The translations under genes were made by a program, and so were the position numbers. Positions 1-64,000 of a DNA stretch of 64,000 nt are shown piece after piece. The DNA comes from a virus (taxonomy: Duplodnaviria > Heunggongvirae > Uroviricota > Caudoviricetes): the IMG/VR virus record IMGVR_UViG_3300032318_002198; one strand, 5' to 3'. A model generated the notes under the pieces. It ran no database searches. It was not told where the DNA came from and worked only from the letters and a program-made list of their open reading frames with translations. Each line of letters opens with the position of its first letter. The stretch's first letter is position 1.

Positions 1-16
1 TATAGTGATTTAACAT

Positions 17-1180
17 ATGTACAGCGAAGATTTACTTTCATTTTTGTTAAAGTCAAACATAAGAATCGATCCTTATGATCTTGTGGTTCTAAAAAGTCTG
101 CACTCACAATATTCGTCGGGCAATCTTTTTACCGAAAAACAATCATTACTCTTAGTTAAATTATTGAAAAAATATGAACTGTGTTTACGTTCTATATATC
201 CAAATATAGATCTTTCGGACCCAATATTTAAATCGCCATTTAGAAAAATAAATATGACGAAAAAAATATCTATAGATGCAAATCCTATAGGGAAAACAAT
301 CAAGATTAATTTTCCTTACGACGAAACAATAGTTAATTCACTTAAGGAAATATCAAAAAGCAAAGTAACATTTGGTTATCAAGCCGGTGATAAAACTTGG
401 ACCTGTTTACTTAATGAAAAAAATATAATCTCTCTAATGCCTTTTATTGAACAATTTCAATTCGAAGTCGAAGAAGAATTTTCTCAATATATAGATCAAA
501 TCAACTTGATAAAAGAAAATATCGAAAAATATATCCCTTGTTTGATTTTTAACAACAATTCATATCAAATAATTAATTTACCACCTAATGTAGATATACC
601 TCAATTAGATACATTGGAAAATGCTGTGTTTACTGCAAGAAAATTTGGAGTTACAGTTTGGGATAATGAAATAGAAAAACAAATTCACGAAGAATTTGAT
701 GATACAACTATCAAATACTTAAAAAGTAATCCTAAGGAAATTTTTGATCCAAAAGCGATGGAAAAATCGCTCGATGACATTAAGGTGATTGTAAAAAATC
801 TATTGCCTTGTGCGGTAATCATACCACCTGGGATTGAACTTAAGAAATTAAAAGTATCATTAGAATTTTTTAATCAAATAGGTATTGCTAACGAAGAAAT
901 GTCAGTATTATTTAGATTATCAAATGCTACTGATGAAGAATTTAATCAATATGTCAAAGCTAATAGTTTAAATTCTCCCCTGTCTAATCAAACATCAGTG
1001 GTTTTTTTAAATCAACAATTACCTAAAACAATTTTATTGTCCAACATAAAATTTAATTCTATTTTAAATTTTAGTGGTTTTGCTTTGCAGAATTCACTAT
1101 CAAAGTTTGTACGATATCATGAAAATATCATCAATGTAGTTGATTATACTCAAGGGAGATTTTCATTTGCCAGTTTGTAA
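17..1180 (+). CDS. hypothetical protein upstream of UvsW-like helicase
   Basis: 387-aa ORF overlapping the helicase start; no recognised motif. Confidence 0.6.
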   Translation: MYSEDLLSFLLKSNIRIDPYDLVVLKSLHSQYSSGNLFTEKQSLLLVKLLKKYELCLRSIYPNIDLSDPIFKSPFRKINMTKKISIDANPIGKTIKINFPYDETIVNSLKEISKSKVTFGYQAGDKTWTCLLNEKNIISLMPFIEQFQFEVEEEFSQYIDQINLIKENIEKYIPCLIFNNNSYQIINLPPNVDIPQLDTLENAVFTARKFGVTVWDNEIEKQIHEEFDDTTIKYLKSNPKEIFDPKAMEKSLDDIKVIVKNLLPCAVIIPPGIELKKLKVSLEFFNQIGIANEEMSVLFRLSNATDEEFNQYVKANSLNSPLSNQTSVVFLNQQLPKTILLSNIKFNSILNFSGFALQNSLSKFVRYHENIINVVDYTQGRFSFASL

Positions 1181-2630
1181 AATTGAGATCATCGACGAAG
1201 TTAATGTTAAAATATCAAATTTAGATTTAGATACTAGAAAATTCTTAGTTAAGAAATTTAAATACGAAGATCCAACTGCAAGGTATCGCCCAGCATATAA
1301 GTTAGGTAGATGGGACGGTACTGTTAGTTTTTTTGGGTTAGGCGGAACTACCTATCTCTCAATGTTACCTACAGTATTAGAGTACCTCGAAGAGAGAAAT
1401 TATACAATTGAACTAGAAGATAAAAGAAATCCAATATCATTGTCATTTGATCATATAAATGAGGAATTTTGGGGGGATAAAGTATGGCCCTCGGGGCATC
1501 AACTCGAAGGCAAACTTATCAGACTAAGAGATTATCAAATAGATGTAATTAATAAATTTTTAGAAAATCCACAATCTATACAATCGGTATCAACAGGAGC
1601 CGGCAAAACTATCATAACGGCTACTTTAGCAAAAATCTGTGAGAAATACGGTAGAACAATCACTATTGTTCCTAATAAAAGTCTTGTTGAACAAACCGAA
1701 GAAGATTTTATTAATTGTGATCTTGATGTTGGAGTTTATTACGGAGATAGAAAAGACATTGGAAAAACTCATACAATCACAACTTGGCAAAGTTTAAATA
1801 TCTTAGATAAAAAAGCGAAAGATCTTCCGGCAGAAAAATTAAAATTAGAAAATTTTTTGTCCAACGTTAGTGCCGTTATTGTTGACGAATGTCATGGTGT
1901 AAAAGCCGATGTATTAAAAAATCTATTAACAAATCAACTATCTCACGTATTTGTTCGATGGGGTTTAACAGGAACTATACCCAAAGACGATATTTCTTTT
2001 ACAAATCTTAATGTTTCTTTGGGAGAAGTAGTTAATAAAGTCAGTGCTAGTAATTTACAAGAACAAGGAGTTCTTTCCAAATGTAATGTAAATATTTTAC
2101 AATTTTTAGAATATCGAGAATTTAATAGTTATGCCGAAGAATTAAAGTTTTTAGTTACAAATCAAGAAAGATTAGATTATATTGCCGAATTAATTGATCA
2201 AACTTCAAAATCGAGCAACAGTTTAATTTTAGTAGATAGAATTGAAACAGGAAAGTACTTACAATTACAAATAAAAGATAGTGTTTTTATTTCAGGTCAA
2301 GTAAAAACTAAAGATAGAAAGTCTGAGTACGATGAAGTTAAAACAGCACAAAATAAAGTAATTATCGCTACCTATGGAGTTGCGGCCGTTGGTATAAATA
2401 TTGTTAGATTACACAATTTGTTTATGATTGAACCCGGAAAAAGTTTTATAAGAGTAATACAGTCTATTGGACGAGGATTACGAAAAGGACATGACAAAAA
2501 TCATGTCGAAATATATGATATTACATCTACATGTAAGTTTTCTAAAAAACATTTAACTGAACGAAAAAAATATTATGCCGAAGCCAACTACCCTTACACC
2601 ATTAGAAAAATCAACTATTCTTCAACATAA
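1167..2630 (+). CDS. uvsW: SF2 DNA helicase, T4 UvsW-like
   Basis: LRDYQ Q-motif, TGAGKT Walker A, DECH, GLTGT, QSIGRGLR; likely TTG start at 1167 after GGGAGA RBS. Confidence 0.88.
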   Translation: MPVCKIEIIDEVNVKISNLDLDTRKFLVKKFKYEDPTARYRPAYKLGRWDGTVSFFGLGGTTYLSMLPTVLEYLEERNYTIELEDKRNPISLSFDHINEEFWGDKVWPSGHQLEGKLIRLRDYQIDVINKFLENPQSIQSVSTGAGKTIITATLAKICEKYGRTITIVPNKSLVEQTEEDFINCDLDVGVYYGDRKDIGKTHTITTWQSLNILDKKAKDLPAEKLKLENFLSNVSAVIVDECHGVKADVLKNLLTNQLSHVFVRWGLTGTIPKDDISFTNLNVSLGEVVNKVSASNLQEQGVLSKCNVNILQFLEYREFNSYAEELKFLVTNQERLDYIAELIDQTSKSSNSLILVDRIETGKYLQLQIKDSVFISGQVKTKDRKSEYDEVKTAQNKVIIATYGVAAVGINIVRLHNLFMIEPGKSFIRVIQSIGRGLRKGHDKNHVEIYDITSTCKFSKKHLTERKKYYAEANYPYTIRKINYSST

Positions 2631-4317
2631 AGATAAGTTACTTAATCTCCGATTATTTAAAAAAATAAAAAATTTTTTAAATACATTAGGAATTGAGAAA
2701 ATTGACCAAACAGAATTATATGATTTATTGTTCAATTCATCGCTTAAAAATTGTAACAATTCTAAATTTGTGTCGTTTTCAGTAGGTTATCGGGCATGCG
2801 AAAAAGGATGTGAATGTTATTTAAAAAATCTTTCAAATAAGATATCAACTATAAAATCAACAACAACTGTTGAGCAACAAAAAGAAATTAATGAAAAAAG
2901 AAAACAAACTACTTATCTCAAGTATGGGGTAGAAAATGTATTTGCACTCGACGATATAAAAGAAAAGAGCAAACAAACTAAAAAATTAAAATATGGAGAT
3001 GAAAATTATCGCAATGATCAAAAAATAATAGAAACTAATATTAAAAAATATGGTGTCGATAATCCAATGAAATCGACCGAAATTAGAGAATTGTATTATA
3101 AAGATTTTATACTTAGAGATTTTGCTGCATCTGTTAGAAAAGCTAAACAAACTAAAAAATTAAAATATGGAGATGAAAATTATCGCAATGATCAAAAAAT
3201 AATAGAAACTAATATTAAAAAATATGGTGTCGATAATCCGTCAAAATCTCTGGTTGTACAACAGAAAATATCAAAAAATCTTAGATCTACCTTATATGAT
3301 AGAACTGTTGAAAGATATTCTTCATTTATAAAACCGCTGTTCGATAAAGAAAAATATTTAAATGGTTTATCTAATTCTTGGGAGTGTGTTAGATGTCAAA
3401 CCATATTGACGGGTTCTATTATTAACGGCATTATTCCGAGATGTCAGACATGCTTTCCTTATTCAATATCCAAATTTGAGTTAGAGGTTCGAGATTTTTT
3501 GAAAACATTAGTGAATCCTGATCTTTTAATATTCAATGATCGAACTTTAATATCTCCTCAAGAATTAGATATAGTAATTCCATCTAAACATCTTGCATTT
3601 GAATGCAACGGTGCATATCGACATTGCGAAAATTCCGGATTAAAATATAGAAATTATCATCTTAATAAATCTACTAATGCCACTAAATCTGGTTATTCAT
3701 TAATGCACATTTTAGATGTTGATTGGTATCATTCTCAAAATATTGTTAAATCTATGATTAAACATAAACTGGGGTTGAGCACTCGTATCGGCGCTAGAAA
3801 AACTCGATTAGTTACATTGACCCATGACCAAGCAATTAAATTTTTTAATTCAAATCATCTTCAAGGCGGTATTCCTGCGCGAATAACATATGGATTACTT
3901 GTCCAAGATCAAATTGTTGCAGCCATGAGTTTCTCAAAGTCTAGATATACAACCGATGCAACATGGGAAATTATCAGATTTTGTAATAAAAATGATCATG
4001 TTATATTAGGAGCAGCATCGAAATTATTAACGCATTTCAGAAAAAATCATTCGGGTTCTATATTAACATATGCTGATAGGAGCTTTGGTTCAACAAATTT
4101 TTATGAAGAAATTGGATTTTCGTATTTGTCAGCATCTCCTCCGGGATATCGATATTATAAAGATGGCTTATTGTTTTCAAGGATTCAATTTCAAAAACAT
4201 AAATTATCGAACTTATTACAAGAGTATGATCCAAATAAAAGTGAATGGGAAAACATGCAAAATAATGGGTTTGACAGATTATGGGATTGTGGAAATTCAA
4301 TATTTGTATTAAAATAA
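2575..4317 (+). CDS. putative free-standing homing endonuclease (KYG repeats, CxxC zinc ribbon, PD-(D/E)xK-like nuclease, C-terminal GNAT-like region)
   Basis: KYGVEN/KYGVDNP repeats, CVRC..CQTC, ELDIVIPSKHLAFECNGAYRH, WEIIRFC..GAASKLL..YADR..DCGN; true start uncertain. Confidence 0.65.
   Translation: MPKPTTLTPLEKSTILQHKDKLLNLRLFKKIKNFLNTLGIEKIDQTELYDLLFNSSLKNCNNSKFVSFSVGYRACEKGCECYLKNLSNKISTIKSTTTVEQQKEINEKRKQTTYLKYGVENVFALDDIKEKSKQTKKLKYGDENYRNDQKIIETNIKKYGVDNPMKSTEIRELYYKDFILRDFAASVRKAKQTKKLKYGDENYRNDQKIIETNIKKYGVDNPSKSLVVQQKISKNLRSTLYDRTVERYSSFIKPLFDKEKYLNGLSNSWECVRCQTILTGSIINGIIPRCQTCFPYSISKFELEVRDFLKTLVNPDLLIFNDRTLISPQELDIVIPSKHLAFECNGAYRHCENSGLKYRNYHLNKSTNATKSGYSLMHILDVDWYHSQNIVKSMIKHKLGLSTRIGARKTRLVTLTHDQAIKFFNSNHLQGGIPARITYGLLVQDQIVAAMSFSKSRYTTDATWEIIRFCNKNDHVILGAASKLLTHFRKNHSGSILTYADRSFGSTNFYEEIGFSYLSASPPGYRYYKDGLLFSRIQFQKHKLSNLLQEYDPNKSEWENMQNNGFDRLWDCGNSIFVLK
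2971..3239 (+). repeat. exact 95-bp duplication inside the endonuclease gene
   Basis: 2971-3065 identical to 3145-3239 (KQTKKLKYGDENYRNDQKIIETNIKKYGVDNP). Confidence 0.9.
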
Positions 4318-4345
4318 GAATATTATAATAATTAAGGAGACTAAC

Positions 4346-4849
4346 ATTCAGATTCTTACCCTTGAAAATCAACCGTATTATCTTAATAATTTACCTGATG
4401 AAATTGTAGACGATTTAAGATTTGCTGTGCTTGATAATAGTGATAATCAAAATCCAGATCACTTTTTTGTTCCATTGATATTTCTTGAAAGTTTTACAGG
4501 ACCTGCTGTAGTCCTCCGAATAGGACCACATGAACTTACTATGCCATTGGATTGGTGTGCAGTTGTAGGCGATCCAGAAGGACCGGACATGGAAGTTTTA
4601 CCTCTTACAAGTCTAAACGATAGAGGATTTAAATCTTTCTGTTTTAATCCAGTGAGCAGTTTTAGACCTCAATTTTTGGATATAGATATTATAGATATAT
4701 ACCAAGATGTAAAATGGTATTTTCCTAAAATGCGGCCCGGACAAATATTATGCACACCTTTGGAAAATAAAGAAAAACCCGTCTGTGCCTATTTTGTTAA
4801 GGAAATTAGCAGACAAAGTGAATTAATAGACTATACAAAGTGTTGGTAA
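4346..4849 (+). CDS. hypothetical protein, probable ATT start
   Basis: AAGGAGA at 4334-4340, then ATT CAG ATT CTT ACC in frame with track ORF 4427..4849. Confidence 0.65.
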   Translation: MQILTLENQPYYLNNLPDEIVDDLRFAVLDNSDNQNPDHFFVPLIFLESFTGPAVVLRIGPHELTMPLDWCAVVGDPEGPDMEVLPLTSLNDRGFKSFCFNPVSSFRPQFLDIDIIDIYQDVKWYFPKMRPGQILCTPLENKEKPVCAYFVKEISRQSELIDYTKCW

Positions 4850-4850
4850 T

Positions 4851-5090
4851 ATGACAAAAATATACGAAAGTTCCGATGGCGGAAAAACTGTTTATGTCAG
4901 AGAGATGGGCGGAAAAGAAAAGAAGATACACTATGTTAGCCCGTCTGCTGTTGAAGATATGAAAGAAACATTGCTAGTACAAGAATGGATGGAAATACGT
5001 CATGCCGCAGAACGCCATCCGGCCTTGCAAAAATCTGTAGATCATTGTAAACTATTATATAGGATGATCAAATATGGCAGCGACTCTTGA
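4851..5090 (+). CDS. hypothetical protein
   Basis: tightly packed operon ORF. Confidence 0.6.
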   Translation: MTKIYESSDGGKTVYVREMGGKEKKIHYVSPSAVEDMKETLLVQEWMEIRHAAERHPALQKSVDHCKLLYRMIKYGSDS

Positions 5091-5535
5091 TATCAAACGA
5101 GAACTCTTAGCAGTAGATACTAAAAACTACGATTTTTATTCTAACTTAACAGACGAAGAACGTAAAGGATTTAGTCCCTATATTCTTATGAGATACGTAT
5201 CTTCAGCTCGCGGAGATCCGGATATCCAGGAATGGTTCGTTGAAATGGTTAACGAATGTATTAATAAAAATCACTGGGATCTGACTAAAAATCACAAAGA
5301 ACTACTTTGGAAATTGTTTGCTGTAACCGGAGTAGGCGTAAGCACTTTCCACCCTTATTTGGCCGCTGGTAAAAAAGAGAAACTTGATAAAATAGAAAAA
5401 CTATTATCAGAACTATATCCAACTTATAAACTTCAAGATATTAAATTTTTAGCCAAATTGATGGATGAAAAGGATCGAGAAGAACTATTTGATAACATGG
5501 GCTTCGATAAAAAACAACGTAAAGAATACGAATAA
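5074..5535 (+). CDS. possible clamp-loader small subunit (T4 gp62-like)
   Basis: size and FSPYILMRYVS..EMVNE..NKNHW pattern loosely resemble gp62; weak call. Confidence 0.35.
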   Translation: MAATLDIKRELLAVDTKNYDFYSNLTDEERKGFSPYILMRYVSSARGDPDIQEWFVEMVNECINKNHWDLTKNHKELLWKLFAVTGVGVSTFHPYLAAGKKEKLDKIEKLLSELYPTYKLQDIKFLAKLMDEKDREELFDNMGFDKKQRKEYE

Positions 5536-5537
5536 AC

Positions 5538-6233
5538 ATGATTGCACTAGTAGAACAACCGCATATTTGCGTACATTGCAACAAACGATTTATGCAGGCG
5601 CGGACACTTATATCGCATTTATGTGAACGTAAACGTCGAGCATTACAACGAGATGAAAAACGTGTCCAAGCAGGATTCCTAGCATATAATAGATTTTGGC
5701 AATTGACACAAAATGCTCGTAAACCGAAAACTTATGATGAATTTGCTGACAGCAGTTATTATAATGCCTTTGTAAAATTCGGAAGTTACATCAATAATAT
5801 CAATCCGTTATATCCAGATAAATTCATCGACTACGTTATTAAAACGGGTGAAAAATTAGATAATTGGTGTAAAGATAAAGTATACGAAACATATCTATAC
5901 GAAACACTTAAAACTGAACCAGTAGAATCTGCTATACAACGTACATTGCAAACAATGATGGAATGGGGAGATTCACATAATGCGAACTTTGCCCATTACT
6001 TCGATTATGCTAGTTTGAATTTGGTTGTACATGATATTATTAATGGAAAAATTAGTTGTTGGCTATTATTGAATAGCACATCGGGAAAAAAAGTCATACA
6101 AAATATGTCAGACGAACAGTTAACAATGATAGCACCGGCATTCGATATTAAATTTTGGATGAAAAAATTTAAAGAAGTTCCGGCTGATGTTATATTGGTA
6201 AAGGAAATTTGTAAAGAAATAGGACTAGAATGA
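5538..6233 (+). CDS. hypothetical protein with N-terminal zinc finger
   Basis: CVHCNKRF...HLC. Confidence 0.6.
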   Translation: MIALVEQPHICVHCNKRFMQARTLISHLCERKRRALQRDEKRVQAGFLAYNRFWQLTQNARKPKTYDEFADSSYYNAFVKFGSYINNINPLYPDKFIDYVIKTGEKLDNWCKDKVYETYLYETLKTEPVESAIQRTLQTMMEWGDSHNANFAHYFDYASLNLVVHDIINGKISCWLLLNSTSGKKVIQNMSDEQLTMIAPAFDIKFWMKKFKEVPADVILVKEICKEIGLE

Positions 6234-7108
6234 CAGATAAAATATCAGTATTCGGAGGATCGGGATTTATTGGAAGTAGGTTCTGTGAGTTATATTCCGA
6301 TCAATCCATTAAGATTGATAGAGATGATTATATACCAAAAAGCGACAACATATTATATTTTATAAGTACGATCGATAATTACAACATACATCAAGATTTG
6401 TACCTAGACATCGATACAAATTTAACGGTATTGATGAAAATGTTAGAAAACATTGATAAAAATAATAAGAATGTTGTAATCAATTTTGTTAGTTCTTGGT
6501 TTGTATATGGAAAGAACGAAATTCTTCCGTTTAGAGAAGATACTACACATTGTAATCCAACTGGGTTTTATTCTATAACAAAAAGATGTGCAGAACAAAT
6601 GTTAATATGTTTCTGTGAGACTTTTGATATAAAATATAGAATTTTTCGACTATCTAATGTTTTAGGTGTCGGGGACAAAAAGATATCAAAAAAGAAAAAT
6701 GCATTTCAATACATGGTAAAAGAAATTGTTAATAATCGAGATATAGAATTATATTATGACGGCAATGTTATTCGAGACTTTATACATGTAGATGATGTAT
6801 GTACAGGAATAAAAACATGCTTAGATAATGCCAAATATAATGAAATAATAAACATAGGTAGTGGGGTCCCCACACTAATTGTTGATTTGTTAAAAACAAC
6901 CCATGCGTTATCTAATTCAACAGCAGAATTAAAATTTATTAATCCTACTAAATTTCATAACATAGTTCAAACTCGAAACTCATACTTAGATATTACTAAA
7001 CTAAAAAAATATGGATTTGAACCAAAATATAATGTATACGAAACTATAAATGAATTAATAGAATATTATAAGGATAAACAACATTACAGCCCGATGCTCA
7101 AAATGTAG
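6230..7108 (+). CDS. NAD-dependent epimerase/dehydratase (extended SDR)
   Basis: GGSGFIG, YSITK, RDFIHVDD, NIGSG. Confidence 0.85.
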   Translation: MTDKISVFGGSGFIGSRFCELYSDQSIKIDRDDYIPKSDNILYFISTIDNYNIHQDLYLDIDTNLTVLMKMLENIDKNNKNVVINFVSSWFVYGKNEILPFREDTTHCNPTGFYSITKRCAEQMLICFCETFDIKYRIFRLSNVLGVGDKKISKKKNAFQYMVKEIVNNRDIELYYDGNVIRDFIHVDDVCTGIKTCLDNAKYNEIINIGSGVPTLIVDLLKTTHALSNSTAELKFINPTKFHNIVQTRNSYLDITKLKKYGFEPKYNVYETINELIEYYKDKQHYSPMLKM

Positions 7109-7122
7109 GAAAGTGGAAAATT

Positions 7123-7479
7123 ATGAGATTAGAAGGATTTGTACCTAAAGGTTGGGGCCATGAACTCATATGGGCCACCAATGAAAAATACTGCGGAAAA
7201 CTATTAAAATTTAACAGAAATGCTAAATTTTCAATGCATTTTCATGCCGAAAAAGACGAAACTTGGTATGTTTTGGAGGGAAAATTTTTAGTGAGGTATA
7301 TTGATACATCTGATGCAACTACACGCGAAATAACCTTAGAAACCGGATCTATTTGGCATAATCCACCAAAACTACCACATCAAGTTATTTGTCTAGAAGA
7401 AGGTACTATCATAGAAGTTAGTACACCAGATAGCGTAGAAGATAATTATCGAATAGCCAAAGGAGATAGTCAACAATGA
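7123..7479 (+). CDS. cupin-fold sugar isomerase-like protein
   Basis: KGWGHE, SMHFHAEKDETWYVLEG, PHQ, EVST. Confidence 0.75.
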   Translation: MRLEGFVPKGWGHELIWATNEKYCGKLLKFNRNAKFSMHFHAEKDETWYVLEGKFLVRYIDTSDATTREITLETGSIWHNPPKLPHQVICLEEGTIIEVSTPDSVEDNYRIAKGDSQQ

Positions 7480-7961
7480 AAACAATATATCTTGATATGG
7501 ATGGAGTAGTCGCTGACTTTAATTCATATGCCAAAAAAGTTCTTAACACTACAGAAAAAAATCATAATTGGCCTAATGAAGAATGGATAAAAATTGGTAG
7601 AAATCCACGTCTCTATCGAGATTTAGATAAAACCCCAGAAGCAGACGAATTGGTAACATTTTGTCGAAACATGTGCAAAGAAAATAATTGGAATTTATTT
7701 TTTCTTACCGCAGTTCCAAAAAATAATGATATGCCTTGGGCATATTACGATAAAATACAATGGATATTAAAATATTACCCAGACATTCCTGTATTTTTTG
7801 GACCATATAGCTTTAGTAAATGGACACATTGTAAAAATCAAGATATATTAATTGATGATCGTCCTAGCAATTGTGATCAGTGGACTGCGGTTGGAGGCAT
7901 TTCGATCTTGCATCAAGGTGACATTGCTGAAACTTTACAACGTTTACGAAACTTATCATGA
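7476..7961 (+). CDS. HAD-family 5'(3')-nucleotidase-like phosphatase
   Basis: YLDMDGVVADF, LTA, LIDDRPSN. Confidence 0.8.
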   Translation: MKTIYLDMDGVVADFNSYAKKVLNTTEKNHNWPNEEWIKIGRNPRLYRDLDKTPEADELVTFCRNMCKENNWNLFFLTAVPKNNDMPWAYYDKIQWILKYYPDIPVFFGPYSFSKWTHCKNQDILIDDRPSNCDQWTAVGGISILHQGDIAETLQRLRNLS

Positions 7962-8734
7962 AAATACTAATAACAGGACATCGAGGATTTATTGGCCAAA
8001 ATATGGTCAATGCATTAAAAGATCACCATACACTTAGTTTTTACGAGTGGGGAGATTCTCCACCGGAGATCGAAGGACTCGATTGGGTGATACATCTTGG
8101 TGCTATCAGTAGTACAACCGAACAAGACGTTGATAAAATAATGAAACAAAATCACGATTTTAGTTGCATTATGTTGATGGCTTGTCAGATACATGGCGTT
8201 AATTTACAATACGCTAGCTCAGCAAGCGTATACGGTTTGAATACTAGAAACTTTAAAGAAGACGCAGATCTACAACCATCTAGTCCATATTCATGGAGTA
8301 AATATCTTTTTGACAGACATGTAAAAACACAAAAATTTAATAATATCTACGTACAAGGTTTTAGATATTTTAATGTATATGGGTCATTTGAAGATCATAA
8401 AAAAGACCAAGCTAGCCCATATCATAAATTTGAACAACAGGCAAAAACAACCGGGATTATAAAATTATTCGAAAATTCCACTCAATATTATAGAGACTTT
8501 GTTCCGGTCGAGACCGTGATTGATGTACATAAGCAATTTTTTAATGTTAAGAAATCTGGTATATGGAATGTGGGTACAGGAAAGGCAAGAAGTTTCCAAG
8601 ACGTAGCTGATGAAATCGCCAAAAAATATAATGCTAAGATTGAATATATACCAATGCCCGAAGAATTAAAAAATCAATATCAAACTTATACTCAGGCCGA
8701 TGTAACAGAGTTAAAAAAATATTACAATGTATGA
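7958..8734 (+). CDS. hldD: ADP-L-glycero-D-manno-heptose 6-epimerase-like
   Basis: ITGHRGFIG, HLGAISSTTE, YASSASVYG, YSWSK, FRYFNVYG..EDHK, NVGTG, YQTYTQAD. Confidence 0.78.
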   Translation: MKILITGHRGFIGQNMVNALKDHHTLSFYEWGDSPPEIEGLDWVIHLGAISSTTEQDVDKIMKQNHDFSCIMLMACQIHGVNLQYASSASVYGLNTRNFKEDADLQPSSPYSWSKYLFDRHVKTQKFNNIYVQGFRYFNVYGSFEDHKKDQASPYHKFEQQAKTTGIIKLFENSTQYYRDFVPVETVIDVHKQFFNVKKSGIWNVGTGKARSFQDVADEIAKKYNAKIEYIPMPEELKNQYQTYTQADVTELKKYYNV

Positions 8735-9135
8735 CTAAAATTGTAGTTAATGGATCATTTGATATATTACATGTAGGACATGTACGTTTATTGGAATATG
8801 CAAAATCATATCCAAATGCATATGTATTAGTATTAATCGATAGTGATACCAGAATACAACAATTAAAAGGTGAAAATCGGCCTGTTAATACCGAATACGA
8901 ACGTGCTACAATGTTATCAGCATTTAGAGCAGTCGATCAAGTAGAAATATTCAACACAGATCAAGAATTAATAGACTACATAAAAAACTACAATCCGGAT
9001 ATTATGATCAAAGGTAGTGATTACATCGATAAACCAATCATAGGTGCTGAATTTTGTAAAAAGATTATATTTTATGACCGACTTGGAAAATACTCCACAA
9101 CCAACAAAATACAAGATATTGCTCATAGGGGATAG
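8731..9135 (+). CDS. cytidylyltransferase-family nucleotidyltransferase (HldE domain II / HldC-like)
   Basis: GSFDILHVGH, KGENRPVN, KGSDY, STT. Confidence 0.8.
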   Translation: MTKIVVNGSFDILHVGHVRLLEYAKSYPNAYVLVLIDSDTRIQQLKGENRPVNTEYERATMLSAFRAVDQVEIFNTDQELIDYIKNYNPDIMIKGSDYIDKPIIGAEFCKKIIFYDRLGKYSTTNKIQDIAHRG

Positions 9136-9859
9136 TTGTATAGATGAGTACTATTATGGTACTTGTGATCGTTTAAACCCTGAAGCTCCTGTACCGGTAT
9201 TGAAAATCACAAGATCGAGTACAAGCCTCGGTATGGCCGCGAATGTTAAATCAAATTTAGAATCATTCGGCTGCGATGTTGATTTTATGACCGGTGGTAA
9301 AAAATCAATCAAACGAAGATATATAGATGAACGTAGTAAACAACATATAGTAAGAGTTGATGAGGACTACAATAGTACACCATTTAATCCCTATCAACCA
9401 TCATTGGCTTACATACAATATAATGCTATAGTTATCTCAGATTACAATAAAGGATTTATAACCTACGATAATATTCAAGCTATTAGAGAACAATATGATG
9501 GGCCTATATTCATTGATAGCAAAAAGAATGACCTAATTCGATTCGAAGGTTGCTATATGAAGATTAATGAAAATGAATATAAACAAACTATCTCACAATG
9601 TTCCGATCTTATCGTGACATTGGGAGAACGAGGAGCACAATATAAAGATCAATTATATCCCACCCAAAAAGTTGAAGTAGTTGATGTATGTGGTGCAGGT
9701 GATACTTTCCTTGCCGCATTGTCTTATTACTATTTGAAGAATAATCACTCCATCGAATCTGCTATAATCTATGCTAATAAATGTTCAGCCATTGCTGTAC
9801 AACATAGGGGTGTATATTCACTAACACAACAAGATATAGATGTAATCGAAAATGACTGA
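9074..9859 (+). CDS. PfkB-family heptose-7-phosphate kinase-like (HldE domain I / HldA-like)
   Basis: IGDSCIDEY, RLNPEAPVPV, SDYNKG, DVCGAGDTF. Confidence 0.82.
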   Translation: MTDLENTPQPTKYKILLIGDSCIDEYYYGTCDRLNPEAPVPVLKITRSSTSLGMAANVKSNLESFGCDVDFMTGGKKSIKRRYIDERSKQHIVRVDEDYNSTPFNPYQPSLAYIQYNAIVISDYNKGFITYDNIQAIREQYDGPIFIDSKKNDLIRFEGCYMKINENEYKQTISQCSDLIVTLGERGAQYKDQLYPTQKVEVVDVCGAGDTFLAALSYYYLKNNHSIESAIIYANKCSAIAVQHRGVYSLTQQDIDVIEND

Positions 9860-10427
9860 CATTGATATAGATTTCCCAGATAGAACTCAAATTCTTGATA
9901 TAATTAAACATATACCAGCTTCTATTATTGAAAATAACATAGTTAAAAAACATAATACTGGGATTTATTGTCAAACAATTCCGGTAAATCCTCTCACTAA
10001 GTCAGCTAGTATTGACTATAAAATAGCCGAAGATCGGGGCTATTTTAAAATAGACTTTCTCAATGTTAATGTTTACAAAGGTGTTAAAAACGAAGAACAT
10101 TTGTTAGAATTAATGAATACTGAACCACTATGGGATCTGTTGCTACAACAAGATTTCGTTGACCTATTATTTCATTTAAACGGGCATATCGATGTTCTAA
10201 AAATAACTAAACCTAGATCCATAGAACAATTAGCCGCAGTATTGGCTATGATAAGACCCGCTAAAAGACATTTAATAGGAGCTAGTTGGGATCAAATTTT
10301 CAATAACGTGTGGGTTAAACCTGAGAATAGTGAATACTATTGGAAGAAGAGCCATGCATTTGCTTATTCAATGGCTATTGTGGTACAAATGAACCTCATT
10401 TGTCAAAACATTTCATCGGAAAATTAA
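9852..10427 (+). CDS. miniature DNA polymerase III alpha (DnaE)-like protein
   Basis: DIDIDF, HNTG, KIDFL, LAMIRP, KSHAFAYS motifs of the DnaE core within 191 aa. Confidence 0.7.
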   Translation: MTDIDIDFPDRTQILDIIKHIPASIIENNIVKKHNTGIYCQTIPVNPLTKSASIDYKIAEDRGYFKIDFLNVNVYKGVKNEEHLLELMNTEPLWDLLLQQDFVDLLFHLNGHIDVLKITKPRSIEQLAAVLAMIRPAKRHLIGASWDQIFNNVWVKPENSEYYWKKSHAFAYSMAIVVQMNLICQNISSEN

Positions 10428-10798
10428 ACTTTAGGAATACGTATTAGTTGAATTGACTTGCGTTTTATTCTTTTTTCTGCAAGATCATTGAGACTTAATT
10501 GATGTCCAAATACTAAAACTATATCTTTACTGTTGAATGTTTTTATAGAATATTTGAATATATTCATTTCTTGTTTAAGAAAAATGTTTATAGGAATTTT
10601 TCTATTACTTTCCCACCACCAAGCTTCTCCTAATTCTAAGAATAATCGTCGCTCGTTATCGGATTTAATAACACTTAAATCATAGATCGAGGCAAAAGTA
10701 TTGTCAAAATTGATAATTATTCCTATATATTCGATATCATTGCTTTTAATACAGCTTAAAAACGGATATTGATTTTTAAATTCGTCTACTGATTTCAT
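10424..10798 (-). CDS. hypothetical protein
   Basis: ORF with WWWESNRKIPINIFL; ATG 10798 after GAGG. Confidence 0.65.
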   Translation of the reverse strand: MKSVDEFKNQYPFLSCIKSNDIEYIGIIINFDNTFASIYDLSVIKSDNERRLFLELGEAWWWESNRKIPINIFLKQEMNIFKYSIKTFNSKDIVLVFGHQLSLNDLAEKRIKRKSIQLIRIPKV

Positions 10799-10827
10799 AC
10801 CTCTCACTATTTCAAATAAATAAAAAC

Positions 10828-11664
10828 ATGCAAAACCTACCAGTCTATTTATATCCAAACTCGATCACTCTGACATTAGATCTGGATATTAACACCCGAG
10901 GAGTTAACCAAGTTATGTATCAAAGAGATCTAAAAATACAAAAAGGAATTAAAAATCAAATTAGAGTACAATTTAAAAATAGTGATCAAAAAAATGTAAA
11001 AATATATTCGACACAAACATTTGTGTTTAGCATGTTTGATGCAACAGAACAAAGATTACTTATTGAAAAAAATCTCGATATTTTGGATGTCAATACCACT
11101 TCTACTAGAGGACAGGCTCTTTTAACACTATCTGAAAGCGATACAATTGATCTCCCTAAATCTGACTATACCTATAGTGTAAAAGTATTAGATACCGACG
11201 GAAGTTATCTTCCTGCATATTCTAATACATATTATGGAATGGCTGGTACATTACATCTTACTGAGGAAATATATCCGAAATTGATCCCCAGTCGAGAAAT
11301 AAAGTCATTCTTACCAACTTTTAACGGTAATACTAATCTCTACGAACATAGAAGCGATAATATCTACGCATATCCAGAATATAACGGAAATAGTGCATTG
11401 CATACAGTTGCCTTATATATGACTGGTTTTAGAGGAACAGTATATTTACAAGCAACATTATACAATACTCCTGCATCTTTTGATAGATATGCAACTATAA
11501 CTTCTCGTACCTATAACAATTTTACTGGTGTAGATTATATTAACTTTAATGGTGTATACAGTTACATTAGGTTGATGTATATTCCATCAACTAAACCCGG
11601 CGAATCTACTAACGATAATCCCACATACTTCGGTTCGTTTGACAAAGTGTTATATAGAAATTAA
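10828..11664 (+). CDS. hypothetical, possibly virion beta-rich protein
   Basis: Tyr/Thr-rich ORF; TAAATA 5 nt upstream of ATG. Confidence 0.55.
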   Translation: MQNLPVYLYPNSITLTLDLDINTRGVNQVMYQRDLKIQKGIKNQIRVQFKNSDQKNVKIYSTQTFVFSMFDATEQRLLIEKNLDILDVNTTSTRGQALLTLSESDTIDLPKSDYTYSVKVLDTDGSYLPAYSNTYYGMAGTLHLTEEIYPKLIPSREIKSFLPTFNGNTNLYEHRSDNIYAYPEYNGNSALHTVALYMTGFRGTVYLQATLYNTPASFDRYATITSRTYNNFTGVDYINFNGVYSYIRLMYIPSTKPGESTNDNPTYFGSFDKVLYRN

Positions 11665-11700
11665 AATTAATATAGTATCCCTGAGAGGATTAATATATTA

Positions 11701-12711
11701 ATGTCCGATATTTCCGAAACTGCTTTACTGCTATTCACCCAAGGAAGAAAAACCAAATCTACTCCAAGTGGTTGGATAGCAGGTAACGCACCTTGTTGCC
11801 ATAATCGCGGAGAAACACGAGATACAAAAAGTCGCGGCGGTCTACTTATGACTACGACTGGCGGATTCAACTATCACTGTTTTAACTGCAACTTTAAGGC
11901 AGGTTGGGCACCTGGGCATCTTTTATCTAAAAATACTAAAAATTTATTTAGATGGTTAGGAATGCCCGATGAAGAAATAGACAAACTGTATTTTTATACG
12001 ATCAAAAATAAGTCAGATCAAATAAAAGAAGATAAAGTTTTAAATTTTAATCTCAACGAAACAACACTACCCGAAAATACTAAATCTATTGAACAATGGT
12101 CTAAAGAAAATTGTCAAGACCCACAATTACTTGAGATAATTAAATACATCATTGATGAGCGAAAATTAAATTGGGACTGGTATCCGTGGCATTGGTCCAT
12201 AGAAAACGGATATCGAGATCGTGTAATCATACCGTTTTATCATGATAACAAAATAGTCGGTTGGACTGGAAGAAAAATAACCGAGGGTAAACCAAAATAT
12301 CTTACACATGCTCAACCAGGATATGTGTTTAATATTGATAAACAAATATATTCCAGAGATTATGTCATAGTAGTTGAAGGACAGTTTGATGCTATAGCCA
12401 TCGATGGCGTAGCAATAATGCATAATGAACCAAACGAAGTACAATGCATTAGAATTAATAGATTAGGTAAACAAGTAATAGTGGTTCCTGATCGAGATAA
12501 AGCAGGAATAACAATGATAAATGCAGCATTGAATAACAATTGGACTGTCAGCATGCCGCCCTGGGAAGACGATATAAAGGATGTAGCAGATGCTGTAAAA
12601 AGATACGGAAGACTTTATACTTTAACTTCTATATTAACACATAAAGAAACTAATGAACTAAAAATTCAATTAATGAAAAAAAAATTAGAAAATATTCATG
12701 CAAAAATTTAA
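11701..12711 (+). CDS. DNA primase (zinc finger + TOPRIM)
   Basis: APCC..YHCFNC, RVIIPF, GWTGR, PKY, VVEGQFDA, PDRDKAG, KDVAD; upstream TTGACA-17-TAAAAT promoter. Confidence 0.85.
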   Translation: MSDISETALLLFTQGRKTKSTPSGWIAGNAPCCHNRGETRDTKSRGGLLMTTTGGFNYHCFNCNFKAGWAPGHLLSKNTKNLFRWLGMPDEEIDKLYFYTIKNKSDQIKEDKVLNFNLNETTLPENTKSIEQWSKENCQDPQLLEIIKYIIDERKLNWDWYPWHWSIENGYRDRVIIPFYHDNKIVGWTGRKITEGKPKYLTHAQPGYVFNIDKQIYSRDYVIVVEGQFDAIAIDGVAIMHNEPNEVQCIRINRLGKQVIVVPDRDKAGITMINAALNNNWTVSMPPWEDDIKDVADAVKRYGRLYTLTSILTHKETNELKIQLMKKKLENIHAKI

Positions 12712-14068
12712 CTACAACTTAGAAACACAAAAAATATATTTAGAAATGTTTTTGTCTGATGCAGAAACATTCTTACGCTGTCAAAACATTTTTGACCCTG
12801 AAAACTTTGATAGAAAATTACAATCTACGGCAGAATTTATTAAAAATTATGTAGATCAGTATAAAGTAATGCCAGATGTTGAAATTGTTAATGCTACTTG
12901 TGAAACCAGTTTACAAAATATAAAACTACCTATTGAAAATTATGATTGGTTACGAGACGAGTTTGAACAATTTAGTCGTCATAAAGCATTAAATCGTGCA
13001 ATATTGAAATCAGCCGATCTTTTAGAAAAAGGAGAATATGGCCCGGTTGAAAAATTAATTCGAGATGCTATTCAGATTAGTTTGAATCGAGACATGGGCC
13101 TCGATTACTTTGAAGATCCTAGAGCACGTTTAACTAAACTTAAAGACGGTAATGGTCAAATTAGTACTGGTTGGCCTAGTATTGATAAAAAACTCTACGG
13201 TGGTTTTAATCGAGGCGAACTTAATATATTTTGTGCAGGATCCGGTGGAGGAAAATCTTTATTCTTAGCAAACCTTGGCGTTAATTGGGCATTAATGGGA
13301 TTAAACGTTTTGTATCTAACCTTTGAACTTAGCGAAGGATTAGTTGCAATGCGTCTTGATAGTATGATGACTGGAATTTCTACTAGAGAAATTTTTAAAA
13401 ATATCGATGATGTAGAACTTAAGGTTAAAATTATAGGAAAAAAATCAGGAAGCATTCAAGTTAAATATATGCCTTCGGGTAAAAATTGTAACGATATAAG
13501 AGCATATCTAAAAGAATATCAAGTTAAAAAAGGTGTAAAACCTGACGTTATTTTAATAGATTACTTGGATCTTATGATGCCATTGAGCGTTAAGGTTAGT
13601 CCCAGTGATCTGTTTGTTAAAGACAAATATGTATCCGAAGAAATAAGAAATCTTGCGATGGAAACACAATCGATTACAGTTACAGCAAGTCAGCTTAATA
13701 GATCAGCAGTAGAAGAAATTGAATTCGATCATAGCCATATATCTGGAGGTTTGAGTAAGATTATGACTGCTGATAATGTGATTGGTATCTTTACCAGTCG
13801 AGCTATGAAGGAACGCGGTAGATATCAAATTCAATTTATGAAAACACGTTCTAGCTCAGGTGTGGGACAGAAAGTAGATTTAGAATTTAATATGGAAAGT
13901 TTGAGAATAACCGATCTGGGCGAAGAAGAAAATACTAGACCAGAACCTCAAATAGCATTGAATACATTGAAAAGAACTAGTACAACTAATTCTCCTGCTC
14001 CTGCTCCGACTAAAGCTGCAACAAATATACGATCAATTTTAGAACAACTTAATCAAGAAAAAGATTGA
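12698..14068 (+). CDS. replicative helicase (DnaB / T4 gp41 family)
   Basis: STGW, GGFNRGEL, AGSGGGKS, IDYLDL, TASQLNR, KTR. Confidence 0.9.
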   Translation: MQKFNYNLETQKIYLEMFLSDAETFLRCQNIFDPENFDRKLQSTAEFIKNYVDQYKVMPDVEIVNATCETSLQNIKLPIENYDWLRDEFEQFSRHKALNRAILKSADLLEKGEYGPVEKLIRDAIQISLNRDMGLDYFEDPRARLTKLKDGNGQISTGWPSIDKKLYGGFNRGELNIFCAGSGGGKSLFLANLGVNWALMGLNVLYLTFELSEGLVAMRLDSMMTGISTREIFKNIDDVELKVKIIGKKSGSIQVKYMPSGKNCNDIRAYLKEYQVKKGVKPDVILIDYLDLMMPLSVKVSPSDLFVKDKYVSEEIRNLAMETQSITVTASQLNRSAVEEIEFDHSHISGGLSKIMTADNVIGIFTSRAMKERGRYQIQFMKTRSSSGVGQKVDLEFNMESLRITDLGEEENTRPEPQIALNTLKRTSTTNSPAPAPTKAATNIRSILEQLNQEKD

Positions 14069-14712
14069 TTGATCCAACAACGACTTTGCATTTGAGCACT
14101 GTTTTCCATTACTCGGGTCCATTGTGCTTCACCATCATAATTAAAAACTAACGAAGAATTGACCCGGGAAACTTCCCATAAATGATCCTGAACATCAACA
14201 TCAGGATCTAAATTGAAAATTTGCTCTTTTAATGTCTCCATGTCCCAACGCCAACTGCCTACACATGCTCTATATAATTTTGGACCCTGATTACCACATA
14301 ATGCACTTAATATACTGAGATCGCTGGTAATACCTATACAATTATCAACTGTTATCGTACTGGGTCCAGTCCAATCTAAACTATGAACAAAATGCATACG
14401 ATTTGAACCTAATACACCACCTTGATATACATTATCCTGTATTATCTTCTCCGCACTTTCAAAACCTAGGTTAGATACTATACGTTTTAAGTTTATTCCT
14501 TCGAGTCTACGGTTTAATTGCAATCCTAATACACTATTATCAATTTGATGAAATAATAGTATAACTCCTTTGTATAAAGAATCTCTTGGATTTTTAGGAT
14601 TACCGCCTAATAATAAACCACGACCCCATACCTCAGTAGTATCAATCGAAAATATATTTGAATTAGAAACAATATTACTCATCATATTACTATTTAACAT
14701 AACCGATTTCAT
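14053..14712 (-). CDS. YqgE/AlgH (DUF179)-like protein
   Basis: GLQLNR, VYQGG, HFVHS, YRACVGSWRW. Confidence 0.65.
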   Translation of the reverse strand: MKSVMLNSNMMSNIVSNSNIFSIDTTEVWGRGLLLGGNPKNPRDSLYKGVILLFHQIDNSVLGLQLNRRLEGINLKRIVSNLGFESAEKIIQDNVYQGGVLGSNRMHFVHSLDWTGPSTITVDNCIGITSDLSILSALCGNQGPKLYRACVGSWRWDMETLKEQIFNLDPDVDVQDHLWEVSRVNSSLVFNYDGEAQWTRVMENSAQMQSRCWINQSFS

Positions 14713-14753
14713 ATATGTAAATTAACTAATCTTTTTTATTTAAATATAATCAT

Positions 14754-15035
14754 ATGTTGAATAAAAAAGATTATATACCAAAAAACCTACGTAAATCCAT
14801 AATTGAAAGAGATGGATATTATTGTGTATATTGCGACGATGATCTTAAAGATCAAGAAATACACATAGATCACGTAATACCCGAATCTCGAGGCGGTACA
14901 ACAACTAGAGATAATTTACAGGTTACTTGTCGTAAATGTAACTTGTCCAAAGGTACTTTGTCAGAAAAAGAATTTACAGATAAACTTAGAACCCGAGCTT
15001 TGAATATTCTTTCCCGTTTGGGATATAATAATTAA
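14754..15035 (+). CDS. HNH endonuclease
   Basis: RDGYYCVYC, HIDHVIPESRGG, NLQVTCRKCNLSK. Confidence 0.88.
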   Translation: MLNKKDYIPKNLRKSIIERDGYYCVYCDDDLKDQEIHIDHVIPESRGGTTTRDNLQVTCRKCNLSKGTLSEKEFTDKLRTRALNILSRLGYNN

Positions 15036-16162
15036 ACAGCAGGTAATGCCGGCGGAGGATTTTCTTCACTGTCATCTTTTTTGTCTTTTACTACAGGACG
15101 AGGTTGATCGAGCATCCAACCAGTATTGATAAATTTACCCAATTTTGTAATTTCACGATCTAAATTATACTTCATAATTTTACTGTCATCTTTTGCCATT
15201 AATTCTTCGTCTTCTGAATTGGTTTTTATATAATTTTCTATGTCTGATTTTTGTGCGGTTAATGCAGTTACTAGGTCGCGATAAAGATATGGAAAACGTT
15301 GTTTTATATAATCTCGATCAGGCGGCAAATCGGCAATATTCATAAAATTCACAAATTGAGTATCCTCTTCCCTCGATGCATCAAATTGATACCGCTCTTT
15401 TCCTTCGATCTGTCTAGTACCTTTTTGAATACTGACCTCAGGAGCGTCATACGGAAATAATTGAAATAGCATTGATCTGTTTGCATAGGTAAAATAATAA
15501 CCACCAGTATTATCACTACCAGATGTACACCAAGTTGTTCCTTGCCCTAAAAAGATATTTGATGAACGATTTAACGTAATATAAATCTTATAATCCTCAT
15601 TATCAATTAACTTCCAAGCTCGAATACTCTTTTTCATGGCCATAGCCTTCATCTTTTCATTATAATCCGACAAGGCTTGCTCATAATGATATACAAGATA
15701 TTGACCTAGATCACGTATACTTTTAAAAATAGGAAGATTTTGATGTAACGGATCCAATAGATTACGCTTCTTCAAGTAATCATATTTGGATAGATTCATA
15801 CCCATCGTGCCATTGATATCTTCCCAAGTATGACCGCCAGAAATATATTTGTCAACTATCCAAGGTACATATTGGCCATTTTTACTGTATGGGATCCCTT
15901 CATACCCTTGCTTTTCTTTGTTGTCCAACTGAGTTAAAAACCACTCAACTAACGCTCGATCATCTATTTTTTCAGCAGTAACAGAAAATCTAGGCTCAAA
16001 TCCTCCGGGATTTAACCGAGCATCACGACGTATGCGACGCGCTAAATCAGGAACCAATTTTTGATTATTAATAACCGATTGGCTACCTTTGGTCAATTGA
16101 ACATTTTCATATAAAAAAGATTCAACTAACCTGATTAATGATCTGATGTTACTGCTATCCAT
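15032..16162 (-). CDS. hypothetical protein (GTTWCT motif), possibly head-internal
   Basis: GQGTTWCTS..RYQF; N-terminal IRSLIRLVE. Confidence 0.55.
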   Translation of the reverse strand: MDSSNIRSLIRLVESFLYENVQLTKGSQSVINNQKLVPDLARRIRRDARLNPGGFEPRFSVTAEKIDDRALVEWFLTQLDNKEKQGYEGIPYSKNGQYVPWIVDKYISGGHTWEDINGTMGMNLSKYDYLKKRNLLDPLHQNLPIFKSIRDLGQYLVYHYEQALSDYNEKMKAMAMKKSIRAWKLIDNEDYKIYITLNRSSNIFLGQGTTWCTSGSDNTGGYYFTYANRSMLFQLFPYDAPEVSIQKGTRQIEGKERYQFDASREEDTQFVNFMNIADLPPDRDYIKQRFPYLYRDLVTALTAQKSDIENYIKTNSEDEELMAKDDSKIMKYNLDREITKLGKFINTGWMLDQPRPVVKDKKDDSEENPPPALPAV

Positions 16163-16168
16163 ATTCTT

Positions 16169-18166
16169 TTAATATGCTGATCTGATTAAATTTGTTTTTA
16201 TGGCAGACATTAATCCTTGCATAGTCGACGGAGATAACTTTGTCAATAACTGATCAAGATATATATCTTGCGATACTTTTTCTTCAGCCGCAGCATCGTT
16301 AATTGAACGATTTAACAATTGAACTACTGGACTGTTAAAATCACTTAAAGATATCGCACCTTGTTTATTTATGGATACTAATATAGCATCTACCTTCTTT
16401 GCCATATCGGTCCACTTACCGACACGATCATATGCTCCAGCTTGAATGGCATCTTGAATTTCATCTCGTATGTCTAATAACGCCACATTACCGATACGCT
16501 TCATCAAAGGCTTTATAATTGGAGTGAGCTTTGTGAAAAGTTCTTGCTTTGCAGACATAGCACTTCTAATAACTTTTTCAGCAGGCTTTCTGCCTGCAAT
16601 CTTTTCACGCTCAATACCACCGTGAGAAATCCCCACTTCACGCCCAGCACCTGGCGAGTAATTTTTGACAAAACCCTTGTCTTGTTTACGTCCTAACTCA
16701 CTAGTACGACCCTTACTGATATAAATTGCTTGCAATTTTCCAATTTGATTGGCTAACGATTGAAAAATGTTATAACCAGTCATTGGCTCTATTTTACCGG
16801 GCACTCCACCACGAGCTTTCATAATGGTAGGATCAACTTCAGTCTTAACTTCCTCGGGGTTACGAATTAACTCAGGATCAATCTGCTCACCATCCCTGAA
16901 CGCAATTATTTGATAACGCAACGTATTATCCCTTGCAGGATCGTACACTCGATTAGACTTGCTAGCTTTTTCTTCTCCACGAAGAATGTCTTCTTCATAC
17001 GGCTTAATCCCAGCTACACCACGCTGTGCTGTAATAATTATAAACTGATCTGGATGATTCTTGAACTCCGTCCACATTACACGCTGATCCATGGGATGCT
17101 CTTCCCAATCAGCAACATTACTTAATCGATGACGCGCATGCATCCAACGCACTAAATATTGACCCGACGGCGCATCTCCGATTAACTTACTTAACGTGCT
17201 TTCTTTGAGCAAATGTCGATAAACCGCTTGCCCAATACTTTCCTCTAATTGAACACTCTTACGATAATTGTCCAACCCTTCACGTAAATACTTGACCATA
17301 CTTTGCTTTGTTTTCATATTACTTTCTCTCGCTATCCTTGTTGTCGGCTCCCCACCGATTACAGCATCACTTTCGGGAAAAGCATATATGTATACACCCG
17401 CAAAATCTCGAATTACATGAAATCGAATCCCACGAGCACTATACTCCCTTACTTCCGGACGATACCCAGGTATGGCAGCTCCATAATCCATCTCAACTTC
17501 ACCACGGTCCTCACCATGAGCACGTAACCACGCCGCAACAGCTGACATCTCCGCAGCACTGTTTGGCCCTTGTCCATTTACATTGGCTATGGTTAATATG
17601 TCCTCCAACGGGGTGCGTGTGAACATCCTGAATATCTGACGTCCCATCCCCCTGATCGCACGCTGCATATACCCGGGCAAATTATTGATGGTACTCCACT
17701 CTGGCATTAATCGGCCACCCTCGGCCCTTATGTCCCTGTTTAACACTTGCGGTACATCACGCATACTACGAACTACTACTTCATCATTCCCCTGACGAAT
17801 ATCTAACCCAGCCCTACGTGCAGCTTCTGCATCATCAATCTCATCATCTTGGTCACGGTTGATAACATTTAACATCCTGCGAATTTCATCATTGGCACCG
17901 ATATTACTTACCTTAGAACGCGTCTTTGCTCCAGATGCCCGCGCTAAATCATCAATCCCATTAATGTCATCACCATTACCCTGATCATCACTTCGGTTAT
18001 CACTTCGGTTATCACTATTAGGCACACTGGGCAAATTACGATTGTCACTACTACCGATTTCATCATCGATATCATTTAAGAAATCAAACGGAGAATCTAC
18101 CTTGTCCTTGACATCGACTTTTCCATCTTTTTTCTTGCTATTGTCATCAAATAATAAACTGTGCAT
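16169..18166 (-). CDS. large hypothetical protein, possibly head-internal
   Basis: 665-aa ORF, acidic N-terminus, TATAAATA late-type promoter on minus strand at 18199-18206. Confidence 0.6.
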   Translation of the reverse strand: MHSLLFDDNSKKKDGKVDVKDKVDSPFDFLNDIDDEIGSSDNRNLPSVPNSDNRSDNRSDDQGNGDDINGIDDLARASGAKTRSKVSNIGANDEIRRMLNVINRDQDDEIDDAEAARRAGLDIRQGNDEVVVRSMRDVPQVLNRDIRAEGGRLMPEWSTINNLPGYMQRAIRGMGRQIFRMFTRTPLEDILTIANVNGQGPNSAAEMSAVAAWLRAHGEDRGEVEMDYGAAIPGYRPEVREYSARGIRFHVIRDFAGVYIYAFPESDAVIGGEPTTRIARESNMKTKQSMVKYLREGLDNYRKSVQLEESIGQAVYRHLLKESTLSKLIGDAPSGQYLVRWMHARHRLSNVADWEEHPMDQRVMWTEFKNHPDQFIIITAQRGVAGIKPYEEDILRGEEKASKSNRVYDPARDNTLRYQIIAFRDGEQIDPELIRNPEEVKTEVDPTIMKARGGVPGKIEPMTGYNIFQSLANQIGKLQAIYISKGRTSELGRKQDKGFVKNYSPGAGREVGISHGGIEREKIAGRKPAEKVIRSAMSAKQELFTKLTPIIKPLMKRIGNVALLDIRDEIQDAIQAGAYDRVGKWTDMAKKVDAILVSINKQGAISLSDFNSPVVQLLNRSINDAAAEEKVSQDIYLDQLLTKLSPSTMQGLMSAIKTNLIRSAY

Positions 18167-18758
18167 GATATAAATGTTAAACTCCGAAATTTATACAATA
18201 TTTATACTCTATTTATATTTTTCACTACCACCCATGCCCCTCTATATACATACTATAAAAAAATTTTGCAAAAAAAATTTTGAAATACGATTTCTACCAC
18301 TACCCAAGAATTTTATATACACTATCAAAAATTTTGCTGCACAATTTTTTAAAGGTCTGGAGATCTCGGCCCCAGGTGATACAGTCTAACCCATACTGGA
18401 TTTTGAGGCTTTGAGAGAGATTTGGCAAGCCAAAAGTTGTATTTTTACAACAGTGCTATATACTACCCCTCCCCCCTGTGGGGTCCTAGCCCCTCCTGCT
18501 TGTCTCCGGTAGCTGCCACGCCGCCCGTGGGATTCTGCACTAATTTTTTAAAACCCCACGACTTATTTTATTACGGTATGACAAGGTGCTGTCCTGCCAT
18601 GGGGTTCAATAGTGTAGTGTTTTAGTATGCTATTATAACATGCCCCAAGTAGTATGTTATAATAGCGCACAAGTAAACAGTAAGCAGTAGTGTGACTATA
18701 CACAATTGGACCCACATGAGCTAATGTTATTCACAAGTGTTGTAGCTTGGGGTAGTAA

Positions 18759-18812
18759 TAGTGTAGTGTTTTAGTGTGTTATTGCTTGCGTGTGTGTTTT
18801 TTGCTGTATACT
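18759..18812 (+). promoter_or_regulatory. rightward promoter with repeated upstream element
   Basis: TAGTGTAGTGTTTTAGTGTGTTATTGCTTGCG followed by TATACT; same 32-mer at 20426. Confidence 0.6.
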
Positions 18813-18856
18813 TGCACTTGCTGCAACAACGCAGTGCAACGCAAACAGTACGCAAC

Positions 18857-19468
18857 ATGCCAAAACTTACAGCACAGCAAGCACAGCAAGCAATTGCTAT
18901 GCATGCAAACTCCCACACAATAACTGCACAGCAAATTACTGCTGCCCTTGGGAACGCTAGTGTTACTTTCGCGCAACTTTTGTACGTTACGCAAGTGCAA
19001 CTAGCAGCACAGCACCGGGGCCAGTGTATACAAAAAGTTACAAGTGCAAATGTAATTTTGTGCAGCAACGTAACAGCAACGTCCCGTGTGTATGCGCGCA
19101 AAGTGCAGCGTAGTGCGTTGGGGTATGCACAAAACGCAGCAGCAGCAATCGCAGCATTTACAGCACAACAAAACTACTACACGCACACCCCATGCTACAG
19201 CGTTGTGCAGCATGCACAGCACGCTGAGAAGTTGTATTTGTATGCACTCTACAACACTGCAAGCAGTGTATACATGCACAATAATGCTGTTGTTAGCAAG
19301 CAACAAGTAGCGCTGTATTGCACCCCAAGTGCAGCAGCAAAATTGTTGCAAGATGGGAGTGAGGTACATAACAAAACGCACAACATAGTGCATAATGTGC
19401 ATGTGCGTACAATTGCACTTAGCAATTTAGTGCATATGCGTGTGCGTAAGCAATTGCTTACAGTGTAA
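18857..19468 (+). CDS. GA/TC-depleted hypothetical protein (203 aa, only 3 acidic residues)
   Basis: open frame after promoter; Ala/Gln/His/Val-rich; about 11 GA+TC dinucleotides in 612 nt by manual count. Confidence 0.7.
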   Translation: MPKLTAQQAQQAIAMHANSHTITAQQITAALGNASVTFAQLLYVTQVQLAAQHRGQCIQKVTSANVILCSNVTATSRVYARKVQRSALGYAQNAAAAIAAFTAQQNYYTHTPCYSVVQHAQHAEKLYLYALYNTASSVYMHNNAVVSKQQVALYCTPSAAAKLLQDGSEVHNKTHNIVHNVHVRTIALSNLVHMRVRKQLLTV

Positions 19469-19743
19469 CGCAGGACCCCATGTATAGCACACGCAGCAGT
19501 TGTGTGCTGGTGCGTGGGGTTCGCTGCTGCCCCACGCAGGCTACTATGATACAGCAGGTGATTGTTGAGGGGTTTGCCCCACGCGAACGCCGTCGTAAAT
19601 TTAATTTTGAGGTTTGGGGTTAGCCCCACGCTAGCTGCATCGTGTGCATTTAGCTGCCCGTGGGGTTATTAACCCTAAGGGTAGTAGGGTTATTGCAGAA
19701 ATTGCTATGTGGTGTTATACTGATTTGAGTGTTAGGAGTAGTC

Positions 19744-20010
19744 ATGTTTCTCGTGCCCGCAAACACCGTAATTCAAGTGCAAGCACCGAAAAGCTTGCAT
19801 CATTTCAACTGGTGTGGGTGGATTTCGTATACCACGCCTGCGGATCGGCTCTACGAGAAGGAGGATGTGTGGGATCCTGTTGCGCTGCATTATCGAATTG
19901 ATGTACCCCAGTGGATTGCTCGAAACGTACTGGAACACAATCGTGTGGTGATTCATTGCAAGGGTAAGTATGCTCTTGTCCTGCCCAAAGACATTCGTTA
20001 CTTGGATTAA
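19744..20010 (+). CDS. hypothetical protein
   Basis: AGGAG RBS before ATG. Confidence 0.65.
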   Translation: MFLVPANTVIQVQAPKSLHHFNWCGWISYTTPADRLYEKEDVWDPVALHYRIDVPQWIARNVLEHNRVVIHCKGKYALVLPKDIRYLD

Positions 20011-20015
20011 AAATT

Positions 20016-20234
20016 ATGCCAACAACCCCTTGTCGTGTGCTTGTTCGAGCGACTCTAGTAGTGCGGGACGTTTACATCTGTCGTAAATGCGACGCTCGTC
20101 AGACAGGCGAAGCGTACTCTGTAGAGACCAGTGACCCGTTGCATACACTCTCTCAGAACCTCCCGAAACCGCGTTTCATGCCTGTTGGCTGGGCAAGCTA
20201 TCTCGACGGGTTTGATTGCCCTAACCATCACTAA
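20016..20234 (+). CDS. small Cys-containing hypothetical protein
   Basis: CRKC...DCPNH. Confidence 0.5.
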   Translation: MPTTPCRVLVRATLVVRDVYICRKCDARQTGEAYSVETSDPLHTLSQNLPKPRFMPVGWASYLDGFDCPNHH

Positions 20235-20278
20235 TTCGTTAATAATTGAACTGTAGGTGGTTTACAGCGGGGTTTTCA

Positions 20279-20357
20279 GCCCCACTACGAACAAAAGAAA
20301 CCCACAGAACCTGCGCATGGGGCCCCACTACGAACAAAAGAAACCCACAGAACCTGC
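20279..20357 (+). repeat. 36-bp direct repeat x2
   Basis: GCCCCACTACGAACAAAAGAAACCCACAGAACCTGC at 20279 and 20322. Confidence 0.9.
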
Positions 20358-20425
20358 TTGTGGGGTAGGTTCACTTTCGCCCCACTACAAGGAGTATGGA
20401 ACCCAGTAATGTTGTAGTGAGGCCT

Positions 20426-20479
20426 TAGTGTAGTGTTTTAGTGTGTTATTGCTTGCGCTATGTATTTGTGTGCTATACT
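20426..20479 (+). promoter_or_regulatory. second copy of the rightward promoter
   Basis: same 32-mer as 18759, then TGCTATACT (extended -10). Confidence 0.6.
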
Positions 20480-20505
20480 ACTCACAGCAACAAAGAAAGC
20501 AAACT

Positions 20506-20670
20506 ATGGCGAAATTTGTATACAAGCAGACACAAACTTTTTATTTGCACATAGATGCAGACACGCAAGAGGAAGCAGACGCTATTGCGGAAAAAACGGA
20601 AACATATGCAGACGACGTATCTGCTACAGAGTTAACCGGCTGGGAGTTAGAGCTCCCCACTAATAGCTAA
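20506..20670 (+). CDS. small acidic protein
   Basis: MAKFVYKQ..IDADTQEEADAIAE; 54 aa, downstream of promoter. Confidence 0.6.
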   Translation: MAKFVYKQTQTFYLHIDADTQEEADAIAEKTETYADDVSATELTGWELELPTNS

Positions 20671-20759
20671 CTGGCAACTGATGCAGCTGACATGGGGTTT
20701 GCCCCACAGGATGCGCCCAGTTGCCTAAGAAAGCTGCCCTGGGGTCCTTGTGCCCCACT

Positions 20760-21080
20760 TCAGGGTTTCGATTCTTCGTCAACAGGTCCGTCGTTCACCT
20801 CACGGCAGTGAGCCAGACAGGCTTCAAGATTTTTCAGAGCCTCCTCCGGGGTGCTGATGCCAAGAGATATGTTCCGCACCCATTGAATACCGTTTGTGGC
20901 CATATCTGCCCACTCGTTTGCGGCGTGCTGCCAATTCTTTCGCTCCGGCTGCTCTAGCGCGGCGCGGAGGGCAAAACCGGCGCGCCTGCACTTGTCGCTT
21001 TGTGCTTTTGGCAAGAGCATTTGCAAAGACTCATCCAACGCTTCCAGCGCCTGATTAACAGCAACTATCAACTGATCCAT
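20760..21080 (-). CDS. hypothetical protein
   Basis: GAGGGG RBS; ALEAL..ALRAALEQ pattern typical of small phage proteins. Confidence 0.6.
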   Translation of the reverse strand: MDQLIVAVNQALEALDESLQMLLPKAQSDKCRRAGFALRAALEQPERKNWQHAANEWADMATNGIQWVRNISLGISTPEEALKNLEACLAHCREVNDGPVDEESKP

Positions 21081-21093
21081 GTTTCACCCCTCT

Positions 21094-21303
21094 TCAAAAA
21101 AGCTGATGTTGTCGCCATACATCTTTTGCCAGGTCAAGGTCCAGGGTATAGACCGCCATCACCAAGCAATATAGCCCCAAGGCAACGTAGTAGAACGGCA
21201 TCAACAACAGATTCCACAGTATGCGGACAGGGTTATGCAGTCGCATCTGATTCCAGTACCAACCACGCTTGTTGATTTCGAACTTGCCCACTTTTAAGTT
21301 CAT
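21094..21303 (-). CDS. small membrane protein
   Basis: hydrophobic segment; upstream TTGACT-17-TATACT promoter. Confidence 0.55.
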   Translation of the reverse strand: MNLKVGKFEINKRGWYWNQMRLHNPVRILWNLLLMPFYYVALGLYCLVMAVYTLDLDLAKDVWRQHQLF

Positions 21304-21412
21304 GTGTTGCCTCTATTGCCTATGTGTGCAGTATAGTTGATCCTGTGGTAGAAGTCAAGACCTTTGCAGCGGGGTTTATATATGCAAGGCCTCTACAGCG
21401 GGGTATTGCCGC

Positions 21413-21586
21413 TCAACTGCTCTTCAAGAAATCCGAAAGATGTCTCATAGACATACTGAGGAACGCGACGGAGCAAATAGCCCATGCACAGGCTGCTTCT
21501 TTGTTGCCTTCGCGGTATGCCGATACCCCAACGCCGATGAAGCACCCGGCAAGGATCGATCCTGCGATAAACATGAACAATGACAT
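21413..21586 (-). CDS. small membrane protein (below ORF-track cutoff)
   Basis: MSLFMFIAGSILAGCFIGVG..; AAGGA RBS and own promoter. Confidence 0.5.
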   Translation of the reverse strand: MSLFMFIAGSILAGCFIGVGVSAYREGNKEAACAWAICSVAFLSMSMRHLSDFLKSS

Positions 21587-21656
21587 TGTAGTTCCTTATT
21601 CCTGTGTTGCGATATGAGTACTATAGCAAATGCCGAAGACCCTGTCAACCGAAAGG

Positions 21657-21899
21657 TTATTGCCGTCGCATCCTGCCCCACACACGAGCAAAGAAAGTCT
21701 TAGGTTCTTGTTGCGGGGCCCACCATGCACCCTCTTCACCGCAGGATGTACGAATTGATGGGCCGGGCGTCCTGTGAGTAGTACAGAAGATCCAGTGATA
21801 AGCGATCTTGCCCGTGTCTGCATCGATCCAGTCGATATTCTGTGGGGCAAGGCATTGCTGTGTTTGATGATGACGGCAAGTGGAACAGTCGCGTGACAT
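21657..21899 (-). CDS. small Cys-rich hypothetical protein
   Basis: CSTCRH..C..C..CGEEG. Confidence 0.55.
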   Translation of the reverse strand: MSRDCSTCRHHQTQQCLAPQNIDWIDADTGKIAYHWIFCTTHRTPGPSIRTSCGEEGAWWAPQQEPKTFFARVWGRMRRQ

Positions 21900-22222
21900 A
21901 CAGTTTTACCTCACTCCGGAATCAGTTTGGTGCCACTGTGCAGGTAAATCTCTGCCCCTGGACGACACGTCCACACAGCAGCTTCGAGTATCTCAAAGAT
22001 GAGCTTCGTCTCGAGGGGTTGATTCACGCTGCGATAGTGACGAAAATGACCCTTCGTTTGGCAGATGATCATCTGTGCCGTATGATTGTCGACCTTCATC
22101 AGTGAGATGCCGTTTTCGTCTCGGATCATGTAATTCATAATATAATTCACAGCCGACTCCTTTGTGTTACACAATACCGATATGTTAACACTGATCAAAA
22201 ACCCTGTCAATTCAACGGGCTT

Positions 22223-22720
22223 TTAGATAAGACCCCGTTCGGCGAAACTGACAACCGAGTTGCCTACGACAAAGTGATCCAAGACTCGAACATCCACCAA
22301 CTGTAGGGATGACTTGAGGGTTTGTGTCAAGTATTCATCTGCTCGCGAAGGTTCTGCTGAGCCTGAGGGATGATTGTGTGCAAGCACCACAGCAGCTGAA
22401 TTCAGCAGGATAGACTCGCGTACTACCTCCCGAGGGTATACACTGGTCTGCGTTAGTGTCCCGCGGAACAAGGTGCGAGCTTCGATCAAGCGATGATGAG
22501 CATCAAGGAACAACACAGCAAACTCCTCACGACCCTGCTGCGATGCTTCGGCGAAGTAGAGTCTGAGGTAATCTTTGATGCTCACAGGGCTATCGAATAT
22601 CGGTCCCGTGCGAACACGAGCCGACAAGATACGTAGAGCCTGTGCTACGATGTCCTCATCGGTTGACGATGAGTGGTTGACAACGTACACAGGGGGATCA
22701 CACGACTGAGCAGTTGTCAT
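22223..22720 (-). CDS. radC: RadC-like JAB-domain protein
   Basis: [33 protein letters not shown]. Confidence 0.9.
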
Positions 22721-23003
22721 GCTGTTCCCCTTGCGATTATCGCTTGATGTTCTTCTTGCTCTTCTGAGGAGCGCGGGATTGTTCGGCGAACGTGGCCGGT
22801 TTGGTTCCCACTGCGTGTTCTGCGGCCCAGATCAACACAACCTTGTCCTTCTCGGCTTGGAGTTTCCGTTGATTCTCGGGGAGCATGTATGCAGGCATGG
22901 CTTGACGGGTTTTGGACACGATTTGGGTTCCTTGTTGTTGAGCGAGTGATTAGATTATAGCAGGGTCTCAGTAAAATACAAAGACCCTGCTATGTGTACG
23001 GAT

Positions 23004-23318
23004 TTAGGCCATCTCCGCTTCACGTGCAGCAGCACGGGCACGAGCCTCACGCTTACGGATCGCATCGGGCGTCATGCTCAACGTGCGAGCGGGCTTTGCA
23101 GCAGGTGCAGCAGGCGCAGCAGCAACGGGCGCAGCGAGCACAGCAGCTTCAGCGCGGTCCCAGTTGGACTTGATGTAAGCACGCGCCAGTTGACGTGCGA
23201 AGCCGAGGCCCATCACTGCCGGGATGACGGACACTTGGTCTTGTCCGTTGCTCTTAGCTGCGGCGATAATATCGCGCACACGTTGGGCCTTGGAGTTCTT
23301 TTGCAAGGTATTTGCCAT
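23004..23318 (-). CDS. basic Ala-rich hypothetical protein
   Basis: AAGGA RBS, own promoter; basic C-terminal tail. Confidence 0.6.
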   Translation of the reverse strand: MANTLQKNSKAQRVRDIIAAAKSNGQDQVSVIPAVMGLGFARQLARAYIKSNWDRAEAAVLAAPVAAAPAAPAAKPARTLSMTPDAIRKREARARAAAREAEMA

Positions 23319-23960
23319 TTCTGTTTCCTTTCACTGCAACATCGCAGTACTAGTAATGTAACACAGATCAGAAACCCTATCAACCGACAGGGTATTCTGA
23401 TTTCAACGCTTTTGGCGCTTGGTCTTCATTTCGCGATTGGCCTCAGAACGAGCAGCCTTGTTCGCAGCCGCGCGGCGCTTGCGAGCCAGTTCCAGCATGC
23501 GCTCTTGGGGATCATCCTCCATCGCCATGAGACCCATAGTAGCACGAAGATCGTTCGCTTGCTTCCGATTCATCTCAACTCCTGAGTGGCTACTGCAACT
23601 TCGCAGTATCAATAATGTAATAGGATTGAAAAACCCTGTCAATCACTTGGATATAGTTTTTTCTGTGTTACAACGATGTATGGCGTTAGCACCAAAAAGA
23701 AACCATATCAACCGATCGGGTATTACCCCATTCTGCTCGATCACTGGGCCTTCTTCGCCTTTCGTGGGGATGGCCCCACGTTTCGTCGTCCTGGTTCTTC
23801 TGCGATCGTGTGGGGTTCTACAGCCCCACAAAACGATACCCAGTGGACCTAGATAGGACATGGGGTAACAAACCCCGTGAGAAGATCACCTAGTGAACCT
23901 AAGTGATCAGTGAGAGTGATGTGATGATCTAACCACTATGAAAGTGGTTAGATGATGTGG

Positions 23961-24422
23961 TTAGGTTTGGAGTTGGAGTTGTTCCAACTTTGCCATAATC
24001 TCTGTGTAGAAGATTTGATATTTGACCATACGGGCGATATCCTTTTCAGTAATGCCCTTGAGTCTACGGATATCTGTGTTGTGACGTAGATCCGCAAGTT
24101 TTACACGCATAGCATCCACGTTTGCAAATACAGTTTGTTTGTATTCGTCGTAGGTCTGTCCGGGCTGTTTAGTCAAGGCTGTTATGCCCTTGATTACACG
24201 TTCAGTGATTCCTGCTTCACGCAAGTCCTTATATGTAACGTTGGTATCTTCAATGACATCGTGCCCCAGAGCAATGCTCATGAGTTCTTCGTCATCCGTC
24301 TTAAGATAGTGCATAACCTTAAGGGGATGGAGGATATAGGGGTTGCCACCCTTGTCGTATTGTCCAGCATGAGCATTAGTGACTATCACCAACATCTTGC
24401 CTAATAGTTCGCCTTTTTTCAT
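23961..24422 (-). CDS. HD-domain (p)ppGpp hydrolase-like protein (MESH1/SpoT-HD family)
   Basis: AHAGQYDKGGNPYILHP, GHDVIEDT, VKLADLRHN. Confidence 0.8.
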   Translation of the reverse strand: MKKGELLGKMLVIVTNAHAGQYDKGGNPYILHPLKVMHYLKTDDEELMSIALGHDVIEDTNVTYKDLREAGITERVIKGITALTKQPGQTYDEYKQTVFANVDAMRVKLADLRHNTDIRRLKGITEKDIARMVKYQIFYTEIMAKLEQLQLQT

Positions 24423-24519
24423 AGTTGCCTAATTGTTGTACAGCGGGGTTTATATATGTAAGAACCTTACAGCGGGGTATTTACGTTCTTGCTATATACA
24501 TACTTGTAGTATATTGCCA

Positions 24520-24750
24520 TCACAGTGTAGTGTCAAGAGACCAACCTTCTATCTCAAGTTCTTCCACAGCTTGGTTAAATAGATCTTCCCAAAAGTGTAC
24601 ACTTTCTGCTACCCTAATATCTTTCTTTCTTTTTGAAAGATGAGTTCCTTTTTGGTATACGATCCACACATGATTTTCGCAATAGCTACGATTAGGCACA
24701 GTGGGATGTGTACAACCCTCTCCATGTCCTATCCAAGTACAAGTTTTCAT
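24520..24750 (-). CDS. small Cys/His zinc-binding protein
   Basis: CTWIG..GC..SYCENH. Confidence 0.6.
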   Translation of the reverse strand: MKTCTWIGHGEGCTHPTVPNRSYCENHVWIVYQKGTHLSKRKKDIRVAESVHFWEDLFNQAVEELEIEGWSLDTTL

Positions 24751-24980
24751 TTCCCCTCCTCCAAGATTCTGTCAATGTCACGACGTTCCTTGGGGGAAGC
24801 ATTCTTGTAATATTGTATACCGACCATGACTCCATTACGATAAGCAATGAATTCTAATACTAGAACGATAGCTAGAAAAGAAAGGATCAACCACCAATGA
24901 GTGCCTGTGGGGTCAACAGCATAAGCCATTAACCCTACACAAGACAACGCCGCAAGTTTTTGTAACCAAGTATTAATCAT
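24747..24980 (-). CDS. small membrane protein
   Basis: two hydrophobic segments; ATGA overlaps with neighbours. Confidence 0.6.
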   Translation of the reverse strand: MINTWLQKLAALSCVGLMAYAVDPTGTHWWLILSFLAIVLVLEFIAYRNGVMVGIQYYKNASPKERRDIDRILEEGK

Positions 24981-25843
24981 GTGCGACGCATAACTGTAGT
25001 CTTTGCCATAGCTTGCCAGTTTTCTGGAAATGCTTCGCGTAAATCTGCAACCTTCAGGATTGTTCTCAATGACAGTTCTCGGAGATTGTCTTGATTACCT
25101 ACTACAAATTCGACTACTTCGTCCTTGGCAATATCGGATAAACCATCTCGATCATCTAACATTCCATCATCGACTACTTGTTTAATTCTTAGCATTCTTT
25201 CTCGAGTTGTTGACATCTCGAGGTCAATATAATGACAACGTGATTCTAATGCTTCGAGGTGGGCACGAATCTTTTTACTACGAACAAGATCAAACTTAAT
25301 ATTGGTGATAAAAATGGCACTCCCACTGAACTCAAATCGGTCCGGAATGCCTTCTGAACGAAGAATACGACTATCGGTGTTCCATGCGATCCATCTTCGT
25401 TTACTCGAATCCAGTGCTCCTTTGAGCAAATTCAACGATAATTCATCCATAAGGATATCGTCACAGTCATCGAAGACTAGTACGTTCTTAGGCTTGGAAT
25501 ATTCGTAGAGTTTAGAATAAAGGCCGATTGCCGATGAAGCACCCTTGACAATCTCGTATCTGGGTTTCTTTTCGGCGATGGTATTGAATAGATCGTCTTT
25601 TTGGAGCACTTCTTCTACTCCAAAACTCTTGCCCACACCCGGTGGACCACTAACGATCATAGCACGAACAATGCCTTGTTTTACAGCCTTGGTCATGTCT
25701 GTGAGGATTTGAAATCTCTCACGTAATCGATCAATGATTTGTTGATCGGTTTCTCTAGCTACTGCTAGTTCTCTCTGTTTGATTGCATCCGAATCAAATT
25801 CGAGAATTGTACTGCCTTTATCTGCTTTCGATGGTCTACCCAT
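24977..25843 (-). CDS. AAA+ family ATPase
   Basis: GPPGVGKS, VFDDCD, IFITN, ALESRC. Confidence 0.85.
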   Translation of the reverse strand: MGRPSKADKGSTILEFDSDAIKQRELAVARETDQQIIDRLRERFQILTDMTKAVKQGIVRAMIVSGPPGVGKSFGVEEVLQKDDLFNTIAEKKPRYEIVKGASSAIGLYSKLYEYSKPKNVLVFDDCDDILMDELSLNLLKGALDSSKRRWIAWNTDSRILRSEGIPDRFEFSGSAIFITNIKFDLVRSKKIRAHLEALESRCHYIDLEMSTTRERMLRIKQVVDDGMLDDRDGLSDIAKDEVVEFVVGNQDNLRELSLRTILKVADLREAFPENWQAMAKTTVMRRT

Positions 25844-26116
25844 TAAATTACCTCCGATTGGTTATAACATTTGTGTATTATAACCTCTCGGGGGTATTAA
25901 AGTCAATCGCGTTCTCGTCCAAGTCGATTTTGTATCAATGCTTTTCGGCGTTCTTCCCAATCACGATCTTCTCTGGTGGGTTTGGGTGCAGGCTTGCGAC
26001 CACTGACAGTAACAGGTTCATCATTTTGGATGTCCAGGGAATCCTCGTTGTCAAAATCGAGGTAATCATCTGGGTTAATACGCGGCACTTTCTTTCTCCT
26101 TTGGGTTTTAAATGTT

Positions 26117-26193
<77 letters not shown>

Positions 26194-26229
26194 ACATTGA
26201 TCTTATTATATGGTGGATTTATTTATCCG

Positions 26230-26442
26230 TCAAGATTCTGACTTAGTGATACTCGGCTTGAACAAAAACGAACACAATATCGAAATCCCCCAAGCCTGTA
26301 GCCAGGTAATTTCATTCACACCGGTGATTGCACCGACCAAAGCTTTGTTCCACAACCACCAAACGGGCAATGACAACACTGCACTGAGCAGCACACCGAT
26401 AATAATCGTGCCAATGAAAACCGTTACTACGTTCATGTTCAA
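26230..26442 (-). CDS. small membrane protein
   Basis: hydrophobic; WWLWN..ITWLQAWG. Confidence 0.6.
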   Translation of the reverse strand: MNMNVVTVFIGTIIIGVLLSAVLSLPVWWLWNKALVGAITGVNEITWLQAWGISILCSFLFKPSITKSES

Positions 26443-26668
26443 ACTCCAAACAGAAAGTAATCCAACTCAACAGTCAGTTGAGCACTCTTTTGTTCTTCTG
26501 CAATCTCTTGCAGTTCAGCGTTGGTTTCCTGTTCAACACCTTCAACGAACAAAGCCCACAAAGAGTCATGACGTTCTTCGACGCTATTACGCTTTACAAA
26601 TGCAATATATTTCATATCGACTCCTGTGTGTTACTGTTCTTGCAGTTTATGCTCGAACAAAGACCCTG

Positions 26669-26884
26669 TCAACCAATCGAGTATGTTTCGCCGCGGCGCA
26701 CGCCAATCTTGTCCAACAGTTCCTCGTTCGTTATGCTCAGCCGGCAAAGTTCCACAGCGGCCTGATCCATCTGGGCCAGTGTCACGCCCGTGTGGTCTTG
26801 CCGCTTCCGGGCAGGCCACGAATACGTACCAATTCCATTGTGTTCTCCTGTGTTTGTAAAGCCCGCCGAAGCGGGCTGGTTCAT
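26669..26884 (-). CDS. hypothetical protein
   Basis: ATG overlaps (ATGA) the restored stop of the upstream gene. Confidence 0.5.
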   Translation of the reverse strand: MNQPASAGFTNTGEHNGIGTYSWPARKRQDHTGVTLAQMDQAAVELCRLSITNEELLDKIGVRRGETYSIG

Positions 26885-27505
26885 GCTTCGATCAACCGTT
26901 CCAGCAGCATGCAAGGGTCGAAGGTTTCCCACGGCCCCGCCGCCTGTGCCACCGTCACCACCGCACAGCGCTGACCCGCGCCGGCCAGCGCCGCCCACGC
27001 CGCCGCCGCCGCCGTCTCCGCCGCCTCCGCCGCCTCCGCCGCCTCCGCCGGCCAGCGCCGCTTCCGCCGCCTCCGCCGCCTCCCTCGCCGCCTCCGCCGC
27101 AGCCTTTGTGCGCTCGGTGGTCATGGTCCGCCATTCACGGCCAAACCCGTGTTTGTCCGCCAACGGTTGGAGCGTAGGCAACACAGCACCCCACATCCAA
27201 TCCAAAATTATGGCTAGGCGTTCCTTTTCCTTCGCCCGCCCTGTACCCGCTGCGCGTGGCAGCAGAGACTTCCAACGGTCGGAGTTGCGCATGTTGTCGG
27301 GCATGGAATCTTGTACTTCGATGATCCACTTGCCGATTACCTTGGACATGCAATCCGGGATATCGTCGGTGAGTTCTCCGGTCAAGGCGAGATTGATTGC
27401 GGCGATGGAGCATGCCGCCTCTTCGTTGCCCAAGCCCGAAGGCAGGGTCATGCCGGCCAGCTTTGCAGCGATGGCGGTGTGTTGTTCAAGTGTGATAGTG
27501 CTCAT
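26881..27505 (-). pseudogene. Ala-rich repeat protein with an apparent 1-nt frameshift near 27050
   Basis: AAEAAR repeats turn into poly-Gly; removing one base restores AAEAAE..WETFDPCMLLERLIEA*. Confidence 0.65.
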
Positions 27506-27802
27506 TTGGTTTCTCCTGTGTCTCAGTGTGTGTACTATAACAGAGCTCAAAGACCCAGTCAAGTCCGATTAAGGTGGTTTAGGAGTGCGTCTGCGGGCGT
27601 GTCGCACGGGTCGCTCCAAGGGCTTAGGTCTTCGATCACGTGGCAGATTACGATACCATCGGGATCTAGGATCTCGCGAGTGTAGATTTTGCCCGAAGTG
27701 TAGTCTTCTACAAGATCGCCTTTGGTGTACATTTCTTGCTCCTATCGTTTCAATGTATGTACTATAACAGAGCTCAAAGACCCAGTCAATCGACGGGTCA
27801 TT

Positions 27803-27837
27803 AAAAAAGACTTAGTATGTCCCCACACTAAGTCTTT
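27803..27837 (-). terminator. intrinsic terminator
   Basis: AAAGACTTAGT/ACTAAGTCTTT stem with T-run on the minus strand. Confidence 0.65.
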
Positions 27838-27864
27838 GCCTGTCGGATACAGTATTAGTGGGGT

Positions 27865-28110
27865 TTAGACCAAACGTCCTGCACGACTTCCGGTGACATC
27901 ACGTGCGCTGATTCTGTATGCGCTACGACCTTCGGTGTTTGTATTACGTTGAACACGTAGGCCAACACTGCGTAGCTCGCTCATGCGAGCACGTAGATTC
28001 ATGATGCCAAATGTTGAACGAGCTTGTGCTGCACTGAGAGTGCGGCCTGTACCACGCAAGTATTGCTCGAGAAATTCATTCTGCGTGACTGTTAGTGTTG
28101 TAAAACTCAT
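27865..28110 (-). CDS. winged helix-turn-helix DNA-binding protein
   Basis: GRTLSAAQARSTFGIMNLRARMSELRSVGL..Y. Confidence 0.65.
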   Translation of the reverse strand: MSFTTLTVTQNEFLEQYLRGTGRTLSAAQARSTFGIMNLRARMSELRSVGLRVQRNTNTEGRSAYRISARDVTGSRAGRLV

Positions 28111-28191
28111 TTTGTTTTCCTTAATCAGAACTGCTTTTAAACAGTTATAATTAAGTATAAACAAAGTGATTAGGTATTACAACTCTCAATC

Positions 28192-28410
28192 TTACCAAAT
28201 TCCGTATTTAAATTCCTTGTTTACATAGTGCTCAATCAACTTACGTTGACACGATGTAATCAAGTCGCCATCATTATCCAGTACAATGAATCTCACTGGA
28301 CAAGTTCCCCACCCGCCTGTGCGGAGGAAGGCAGCAAACCATTTGCGATGTTCCTTGTTCGATGGATCAAACGAAACAAGTGGCCTGGAAAAGAAAGACA
28401 GTCTGCTCAT
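28192..28410 (-). CDS. hypothetical protein
   Basis: FDPSNKEHR..WGTCPVRF. Confidence 0.6.
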   Translation of the reverse strand: MSRLSFFSRPLVSFDPSNKEHRKWFAAFLRTGGWGTCPVRFIVLDNDGDLITSCQRKLIEHYVNKEFKYGIW

Positions 28411-28514
28411 AATTCCATGCTGTAGTTATTGTAGGTCGGGACGCTTTGATAACAAAGTCATTTAAGAATACGCTTCGGTGCGACTCTCCCAGTGCCTCAC
28501 ACGGCAGGGGGTAT

Positions 28515-28937
28515 TTAGAACGGAGCGTCTTCGAGAGCAGCATCCGCCTTGGTGGCAGTTGCTTGCTCCTTGGTCACCGTGCTCTTGGGCGCAGTCTTCT
28601 TCGGAGCAGTCTTCTTGGCAGCAATGCCTTCCAGGGTGGGTTTGGCCTTCTTGGCCTTGGGTTCCTTGGCAACCTTGGAATTCCGTTTGTCGTCCTCTGC
28701 AAGCAGTGCGGCATGCACTTCACGATTGGTGACACCATCCTTGGTTGCGAAATCGATGCTGAGCATGTATGCCACAGCAGCCTCTTTGGTCATCGGCTCA
28801 CGCAATTCGATGAGGTCGATATCGGTATGGCCATTCTTCTGCAGGACCTTGACACGGGTCATGTCATTTGCAAAACGAACAGTCATTTCACCATTGAGGC
28901 GGCTCACTCCGGCAATCGAAAAAGTTTTATCAGTCAT
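28515..28937 (-). CDS. hypothetical protein with Lys/Ala-rich histone-like tail
   Basis: AAGGA RBS; KKTAPKKTAPK tail. Confidence 0.65.
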   Translation of the reverse strand: MTDKTFSIAGVSRLNGEMTVRFANDMTRVKVLQKNGHTDIDLIELREPMTKEAAVAYMLSIDFATKDGVTNREVHAALLAEDDKRNSKVAKEPKAKKAKPTLEGIAAKKTAPKKTAPKSTVTKEQATATKADAALEDAPF

Positions 28938-30085
28938 ATCATCTTCCTTTCTGTGTATGTGTAAGTTGACCTGCTTTCGCAGTGTTATTATTATGCAGTC
29001 AATTGAATATTCTGTCAACCAGAAGTTGTGTTGCTTTTAAGTAACATCAAAAGCTACTCTGTCCAAAATATCTTGCACAGGTAGATCAGGTGTTTCCCAC
29101 ACTTGTGCAGTCAGTTCTTGTTGGAAACTTAGCAAGGTTCCATCACTAAGCCGCAAAGCATTGACTACAGAGATTCGATACTCGGGTTCGAGTGAATTGA
29201 TCATCGTATTGATACGGACATCAAGAGCGGTCATTTTCATCCTTATCCAAACGAACAAAAGCATAGACTACGGCAGAAATGAAAATTCCCAGTCCGAGTC
29301 CTATTGCTAGAGAAAGAGCGTCAATTTCCATCATGACTCCTGTGTATGTTGTACAAAGTATAACAGGGACATAAGTCCCTGTCAAGTACAGAAGCCTCGT
29401 TGGCTTACGGGTTTTTACGAGGGCGCCCACGTTTGCGCGGTTGGGTAACCTCAACTTCTGCGGATTTGTCATCGTCGTTGTCGTTGTCGTTGAAAACACG
29501 ACCCGCGATGTGACGCAACCCCCAAGTGAATACTTGTACAGTACCACCAGTAGAACTGCGATATTCTTGCAATGGCTTGTTCATAGTTTCCTTGTGAACT
29601 GTTTCAAAATGGGTTCAGCTAGATCCGTTGTCTGCACTTCATCGAATGCAGCGGCAATCATCAATTCATAGACCACTCTAGCCACATGGCCATATGTATG
29701 AATGATCTCCTGGACCTGCTCTATATTTTCAGCAGACCACAGGAGATCAGCGATTGCATGCTGTTGAGCCGTTGCCAGCTCAAGTTGCATTAGGCGAGGA
29801 TCCCCTTGATGTTGTGCAAACCCACCATTACGACATGGCCGGGCTCGATTTCAACACCAATACCGCTCCAGGTGCTGTTGCCGAACTTGACCGTTCGCTT
29901 TTCCTTGACGATACCCACCTTGTGGCTCATGCCCACTCGTTCCTTGTTGAAACGACCGAGTTGAACAACGGTACCGGGTTGAACTGCTGCATACTTGACC
30001 ATTTTGTGCTCCTTTGCTAGGTCAGTTGAAAAAACTTACTGTTCTTGCAGTTTAACAGAGTCCTAAAACCCTGTCAACCTACGGG

Positions 30086-30346
30086 TTATTGCGACATCTT
30101 GAAAACTTCTTGACGGAACTCGTTGAACGTGCCCACAAACGTGCCACGATAGCGATCGCTGTTCAAACGACCTTGTGCCTTGGCACGACCCAGTGCCTTG
30201 ACAAAATTCTCACGCGAACTGCACTGGGCTTTGGCATAAACCACACCGCCGGGGATTTCCCTGTAGGCAAATGTGACACCGCCGAAATTGCTGATCTCAT
30301 CCTTGTGATCCAGATTGCGAACGTGCATGAAATGAACTTTTTCCAT
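30086..30346 (-). CDS. hypothetical protein
   Basis: AGGAG RBS, own promoter; AQCSSRENFVKALGRAKA. Confidence 0.65.
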   Translation of the reverse strand: MEKVHFMHVRNLDHKDEISNFGGVTFAYREIPGGVVYAKAQCSSRENFVKALGRAKAQGRLNSDRYRGTFVGTFNEFRQEVFKMSQ

Positions 30347-30405
30347 ATCAACTCCTGTTGTGTTTCAATGTGTGTACTATAACAGAGTTCAAAGACCCTG
30401 TCAAC

Positions 30406-30783
30406 TTATCGGCTAAAACGCTGGATCACCTCAATCAGCGCAATAGCCAGATCATGTTCGTCACGCAATACCGCATCCGAAGCCAACTGGCGAACTTCTG
30501 CCAGCGTACCAACTTGCGTAACTTCGTGCACCAGAACACCGTTGCTACGCAGGACTTCGAGGTTATCCTTCAAAACCTTCTCAGCTGGGGCTGCACTATC
30601 GTCGTAATACGACGGGCGAGTGTCTTCCACACGGAAATGAACCAGTTGAGAACCTTGCTTCTCGGTGAGGTCCTTGGCTTCCTTGAGACCCAGGCCAGTC
30701 AGTTGACGCACAGCCTTGATCACACCCACACGATTGTAGTTTTGATGATCAGGAAAGATAATGTTGAAATGCTTGGAAATCAT
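30406..30783 (-). CDS. ribosomal protein bL12 (L7/L12) C-terminal-domain-containing protein
   Basis: VGVIKAVRQLTGLGLKEAKDLTE signature. Confidence 0.75.
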   Translation of the reverse strand: MISKHFNIIFPDHQNYNRVGVIKAVRQLTGLGLKEAKDLTEKQGSQLVHFRVEDTRPSYYDDSAAPAEKVLKDNLEVLRSNGVLVHEVTQVGTLAEVRQLASDAVLRDEHDLAIALIEVIQRFSR

Positions 30784-30853
30784 TTACGTTCCTTTGTGTT
30801 TCGCAGTGTCAGTATAATAACAGGATCCAAAGACCCTGTCAACTGAAGGTGTA

Positions 30854-31326
30854 TTACTTCAAGGGTTCGTACGCTTGAAACTCGTGGATTTGAAACTTGA
30901 GTATTGATTTCTCAAGGATCCCCTTCGGGAAAGTGATGGTCGCGTCGTAGACACCTTGATCAAGGGTTAAGGATCCAAGGATATGGATTGACTTCCGAAT
31001 AGATTTACAGAAGTCATGTGCTTCTTCAAGGGTGGGCTTCTCAACATAACCCTTAAATTCACCCAGAGAATTGATCACAGTGACATGGACTCGATAGCTC
31101 ATTTCGGTTGCCCCTTACTGTTGTTATCCCCAATTGCCTGCATGACTCCTGGGGTCATGCACACCTCCAAAAGGCCACGCATCATGTTTGAACCATGCTG
31201 AATCGACTGATCCAGCAGTTCTTGATAGTCATGCTCGTATCGTTGCAATCGAGCATTTTCATGCTCCAGTGTTTCGATGCGATTCTGCATCTTGATGATC
31301 TGATAGGCGAAATCTACGACATTCAT
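30854..31326 (-). other. two small hypothetical ORFs (30854..31102, 31099..31326)
   Basis: ATGA overlap, AGGAG RBS. Confidence 0.55.
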
Positions 31327-31454
31327 TTTGTCGCGGCTCCTTGCTGTTGATGTGTGTATTATGTGCTCAGGCGCACAACTAGCACTCGGGAACGCATCCA
31401 CTGAGTGAACGAAGTGTCTCCATTTCATGGTAGAACACAATACGGGCTGCTTCT

Positions 31455-31673
31455 TCAAGAGTATAGTTCATTCATGATGTCACTGATCTCTGCATCAACG
31501 ACTTCATCTTCATCATCTTCGTCATATCGAATGATGTCATTTGCACGAGCGAATTCCTTCACATCGTCCTCACTCATCCAACCCAACAGATCATTGATCA
31601 AACTATCCTTGTCCAATGCACCTTGTTCAACCATGTCCAAGAGGCGACAGGTATACTCACGAGTCCTTGCCAT
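31455..31673 (-). CDS. small acidic protein
   Basis: AAGGAG RBS; DEDDEDE-rich. Confidence 0.6.
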   Translation of the reverse strand: MARTREYTCRLLDMVEQGALDKDSLINDLLGWMSEDDVKEFARANDIIRYDEDDEDEVVDAEISDIMNELYS

Positions 31674-31867
31674 GATCTTCTCCTTACAGTGTTCTTAGAT
31701 CAGTCTCAGGGATGAAACGATTGGGATGTTTTGCTTTGTAAGTTTGGATAAGAGTTTGGATCTTGTCCTTGACTTGTTGAACACGTTCCTGAAACATCAT
31801 CAACTCCTGTTTGCTTACCATGACTCTAGTATAAGCTCGAACTAAAGCCAGAGCAACTGAAGGGTCT

Positions 31868-32125
31868 TTAGCGCATGAAACTGATGATGCCGTTGATTAC
31901 TCCTGCACCTGTAAGCATAATGCTGGCTGCATTAACTACGATCTGTGCATTGATTTTGACCCGAATAGCCCATGCCAGAAAACACATTGTTCCCACAAAG
32001 AAACAAAATGTATTCCAAGGCCAAGTAGCGGGGCCTACACCGTTAAGTGCATGACCCACCAAAATGAAAACCGCACCAGTCCATTGCAGGATGGAATCGA
32101 TTTGTTTGTAGGTTAGATGAATCAT
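31868..32125 (-). CDS. small multi-pass membrane protein
   Basis: three hydrophobic segments. Confidence 0.6.
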   Translation of the reverse strand: MIHLTYKQIDSILQWTGAVFILVGHALNGVGPATWPWNTFCFFVGTMCFLAWAIRVKINAQIVVNAASIMLTGAGVINGIISFMR

Positions 32126-32136
32126 TTTTACTCCTG

Positions 32137-32724
32137 TCAAGCAAACGGATCAACGAAAACAGGATGAGACCATTCGTTACGACACATGAAATTCTCCTTA
32201 TGGAGATCAAAAACAACTTTTTCGTAATCACCGTGTTCTTCGTCGATCTTCTTCAACAACTTGATTGCCCGCTTGAGATCCGAGTTAGGCTTTACGTCGA
32301 ATCCAATGGACTTGGCAGTATCGAGGAATTTTGAATTGTCTGATGAGCATTCGGAATCCAGCCCGGCGACAACCAAAGGCTCGAACTCTCGCCAAGTTTT
32401 CTTAGGAAGGCGTCGTAGACGTTCCATAGCCACAACAAAGAGATCGTCGTTGTCGCTGCCTTTTTTAGCACGGATATACCGCACACCGTAAATCTTAGGA
32501 AAGAACGGATTGTGTTTGGATTCTTTGATGACCTCGTTGACAAAGGTCAAATAAGGAAAATTGTCCTCAATACTTCCGACCTTGTAAGCAATCTTCGAAG
32601 ATTTCGAACCGAACACTTCGCCATAAATACCTGAACCGATCAAGCGATAGTCGCCCTGAAACTTTATCATCTCTTTTACAAAAGCATCAGGATTCGGAGT
32701 TTTGATGTGTTCGATTTTGATCAT
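32137..32724 (-). CDS. protein-kinase-like / APH-fold kinase
   Basis: IGSGIYGEVF, AYK, MERL, DLHKENFM, VFVDP. Confidence 0.75.
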   Translation of the reverse strand: MIKIEHIKTPNPDAFVKEMIKFQGDYRLIGSGIYGEVFGSKSSKIAYKVGSIEDNFPYLTFVNEVIKESKHNPFFPKIYGVRYIRAKKGSDNDDLFVVAMERLRRLPKKTWREFEPLVVAGLDSECSSDNSKFLDTAKSIGFDVKPNSDLKRAIKLLKKIDEEHGDYEKVVFDLHKENFMCRNEWSHPVFVDPFA

Positions 32725-32798
32725 TTGTGTTGCGGGTTGTTAACTGCAATGAATGCAGTATACGACATCGACTATACCCTGTCAACTGTAGGGTTGTT

Positions 32799-32874
32799 TG
32801 GTAGGACCGGGGAGGTTCGAACTCCCGACAAACGGATTAAAAGTCCGCTGCTCTACCGACTGAGCTACGATCCC
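32799..32874 (-). tRNA. tRNA-Lys (anticodon TTT)
   Basis: GGGATCG TAGCTCAGTCGGTAGAGC..CTTTTAA..GTTCGAA..CGGTCCT A CCA. Confidence 0.95.
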
Positions 32875-33458
32875 AAAAACTTAAATCTCCATCTCTCTGG
32901 CAACCTTAACAGCCTGAAGCATGGCCTTTGCAACGGCTTCCATCTCATTCAGAATTCCGAATCTAATGTAGACCGGGTCACTTGTAATCTCCTTCTCCTT
33001 ATAGTGAAGTGAGATTTCGTCCCCACAATTGACCTCATACTTATAGTCAAGATCGGTAGACACAGTTATGGAAACGCTGTTCTCGATGCTCATGTTTAAG
33101 TCCTTTTCAGTTACCATATTGAAACACATTGCGCTAGTTCTTCTCTGTTTGTCCGCACTGCCTACGCACGGTAGAGTCAATGTGTTTCAATATGGTGCCA
33201 ATACAGGCACCATGTGTATTTCAGTAATCTCCGAGATCGTAACGATTCTCGTACTCTGCATCAGGATCCGGATAATAGGCATCCTCGTCGACCGGTTCGT
33301 ACTCGTAACGCTCATCGTGATCACGCTCCAGAGAATCGTGATGCACAAAATCAACATCGTCGTCTTCGAACATCTTCAACTCCTTCTTTGCTACAGTTTC
33401 AACAGTATAAGCTCAAACAAAGACCCTGTCAACCATTGGGTTGTTCATTCCGTCCCTG

Positions 33459-33851
33459 TTAACTAACGAATTCGACCATTTCATCGAGCTTACGGTTGAA
33501 CTTCTTCATCCAAGCCTTGTAGAACTCGTGACCTGCATCCAACGACACATAATCGTCGCCTTGCATACCTTGCTCGCTGTACGCTACATCGTCGTCTGGC
33601 AGACCATGTGCATTGAGGAACTTTTTCAGTTCGCGTTTGAACAGGCTGTCAGTGTAGATCAAACCGTCTCTCTCGACATCCCAGGTATTGGTGTCAAAGT
33701 AGACGCGCAGTTCGCCGCATAGATCATCCGGAGAATGGAACGTGCTCAACCAACAATATGCTTTTTCCAACTGAATGTCGGTGATTGTCACAGCCTTCGC
33801 TTTTCTGCTCCAAAATCCGTCACCACAGGTGTTCAAAATTACCTTGTTCAT
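33459..33851 (-). CDS. hypothetical protein
   Basis: AAGGAG RBS, own promoter; YSEQGMQG motif. Confidence 0.65.
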   Translation of the reverse strand: MNKVILNTCGDGFWSRKAKAVTITDIQLEKAYCWLSTFHSPDDLCGELRVYFDTNTWDVERDGLIYTDSLFKRELKKFLNAHGLPDDDVAYSEQGMQGDDYVSLDAGHEFYKAWMKKFNRKLDEMVEFVS

Positions 33852-33922
33852 TGCTTGCTCCTTGGTGTTTCGCAATATCAGTACTATAACAGGATCCAAA
33901 GACCCTGTCAATTACTGGGTCT

Positions 33923-34174
33923 TTACGCAAACCTTGCATAGGAACGAATTGCGGTATATTCTTCATACACCTCGGTGAACTGGGGAATGATCCCTTGACT
34001 CTTGCATGCATTCACGAATTCACCGGCATCACAGTCTTCTTCAAGATAGGCAAACTCGCCTTTGCGATATGAGTATGGGGAGATCTTGTGTCGAATACCC
34101 AATTGGTCGATCATGTTCATGGGTACTTCAATCCAACCATGACCCGGGTCAGAGATAAAACGAATGTTCATCAA
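33923..34174 (-). CDS. hypothetical protein
   Basis: DPGHGW..YLEEDCDA; AAGGAG RBS. Confidence 0.65.
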   Translation of the reverse strand: MMNIRFISDPGHGWIEVPMNMIDQLGIRHKISPYSYRKGEFAYLEEDCDAGEFVNACKSQGIIPQFTEVYEEYTAIRSYARFA

Positions 34175-34236
34175 GTGCTCCTTGTTGCAATGCAGATATT
34201 ATAGCACCTCCCAAGGAGGTGCTATTAGTCGAACCC

Positions 34237-34707
34237 TTACCAACTGGAGCGGTATTCGAATTCCCACTGTTCATGCAGTGTAAGGCAATCGTCTATGATC
34301 CGGATGGTATTCTCCAAATCATCGAAGTAATGTTGATCGTAATCGGTGCTGCCGAAGAAGAATCCGTCGGCAGTGGGCAACAGTTCCGAAGCCCGCGCAC
34401 AATCCTCCAACACCTGTTTGCAGAGCTCTTTGAGCGCTTCCAGTTGTCCACGACCCACTGGGTAACTGCCACAGTCGTCCTTGCCCTCCTGGACATTGCG
34501 TACAAACCAGCCGTGAACAGCATTGACCTTGCGCCAATAGCCTGCTTCGATGCTGACTTCTTTGACGGGAGAAGCATCGCCGAAACGACCTTTCCGATTT
34601 GCCAACTCAGGAAACACTTCTGCAATGAGCTTCATCTTAGCCTCATCTCCTTCGTGGAAATACTTGCTCATGTACCGCTTGGCATTCAAATACATATCCA
34701 GACCCAT
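34237..34707 (-). CDS. hypothetical phage protein
   Basis: MGLDMY..YWRKVNAVHGWF..LLPT..GFFFGS; AAGGAG RBS. Confidence 0.7.
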   Translation of the reverse strand: MGLDMYLNAKRYMSKYFHEGDEAKMKLIAEVFPELANRKGRFGDASPVKEVSIEAGYWRKVNAVHGWFVRNVQEGKDDCGSYPVGRGQLEALKELCKQVLEDCARASELLPTADGFFFGSTDYDQHYFDDLENTIRIIDDCLTLHEQWEFEYRSSW

Positions 34708-35644
34708 GATCTACTCCTTACTGGTTGCAATGTGTGTATTATGTGCTGACACTATGTCTGTGTCAAACACTTATTCAAAAACCCTAGTAAATCCTCGGAT
34801 TTACCCTGCTTGTCGGATGAGAATCATTGTATAGGCTCCGGGGTTGAGTGGGTGGCCGTCAGTGCCGTGGCTTACTTGGTCATAACAACTCGGACAGAAC
34901 GTCCCCGTGATGCCGTAGTAATTTCGCAAGTGCCACCACTGAGGTGACTCTGGCTGTCCAAACTCACGAGTATCGTGAGTACCACAATTGTTGCAAGTCA
35001 TTGTGATTGTAAACATGATGCTCGAAACTCCTCAAAGAGATATCCGTCCTCAATGGCTGCGGTCAACGTATGACCATTACAGATCACACGATCACCCGCA
35101 CTGTGTTCCATGATGTATTCGGAATACTGCTGATCCAACTCGAAATTGTCGAATGCGTGATCGAACTCTTCTTCAGTCATTGCCGTTTCTTCCAAAGAAA
35201 ACCGAGACTCATACCGTCAACAAAACTGCGTTTGAATGCGGAATCAGGAGCCCAAAGGATGTATCCCAGCACAAGACCCGATACCCACATAAAAATGTGT
35301 GAAACTACTTCAATCATCATAGACTCCTTTTACTTGATGTCAGCAGTATAACTGAAAACAAAGACCCAATCTACTGGTAGGTCTTTAGGAATGAGTGTAG
35401 CCGTCACGCTCAATGCCTAACCACATACCACACCACCGCACCATAACACAATCCCATCCGGGCTGCACCGTTCGACGGAATGCAAGAAAGCTCAAACCTT
35501 GGTTGTCTTGCAGCCACTTGCGAAGCAGTGATTGCCGCTGTGCCTTGTTCAGTTGAACCATCTTTTTCTCCTGTTTTCTAACTTGAACACAGTATAACAA
35601 AGAACAAAGACCCAGTCAATGGCCAGGTCTTTGATCTCAAACAA

Positions 35645-36559
35645 TCACTGCGTCAACACATATTCAGCAAGATTGCGCCAGTCACGCCCACCACCAGCAC
35701 GAATACGAGCAACAGCCTGCAAACTGCGCAAACTGATCTCCTGCGCACGATCACCAACGGATTCAATCAACTGCAAACTGTCACGCAGATGACCGCGATC
35801 CATTTCGGGCATGAACTCGTCACTTTCAGCCAACACACCCATACGCTCCAACTTTTGCGCACGAGTCATAGCCAAATCAACTACATATGCACGAGTCTTC
35901 AACGCCAAATCCAATTGGCTACGACGCATGTTACTGATGAACACAACCCGCCCATTGAAGATGAAACTGCGCGGCAAATCCTCATCACGCAGATCTGCAT
36001 TCCAGGAAATGATACGGCGATCATAACTGTCCAACGCACCCTTGAGCAGATTCAACGCAACTGGATCACGCAACACACTGTCACAGTCATCAAAAACAAT
36101 GACTGAATCCTTGTTCATGAACAACTCACGATACAAACCCTTGGCGGTACTGTAACCCTTGATCTGCTTGAAACTGCGCTCGGGACTTTCAGTTTCACGA
36201 CCCGAAACATCCTTCAAACCAGCAGCGGTCAAACCTGCTACTACAGTGTGAGTCTTACCCAACCCACCAGGCCCAGTCACAATCAAACTGACTGCACGAC
36301 CACGAGCAACCATGGTAACCAAATCAGTTACGAATTGAAAACGCTGGTTGATGTTCCAAGCACTTTGCTCAGGATCCACGGCATCACCTGCCACTCCACG
36401 TACTTCAGCACGAACATCATCACCACGAATGGGCACACTCTTGTAACCAGCCTTGGCCATCATCTTGACCACGCGAGTTTGATCATAACTCTTGACAATG
36501 CGCTGACCATTGGCCACGCCCACCCACTTACCATCCTGAAAAATGATTTCTGTAGCCAC
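35645..36559 (-). CDS. AAA+ family ATPase, paralog of 24977..25843
   Basis: GPGGLGKT, VFDDCD, LNLLKGALDS, VFISN. Confidence 0.85.
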   Translation of the reverse strand: MATEIIFQDGKWVGVANGQRIVKSYDQTRVVKMMAKAGYKSVPIRGDDVRAEVRGVAGDAVDPEQSAWNINQRFQFVTDLVTMVARGRAVSLIVTGPGGLGKTHTVVAGLTAAGLKDVSGRETESPERSFKQIKGYSTAKGLYRELFMNKDSVIVFDDCDSVLRDPVALNLLKGALDSYDRRIISWNADLRDEDLPRSFIFNGRVVFISNMRRSQLDLALKTRAYVVDLAMTRAQKLERMGVLAESDEFMPEMDRGHLRDSLQLIESVGDRAQEISLRSLQAVARIRAGGGRDWRNLAEYVLTQ

Positions 36560-36692
36560 AAACTACTCCTTAACAGTGAAACAACACATGCACTATAACA
36601 GAAAACAATACCCTACTCAATCATAGGGTCTTAAACTACGGCAGGAACTCATTGGCCTTGCGGTAAAAGTCCACTGTACAACAATTACCAAA

Positions 36693-37088
36693 CTATGAAA
36701 AAAGGCGAACTACCACAGCCTCCGCATACGGCGTCAACGTTCGGTACAGTTTGCTACCTTCGTAGGTGTTGCCACAATACCAAACACCATCCTTGAAAAT
36801 GTAATACCACTCACAATTGGCGTTATTACATTTCGTGAAGAACTCTTCAAAATTCGCATAGTCTCGCGATCCGACACCACGTGCCTCGGCACACCCTCTC
36901 CAGCGGTTCTTGAAATAACCTTCTTCCAAAAAACTACGATCTCCATGGCTGATTAGTTTTTTGACATCACTATGAATAGCGTAATCTTGCAGTTGAGCAC
37001 CAACACCCTCCAAATGACCATCGTAATGAACATAAACAGCACTACACACATTGCCAACCATCATACCTACAAAACTATGAGGTCTCAT
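36693..37088 (-). CDS. hypothetical protein
   Basis: AVYVHYDG..GVG..EWYYIF; first gene of the leftward block. Confidence 0.6.
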   Translation of the reverse strand: MRPHSFVGMMVGNVCSAVYVHYDGHLEGVGAQLQDYAIHSDVKKLISHGDRSFLEEGYFKNRWRGCAEARGVGSRDYANFEEFFTKCNNANCEWYYIFKDGVWYCGNTYEGSKLYRTLTPYAEAVVVRLFS

Positions 37089-37279
37089 TAAGGACTCCTC
37101 GATGTTGCAAAACCCACACTATATGCTCTACCTAAAACCCTGTCAATCAGTCTACTATCTACCCCACACTTACTTTCACCCTCCCCAGTTTACCTAAACC
37201 CCACTTCACGGGGTCCACCCTACCCCACGACACTACTACCACTATCATGGGGTAAACACACGGGGTACGTGATACTATA

Positions 37280-37530
37280 AACGATATTCTAATACGATAT
37301 TCTAATACGAATATCTCTTGAATATTGACTCTGAGAGATTCTTGAATCTACACGACCCAATATCCATCAATATCTATATATACTAATACGATACTATACG
37401 ATACTCTAATACTGATACTCTCGGTGATACTCTAATACGATACGATATTCTAATACGATACTCTTAGTAATACTAATGTGAAGTAATACTAATATGATAC
37501 TATACAATACTAATACGATATTCTGATACA
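37280..37530 (+). repeat. degenerate TAATACGATAYTC tandem repeats
   Basis: many copies or fragments of TAATACGATA(T/C)TC in non-coding DNA. Confidence 0.8.
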
Positions 37531-37763
37531 AGTATTTTATTAAAGGTATATTAAAAAGTGGTTGATTTGATGCGATTTGATTAGAATTTAGCTGTTTTTC
37601 CACTCACTTTTTAAGTATTTTAAGCTGTTTTTAAGGCTTTTGACCCATGGGTTTAGAAGAGTAGATCAAGTATACTCTACAGTGAAAATTACAGTTTTTT
37701 AGAGTACTTAGATTTTGAGAGGGTGAATGGGATGACTGGCTATACTTCACTCTCCACCGCCCT

Positions 37764-37851
37764 TTTCCCTATAATTCTCAGTTCATTTCCCTATAATTCT
37801 CAGTTCATTTCTGGGTAATTCTCCGGTTATTTTTGGGTAGTTCTAGGGTCG
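37764..37851 (+). repeat. four 22-bp tandem iteron-like repeats
   Basis: TTTCCCTATAATTCTCAGTTCA x2, then TTTCTGGGTAATTCTCCGGTTA and TTTTTGGGTAGTTCTAGGGTCG. Confidence 0.75.
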
Positions 37852-38177
37852 TTTTCGTGTATGGATTTTGTTCTTTTGTTTTTAGTATGTGTGTATATGT
37901 ATATGTGTACATATCGATTAAGTATAAGGGTATGTAGTGTAAGTTCGAGTCATATGTTATATGTATTGTGTATATAAGGGTAAGTCAGGGTTGTTGCCAG
38001 GATTGTTACAGCGGGGTATTTAATAGTATAGGGTATTATCCTGTTTGGGTATGGAGTAGTAGGGTGAGTTCGAGTGTAGATGGGTAGTTGAGTAATTGTT
38101 ACAGCGGGGTATTTAGTAGTGGGTCAGTTCTATTGTTTATAAAAATCTATAAATATAGGAATAGGGAGTATGGTGGA

Positions 38178-39047
38178 ATGAAGCTTGCTGAAATATCTAG
38201 GCGTGGGTTTTTAAGTAAAGTCGGAGCAGGAGTTAGTGCGACGATAATGCCAGGTAAGGAGATCTCTGCGTTAGTCAATACGTTTACTGCCGAAGCTGGT
38301 GGAGTAAGTAATCTAAAGATTTTATCGCAGCTTATAAGCATGTTCGGTCTATCGACGGTAGGAGAGTTTTTCGTTTTTAATACAGGAGAAACCACGTTTG
38401 TAGATGTATTAAGTCGTCAGGAGCGGAAGGATCTTGCTGAGAAAATTTTGCAGCTTCCGGAAAAAGAAGTTGAACCGGAGGCATTAGCCCATTGGGAACA
38501 TGATCGTAGGCACTTTAGGGAGTTGGATGAGAATGATCCTGTATATATTATAAATCGTTATTTCGTGTTAAATGAGCTTATTCGTTTACATGATATAGAT
38601 ATTGCCAAGTGGGCGTCAAAGTTAATCGGCAGGAAATTGGATTATCTTTGAGCGGTAGAAGTTATACGTAAGTATGGAGTCGATGAATACGCCTTTTTTG
38701 AGTTTGAAGATGGTGGGATCGGTGAGGTGTTAGGTCGAATGCTCCAACAGGATCCGACTTTTATGTTGCATCGTAATAATCCTGAAATAGGTACGTTAGG
38801 GGATCAAGCAGAGGCCGCCGGTTTACCAGCAAACACAGTTAGGATAGCAACGCTTATATCTTCAATTTATAACAAGATCTTCGGGAAGAGTTCGCCTGCG
38901 GATGTACAGCCTGCTACGCCAGTTTCTCCTGCTTCGGAAAAGCCTGTTGCATTGCCTGCGCCGTCGGATGATGGAATTGTCGGGGGGATAAATGACATTA
39001 GCAGGATGAAAGATTTAGCAGGTATAAAAAAGAGTTCTTCTAGTTAA
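38178..39047 (+). CDS. late protein with SRRGFL motif, interrupted by an in-frame TGA at 38649
   Basis: TATAAATA 38148-38155; MKLAEISRRGFL; frame stays open past the TGA into track ORF 38727..39047. Confidence 0.55.
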
Positions 39048-39128
39048 TCTGTTTTAAGTATTAGTATGAGACAATTCGGATGTTATGGTGTATAAATATC
39101 AGGTATATAGTTTATAGGAGTATAATCA

Positions 39129-40688
39129 ATGCCTACGCCAAGTAGTGGAAGTCCAATATCGTTCAGTCAAATAATGTCGGAGTTTGCTGCCAATCCGTTC
39201 AGATATCATGTACAGCCAAGTATATTCGGTTATAGTACGGGGAATTCGTATTGGATAAGAGCTGAGCCGGAGCCGGCGGGGCGAGTGCGGCTACCTCGGT
39301 TCTCGATACAAGTAGTATGGGAAGGAGTAGTAGTATTCAGTCAAACGACTATAGGAGAGTATCCGCCGTCGTGGAATATGACGCAATTCACCGGTGATTC
39401 TGGGATAATATATTTTAGGGGTCCGGGTGCGGGTAATAGTTTTTCAGTACAGCGTCAAGTGCTGAAGAATGTAAGAGATCAAATGCCGTATTCATTAAGT
39501 GATTATGGAGTTGTATATGGGTCAAGTGGAGACAATGTAAATTTTGTGCCCGACAGTAGTTTTTATGGGCCCGCGGCATTCAAGAATGGGATATTAACTA
39601 ACATTCCTAGTAGGGGTAGTTCTATCAGTTTCAGTAATTTTCAAGGGTTCTCAGCCAGGACCATGGTAGGGGATAATTTAGGACCGACGTATCAGCAAGT
39701 GATAGCGGAAATGCCTCCCGGGAGGTATTTTGTAGCGTTAAGGGCCATAGGTGGAGGTGGAGGAGGCGGGCCGCAGGATTCTCGTCGGGGTGGTGATGGT
39801 GGGGCAGGGGTATACATTCAGGGTACATTGATATTGCAGTCCTCAGAATCGATAAGGATATTAGCCAGTGTTGGTGGGGGTGGTGCAGGAGGGCCCTATG
39901 GGAATGGAAGCAGTTATGGTAATACTGCCGGGGGGACGGTCGGAGGTAGTTCCAGTCAGGCCAATCCTGTTGGTGGTGCGGGAGGTAGGGCTGGATATAG
40001 TGGTACCAGTGGATTCGGTGGCGGCGGGGGTGGTGCCACTGAAGTATGGGTTCAATATGGTTCAACTGCTCCCTTCTTATTATGTGTAGCCGGTGGCGGT
40101 GGCGGTGGCGGTGGCGGAGGGAACAGGGATTGGCCCCTTGGATATGATTCTAATGCCAAGCATGGTAATCGAGACATCGGTGGGTTGATCCTGGGTAATA
40201 CTTCAAATAGACTTTTGTATGGTGGGCGTGGGCAAGATGCTGCTGAAAGCACTTGGACAAGTATATATTATGATCCGGAAAGCAATACCTCCAGTTTCGC
40301 AGGTTATGTATCAGTTGCCGATGGTGGAGGAAGTGGTGGTGCTGGGGGTGGTCAAACGGCCGCCGGGATTGGCGGTGGAGCTTATGCAGTGGGGCAAGGT
40401 TGGTACGAGCAAACTGGTCTAGGTGGAAATAGTGGTTGGGCTTTTAGAAATAATCAAAGTTTTACTTGGTTAAGTTCTAGTCAAACATTCTCTTATCGAA
40501 CTTGGCGGCCGATGGCTGGTAGTGCCTTCGGTGGTGCATGGGGTGCGGGTGGTTTAGCAGGTCAATCCAATGGTTCATGGGGCAGTAATGGTGTACGTGG
40601 TAATGTAGAAGTTTCTTATTCTAATATAGGTATAAATGAAATAGCAGCATTAAGAAGTTTCGTTAATAATTCTACAAATTTTTGGTAA
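39129..40688 (+). CDS. glycine-rich tail fibre/adhesin-like protein
   Basis: PSSGSPISFSQI N-terminus, GGGGGG blocks; TATAAATA promoter at 39091. Confidence 0.7.
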   Translation: MPTPSSGSPISFSQIMSEFAANPFRYHVQPSIFGYSTGNSYWIRAEPEPAGRVRLPRFSIQVVWEGVVVFSQTTIGEYPPSWNMTQFTGDSGIIYFRGPGAGNSFSVQRQVLKNVRDQMPYSLSDYGVVYGSSGDNVNFVPDSSFYGPAAFKNGILTNIPSRGSSISFSNFQGFSARTMVGDNLGPTYQQVIAEMPPGRYFVALRAIGGGGGGGPQDSRRGGDGGAGVYIQGTLILQSSESIRILASVGGGGAGGPYGNGSSYGNTAGGTVGGSSSQANPVGGAGGRAGYSGTSGFGGGGGGATEVWVQYGSTAPFLLCVAGGGGGGGGGGNRDWPLGYDSNAKHGNRDIGGLILGNTSNRLLYGGRGQDAAESTWTSIYYDPESNTSSFAGYVSVADGGGSGGAGGGQTAAGIGGGAYAVGQGWYEQTGLGGNSGWAFRNNQSFTWLSSSQTFSYRTWRPMAGSAFGGAWGAGGLAGQSNGSWGSNGVRGNVEVSYSNIGINEIAALRSFVNNSTNFW

Positions 40689-40693
40689 AAAGT

Positions 40694-40987
40694 ATGATAG
40701 CACATGAAATAGCAGATTTAGAAATTGATCAAACCGTTCAGGGTAGTGAAAAGTTTGTGAGATTTGTAACGATCAAATCCACGGCCAAAGATGCCAATTC
40801 TAATATTATTCAAATAACATATACAATGTTTTTAATGTTTGAAAATTCCGAAGGACCTTATATCTCTTATGAGGATATAACTATTGAACGAGTATTAGAG
40901 TGGGTCAAAGACCGTGAGGACTTTATTTGGTTAGAAAAAACGTTAACTGAAAATATTATACGAGCACAAAGTCAGTCAAATACCTGA
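40694..40987 (+). CDS. hypothetical, possible fibre-assembly protein
   Basis: YISYEDITIERVLEWV; follows the fibre gene. Confidence 0.5.
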   Translation: MIAHEIADLEIDQTVQGSEKFVRFVTIKSTAKDANSNIIQITYTMFLMFENSEGPYISYEDITIERVLEWVKDREDFIWLEKTLTENIIRAQSQSNT

Positions 40988-41794
40988 TTTATTTTTTCGT
41001 GTGTTTTGTTCAGCAACAATATCTCTTGGGTGGAATTTAAAGCCTGGCGGTGTATCCACATGTAGATAAGTCCATTCATTCAAAAAGACTGGATTTCCGT
41101 CCACATTGCGATCCCATTTACGCATAAAGTAACGATCGGCGGTTGGATTAAGATCTAGTTGGTCAACCAGATTAGCAAATACAGAGTCGATAAGTATCAT
41201 GCCCTGACATTTTTCTAAAATAGTAAGCCAATCCCAAATTTGATTAGTTTGTTCGGTTATTTCAATGATTTGACATTCTGGGTCAATATTAGAAGTATCG
41301 ATATCGTAGGAGCAGTCGGAAGCTTTTTGATGTATAACCCAGTAGTTAGGGTTTTTCACTAGTTTATCGTAAAGTTGTTGTTCTCTATTAGTATCTCTAG
41401 TAATACATTGATCTAAGAGCCATTTATTTTTAAATGGTACTTTGGCGGCTGCGTATTTGTATTGATCAAATTTCATCATAGCAAACAAGTCTAGATCAGT
41501 ACGTTCTGGGTGGCTATTAATATATTGATATAGCCAAAGTATTTGATCTTCTTCTATGTTAAAGTTTTTCAATCGTTTAAGTGGTTCTTCGACGAAGAAA
41601 AGGCCGTGAGGGTCGGTGGGGATAGGAATCCAGTGTACCCAAGGGGCGGCGTTCTTCATGCTTTCCCAAAATGGTTCGCAGATAGGCCAATAGATATCGT
41701 TGCCTTCTTGATAGTAGTAGTGGGCAATAGGTAGAGCTATTACGAGGTCTCCGAGTCCGCGAGATTGTAGAATTCCTAATTTTTTTCGTGTCAT
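40976..41794 (-). CDS. GT-B glycosyltransferase, GT9/heptosyltransferase-like
   Basis: RGLGDLVIALP N-terminal motif; ILIDSVFANL C-terminal motif. Confidence 0.6.
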   Translation of the reverse strand: MTRKKLGILQSRGLGDLVIALPIAHYYYQEGNDIYWPICEPFWESMKNAAPWVHWIPIPTDPHGLFFVEEPLKRLKNFNIEEDQILWLYQYINSHPERTDLDLFAMMKFDQYKYAAAKVPFKNKWLLDQCITRDTNREQQLYDKLVKNPNYWVIHQKASDCSYDIDTSNIDPECQIIEITEQTNQIWDWLTILEKCQGMILIDSVFANLVDQLDLNPTADRYFMRKWDRNVDGNPVFLNEWTYLHVDTPPGFKFHPRDIVAEQNTRKNKSGI

Positions 41795-41819
41795 GATTTT
41801 ATACAAGTTAAGTATATAT

Positions 41820-42248
41820 TTAATCTATGGATGTATGGGTATCGAGATTTTCTTCTAATTTATCGATAAGTTCAAAAGCAGATATTGCTGGGACAAGTAG
41901 GATAGCGGGAGGGTCGTCGGAGAGCAGGGCCCAAGTTTTAAGATGTTCGCTAGGCATAGTTAAGTATTTGGAGGAGTAGTCGTATACAACGAGTGCCAAG
42001 AGTGTATCGTAGACTGCATTAAAAGACTCATCGGGTACTGTCCTCAAAGCCGAATCCAAATTTGAATCCAAGAATGTGTCCCAAATCTCAGATTCGTATG
42101 CCTTCAAGAATGAAGTTCGAAATTTATCGTACAACTCTGAGGTACGAACTGTAGGCCAAGTTGTATTCCAAATTTCTGGATATGTTCTTACTGATGCAAG
42201 TACCTGATCAATGTGTTTTGCGTTTGGAAGATGACTCCAAGCACTCAT
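41820..42248 (-). CDS. paralogous hypothetical protein (WSHLPNAxHID family)
   Basis: similar to 44152..44583. Confidence 0.65.
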   Translation of the reverse strand: MSAWSHLPNAKHIDQVLASVRTYPEIWNTTWPTVRTSELYDKFRTSFLKAYESEIWDTFLDSNLDSALRTVPDESFNAVYDTLLALVVYDYSSKYLTMPSEHLKTWALLSDDPPAILLVPAISAFELIDKLEENLDTHTSID

Positions 42249-42478
42249 GTTGTTTCCAGTTCACGAATTTTTTCGTATGCAATCACTGCGGGTAGTAGTA
42301 GAATTGCGGCGGGGCCTTCGATCAATATTGCCCACATCTTCAATTGATCAACGGTCATGTTCAAGTATTTGACTGCATCGTCGTATGCTATTAGTGCTAG
42401 AATCGCACTCCGAGCCGCATGATAAGCCGCAAGAGAATACGCATCCCGAGTCGCATACCAAGCCTCATCCCGAGCCAT
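42245..42478 (-). pseudogene. C-terminal half of the same paralog family
   Basis: ILALIAYDD..KYL..AILLLPAVIAYE without the N-terminal motif. Confidence 0.45.
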
Positions 42479-42568
42479 ATAGTACCTATTCTCTTTGTCC
42501 CATTTATATCCAGAATGTTCATACGATCTTAGTTTATTGACAAAGTTTTTGGGCGTCGGTTAGGGTGG

Positions 42569-43021
42569 TCATGCAAATCTGCTCCGGAATTCGGCGGCTT
42601 GTGCGGCCTTCGCGGCGGCCCTAGCGGCGTCACTCGCGGCGCCCCACGCGGCGTCCATCGTCGCGGCGGACCTCGCGGCGGCCCACGCGGCGTCACTCGC
42701 GGCGTCCAACTCATCATCCGTGGCTTGTGCGTTAGCGTGGCGCTCTGCCACATCAAGGGCGACCCGCGAGCGCGGGTCGGTCATCAAGTGTTGCACCTGT
42801 CTGACGCACCACACGGCGTACAGTCGTGCTTCGCGGTCGATGCCATCGCAGGCACGCAGGCACCACAAGGCATCGTCCAGCCCGTTGCTATCCAGAATCG
42901 TAACCAGCGCCAGAGGCTCGTCGTCGGCTTGTGTTTTGCCAAGGTGGCGTAGCAGCTTGGCCCAGCCTTCGGCGCACGGGCTTTGCTCGCGGATTTTGTT
43001 CAAGGTGGTGTAGGTGGTCAT
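42569..43021 (-). CDS. Ala-rich (AAWAAA) repeat phage protein
   Basis: PCAEGWAKLL..NGLDDALWCLR..DPRS..AAWAAA. Confidence 0.7.
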   Translation of the reverse strand: MTTYTTLNKIREQSPCAEGWAKLLRHLGKTQADDEPLALVTILDSNGLDDALWCLRACDGIDREARLYAVWCVRQVQHLMTDPRSRVALDVAERHANAQATDDELDAASDAAWAAARSAATMDAAWGAASDAARAAAKAAQAAEFRSRFA

Positions 43022-43584
43022 GCGGGTTTTCCGGTGGCTTTGGCGATGGCGGATCGGGCTTTTTCTGCTTCAGGCCAGTGTTGACGCCCGTACTTCCTGA
43101 ATTCCTTGTCAATTCTTTTCAGAGCCTCCAGCAGTTCCTGATTCGTCGCATGCAGGCGGCGCAGTTCCGCAGCGGCTTCACGGTGGTGCGTTGGCTTGCC
43201 GAGGGTCCACGCCTCCAAGTCATCAGCCAACCACAGGGCATGTGTTTGTTCAGTCATGGTTCTTGCTCCCCGCGTTCCGTCTGAGCATTCAGTCTCAAAC
43301 TCAAGCGAGGTGGCACCAACGGAGTTCCACGCCACCGGCTCCTGCTTCAGCGGCACCCGCCTTGCGTACTTCGGGTTGTTGCCCAGATCGCATCCCGGCT
43401 CCCATTCACCGGGGCACTGATCTTTGGCGCGGTCGCCGCAACTGCACTGCTCCGGCGCGGCGCGGAGGGCAGCGCAGGCTTTGCGGTACTCCGCTTCGTG
43501 GTGCATGTATGCACCACCGTGTTCCTCCAACGCCTCCGACGCCTGCTGCACCACAGCCCTAGGTAGGGTAATCGTATCGCTCAT
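43018..43584 (-). CDS. hypothetical mosaic phage protein
   Basis: GGAGG RBS; QEPVAW, AAAELRRLH, ARSAIAKATG modules. Confidence 0.55.
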   Translation of the reverse strand: MSDTITLPRAVVQQASEALEEHGGAYMHHEAEYRKACAALRAAPEQCSCGDRAKDQCPGEWEPGCDLGNNPKYARRVPLKQEPVAWNSVGATSLEFETECSDGTRGARTMTEQTHALWLADDLEAWTLGKPTHHREAAAELRRLHATNQELLEALKRIDKEFRKYGRQHWPEAEKARSAIAKATGKPA

Positions 43585-43737
43585 GTCAGTGCCCTCCAAA
43601 TCCCGTAAATCGACCACACCAGCACCGACACCATGCCGATGATGGCGAAGGTAAGCAGGGTGTTCCAGAACCTCTCAAGTCCTTGCCCTTCATATTTTTC
43701 TTTCATTTTTCTACTCCTGTGTTCTTAGATATAAATG

Positions 43738-44091
43738 TCAAATCATTTCGTACTTTACGGTGAAGCCATTCTCTTCCACATCATTGATCCAAGCACGGAA
43801 CTCTTCCACATGCTCCTTGCCGTGATTCCAAACACGGGTACCTACGGGCTTGTCTTCTTCCCAAATGTCTTCTGGAGCGAACACAGCTACTACCTCGTCA
43901 CGGCTACAATCACGCAGAACCCAATCAATGTAGGTTTGAGCAGGATCCTTGCTGGCAAGGATATCGTAGGTCACTTGGGTAGGAGTTTGGAGAGCGCGGA
44001 ACTCGCCGTTTTGGATGCCGCCGGTTCGCTTGCCTGCCTTGTTCTTGAAGGTGATTTTACGACTTGCGGTGATCATGATGTTCATGCTCAT
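43738..44091 (-). CDS. hypothetical protein
   Basis: AAGGAG RBS; TTGACA-17-TATAGT promoter at 44122-44150. Confidence 0.65.
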   Translation of the reverse strand: MSMNIMITASRKITFKNKAGKRTGGIQNGEFRALQTPTQVTYDILASKDPAQTYIDWVLRDCSRDEVVAVFAPEDIWEEDKPVGTRVWNHGKEHVEEFRAWINDVEENGFTVKYEMI

Positions 44092-44151
44092 TTCGTTTGC
44101 TCCTTAACTGTCTATGTATGTACTATAGCAGGGTTTGTGTTTATTGTCAAA

Positions 44152-44583
44152 TTATACCAAGTCCAATTTACTAATTCGTTCAAATGCAATCACTGCGGGT
44201 AGTAATAGAACGGATTCAGGCTCTTCACTGAGCATAGCCCAAACACTTAGTTTATCACTGGTCGTGTCTAGGTATTTGGCGGAATTATCATATACAACCA
44301 ATGCCAGTAGTGCATCTCGAGCCGCATACCATGCCAGTAGTGCATCTCGAGCCGCATTATATGTCGCGTTATAAGCCGTTTCTTTAGCCGCAGTCCAAAC
44401 ATCGACCCGGTCCATATCATGAGCCCTATGAAATGTCACCTCCCAAGTCATCTCGCGAACCGCATTCTCAGTTGCATACCCAGCCGCTACCCAAGCCTCA
44501 CTCCAAACACCAGGGTGTTTCTTCATCAAAGAAATCACACGATCAATATGTGCTGCATTGGGCAGACGACTCCACGGACTCAT
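44152..44583 (-). CDS. paralogous hypothetical protein (WSRLPNAxHID family)
   Basis: similar to 41820..42248. Confidence 0.65.
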   Translation of the reverse strand: MSPWSRLPNAAHIDRVISLMKKHPGVWSEAWVAAGYATENAVREMTWEVTFHRAHDMDRVDVWTAAKETAYNATYNAARDALLAWYAARDALLALVVYDNSAKYLDTTSDKLSVWAMLSEEPESVLLLPAVIAFERISKLDLV

Positions 44584-44874
44584 GTTGTCTCCAATTCACT
44601 AATATGTTCAAAGGCAACAATCGATTAATCTGTGCCAAAAGAGTTTTCGTTTATCAATGTATATCCGAGTACATTTCCTTGGCCGTATTGTGCCTCAGCA
44701 ATCAATTTAGCTTCGTAATCATTATTGGCGTGAATAATTACATTAGTAGTTTGTCCGTAATTGCTAATACGAACCCAAACATTATATTTGTTCATATATA
44801 CCTTTCGAAGTTAGATTATGTGTGTATGAATCTCGAGTGTATGGTATATATGAATTCTTGTCAACCTGCTGATT

Positions 44875-45645
44875 TTAAAACCATGATCCTTGTGTATGAT
44901 TCTTAAAAAAACTCTCGTTACGTTCAAGGGGTAGATCTCTGCGCCGTTCAAATTTGTAAGGTACTTGTAATGCTTGTGCGATACTTAGTGCAACACTTTG
45001 ATTTCCTATAAACAGGTCAGCACCGGCGATAACTTGAGCTAATTCTAATAGATCTTTAACAGGATGATAGTCTAACTCCCATCCACTAAATTTTTTAAAT
45101 TCTTCGTATTCTTCGGGTAGTCCAACGAATCTACTTTGTAAATCGTAACCTTGTTCTTGCCATTGATCCCAAAGTGGGTTACGTTCAGCTGGTGTCCACC
45201 CTCTACTGGTTCTGTTAACAACAATGGGCTTCGCGGGTATCTTGACAGGATTTTGAATAGTAATCCAAGGTGATGACGTAATTAGATCTTGTGTAGCTGG
45301 ATCATTAATACCAAATGCTTGGCAATAAACACCCACATAATTAGTAGGGTGATGTACAAATAGAGGGCGGAACCTATCAAGATTATGTGTGATTTCAACG
45401 GAAGGGTCTAGCGGGTCAAATTTTGAGATATAGGGTTGATGTTCGAAAAATGAGCGCATGAAATCTATATCTTTTTGGTTCATTTTTCCTTTATGATAAG
45501 GGCTCGGTTCCGAGTTGTAGTAATGTTTAGCAACCCAATCGATTTGATTAAGATGTAAAAAGAATTCTCCACCGCCAAAATGTTTAACCAAAGACAAACT
45601 ATAGATTATATCGCCTAAAGTGCCTGAGTGTTTAAATTTTTTCAT
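44875..45645 (-). CDS. GT9-like glycosyltransferase (heptosyltransferase-like)
   Basis: HSGTLGDIIYSL; LLELAQVIAGADLFIGNQSVALSIAQALQVP. Confidence 0.7.
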   Translation of the reverse strand: MKKFKHSGTLGDIIYSLSLVKHFGGGEFFLHLNQIDWVAKHYYNSEPSPYHKGKMNQKDIDFMRSFFEHQPYISKFDPLDPSVEITHNLDRFRPLFVHHPTNYVGVYCQAFGINDPATQDLITSSPWITIQNPVKIPAKPIVVNRTSRGWTPAERNPLWDQWQEQGYDLQSRFVGLPEEYEEFKKFSGWELDYHPVKDLLELAQVIAGADLFIGNQSVALSIAQALQVPYKFERRRDLPLERNESFFKNHTQGSWF

Positions 45646-45740
45646 TATTTTATAATCCTTTATCGGATATTTACAGTATAGACTAAGTATCAGGTACTGG
45701 TCAAGAAATAAATATTTGTATAGAATTGGATCGGTAATAT

Positions 45741-48368
45741 ATGACAATAATCGTGGGTGATTTAGTTACAGCGTCGGAGTTTAATTTAATCAGAAATAAA
45801 GTATTTGATTTAATTAAAACTCATTATGGGTACACATCGCCCAATTCACAAAATACAGTAGGTACAGGAAATAGTAATTCTCTCGTTGTTTGGAATAATT
45901 TATATCAAGAGCTAACAAATTGTCATATACATCAAAATAACACGGTAATACCAGGATTATTGCCGCCTCCCAGTGGATCTGTTCTTACTGCAAATTTTGC
46001 CGATACCTTACGTTCCGTAGCAGATTTATTGTGGATATCTAGGGATACGGTACATCCAAGTCAATTAGACACACAAGTTATTACAGATGTTCGAGTAGGA
46101 AATTGGAATACAACGTTGGTTTCTAGTATAACGTATACTTTTAATTCTTCGCAAGAAGCGGATTATTATTTTAATTTAGGTGGTAAGATACAGGTGGGAC
46201 TAAGTTATCCTAACATAACTTATACAACCCCCGATGATATATTGTGGAAGAATCTATTTGATAGTGCGATTTCGCAATTGAATATATCAGGAAATAATGC
46301 TTTTAGTAAAGTATCTGGAAATTCAAAGAATATATATGTATCAAATAGTGGTAATTCGATTGATATAAGTTGGATAAGATCAGGTGCAACTATTACGGTT
46401 AGTATATTATTAACGCCAACGGCAATTATATCGGTATTACCTACGGTAACTTATACCAATTATTATTCATCCGCCGATAATGGTCCTAGTCCGTATGGAG
46501 TTCCTTCCCCTCAGTTTTTCACTAGCGGTATTGATTTTGATAATGTGGCCATTGCTCCGCCGGCAACTAGAATATTATCAGTAAGCCCTAGTACGTTAAA
46601 TTATTCATTTAATTTTGTTACAACCAGTGCAGAGTCTACTATATCGGTAACTAATAATGGTAATAGTGTAATAACAGTGTCTTCGTTAGGATTAGTATTA
46701 GGTGAAAGTTTGCAGGATCTACTATTTACGCCGACGTCTAATAGCATATTAACGTGGAATACTGGAGGTACTACGCTATTAGCTCCGACCACTTTAACTC
46801 CTGGGCAAACAAAGATCATAAAGCTATCGTTTACATCAATCAAAGCACAAGCAACCACGGTAAATGGCGCGATCGTGATATATTCGAACAATCAAGCAGG
46901 AATAGTAATAATTCCTATTACTATAAACATAACTCAGCCAGCATTTGTAATATCGTTAAATCCATCGTCTTGGACTGATACCGTAACAACAAATGAAGCA
47001 AGGACGCAAGTATTTGATATTATAACTCCTCCGGGAATGCCAGTGACCAGTTATACTGCTTCGATAAACAATTATCATAATTTATCGTTCGGGTTGAATA
47101 ATAGTGGTAGTAATGGTCCGAGAGTTGTATTTGCTCCTACACAAGTAGTTAATGGTACATATGTATCGGTATTATCCGTAACTGCGTATTCCAGTACATT
47201 TGGTGTTTCTGCATCGATTTCGGCAGTAATGACGTTGACCAAAAATATCAATGCAGGAGCAACCAGGAATTTAGGTAAATGGCGTAGTCCCACAGCCTAT
47301 AATAATTCTGTAGTAGGACTAAGTTATGATGTTGTCGAGGGTGTAAGATATCTAACAATAGGAGTGGGAGCAGGAGCCAACGGTGCACCTGAAATATCCG
47401 GCGGTGGCAGTACATGGGCTAATGTAGATAATTTAGGAATTGGGGCAGACTCCTTGCCAAATTCAGGGCCTGCTTTGTTTGTTGCTCCAACACAAGGAAC
47501 ATATACTTCATTTTTAAACAATTATGGAGTATGGTTTAGGTCAGAAAGTAATTTACCACACAATATTCAACAAACAAGAGGATATACATTCAATGTGCCT
47601 AGTTCAGCAACGTACAATTGGACATTTGCCGCAGACAATAATGGATATTTTGCAATTGATGGAAATATAATTAGTGATAGAAGAACATTTGTTTATACCA
47701 CTCAGGGCGATTACGGCATAGAAGAGTATACTGCTACAAATACCAATGCATACAGTACCAATGCTTCGGGTACTGTATATCTAACTGCGGGACAGCATAC
47801 AATAACTTTTGGGATTCTTAATACCGGTGGGCCAGGATCATTCGCAATAGATATATCAAATAGTTCTGTTGGTTCGGTGTGGAATACAAGATTTCCTGTA
47901 AGAAATTCAATTCCTTATCCTTATTGGGCAGAAGTATATAGAATACCATTAATTGGCGCTGCCGCTACTTATCTAGCCAGCAATTATACTGTTAAAGATG
48001 GTGGATATTCATTTGGATATGCATATGGTTATCTAATGGGTAATGGTAATATATGTACGGTATATGATGACGGGGATGGTAATCTTTCGATTGTTTTTCC
48101 TACCACTTATGATCCTAGTGCAGGACCGGCGCATGACCCAACTCTTCAAGCAAATACTTACATTCCCTGGTATTATATACGAGGCGACAATATTTCCAGA
48201 GTAGTGCAATTAGAGTCCGGTGATCCGAGTCAAACTAGATTCTTCCTCGGATTCAATTTAAATGGTCAAGTATTAACTAGTCTTGTACCAACTCCGGATG
48301 TTGGATATCAACCAGTGTTTCCAGTGTTTGACCCTGGTGATGGTGGAGGGGTTAGTGGCGGCGAATAA
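45741..48368 (+). CDS. virion/tail structural protein with Ig-like and PA14-like regions
   Basis: Ser/Thr-rich; YYFNLGG; YNWTFAADNNGYFAIDG..VYLTAGQHTI. Confidence 0.65.
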   Translation: MTIIVGDLVTASEFNLIRNKVFDLIKTHYGYTSPNSQNTVGTGNSNSLVVWNNLYQELTNCHIHQNNTVIPGLLPPPSGSVLTANFADTLRSVADLLWISRDTVHPSQLDTQVITDVRVGNWNTTLVSSITYTFNSSQEADYYFNLGGKIQVGLSYPNITYTTPDDILWKNLFDSAISQLNISGNNAFSKVSGNSKNIYVSNSGNSIDISWIRSGATITVSILLTPTAIISVLPTVTYTNYYSSADNGPSPYGVPSPQFFTSGIDFDNVAIAPPATRILSVSPSTLNYSFNFVTTSAESTISVTNNGNSVITVSSLGLVLGESLQDLLFTPTSNSILTWNTGGTTLLAPTTLTPGQTKIIKLSFTSIKAQATTVNGAIVIYSNNQAGIVIIPITINITQPAFVISLNPSSWTDTVTTNEARTQVFDIITPPGMPVTSYTASINNYHNLSFGLNNSGSNGPRVVFAPTQVVNGTYVSVLSVTAYSSTFGVSASISAVMTLTKNINAGATRNLGKWRSPTAYNNSVVGLSYDVVEGVRYLTIGVGAGANGAPEISGGGSTWANVDNLGIGADSLPNSGPALFVAPTQGTYTSFLNNYGVWFRSESNLPHNIQQTRGYTFNVPSSATYNWTFAADNNGYFAIDGNIISDRRTFVYTTQGDYGIEEYTATNTNAYSTNASGTVYLTAGQHTITFGILNTGGPGSFAIDISNSSVGSVWNTRFPVRNSIPYPYWAEVYRIPLIGAAATYLASNYTVKDGGYSFGYAYGYLMGNGNICTVYDDGDGNLSIVFPTTYDPSAGPAHDPTLQANTYIPWYYIRGDNISRVVQLESGDPSQTRFFLGFNLNGQVLTSLVPTPDVGYQPVFPVFDPGDGGGVSGGE

Positions 48369-48462
48369 TCTTTTGAAATCTCCACTTGACAAATAATTGT
48401 TTTTGTCATAAAATCCAACACTTGCCAATTTAGCCGCAAGGTTTAACAACAGGAGAGCAATC

Positions 48463-49032
48463 ATGACGCAAATAACTGCAACGGAGGTTGCGGATAATGC
48501 TCAATCGAGTAAAAATCTAATCCGAGCAATAACTGCAACAATAATGGTAATTGCATTATCTTTATCTTTCTATGGACTATCGTGGATGGTAAAAGACAAA
48601 TTTAATCGCATTGAAGCAGACCCAACAAGCAACATCACTACAAAGGTGCGCGAAAGGCAATTGTCCTGTTTGGCTCGTAACATTTATTATGAAGCAGGCA
48701 GTGAACCATTTGAGGGAATGGTAGCAGTAGCACAAGTTACACTGAATCGCATGGAATCTGGAAAATTTCCAAACGATGTATGTGAGGTGGTTTATCAGAA
48801 AAATGGATTGATGTGTCAATTTTCTTGGTATTGCATAAATCCAAATAATTCTGTAAGACCAATCAATTCGAAAGAATTTGAAGAAAGTATAACAGTAGCC
48901 AAGAAAGTTCTTTTAGAAGGATTCAGGTTACCTAGTCTAACTACTGCATTGTATTTCCACGGGGATTCTATCGATCCCAAATGGAATCGAAAGCGGGTCG
49001 CTCAAATCGGTCGTCACATTTTTTATGAATAA
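48463..49032 (+). CDS. cell wall hydrolase (SleB / Hydrolase_2)
   Basis: CLARNIYYEAGSE..VAQVTLNR..CEVVYQ..QFSW..IGRHIFY; N-terminal TM segment. Confidence 0.9.
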   Translation: MTQITATEVADNAQSSKNLIRAITATIMVIALSLSFYGLSWMVKDKFNRIEADPTSNITTKVRERQLSCLARNIYYEAGSEPFEGMVAVAQVTLNRMESGKFPNDVCEVVYQKNGLMCQFSWYCINPNNSVRPINSKEFEESITVAKKVLLEGFRLPSLTTALYFHGDSIDPKWNRKRVAQIGRHIFYE

Positions 49033-49045
49033 AAGGAGATAAATC

Positions 49046-49357
49046 ATGGATCAATTTTCAAAGTTCGCAACCGCCGTCGCAACTTTTTTCAAAGACCATT
49101 TTGGAAATATTAGTGCTCACACACTAGGGTTTTTGGCTATTGTATTGGCCCATTTTAGTAGTATACCCACGTTGATGGCTGTATTGCTGGGCAAGAGTGA
49201 TCGATTGCCGCCAGTTGATCTAATGTTGTTTGTTTGGGCTAGTTTGATTGCCTTGTTCTTCAAGAGTCTTATCGACAAAAATAGTCTATATGCCGCAACA
49301 ATCGCAATTGGTTTTGTGGCACAGACTGTTATTATGAGCTTGATTCTATTCAGATAA
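49046..49357 (+). CDS. membrane protein (possible holin-like partner)
   Basis: three hydrophobic helices next to the hydrolase. Confidence 0.5.
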   Translation: MDQFSKFATAVATFFKDHFGNISAHTLGFLAIVLAHFSSIPTLMAVLLGKSDRLPPVDLMLFVWASLIALFFKSLIDKNSLYAATIAIGFVAQTVIMSLILFR

Positions 49358-49368
49358 ATAATTTTGAT

Positions 49369-49692
49369 ATGTTGAAAGTAACAGAAGCTGCAAAACAAAG
49401 AATAGTCGACCTTTTAATTGACGAAAACAAGCCTCAAACTTTTTTGAGAATCTACATCGAAGGCGGTGGATGCAGCGGTATGCAATATCGATTTGTATTT
49501 GACAATCAAATCAACGAGGACGATTCCGTCACTCCAATAGACAATTTCAATTTGGCTGTGGATTCGATCAGTATGCAATATCTTGCAGGTGCAGAAGTTG
49601 ACTATGCAGAAAGTTTGATGGAATCACGTTTTGTGGTCAACAATCCAAACAGTACAGGTAAATGTGGTTGTGGTTCGAGTTTCAGTGTATAA
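49369..49692 (+). CDS. erpA: A-type Fe-S carrier (ErpA/IscA/HesB family)
   Basis: GGGCSGMQY, VDY, NPN..CGCGSSF. Confidence 0.85.
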   Translation: MLKVTEAAKQRIVDLLIDENKPQTFLRIYIEGGGCSGMQYRFVFDNQINEDDSVTPIDNFNLAVDSISMQYLAGAEVDYAESLMESRFVVNNPNSTGKCGCGSSFSV

Positions 49693-49757
49693 GTGCTTGA
49701 CTTTCATTCGTGGATCCTATATAATAGAACAATCAAAACTCTGTGTTCGAAGGATCT

Positions 49758-51053
49758 ATGAATAAATCTTGCTATCAAATTATCGCTGAGCTCGAAGCCG
49801 ACAACAGTCGTCTTGCCAAAGAAGCAATTATTCAAGCAAATGTGGATAATCAAGAGCTGTTCGAAGGATTTCGTATGGCTCTCGATAATCTTTATACTTT
49901 TGGTGTGAAGAAGGTTCCAACTCACGGCGGACCTGATGGGCAAGGATTGCCGTGGGCGGCATTCAAAGAATTGGCTCATTTGTTGTATACCCGTCAACTC
50001 ACTGGCCACGCGGCACGAGATGCAATTGAGTTGGCACTTTCGGCATCTACACAAGTTGAATGGAACGATTGGTATCGTCGTATTTTGATCAAAGATCTTC
50101 GTTGTGGTGTGTCTGAAAAGACTATTAACAAGATCAAGAAAAATGCCGTACCTATTTTCGAAGTACAACTAGCTCACGATGGAGCCAATCATGAAAAGAA
50201 ACTTGTGGGCAAGAAGTTGCTCGAACCAAAGTTTGATGGTGTTCGTTGTCTTACAGTTGTAAATGCCGAAAATCGTACAGTTACACAATTCACACGCAAT
50301 GGTAAGGTCCTTGAGAATTTCGGGCACATCACTGCGGAATTGGAAAAACATATCGATCTCTTCGAACGCAGTTATGTGATCGATGGAGAGATAGTTAGCT
50401 CTAGTTTCCAAGCATTGATGAAGCAAGTTCATCGCAAGGAAAACGTACAGGCAGGCGATGCTATCCTTATGGCGTTCGATGTCATTCCTTTGGCTGAATT
50501 CAAACTTGGATTCAGTACAATGGGTCAACGTCGTCGCAGTGCTCTGCTACGCAATTTCAAACATGTGTTTGATAAATGTGGCAATATTGAACTTACTGAA
50601 CAAAAAGAAATTGATCTCGATACCTATGTAGGCGAGCTTGAGTTCAAAGAGTTCAATCGTAACATGATCGAACAAGGATTCGAAGGCATAATGGTTAAAG
50701 ACGTAGATGCACAATATGAGTGCAAGCGTAGTCATAGTTGGTTGAAAATCAAGCCGTTCATCGAAGTAAGTTTGGAAGTTACAGCAGTAGAAGAAGGTAC
50801 GGGACGCAACGAAGGACGATTGGGTGCTCTTGTGTGTGAAGGCACAGATGACGGTAAATCCATTCAAGTCAATGTAGGAAGTGGGTTTAGTGACGATCAG
50901 CGTAAAGAATTTTGGTTCAACAAAGACAGTCTCCCTGAGCAGATTGTTGAAGTTCGTGCAGATGCTATTACGTTGAATCAAGATGGTACATATAGTTTGC
51001 GTTTTCCAAGGTTTTTGCGATTCCGCGGGTTCAAGAAGGGAGAGAAGATTTAA
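49758..51053 (+). CDS. ATP-dependent DNA ligase
   Basis: [34 protein letters not shown]. Confidence 0.92.
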
Positions 51054-51271
51054 TGGCTAAGGGTGATGTAATATCGTTGGAAGGTATCGTACAGAAGGTA
51101 CTTCCAAACGCCTTGTTCAAAGTAAAGTTGGAAACAGGATCAGAAATTCTAGGTCACATTAGTGGCAAAATGAGACAAAATAAAATTCAAATCCTTGAGG
51201 GAGATCGAGTGCATTTGGAAATTAGTCCATATGATGTTTCAAAAGGACGTATAGTATTTCGAGACAAATAA
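51053..51271 (+). CDS. infA: translation initiation factor IF-1
   Basis: [27 protein letters not shown]. Confidence 0.93.
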
Positions 51272-51297
51272 AAAAGGACCTTAATGGTCCTTTTTTT
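51270..51297. terminator. bidirectional intrinsic terminator
   Basis: AAAAAAGGACC TTAAT GGTCCTTTTTT between convergent genes. Confidence 0.85.
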
Positions 51298-51805
51298 ATG
51301 TTAGATAATTTTTCCAACTAGGGTGTACTAACTCCCAACCCAATTTCTTACGCTTATCTACTAAGTGCCAATACGTGGGCTTCCACGGAGCTTTTTCTGG
51401 AACAATACGTTTGTTATTGCCTTTTTTTGAATTACACAGAGAGCAACTACAAACTGTATTGTCCCAAACGCTTTTACCGCCATGGCTCTGTGGTAGTACA
51501 TGGTCAAGTGTAGCAGTTCTGTGAGTAACGTTTACTCCACAATATTGACATTTGTATTCGTCACGTAAAAAAACATTTTGTTTGCTGAAACGAATCACGG
51601 TTTTCTTTTTTTGATATTCTTTGAGTATCATAACAGCAGGAACATTGGTTTGCCATCGGGCAGATCTAACTACCCAATCGTCATACCATTCTAAAACAGT
51701 TCCTTTATCCGTGACTAGATAGCGGATAGCTTCTTCCCAACTAACAATGCTAAGTGGAAGAAGGCTAACCGGTGCTGCGTCGGAATTAAGAATTAAGCAA
51801 GACAC
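51296..51805 (-). CDS. HNH endonuclease
   Basis: RDEYKCQYCG, TLDHVLPQSHGG, WDNTVCSCSLCNSKK. Confidence 0.88.
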   Translation of the reverse strand: MSCLILNSDAAPVSLLPLSIVSWEEAIRYLVTDKGTVLEWYDDWVVRSARWQTNVPAVMILKEYQKKKTVIRFSKQNVFLRDEYKCQYCGVNVTHRTATLDHVLPQSHGGKSVWDNTVCSCSLCNSKKGNNKRIVPEKAPWKPTYWHLVDKRKKLGWELVHPSWKNYLT

Positions 51806-51957
51806 GTTAACCTCTCATTATTGTGATAATGTATTTACATAAAAAATAGAGTTTGATTTTATTATTATAGCATATTTTTATGGATTTGTCTATAAAAAAT
51901 ACCTTATAATTGGTCTAGGAGAAACGATAAATATAAGATCAATAATAGGATTTTATT

Positions 51958-52932
51958 ATGGCAGCTTTAGATTTTCCGTCAAATCCGAGTACAGGTACAA
52001 TATATGTTGGTGACAATAATGTTACATATACGTTTGACGGGATAAAATGGATGGGACAGGTTGACATAGGTTCTCAAGGATTTCAAGGAATTCCTGGAGT
52101 AACCGGTGCCCAGGGTGCAACAGGGCCAACTGGAGCACAAGGGCTAACTGGCGCCCAGGGAGTGCAAGGTGCAACGGGCGCTCAGGGTGTACAAGGAGCA
52201 ACTGGCACCCAAGGAGTTCAAGGTGCTACCGGTAATTTAGGTGCCCAAGGAGCAACGGGCGCCCAAGGTGCCCAAGGTGCGCAAGGATTCCAAGGTATTC
52301 ATGGGACAGTTGGGGTGCAAGGTGCCCAGGGAGTAACTAACTTTGATTCGTTAACATTTATTTCCGGAACTGGATCTCAGGTAGTAAAAGTATCTAATAC
52401 AGTAACTATATGGTCCACGGCCACGTTACAAAACGTTACTGATTACGGTAATATCACAAATAAAACAATAACAATAACTAACACTACGGAATCATTATCC
52501 ACAAATTCAGGTGCATTAACAGTTTTAGGTGGTATCGGAGTCGGAGGCAATTTAAATATTGCAAAAAATTTAACAATAAATCGTGTTCAAGAATCTTTTG
52601 TTAATATATCTGGTGCTACTGGTGTGGTTGTGCATGATACATCTATATCAAAAATATTCAATCACACTAGCATAGCGAATTCATTTACTGTAAATCTTAG
52701 TAATTTAACTTTAGATTCTGAGTATTCCACAGTTGTAGTATTGTTGTTAAATCAATCTGCTACACCATATACTCCTGTTGGCTTACAGATAAATGGAGTA
52801 TCGAGAACAGTTAAATGGCAAGGTGGATTGCAACCTGTAGGAGTGAGTTCAAGTACAGATGTAATTAGTTACACTATCTTGAATAATGCAGGAACTTATT
52901 CGGTTCTTGGACAATTGGTACCATTTGGATAA
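51958..52932 (+). CDS. collagen-like fibre protein
   Basis: ALDFPSNP N-terminus; GAQ/GAT triplets. Confidence 0.8.
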
Positions 52933-52936
52933 TCTT

Positions 52937-53698
52937 ATGCCGTTTTTATCATCTACTACTGGAACATATGGATATGGAAGAAATTCTGTTGTTGGAACAG
53001 ATATTTTCTATGACCAAACTGAATTGCTATTACACATGGATGGTCAAGACGACCAGGTTTTAATTTTTGATTTTAGTTCGAGAGAAAAGCAAGTAGTAAA
53101 TAACTTTATTGGTGCAAGAATCAAAACAGATCAGTTCAAATTTGGTGGGTCATCTGGATTTTTTAATAATGTTAATTCATATCTAACTGTCACAGACGAA
53201 GCAGCATTTAATTTTTCTACGGGCGATTGGACTGCTGAATTGTTTTGTAGAGTTAATCCCATTGAAACTGACATATTAGTTAATAAAGCCGATGGAGTTG
53301 GATTCTTCGGGTATCAATTAAGAATTGTCGATAATAGATTTTCTGCGAAAGGATATGATAATAATATTTCCCCCAATCCTTTTTTAGCATACGATCTTGG
53401 TAAAGGCCTCGGTCCTATAGTTCAACCAGATGTCTGGTATCATGTAGCAATGTGTCGACAACTATCTAATTTTTACCTATATGTTGATGGAATTTTAGTA
53501 GATTCTGCGGTATCGTCTGCTGTTTTATACAACAGTGTTTCGCCGTTATCTATAGGCGGAACAAGCAATGGCCAGGCATTAACTTCTGGATATATAGATG
53601 AATTAAGGATTACAAAGGGTGTTTGCAGATATCCTAACGGTATTAATTTCCCTGTTCCTACAAAGAGATTTTATGACAAATATTTTGGCCCTGCTTAA
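52937..53698 (+). CDS. LamG/concanavalin-like virion protein
   Basis: LLLHMDG, KFGGSS, WYHVA, LYVDG, GYIDELRITKG. Confidence 0.8.
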   Translation: MPFLSSTTGTYGYGRNSVVGTDIFYDQTELLLHMDGQDDQVLIFDFSSREKQVVNNFIGARIKTDQFKFGGSSGFFNNVNSYLTVTDEAAFNFSTGDWTAELFCRVNPIETDILVNKADGVGFFGYQLRIVDNRFSAKGYDNNISPNPFLAYDLGKGLGPIVQPDVWYHVAMCRQLSNFYLYVDGILVDSAVSSAVLYNSVSPLSIGGTSNGQALTSGYIDELRITKGVCRYPNGINFPVPTKRFYDKYFGPA

Positions 53699-53843
53699 AT
53701 AAAGAATTCAACTAAATAGTTTTATAATGAAAACCACTGACGTTATAAGAAATGTTTTAGATCTAATAGACGGTACAGATTGTGATGTTGAATTGCAATT
53801 TACTACTATTGCAGAACCAGAAGTTAACAATAATGATTAAACA

Positions 53844-54983
53844 ATGACGATCCAATACGTAAACACAGGTACTAGTTCGAATAAAGGTGACGGGGACTCC
53901 ATTCGAATTGCTTTTGGAAAAATTAATTATAATTTCTCACAATTAGCTGGGCTAGTAAGTAATTCCAGCGCCACTATTATTGTTAATTCTTTCCCTCCGC
54001 TTAATCCAGAAGAAGGAACACTTTGGTACGATATTGTCAGCGGACATCTTTATATCTATTATGATAGCACTTGGGTAGATTCTAACCCACCTTCGTCACC
54101 TGGAGCACAAGGTGCCCAAGGGATTCAAGGAATCCCGGGCGCGCCTGATGGTTTCCAAGGAGCTCAGGGATTCCAAGGAGCTCAGGGATTTACAGGGCAT
54201 CAAGGTTTTCAAGGATTTACTGGATTTCAAGGTTTCCAAGGAAGTCAAGGATTCCAAGGAAGTCAAGGTTTCCAAGGAAATCAAGGATTTACTGGATTTC
54301 AAGGTTTCCAAGGAACACAAGGATTTCAAGGTGCTCAAGGTATACAAGGTCGTCAAGGTTTTCAAGGAGCGCAAGGTTTTGACGGATTCCAAGGTATTCA
54401 AGGCGCACAAGGTATACAAGGTCGTCAAGGTATTCAAGGACCTCAAGGTATTCAAGGATCACAGGGATTCCAAGGAAATCAAGGATTTACTGGATTTCAA
54501 GGATTTACTGGATTTCAAGGTTTCCAAGGAAGTCAAGGTATCCAAGGAAGTCAAGGTATCCAAGGAAATCAAGGATTTACTGGATTTCAAGGTTTCCAAG
54601 GAAGTCAAGGATTCCAAGGAAGTCAAGGTATACAAGGAAGTCAAGGTATCCAAGGAAGTCAAGGTTTCCAAGGAAATCAAGGTTCGATCGGTGCACCAGG
54701 TGTAGGCGGCGGAAATATTTCAGGATTTGTTTTAATAAACGGAAACTATGTAATGTCTACTTCAGACGATTGTGTTATAAGCACAGCAACCAGTAGTGTA
54801 ACAGTAACTTTACCAAGTGTGTCAACAGTAAAAAGTTATTATTTTCAAAATTTCAGCACCGCAAGTATGACCTTACAAACAGTTAGTAGCGAATTGATAA
54901 ATAACGATACAAGTTTGATACTGCAATTTAATGAATCTTCATGCAGATTAATATCAAATGGTACAAGATATTTAATTTTCTAA
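53844..54983 (+). CDS. collagen-like fibre protein
   Basis: GDGDSIRIAFGKIN, LWYD; long GxQ repeat. Confidence 0.85.
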   Translation: MTIQYVNTGTSSNKGDGDSIRIAFGKINYNFSQLAGLVSNSSATIIVNSFPPLNPEEGTLWYDIVSGHLYIYYDSTWVDSNPPSSPGAQGAQGIQGIPGAPDGFQGAQGFQGAQGFTGHQGFQGFTGFQGFQGSQGFQGSQGFQGNQGFTGFQGFQGTQGFQGAQGIQGRQGFQGAQGFDGFQGIQGAQGIQGRQGIQGPQGIQGSQGFQGNQGFTGFQGFTGFQGFQGSQGIQGSQGIQGNQGFTGFQGFQGSQGFQGSQGIQGSQGIQGSQGFQGNQGSIGAPGVGGGNISGFVLINGNYVMSTSDDCVISTATSSVTVTLPSVSTVKSYYFQNFSTASMTLQTVSSELINNDTSLILQFNESSCRLISNGTRYLIF

Positions 54984-54996
54984 ATTTGGAGCAATA

Positions 54997-55431
54997 ATGG
55001 CATATTTTGAGCAAACAAAACTTACAGATGCTGCTGGTAATGTAATAAATCCTGCAAAAGAACAAGAGTTATTGGATAGGTCACCGCAGCCAACTACACC
55101 TGGGGTAACAGTCCGTACAGCACCCGGTACTGTTGATGATCAAATAATTTTGTTACGTCGTATTGTTAAATTGTTAGAATCTCAGGCAGCAACTGATACG
55201 GCTCAACGTCAGAGAATTACAGTAGATGCGATTACTGCCGGTACCACATTACCAACAGTAACAACAGTAGGTACAGTAAGTTCTATTACTGCCGGTACAA
55301 TTACTACAGTAGGTACGGTAAGTGTTGTAACAAATATTGCTGCAATAAATGGTTGGAACCAACAAATGTTTGTGGATCCAGCCAGAACTGCATATAATAC
55401 TGGCATAAGAGCACAATTAACATTTGCGTAA
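54997..55431 (+). CDS. Thr-rich structural protein
   Basis: GGAG RBS; TVTTVGTV repeats. Confidence 0.6.
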   Translation: MAYFEQTKLTDAAGNVINPAKEQELLDRSPQPTTPGVTVRTAPGTVDDQIILLRRIVKLLESQAATDTAQRQRITVDAITAGTTLPTVTTVGTVSSITAGTITTVGTVSVVTNIAAINGWNQQMFVDPARTAYNTGIRAQLTFA

Positions 55432-55449
55432 AATTAGGAGCATAAATTC

Positions 55450-58400
55450 ATGGCATTATCGTCAAATCAATTAGTAAAACAAGTAGATCTACCGGTATTT
55501 GAGTGGACCCGTCCACTACCGGTAGTGGGCACAGCTGGCTTATCAGCAACTTGTACAGCAGACAATGCAATATTTCAAGAAACTTCTGGTCGTTACATTT
55601 ATTCTTTATTATCTGCGACTGCTTTTTGGAGATATGATACAATTACAGATACTTATGAGCAATTATCATCTCCGGGCTTAACAGTTCTTACAGCCTCGAG
55701 TATGAAGTTTGCTGGGGCATTGGGCTATTACGGTAGAGTAATTAGTGCTGGGTCAAATACAATGTTTACTGGATTACCTTTTGGTAAACAGGCAATAGGT
55801 TATAGAATTAGAATAATCTCAGGCACTGGCGTAGGACAAGAACGTTTAATTACAGATGTTTCTGATCCTATAATTGCAGATTTTGGCGGTGCGACCGCAG
55901 GATCGGCTCTTAATCTAACTGATACAACCAAAGATTGGGGACGAGGCGCTACTGGCGGAACTACAAACCTAAATAACTGGGTAGGATATGTAGTACGTAC
56001 AATTAGCGGTACCGGTTTAAATCAAGTTCGTAAAATTCTTTATAACACAAACCAACTTTTAACTATAGCTGATACATCATTATATTCAATTGATACGTGG
56101 TGTATACCATTGCAGGGCGGTCTTGCTCCTACTGCTGGTACAGCAGGATGGCTTGCACCAGCTGCTGGTACATTATATCAAATTGAAGCATCAACTATTA
56201 CTGTAGATACTCCTTGGACAATACAACCAGATAATACTACAAGATACATTATTCAAAGCGGTGGGATATGGTTATCATCCGGAGCTACTGTAGCTAACGG
56301 TGGTGTAACTATGCAATACTATAGTGTATTAGAAGACATTTGGTATGCAAAAAGTATTCAAAATAATATGATTCCTACGTTATTAACTGAAAATAATACC
56401 GAGCGTATCACTGAAAATTCTACTATATGGTGGACAGGAGTAGCCTCTACTGGTACTACTACAACACTTACCGATCCCAATGCAAATTGGATAGTAAATC
56501 AATGGGTTGGATATGAACTGTTTATTTGGTCTGGTACAGGAAGAAGCCAAATAACTGATATTGTTAGTAATACTGCTAATGTATTAACATTCTCTACTTT
56601 AGCTACAGGATTAGATTCTACCAGTAGATATAACATTGTGGGATATGACGGTGGACTATTAACTTCAACTCTTGGTAGAGTCATTACGGATAACACAAAA
56701 TCTTGGCCAGTTGATCGTTGGAAAAATTATGTGGTACGTATAATCGGCGGTACCGGTGACGGCCAAAAAAATCAAATTTTAAGTAACGGATCTAATTCCT
56801 TGGTGGTATACGATACATGGACAGTACAACCGGACAATACATCTATATATGCAATCACTGGACATTCGTCAGATATGTTTATAAATCTCGGAGGTAATGC
56901 TCAGATGTTTTTATATCGTGCCGAAGATTGTGATATGCTTTCGCATAATCGTATTTTTGACGAAGGAACAATACAAGCAGCATGTGCATTATTGGTAGAC
57001 GGAGGGTCAACATCTACTCACAGAGTGTCTGATCAAAGACCGACTCCAATTACATCACTTGCAGGTACAACAACTATAACAGCAACAACACCTATATCAC
57101 ATCAATTTAAAACCGGACAATGGGTTTCTGTTAGAGGTGTTACATCAGCAGCCGCTGACATGTATAACGTAACAGGTAAAGTTCAAATAGCCTCAGTTCC
57201 GTCAACTACAACATTTACATATGTTCCGTTTGCTGCCGGTAGTGGTACATATCAATATTCTAATAACGTAACCATTAGCACAACAGTTCTACCCGATGCT
57301 TCAAAATATCATGCCGACTTAGCAACAGGTGGATCTACAACTTCGGTTACTTTCACCAGAGCGCAACCTAGTAATATAACTGGTTGGTACGTTTATGGAA
57401 CCAACATAGCAGCAGGCGCGCAAGTGCAAAGTGGTGCAGGAACAACTTCTCTTACACTTAATTTAACTGGTGCAGGAACACCCAGTGGAACTATTGAATT
57501 TAGTAAATGGCCAAAACCTGTTACTATTGGTACAGGTGGTGGCGGTGGTGCAGGTGTCTTTACATGTACTATAGGTTCGGCATTGCCTGCGTATTGTAAA
57601 GGATGGTTAGTTACAGGAACAGGTATAGCAATAGGAGCAATCGTAACAGGTGGTGAAGGTACAACCACTATTAGTTTATCGTTGCCATGTACTGGTGCAG
57701 TATCTGGTACAATAACTTTTAGTAGTCCGTTAAATAATATGTTACCAGTGTCTGGAACATATAGTTCCGGTACAGGAACTTCGATTACGTTAACTGCGCC
57801 TACTCCTTCGTACATAACAAATTGGTTTGTAAGTGGTACAAATATTTCTAATGGAACGGTTGTTACTGGCAGTGCTGGTAGTTCTACAATTGCATTATCA
57901 TTGCCGACAAGTGGTACACCTAGTGGAACAATAACTTTTTATCCTCCTAGTGTTTCACCGTCAGTTATATATGCATCTACTGTTGCTCCGGTTGTGGCTG
58001 CAACTGGTGTATTAACAACTGGCACTCAGATGCAATTAGTTGCTCAAAATACATCAAACGGTAGTATAATGACTCCGATTTCTGCAATGGTTGGCGGCGG
58101 TGCAGTAGCTATGGTTCCTGGAGTTTCTCGATACATTATTACAAAACGAGATATAATTGGCCAACAGTATGATCAACAGAATTTATATCTATCAGGTACC
58201 GCAACTGGAGGCAGTACAACCACATTGGTTGACGGTTCTGCTTTCTGGGCAACAGCCACGGGTTCTGGTGCAGCAGGAGGTACAACTTTAACATTATCGG
58301 CACCTGGTTCGTATATTCACAATGGGTGGTATGTAGCCGGTACTGGTATAACTCTTGGTTCTAGAGTAATAAGTGGTGGCGGTACAACCTCGATAGTTGT

Positions 58401-59040
58401 CGATCAACCATTTTCTACTACAGTATCTGGTACAATAACTTTCACGGCATGGACTGCGCAGAATCTCATTAATAGAAGATTAAGAATATTAAGTGGTGCC
58501 ACAGGCTTAAATCAAGATTTGGCAATAACGGCCGTAACACCTGCGTCTGGAACCATAACTTTTGTTACAGCAACAGCACCGGTTAATAACGTTTCTGCAT
58601 ATGCAATATTACCAGCAATAACCCCAGGTGCAGGTTCTTATATACAATGGCAAAGTGATAGTTCTGTTAGTAATAATCGAGGAAGATTTATCTTCCGTGT
58701 TCGCGGAGGCGCAGCAGCAGGTATAGATAAATTTGATGTAACCTCAGATGAATTTATACCGATGTATACTGTACCGTTTAACGAAACTCTTGGTGCAGGA
58801 AGTCAATTTGCATATGACGGGTATGATAGAATATATTTTACAAAAGACGTCACAAACCGTTTGTATTATTTAGATTTAAAAACAAACACAGTACACGGTT
58901 CAGGCCTTATTCCTTATCTAGCAGGTACTGCCGGTATTGGAAATCTAATGGAAATATTTAAAACAGTTGACGGTTTAAAATATCTATGGGTTGTTCGTAA
59001 AGCCAACGTTGAAACTTTCCGTCAATTATTGTTTTATTAA
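55450..59040 (+). CDS. large Gly/Thr-rich tail fibre/spike-like protein
   Basis: 1196 aa with repeated GWxVxGTxI modules; AGGAG RBS. Confidence 0.75.
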   Translation: MALSSNQLVKQVDLPVFEWTRPLPVVGTAGLSATCTADNAIFQETSGRYIYSLLSATAFWRYDTITDTYEQLSSPGLTVLTASSMKFAGALGYYGRVISAGSNTMFTGLPFGKQAIGYRIRIISGTGVGQERLITDVSDPIIADFGGATAGSALNLTDTTKDWGRGATGGTTNLNNWVGYVVRTISGTGLNQVRKILYNTNQLLTIADTSLYSIDTWCIPLQGGLAPTAGTAGWLAPAAGTLYQIEASTITVDTPWTIQPDNTTRYIIQSGGIWLSSGATVANGGVTMQYYSVLEDIWYAKSIQNNMIPTLLTENNTERITENSTIWWTGVASTGTTTTLTDPNANWIVNQWVGYELFIWSGTGRSQITDIVSNTANVLTFSTLATGLDSTSRYNIVGYDGGLLTSTLGRVITDNTKSWPVDRWKNYVVRIIGGTGDGQKNQILSNGSNSLVVYDTWTVQPDNTSIYAITGHSSDMFINLGGNAQMFLYRAEDCDMLSHNRIFDEGTIQAACALLVDGGSTSTHRVSDQRPTPITSLAGTTTITATTPISHQFKTGQWVSVRGVTSAAADMYNVTGKVQIASVPSTTTFTYVPFAAGSGTYQYSNNVTISTTVLPDASKYHADLATGGSTTSVTFTRAQPSNITGWYVYGTNIAAGAQVQSGAGTTSLTLNLTGAGTPSGTIEFSKWPKPVTIGTGGGGGAGVFTCTIGSALPAYCKGWLVTGTGIAIGAIVTGGEGTTTISLSLPCTGAVSGTITFSSPLNNMLPVSGTYSSGTGTSITLTAPTPSYITNWFVSGTNISNGTVVTGSAGSSTIALSLPTSGTPSGTITFYPPSVSPSVIYASTVAPVVAATGVLTTGTQMQLVAQNTSNGSIMTPISAMVGGGAVAMVPGVSRYIITKRDIIGQQYDQQNLYLSGTATGGSTTTLVDGSAFWATATGSGAAGGTTLTLSAPGSYIHNGWYVAGTGITLGSRVISGGGTTSIVVDQPFSTTVSGTITFTAWTAQNLINRRLRILSGATGLNQDLAITAVTPASGTITFVTATAPVNNVSAYAILPAITPGAGSYIQWQSDSSVSNNRGRFIFRVRGGAAAGIDKFDVTSDEFIPMYTVPFNETLGAGSQFAYDGYDRIYFTKDVTNRLYYLDLKTNTVHGSGLIPYLAGTAGIGNLMEIFKTVDGLKYLWVVRKANVETFRQLLFY

Positions 59041-59057
59041 AATATTTGGAGTTATTA

Positions 59058-59228
59058 ATGAAAATTCAAGAATTATTGATTATATTACAAAACAGATTAA
59101 TAGCTTTAACCGAGGCACGAAAATCGGCATTGGCTGCTGGAGATCCTGAGAAAATCGTACAGATAGAAAATGATTTATTAACTACCGATATAAGTATTAA
59201 TCAGATTAAAAGAATGTTAGATACTTAA
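59058..59228 (+). CDS. small coiled-coil protein
   Basis: GGAG RBS; follows the fibre gene. Confidence 0.5.
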   Translation: MKIQELLIILQNRLIALTEARKSALAAGDPEKIVQIENDLLTTDISINQIKRMLDT

Positions 59229-59252
59229 ATAGATAGCTAATAAAGTCTATAA

Positions 59253-61040
59253 ATGACTCGATACGATAACAGCACTGCTTATGAACATCCTCAGGAGAGC
59301 AATCTCCTGAATATTCATAAAGTAATGCAATACAATGCAATAGGGCAACCTGTTGCTCGTGTTCACGTTGACGGTATTACGCTTGAAGGTGATGTCATTG
59401 TTGATACTGTTAATCTAAGCAGCTCAACGTTGGCTGCATTAGAAACTATAAATGTAATTCAAAGTAGCACACCGTGGAACATAACTGGCAGTGTAGTTGT
59501 TAGTAACTTTCCAACTACAAGCACAGTATATCAAGGAACTATACCCTGGAACATAACTGGTAGCGTAGTAGCAAGCAATTTTACATCAACGGTTCGAATT
59601 GCAAATACTATTAGTATATCTAATACCAGCATTGCCGTAACAAACTTTCCTACCACCTCCACAGTATTCCAAGGTACAACACCGTGGAACATAACTGGCA
59701 CAGTGGTTATTTCAAGTCTACCAGAAGTAGAGATTAAAAACGATAGTGGTAATCCCATACCCGTTAGTGGTAATATAACTGCTACCATTGTAGGAACAGT
59801 GACTTCTACTGTAGTAGATGGTGCCGCTGATGCTTTTGGCAGACTACGAGTTAGTGAAGCATTTACATTGGGTGATTACAAACATACTTATGGCATCGAT
59901 CCTAACTTTAAGGACACATTGTCTAACGGTGGAACGGTGACACACCTTACCAATCAAGCAGCCGCAAGATTAACTACCACTAACAATACCAGCAGTCGTG
60001 CCATTCATCAGACTAAAATGTATCACAACTATATGCCTGGTAAGAGCCAACTGATTAAAAGCACTATAAACTTTTATAGTGCCACTACCAATGTTACTAA
60101 ACGCACTGGTTATTATGATGACTTAAATGGCATTTATTTTGAACAAACGGGAACAGGTGAGTTGGCATTTGTCATTAGAACTGACACTAGCGGTACAGCT
60201 AGCGATGTTCGCAGAGCAATACAATCATCTTGGAACAAGGATCGCTGTGATGGCACAGGAGCCAGCGGGTTCAACTTAGACATAACTAAAACACAGATTT
60301 TCTTTACAGATTTTCAATGGTTGGGTGTGGGTCGTGTTCGCTGTGGATTCGTTCACAATGGACAAATGATTGTAGCACACGAGTTTTATAACAGCAATAA
60401 CTTGTCTACAGTCTATATGAGTAATCCCAACTTGCCCATACGCTGTGAAATATTAAACACAGGTGTTACTGCTGGAGGATACTTTGATCAAATCTGTAGC
60501 ACAGTGGTGTCGGAAGGTGGCTATATAGAAAGCGGTATTGACTTTAGCGTAGACTCTGGACAGACATCACAAAGTATTACAGTAGCAAATGGTATGTATC
60601 CTATTGTAGCCATTAGATTAAAAAACACCTTTAGAGGTTATCCCAACAGAGTTATGGTGCGTTCAGGCAACATCAATGTCTATGCTGAAGAATTTCCAGC
60701 ATACTGGGCAGTGTTCAAACTGTCCGATCTAAGTGCTATCACTTTATCCAGTTCCACGTGGATTTCTGCCAATTCTGAATCAGCAGTAGAATACAATCTC
60801 AGTGCCACTGCATTTACGGGTGGTGATAGACTTGATGGTGGTATTGTGGGCACAACTAGTCCCGGAGGCTCTGCTAAAGGTACAGGTACAGCACCAGTGA
60901 ATCAACCTAGTAATGCTAAAAAGAATTTTATCGCACAGAATCAAAACAGTACCGACAGCGAAATCTATTTAGTTTGCGGTAAGGCTATTGGAGGAACTAG
61001 TGAGTTGTGGGTTGACTTTCAATGGCGAGAAATTTATTAA
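59253..61040 (+). CDS. virion structural protein
   Basis: QGTxPWNITG repeats; DAFGRLRVS..YMPGKS..FQWLGVG. Confidence 0.7.
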   Translation: MTRYDNSTAYEHPQESNLLNIHKVMQYNAIGQPVARVHVDGITLEGDVIVDTVNLSSSTLAALETINVIQSSTPWNITGSVVVSNFPTTSTVYQGTIPWNITGSVVASNFTSTVRIANTISISNTSIAVTNFPTTSTVFQGTTPWNITGTVVISSLPEVEIKNDSGNPIPVSGNITATIVGTVTSTVVDGAADAFGRLRVSEAFTLGDYKHTYGIDPNFKDTLSNGGTVTHLTNQAAARLTTTNNTSSRAIHQTKMYHNYMPGKSQLIKSTINFYSATTNVTKRTGYYDDLNGIYFEQTGTGELAFVIRTDTSGTASDVRRAIQSSWNKDRCDGTGASGFNLDITKTQIFFTDFQWLGVGRVRCGFVHNGQMIVAHEFYNSNNLSTVYMSNPNLPIRCEILNTGVTAGGYFDQICSTVVSEGGYIESGIDFSVDSGQTSQSITVANGMYPIVAIRLKNTFRGYPNRVMVRSGNINVYAEEFPAYWAVFKLSDLSAITLSSSTWISANSESAVEYNLSATAFTGGDRLDGGIVGTTSPGGSAKGTGTAPVNQPSNAKKNFIAQNQNSTDSEIYLVCGKAIGGTSELWVDFQWREIY

Positions 61041-61116
61041 GGGCATATATAGGTAAGTTGACAAAACATGATAGTTTGTATATAATGTATTTTTCGTAAT
61101 CTAGGTAAATAAGCAT

Positions 61117-61299
61117 ATGAAAATCAATGAAGTTGCCAACATCGAAGCAGAAGAACTGTTTGAATCTTTGAAAAGTGACACTGAACAACCTTTCTCCGAA
61201 GAAACGCTAAAAGAGATTAGCAATGTTGTTGCCAATACTAAATTTCATCCTCCATTAACGACTATGGAAGAAATTGATAAATGGCTTGATTCCTTGTAA
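61117..61299 (+). CDS. putative DinJ/RelB-like antitoxin (C-terminal part only)
   Basis: acidic 60 aa; PFSEETLKEI..TMEEIDKWLDSL; directly upstream of the toxin-like gene. Confidence 0.45.
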   Translation: MKINEVANIEAEELFESLKSDTEQPFSEETLKEISNVVANTKFHPPLTTMEEIDKWLDSL

Positions 61300-61300
61300 T

Positions 61301-62041
61301 ATGAATAAAACTTTAAATGTATCCAGGGCTATTGGTTTCGATGAAACTTTTGACCAACATTCAAGGATAAAAGATAAGTTACTAAATAAGTTTCGCGAGT
61401 TTGTTAAGTGGAAACTGAAATATCCGTCAAACGGAAGCGGTGGAGGAATGCCCGGATTCGGACCCAAAGATTATCAATTTTCGCCTCAAGGTCCGTTTGG
61501 CAAAGGAGTCAAAAATATCGCGCATGCTCATCTAGACAGTGATGTGAGTATAATCTATAGAATAGTTGATAGTACACTCTATGTATATGGCGTATTTGCT
61601 CACAAAGAATTAGGAACCACCGATTCTCCTAATATAAGATTACAACAGAGAATGGCGACCCGCTTTGATAATTCAAATTTTGAACCTCTAAATATAGATG
61701 CACTAGATAACACACTAGAAAATCCTCCTACTGTTGCTGCTCCTGCTCAACAAAAAAATTATAAATCGACAGTTGATCCACGATATACTCCAAGAGTAAA
61801 ACAAGCTCCGCAACAATCGAATAGATCCAAAATGTTATCGGCGGTAAAAACAGCAGATTCTATATTTCCACAACGACAACTATATCAAAAAATATCAAAC
61901 GCACAAGATATTGATTCTATTAAAAGAATTATACAAATAGAAGGAAATATGATAAAGTCGATGATACAAGATAGAACTGCTAGTTCATTACATCGATCTT
62001 ATTTCGACGCATTAAAAGAAATAGTAAAATTTTTAGAATAA
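61301..62041 (+). CDS. YafQ/RelE-like mRNase domain with C-terminal extension
   Basis: KDYQF..HAHLDSDVSIIYRI..GVFAHKELG resembles the YafQ C-terminal half. Confidence 0.55.
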   Translation: MNKTLNVSRAIGFDETFDQHSRIKDKLLNKFREFVKWKLKYPSNGSGGGMPGFGPKDYQFSPQGPFGKGVKNIAHAHLDSDVSIIYRIVDSTLYVYGVFAHKELGTTDSPNIRLQQRMATRFDNSNFEPLNIDALDNTLENPPTVAAPAQQKNYKSTVDPRYTPRVKQAPQQSNRSKMLSAVKTADSIFPQRQLYQKISNAQDIDSIKRIIQIEGNMIKSMIQDRTASSLHRSYFDALKEIVKFLE

Positions 62042-62067
62042 ATATTGCTTTCTATTGAGAGTGATAA

Positions 62068-62508
62068 ATGAAATTCATAATAACTATATGTCTCGCTTTA
62101 CTGTGCAATAACTTACTTCATGCACAACCTAAACAACCAAACGGTGTAATATACGACTTTACAGTCACAAGAATAATCGACGGTGATACTGTTGCATTTC
62201 GAGCACCATTTTTGCCGGATCCTCTCAAAAAAGAATTAAGCATTAGAGTATATGGTGTAGATACTCCCGAAAAAGGATTCAGAGCAAAATGCCCTCAAGA
62301 AGCACAACGGGGTGAAATGGCATCAGCATTCACCCGTCAACAAATAGCTTCGGCTACTAGGATCCAAGTAGTATTAATGGATTGGGATAAATACGGTGGT
62401 AGAGTATTAGGTGATCTATTAATTGATGGACGTAGTTTACGTCAAATGTTAATACAAAATGGATTTGCTAGGGAATATTATGGAGAAGCAAAAACAAGCT
62501 GGTGCTGA
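62068..62508 (+). CDS. thermonuclease (SNase-like) with signal peptide
   Basis: IIDGDT, IRVYGVDTPE, DKYGGRVLG, NGFAREY. Confidence 0.88.
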   Translation: MKFIITICLALLCNNLLHAQPKQPNGVIYDFTVTRIIDGDTVAFRAPFLPDPLKKELSIRVYGVDTPEKGFRAKCPQEAQRGEMASAFTRQQIASATRIQVVLMDWDKYGGRVLGDLLIDGRSLRQMLIQNGFAREYYGEAKTSWC

Positions 62509-62644
62509 TAATCTAGGTGTTATGTTCCATTTATATCATATTATATGGATCATAGCATTAGTAGCAATATTTGCATTCTTAGACTTGTGGATAGCATTGC
62601 TTATTGTTTCTTTATTAGGCGGATATTTTATTTGGAAATATTAA

Positions 62645-62728
62645 CCACACTTAGGACCGTTGAACTTATGTGTGTTTATGGCGGCTGCTGCTAGTTCTAC
62701 ATTAACGCCATTCTGTAGACAAAGTGAG
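62645..62728 (+). ncRNA. candidate structured RNA with pseudoknot
   Basis: several short complementary pairs in an intergenic stretch (see findings). Confidence 0.35.
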
Positions 62729-62750
62729 CATTAATGCTAAATATTTAATT

Positions 62751-63020
62751 ATGAGAGCATCAGAATTTTTAAGATCACTAGCAGATACATTGGCTGGGTT
62801 AGAAGATGGCGTAGAATTTTCTAACCCAGCCCCTTCTTCTAAAATTGACGATAATGTCGGAGAATATACTCCGCCCTTACAAGCAAAAATAGAAATTCTA
62901 AAAAAAGCCAATAATATTACAAGTGTATACGATAAAAACGATAATACAGCATCTCAAAACACAGGATCCAATCATATAACTAACTTGGAAGACATTGACG
63001 ACGGTCCATTTGAAGGTTAA
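62751..63020 (+). CDS. small late protein
   Basis: MRASEFL; PPLQAKIEILKK; TAAATA 7 nt upstream. Confidence 0.6.
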   Translation: MRASEFLRSLADTLAGLEDGVEFSNPAPSSKIDDNVGEYTPPLQAKIEILKKANNITSVYDKNDNTASQNTGSNHITNLEDIDDGPFEG

Positions 63021-63030
63021 GGAGTAATTC

Positions 63031-64000
63031 GTGGCCTTCACACAAGATTTTTTCACCAGCAGAAGAAATTATGAAGACGGCGGGACACGCATAGGTCAAA
63101 AAGATCGTCTTTGGTATGACAGTGAAACTAATACCATAAGAGTCAGCGATGGTACAACTCCTGGAGGAGTTGTTGTAAGTGGTGGTGGTGGTGGTGCTCA
63201 AGGGGCTCGGGGATTTCAAGGCTTTCAGGGAATAGCCGGTAGTGGCATTCAAGGGGCTCAAGGCTTTCAGGGAATAGCCGGTAGTGGCATTCAAGGGGCT
63301 CAAGGCTTTCAGGGAATAGCCGGTAGTGGCGGTGCTGCAAGTTTAGATGCTATGGGCAATTTTGTTGTTATAGGCGGAGCATGTGCATTAACCACATCTA
63401 GTTGTTTTAATACATTTATTGGTTGCGGTGCTGGATTCTGTAACACCACCGGCGATTACAACAATTTTTTCGGGCGTTGTGCTGGATCTTCTAACACCAC
63501 CGGCAGTAACAATAATTTCTTTGGGTTCGATGCTGGATATTCTAACACCGCCGGCATCGGCAATAATTTCTTCGGTTCCTTTGCTGGCCGTTCTAACACC
63601 ACCGGTATCGGCAATAATTTCTTCGGATGTTATGCTGGACGCTCTAACACCACCGGCAGTTTAAATAATTTCTTCGGATGTTATGCTGGACGCTCTAACA
63701 CCACCGGCAGTTTAAATAATTTCTTCGGTTTTTGTTCTGGATACTATAACACCACCGGCAGTAACAATAATTTCTTTGGGTTCGATGCTGGATATTCTAA
63801 CACCGCCGGCATCGGCAATAATTTCTTCGGTTTTTGTTCTGGATACTATAACACCACCGGCAACGGCAATAATTTCTTCGGCATCAATGCTGGATATTCT
63901 AACACCACCGGCAGTTTAAATAATTTCTTCGGTTTTTGTTCTGGATACTATAACACCACCGGCAGTAACAATAATTTCTTTGGGTTCGATGCTGGATATT
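63031..64000 (+). CDS. fibre protein with short collagen segment and 17-aa beta-helix-like repeats; runs off the window (absent from ORF track)
   Basis: AAGGAG then GTG; MAFTQDFFTSRRN..GTTPGG..GAQGFQG..NTTGxxNNFFGxxAGxS (51-nt period). Confidence 0.8.
   Translation, partial: MAFTQDFFTSRRNYEDGGTRIGQKDRLWYDSETNTIRVSDGTTPGGVVVSGGGGGAQGARGFQGFQGIAGSGIQGAQGFQGIAGSGIQGAQGFQGIAGSGGAASLDAMGNFVVIGGACALTTSSCFNTFIGCGAGFCNTTGDYNNFFGRCAGSSNTTGSNNNFFGFDAGYSNTAGIGNNFFGSFAGRSNTTGIGNNFFGCYAGRSNTTGSLNNFFGCYAGRSNTTGSLNNFFGFCSGYYNTTGSNNNFFGFDAGYSNTAGIGNNFFGFCSGYYNTTGNGNNFFGINAGYSNTTGSLNNFFGFCSGYYNTTGSNNNFFGFDAGY

Follow-up and report, generated by a model that had tools for sequence, protein, structure and literature searches.

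The leftward early-type block of this phage raises the question of what is served by a palindrome that recurs around the -35 box of its promoters. The block occupies positions 21330..37146 on the minus strand of the window, as we call the whole stretch of 64,000 nucleotides that was analysed, and comprises about 45 small genes, two tRNA genes and 25 sigma70-like promoters. An earlier note had interpreted the palindrome as an operator through which one dimeric regulator switches the whole block. We consider it reasonably probable that the repeats at roughly 20 promoters are not operators but composite promoter/stem-loop cassettes in a hyperplastic early region, of the type named promoter-early stem-loops (PeSLs). 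Judged from its sequence, the phage is an uncultured giant phage and a distant relative of Pseudomonas phage PA5oct; among isolates, its helicase and AAA ATPase place PA5oct-type giant phages closest to it, with about 50% identity.

Repeated promoters in the leftward block

A GGGT-type spacer (GGGTCTTTG) is present in 19 of the 25 sigma70-type promoters between 21.3 and 37.2 kb, and six further sigma70-like promoters lack it. Scanning of the window with TTGACWGGGTCTTT, allowing two mismatches, gave 16 matches against 1.0 expected, a 16-fold enrichment with a 17-bp spacer, and every promoter copy lies on the minus strand from 21635 to 37146. For AAAGACCC-N11-GGGTCTTT with up to three mismatches, six matches were obtained against 0.12 expected, with a perfect copy at 33898-33924. 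Promoter repeats and palindrome are thus both real, as are the individual dyads named earlier at 27776, 30064, 31846, 32772, 33419, 35360 and 35606. The upstream half-sites were also found above chance: nine of the 19 GGGT-spacer promoters carry the AAAGACCC arm at positions -13 to -6 with at most two mismatches, compared to a background of 0.5% (binomial 2e-16). The ORFs that start at the TTG of TTGACA (33459..33911, 26669..27562, 23403..23642 and 21911..22210) are motif artefacts, as had been suspected.

In the contexts listed, the promoters consist of TTGACA, GGGTCTTTG, N6-8 and (TGT)TATAnT with a 17-bp spacer, followed by a leader, AGGAG and ATG. Stop codons of the preceding ORFs concentrate at -14 and -11, within the 5' arm. 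Stretches of 50-90 bp are nearly identical between units, and some promoters form subfamilies in which near-identity includes spacer and leader positions (27789/27562; 33911/30842).

Hairpin potential of the promoters

Stable folds were obtained for 12 of 20 folded window promoters, five of them straddling the -35 box and seven internal or variant. The mean folding energy in the window was -11.9 kcal/mol, compared to -8.4 in segment-shuffled sequences. All positions in this section are on the minus strand unless stated otherwise. A straddling hairpin is formed at 35591..35633 by CAAAGACCTGG and CTGGGTCTTTG, with TTGA in the loop and a T-rich tail (-16.2 kcal/mol, z -3.0), at 35345..35386 by AAAGACCTAC / TTGGGTCTTT around a degenerate -35 box, TAGATT (-11.0, z -1.4), at 27761..27802 by AATGACCCGTC-GATT-GACTGGGTC (-13.5, z -2.95) and at 22182..22224 by AAAAGCCCGUU / GACAGGGUUUUU, with a loop spacing of N12 and a G-U pair (-10.6, z -2.0). 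The TTGATA promoter at 23355..23401 lies in a 15-bp hairpin, AUCAGAA.ACCCUGUC-GGUU-GAUAGGGUUUCUGAU (-19.3, z -4.4), and a variant element at 22954..22993 has a stem of about 13 bp (ATAGCAGGGTCTT / GAGACCCTGCTAT), the 3' arm of which overlaps at its end with TATAAT (-23.5, z -7.4).

The internal form pairs the 3' half of the -35 box with the extended -10. An internal hairpin, TGACAGGGTC-TTTG-GATCCTGTTA, is the minimum free energy fold of the promoter with the perfect dyad (33883..33924; -13.9, z -2.4). Others are present at 30814..30842 (10 bp, loop UUUG, without upstream arm; -16.5, z -3.3), 30376..30404 (9 bp; -10.9, z -1.1), 29357..29385 (TGACAGGGAC-TTAT-GTCCCTGTTA; -17.3, z -4.1) and 30049..30090 (arm AATAACCC, spacer GGGTTTTAG; -16.3, z -2.9), where the leader contains an additional hairpin, ACTG-CAAGAA-CAGT. 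At 34738..34766, in a promoter without GGGT spacer, the -35 box is part of an internal hairpin, TGACAC / GTGTCA (-11.6, z -2.4). The two best terminator-like matches of a simple scan are promoter-hairpin elements, with 35591..35633 at the top and 29357..29385 as the other. Loops in the window measure 11 nt, shortening to 4-7 nt if the -35 box joins the stem, and the T-run is just TTTG(T)TT. For an intrinsic terminator to be efficient, a loop of 11 nt is long, and the T-runs in the window are short.

No stable hairpin was found at eight of the 20 folded window promoters, all of which retain GGGTCTTTG. The first promoter of the block (37118..37146; TTGACA, GGGTTTTAG, TATAGT) has neither upstream arm nor hairpin (-2.3, z +1.5), and no stable hairpin is formed at 33404..33445, where the arm AACAACCC has two mismatches, or at 21620..21661 (spacer GGGTCTTCG, arm AATAACCT with three mismatches). 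The promoter at 32757..32798, directly 3' of tRNA-Lys, has the arm AACAACCC, the spacer GGGTATAGT and a short ACCCT/AGGGT stem, and a variant promoter at 31828..31870 (TTGCTC, 17 bp, TATACT) combines the arm TAAAGACCC with a changed 3' arm, GGCTTTAG. An upstream arm is lacking at 23614..23642 (spacer GGGTTTTTC), at 27534..27562, where the TGA within TTGACT is the stop codon of the preceding ORF, and at 26644..26672, where the TGA within TTGACA ends the preceding 297-codon frame. Promoters without GGGT spacer are also located at 28990..29018, 24508..24536 and 21330..21358, upstream of tRNA-Arg(TCT) (26205..26233; tRNA 26117-26193) and upstream of the AAA ATPase gene 24977-25843 (25877..25906). 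On the plus strand, a plain hairpin of the same family, TTATTAACCC-N11-GGGTTATTGC (19666..19696), abuts a rightward promoter-like site (TTGCAG, 17 bp, TATACT).

The hairpin family in related phages

ACCC-N11/12-GGGT was found throughout the PA5oct-related phage family. Its spacing peaks at 11 nt (28 copies without and 36 with TTGA in the loop) and 12 nt (23 and 14), compared to roughly 1-14 copies, typically 5-9, at each other spacing. Plain copies in relatives, for example AAGACCCTA-N7-TAGGGTCTTTTTTTTT, lie 12-16 nt upstream of TTGACA and are terminator-like, with a G+C-rich stem (6-10 bp), a loop that is effectively short and a T-run of up to nine directly after a stop codon. Two relatives with 96% identity (L119 and L121) have the same stem and T-run, with the -35 box either inside the loop or not. 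By sequence comparison, the two arms in the window are homologous to this family-wide hairpin. The repeated palindrome is therefore most likely an intergenic hairpin with the -35 box in its loop, and its sequence suggests that this hairpin is probably a terminator.

The outer stem pairs around the -35 box show compensatory covariation, even within a single genome. The covariation score of the arms was 0.220 compared to 0.123 in shuffles, none of 500 of which reached 0.220, and 76.9% of cells were paired, compared to at most 50.6% when the partner was slid. Arm types correspond, AAGACCC with GGGTCTT and ATAACCC with GGGTTAT (counts 10, 0; 4, 10), and a single relative (L107) contains three distinct stems of 10 bp, all perfectly paired, around the -35 box. 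For the set of plain hairpins, covariation did not exceed that of shuffles. In relatives selected by protein similarity, complementarity between upstream region and spacer was greater within promoters than in permuted pairings (z -7.9), and the 80 relatives so selected contain 629 sigma70-like sites on the gene strand versus 76 on the opposite strand. Within the motif-bearing set, the upstream arm seen most often is AATAACCC, which has two mismatches to GGGTCTTT, and many arm pairs are chimeric or mismatched.

These results bear on the operator reading, according to which a dimeric protein of the phage or the host binds AAAGACCC-N11-GGGTCTTT, or GGGTCTTTG alone, over the -35 box. Consistent with it, GGGTCTTTG hardly varies beside the -35 box even without a pairing partner, the arms keep a constant spacing of 11-12, the centre of symmetry coincides with the -35 box, where a repressor would block RNA polymerase, and the different conserved spacer words of other lineages, such as TGGTAAAACC, are not hairpin-like. 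However, the upstream half is missing at about half of the promoters, the dyad recurs at a distance from any -35 box in plain hairpins that have T-runs and whose inner pairing is continuous, and single genomes hold several different, internally complementary stems that one protein could hardly read. The motif is moreover abundant in some lineages only, with 31 copies in G003 and G005 but three and one in the large contigs G001 and G002, and no enrichment of the 15-mer was observed in any host genome checked. The block does contain a candidate regulator, the winged-HTH gene proposed earlier (27865..28164, minus strand; PF14090, E 2.9e-6), but its homologs do not track the motif: the closest (78%) belongs to a phage without the GGGTCTTT spacer, whereas a phage with 31 motif copies has a homolog of just 34%. 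We therefore regard the operator reading as unlikely; of the early-block reading, the repetition of early-type sigma70 promoters before small genes stands, whereas a single switch for the whole block is not supported.

Gene-cassette plasticity

The proposal that the repeats are points of recombination receives partial support. In three pairs of close relatives, genes have been gained, lost or replaced at cassettes: L079 and L023 differ by an indel of one promoter+ORF cassette, L075 and L087 by an indel with one end in a promoter hairpin, and L119 and L121 in the genes that begin immediately downstream of a promoter leader. Gene order is also scrambled, since the block shares just about 12 genes with G003, with transpositions and one duplication, between syntenic flanks (helicase 81% identical). 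A systematic breakpoint test was weak, with 4 of 46 boundaries in promoter cassettes versus 3.5% at random, and a search for a close relative of the window itself found none.

Such exchange could by itself have produced the repeats, if recombination multiplied and homogenised a single promoter cassette that had arisen at a terminator-promoter junction and whose arms and GGGTCTTTG serve only as homology. The near-identity of subfamilies even at positions expected to vary freely, the chimeric arm pairs, the eight promoters without hairpin and a copy number that depends on lineage (31-33 in a related lineage, 1-3 in more distant relatives) would all fit. Against this explanation stand the covariation of the outer stem pairs, a hairpin potential above that of shuffled sequences in window and relatives, and the conservation of GGGTCTTTG far above the next 6-8 nt across phages with proteins just 35-70% identical, and we consider it improbable. 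The gain in stability of the sense over the antisense strand did not exceed permuted controls, so an action of the structure as RNA rather than DNA is not indicated. An inverted repeat acting as cruciform or single-stranded hairpin in recombination or replication, integron-attC-like or N4-promoter-like, would agree with the absence of a strand-specific G-U signal, with structure being kept while sequence varies, with some indel breakpoints inside elements and with the mapping of RB49 and phi1 PeSL crossovers to the stem-loop (PMC2839356), but is very improbable, given that the scanned ORFs included no recognisable recombinase or virion RNA polymerase, that T-runs after plain copies and their position right after stop codons suit transcription terminators, and that the full sigma70 consensus is present.

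Proposed mechanism and comparison with known systems

As composite promoter/stem-loop cassettes, the units would begin with the stop codon of the preceding ORF in an A-rich 5' arm, (T)AA(A/T)(G/A)ACCC, continue with a loop of 11-12 nt holding TTGACA and with the 3' arm GGGTC and TTTG(T)-rich sequence as first half of the 17-bp spacer, and end with the extended -10, (TGT)TATAnT, a short leader, AGGAG and ATG. Early in infection, each unit may serve as a start site for host sigma70 RNA polymerase. When transcription comes in from upstream, the hairpin could form in the transcript, either straddling the -35 box or pairing the 3' half of that box with the extended -10, and could attenuate read-through and/or protect the 3' end. 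Near-identity between units would provide a substrate for homologous recombination, by which genes may be added, removed, duplicated or reordered; this step is suggested by the few breakpoints in relatives and the scrambled gene order. GGGTCTTTG may be retained at promoters without pairing partner because all copies would descend from one amplified cassette.

Operators overlapping the -35 box, and lambda CII-type sites on either side of it, are similar in having repeated half-sites at a fixed distance flanking the hexamer. The lambda CII sites consist of direct repeats (TTGC-N6-TTGC) and are found with weak -35 boxes. The repeats described here are inverted and surround a -35 box of consensus sequence, are lacking from half of the promoters, remain complementary while varying in sequence and are present at places other than promoters, too. 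Intrinsic terminators, among them the bidirectional type with A- and T-runs on its flanks, are resembled by the plain copies of relatives and by the two window copies that passed the simple scan, and differ from the window elements in loop and T-run.

For PA5oct, the nearest cultured relative, the part of the published report considered here describes 32 promoters with TTGAC and TATAATA boxes, 36 stem-loop terminators and transcription by the host polymerase, and makes no mention of promoters fused with terminators into cassettes or of a conserved box in the spacer (Lood et al., 2020, PMC7318152). PeSLs are by definition composite promoter/stem-loop elements and are known from the T4-type phages RB49/phi1, T4/PST and KVP40/nt-1 (Arbiol et al., 2010, PMC2839356; Comeau et al., 2014, PMC4122927). 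The phage studied here is not T4-like, and in one form of its units the loop contains the -35 box and the 5' arm includes the stop codon with which the preceding gene ends. For the PeSLs of RB49/phi1, experiments demonstrated promoter and terminator activities and the formation of mini-circles, whereas our units are predicted from sequence. Both systems consist of repeated intergenic elements, about 70-100 bp long, within a hyperplastic early region that is rich in small ORFans. In both, the elements bring together a sigma70 promoter close to consensus (TTGACA, 17 bp, TATAnT), a stem-loop, an upstream A-rich stretch, a Shine-Dalgarno sequence and a start codon, and are associated with gene indels or replacements between close relatives. 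The sequence of the stem-loop varies with lineage in both, being A3-4G3-loop-C3T3-4 in nt-1 and A3GACCC-loop-GGGTCT3 here. The cassettes of this phage are thus most likely a variant of the T4-type PeSLs.

Promoter units of the early region

A consensus scan placed 25 sigma70-like promoters on the minus strand between 21.3 and 37.2 kb. This stretch of about 16 kb, adjoining a 1-kb non-coding region, holds some 45 small genes in leftward orientation, and most ORFs in it have no Pfam match. The -35 and -10 boxes of these promoters are near the consensus (TTGACA or TTGACT, 17 bp, TATAGT or TATACT), and 11 of the 25 have an extended -10 with TG one base upstream. In the sequence contexts listed, the common unit consists of TTGACA, GGGTCTTTG, 6–8 variable bases, (TGT)TATAnT, a leader, AGGAG and ATG. 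The leader spans 20–45 nt, AGGAG lies 5–9 nt upstream of the ATG, and the Shine-Dalgarno sequence and start codon of a small downstream gene close the unit at its 3' end. In one subfamily of units the leader opens, immediately behind the -10, with the short hairpin ACTG-CAAGAA-CAGT (26644-26620 and 30049-30025 on the minus strand of the window, and many relatives), the leaders of other unit subfamilies are GTACAGACATCGCA or ACTACTGACATGATGAA, and leaders are common to diverged phages.

The spacer is of the GGGT type in 19 of the 25 promoters; the six without it include those of tRNA-Arg and of an AAA ATPase gene. With up to two mismatches, TTGACWGGGTCTTT matches 16 times in the window (1.0 expected), its promoter copies all lying on the minus strand at 21635-37146, and the 27-nt dyad AAAGACCC-N11-GGGTCTTT matches six times with up to three mismatches (0.12 expected). 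The perfect dyad that the earlier note had placed at 33898-33924 was confirmed, as was its attribution of false TTG starts in the ORF calls to the promoter motif. At positions -13 to -6, nine of the 19 GGGT-type promoters match AAAGACCC with up to two mismatches, compared with 0.5% of all 8-mers in the block (binomial 2e-16); the upstream half-site is thus real, and the condition under which the earlier note would have been refuted, half-sites no better conserved than chance, does not hold.

An Rfam search of the window returned two tRNAs and no other known RNA family. tRNA-Arg(TCT) (26117-26193, minus strand) has its own promoter, and tRNA-Lys(TTT) (32799-32874, minus strand) is followed within 14 nt downstream by a GGGT-type promoter. 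This tRNA-Lys shares 89% identity with the tRNA segment in attP of the Haemophilus phages HP1 and HP2. Other early genes on the minus strand encode two AAA ATPase paralogues of about 35% identity (24977-25843 and 35645-36559), a 125-aa product carrying the C-terminal domain of ribosomal protein L7/L12 (30406-30783; PF00542, E 2.1e-10, which passes the curated cut-off), a protein with a RadC-like JAB domain (22223-22720; E 1.9e-41) and an HD-domain protein with a weak match (23961-24422).

Predicted hairpins in the window

Of 20 window units, 12 gave stable folds, with energies from -10.6 to -23.5 kcal/mol and z from -1.1 to -7.4. On the minus strand, the fold of lowest energy is a hairpin straddling the -35 at 35619 (-16.2 kcal/mol, z -3.0), 35373 (-11.0 kcal/mol), 27789 (-13.5 kcal/mol, z -2.95), 23383 (-19.3 kcal/mol, z -4.4) and 22210 (-10.6 kcal/mol). 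An alternative hairpin, in which the 3' half of the -35 and GGGTC pair with bases that precede and lie within the extended -10, as in TGACAGGGTC-TTTG-GATCCTGTTA, is the fold at 33911, 30842, 30404, 30077 and 29385, and takes a variant form at 34766 and 22993, all on the minus strand. The variant element at 22954-22993 (-23.5 kcal/mol, z -7.4) has a stem of about 13 bp, ATAGCAGGGTCTT / GAGACCCTGCTAT. A TATAAT box overlaps this stem at the 3' end, and ATAGCA occupies the place of the -35.

The eight of 20 promoters without a stable fold comprise the first of the block (37146), those at 27562 and 26672, where the preceding ORF terminates at the TGA inside TTGACA, and five further ones. A rule by which arm-less promoters are those with an ORF running into this TGA fits 27562 and 26672, but found no support family-wide, the automatic frame choice being too crude. 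The two best matches of a simple terminator scan were 35633-35605 and 29384-29361. Two window units combine a G+C-rich stem, a loop of 3–8 nt and a U-rich tail, and in the remaining units the loop is 11 nt long or the T-run is short. Sense folds were more stable than antisense folds, but permuted arm pairings showed the same difference, and the strand test was therefore discarded as evidence for an RNA role.

Pairing of the two arms

The types of the two arms correspond, AAGACCC occurring with GGGTCTT and ATAACCC with GGGTTAT (counts 10, 0; 4, 10). Covariation was analyzed in an alignment of 36 distinct copies whose loop contains the -35, and in which four of the ten pairs are fixed by the way the copies were chosen. 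With these pairs pre-selected, 76.9% of cells were paired, compared with 70.6 ± 1.5 in shuffles (reached in 0 of 500), and slid partners gave at most 50.6%. Two-sided changes were found in 45 cells versus 26.5 in shuffles (0 of 500) and the covariation score was 0.220 versus 0.123 (0 of 500), counts that kinship among the aligned copies can inflate. Several of the 36 copies are perfect 10-bp stems of differing sequence, and three different perfect 10-bp stems, each self-complementary, lie within the single contig behind the related locus L107 (AAAGACCC/GGGTCTTT, TATAACCC/GGGTTATA and AATAACCC/GGGTTATT). In the set of plain hairpins, covariation was not above shuffles. Among relatives selected by a protein, complementarity within a promoter exceeded that of permuted pairings, both for the upstream segment against the spacer (z -7.9) and for one spacer half against the other (z -5.7).

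Relatives of the phage and origin of the dyad

Among the products encoded in the window are a DnaB-like helicase, a primase, a DNA ligase and tail-fibre-like proteins, together with a virion protein that has 52% identity to a cyanophage S-RIM32 protein; no T4 core genes were recognised in the window. By helicase and NrdC.10-like AAA ATPase, the nearest isolates are the Pseudomonas giant phage PA5oct and its kin (about 50% identity), and related IMG/VR contigs reach 355 kb; the window therefore derives from an uncultured giant phage of the wider PA5oct group. Close relatives at the DNA level were found neither among GenBank phages nor among the related loci compared. The AAA ATPase at 24977-25843 shares 50% identity with a PA5oct protein and about 40% with NrdC.10-like proteins of the T4 type, and is conserved in more than 100 related viral contigs. 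G+C content is about 30% in 1-16000, the region of rightward replication genes, which includes an HNH homing endonuclease (2575-4317), versus 42–54% in 16–44 kb and 37–40% beyond.

Motif-bearing relatives were found by a scan for an exact 14-mer. The lineage of the contigs G003 and G005, with flanks syntenic to the window and a helicase 81% identical, has 31 motif copies with up to one mismatch (33 with up to two) within about 25 kb on one strand, and two large related contigs have three copies and one copy. In eighty relatives selected by their AAA protein, independently of the motif, 629 sigma70-like sites lie on the gene strand versus 76 on the opposite strand; their spacers differ and are lineage-specific, and many have G+C-rich hairpins in the spacer or around the -35. 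The early promoters of L121, L126 and L132 have in common the word TGGTAAAACC (or GGTAATACC) in the spacer, whose distance from the -35 varies slightly and which has no obvious hairpin potential. A second repeated word, CGGCACTCC(N2)CCC, lies about 20–30 nt upstream of several promoters in the 31-copy lineage (L045, L029, L111), and in L087 it stands within the hairpin CCGGGGC-ACTTCA-GCCCCGG directly before the -35.

The pattern ACCC-Nx-GGGT spans the family of PA5oct-related phages, with a sharp peak at x = 11 (36 copies with TTGA in the loop, 28 without) and x = 12 (14 with, 23 without), other spacings being represented by roughly 1–14 copies each (typically 5–9). Where the loop lacks the -35, the copies are terminator-like hairpins of an ordinary kind with a mean energy of -9.2 kcal/mol, for example TTAAGACCCTA-CTAACCA-TAGGGTCTTTTTTTTT and AATAACCCTA-N7-TAGGGTTATT in relatives. 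These plain hairpins have a stop codon within the 5' arm and the next TTGACA 12–16 nt downstream (12 cases), and those in relatives combine a G+C-rich stem, a loop of 3–8 nt and a U-rich tail. At one site, L119 and L121, which are 96% identical, have AAAGACCC followed by either TGCGGAGGCTC or TACGGTTGACTC and then GGGTCTTTTTTTTGGCAGTATAAT, so that stem, T-run and -10 are unchanged and the -35 lies in the loop of only one of them. The spacing peaks, the plain copies and this pair together indicate that the dyad of the window is the predicted intergenic hairpin of the family, carrying a promoter -35 in its loop. By the same prediction, GGGTCTTTG is the 3' arm of the hairpin plus the start of its T-run. 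Fusion of a terminator-like hairpin to the next promoter would bring the -35 box into the hairpin loop. The constant GGGTCTTTG at promoters without a pairing partner presumably reflects common descent of the copies, which is the sole explanation we can offer.

Discussion

The earlier note had also proposed that the repeats serve as recombination points for a gene-cassette array, and this part of the proposal is partly supported by comparisons between genomes. Three pairs of relatives differ by gain, loss or replacement of genes at the cassettes: L079 and L023, at 99.5% identity, are distinguished by a cassette of 222 bp, a promoter plus an ORF, situated between a tRNA gene and the promoter that follows; L075 and L087, at 99% identity, are distinguished by an ORF of 434 bp with its right boundary in the hairpin preceding a promoter; and in L119 and L121 homology ends directly after a promoter leader and is followed by different genes. 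Of the genes in the block of the window, only about 12 are shared with G003, in changed order, with no fewer than three transpositions and a duplication. A systematic breakpoint test was weak, 4 of 46 boundaries falling in cassettes versus 3.5% at random in an underpowered set of 13 indels. The ORF of L075 that is absent from L087 seems, by eye, to contain an IKAIR..GLKEAKDL stretch similar to the L7/L12-domain protein at 30406-30783, and the same two contigs differ in how many times a unit of about 11 nt is repeated in tandem (AAAATTCTCTC-like; L087 1369-1424 versus L075 4610-4625).

A palindrome at the -35 need not be an operator. It is conceivable, and in our judgement unlikely, that the GGGTCTTTG box, whether or not the upstream arm is present, is in addition genuinely bound by a protein. 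Some factor of the phage or the host would in that case govern 19 to more than 30 early promoters simultaneously, and boxes specific to a lineage, such as TGGTAAAACC in other lineages, would co-evolve with this factor. The same DNA would then act as promoter, hairpin and operator. A scan for host mimicry or a regulator with TTGACAGGGTCTTTG in 185,579 species genomes yielded scattered single matches only, an uninformative outcome.

The narrower proposal of the earlier note, a single dimeric regulator that binds the dyad and is possibly encoded by the wHTH gene of the block, is not supported. The gene itself was verified (27865-28164, minus strand; PF14090, E 2.9e-6), and the upstream half-site exceeds chance, but with up to two mismatches this half is present at nine of 19 promoters and so not at the majority. 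One half-site sequence per genome would be expected of an operator, and the differing self-complementary versions in the contig of L107 are hard to reconcile with a single regulator. Nor does the distribution of the wHTH gene follow the motif: its best homolog (78% identical) is in G006 (locus L139), whose promoters are without the GGGTCTTT spacer, G003 with its 31 motif copies has a homolog of merely 34% identity, and the gene is absent at the syntenic place in five motif-bearing relatives (L045, L023, L107, L104 and L022). No further DNA-binding domains were found among twenty early proteins, ten small ones included. An analogy to integron attC sites was rejected, as the arms have just AAC/GTT in common with the core sites of attC and the ORFs scanned included no recognisable integrase.

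[quoted passage not shown] The PA5oct paper gives 32 promoters and 36 terminators separately (PMC7318152), and we found no account of promoter/stem-loop cassettes in PA5oct-type phages. Recognizing such cassettes helps annotation, since they explain the false TTG starts and delimit the transcription units of about 45 small early genes, and they mark likely sites of gene-content variation between relatives. They also illustrate one way in which promoter/stem-loop cassettes can arise, by fusion of an intergenic predicted terminator hairpin with the next promoter, both states, with and without the -35 in the loop, being preserved among close relatives.

Like PeSLs, the window units combine a near-consensus sigma70-type promoter of 17-bp spacing with an adjoining or overlapping stem-loop (in 12 of 20 units; eight are without), end in a Shine-Dalgarno sequence and the start codon of a small gene, and occur in many copies in a hyperplastic region whose genes are small and for the most part unknown. 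In contrast to T4-type PeSLs, which belong to T4-like myoviruses, the window-type element has the -35 in the loop and the stop codon of the preceding gene in the 5' arm, and its phage is nearest to PA5oct-type giant phages. The elements of the window probably work like PeSLs, here as promoter and, judging from sequence alone, predicted terminator, which would extend promoter/stem-loop cassettes, published to date for T4-type phages alone, to a PA5oct-related lineage of uncultured giant phages.
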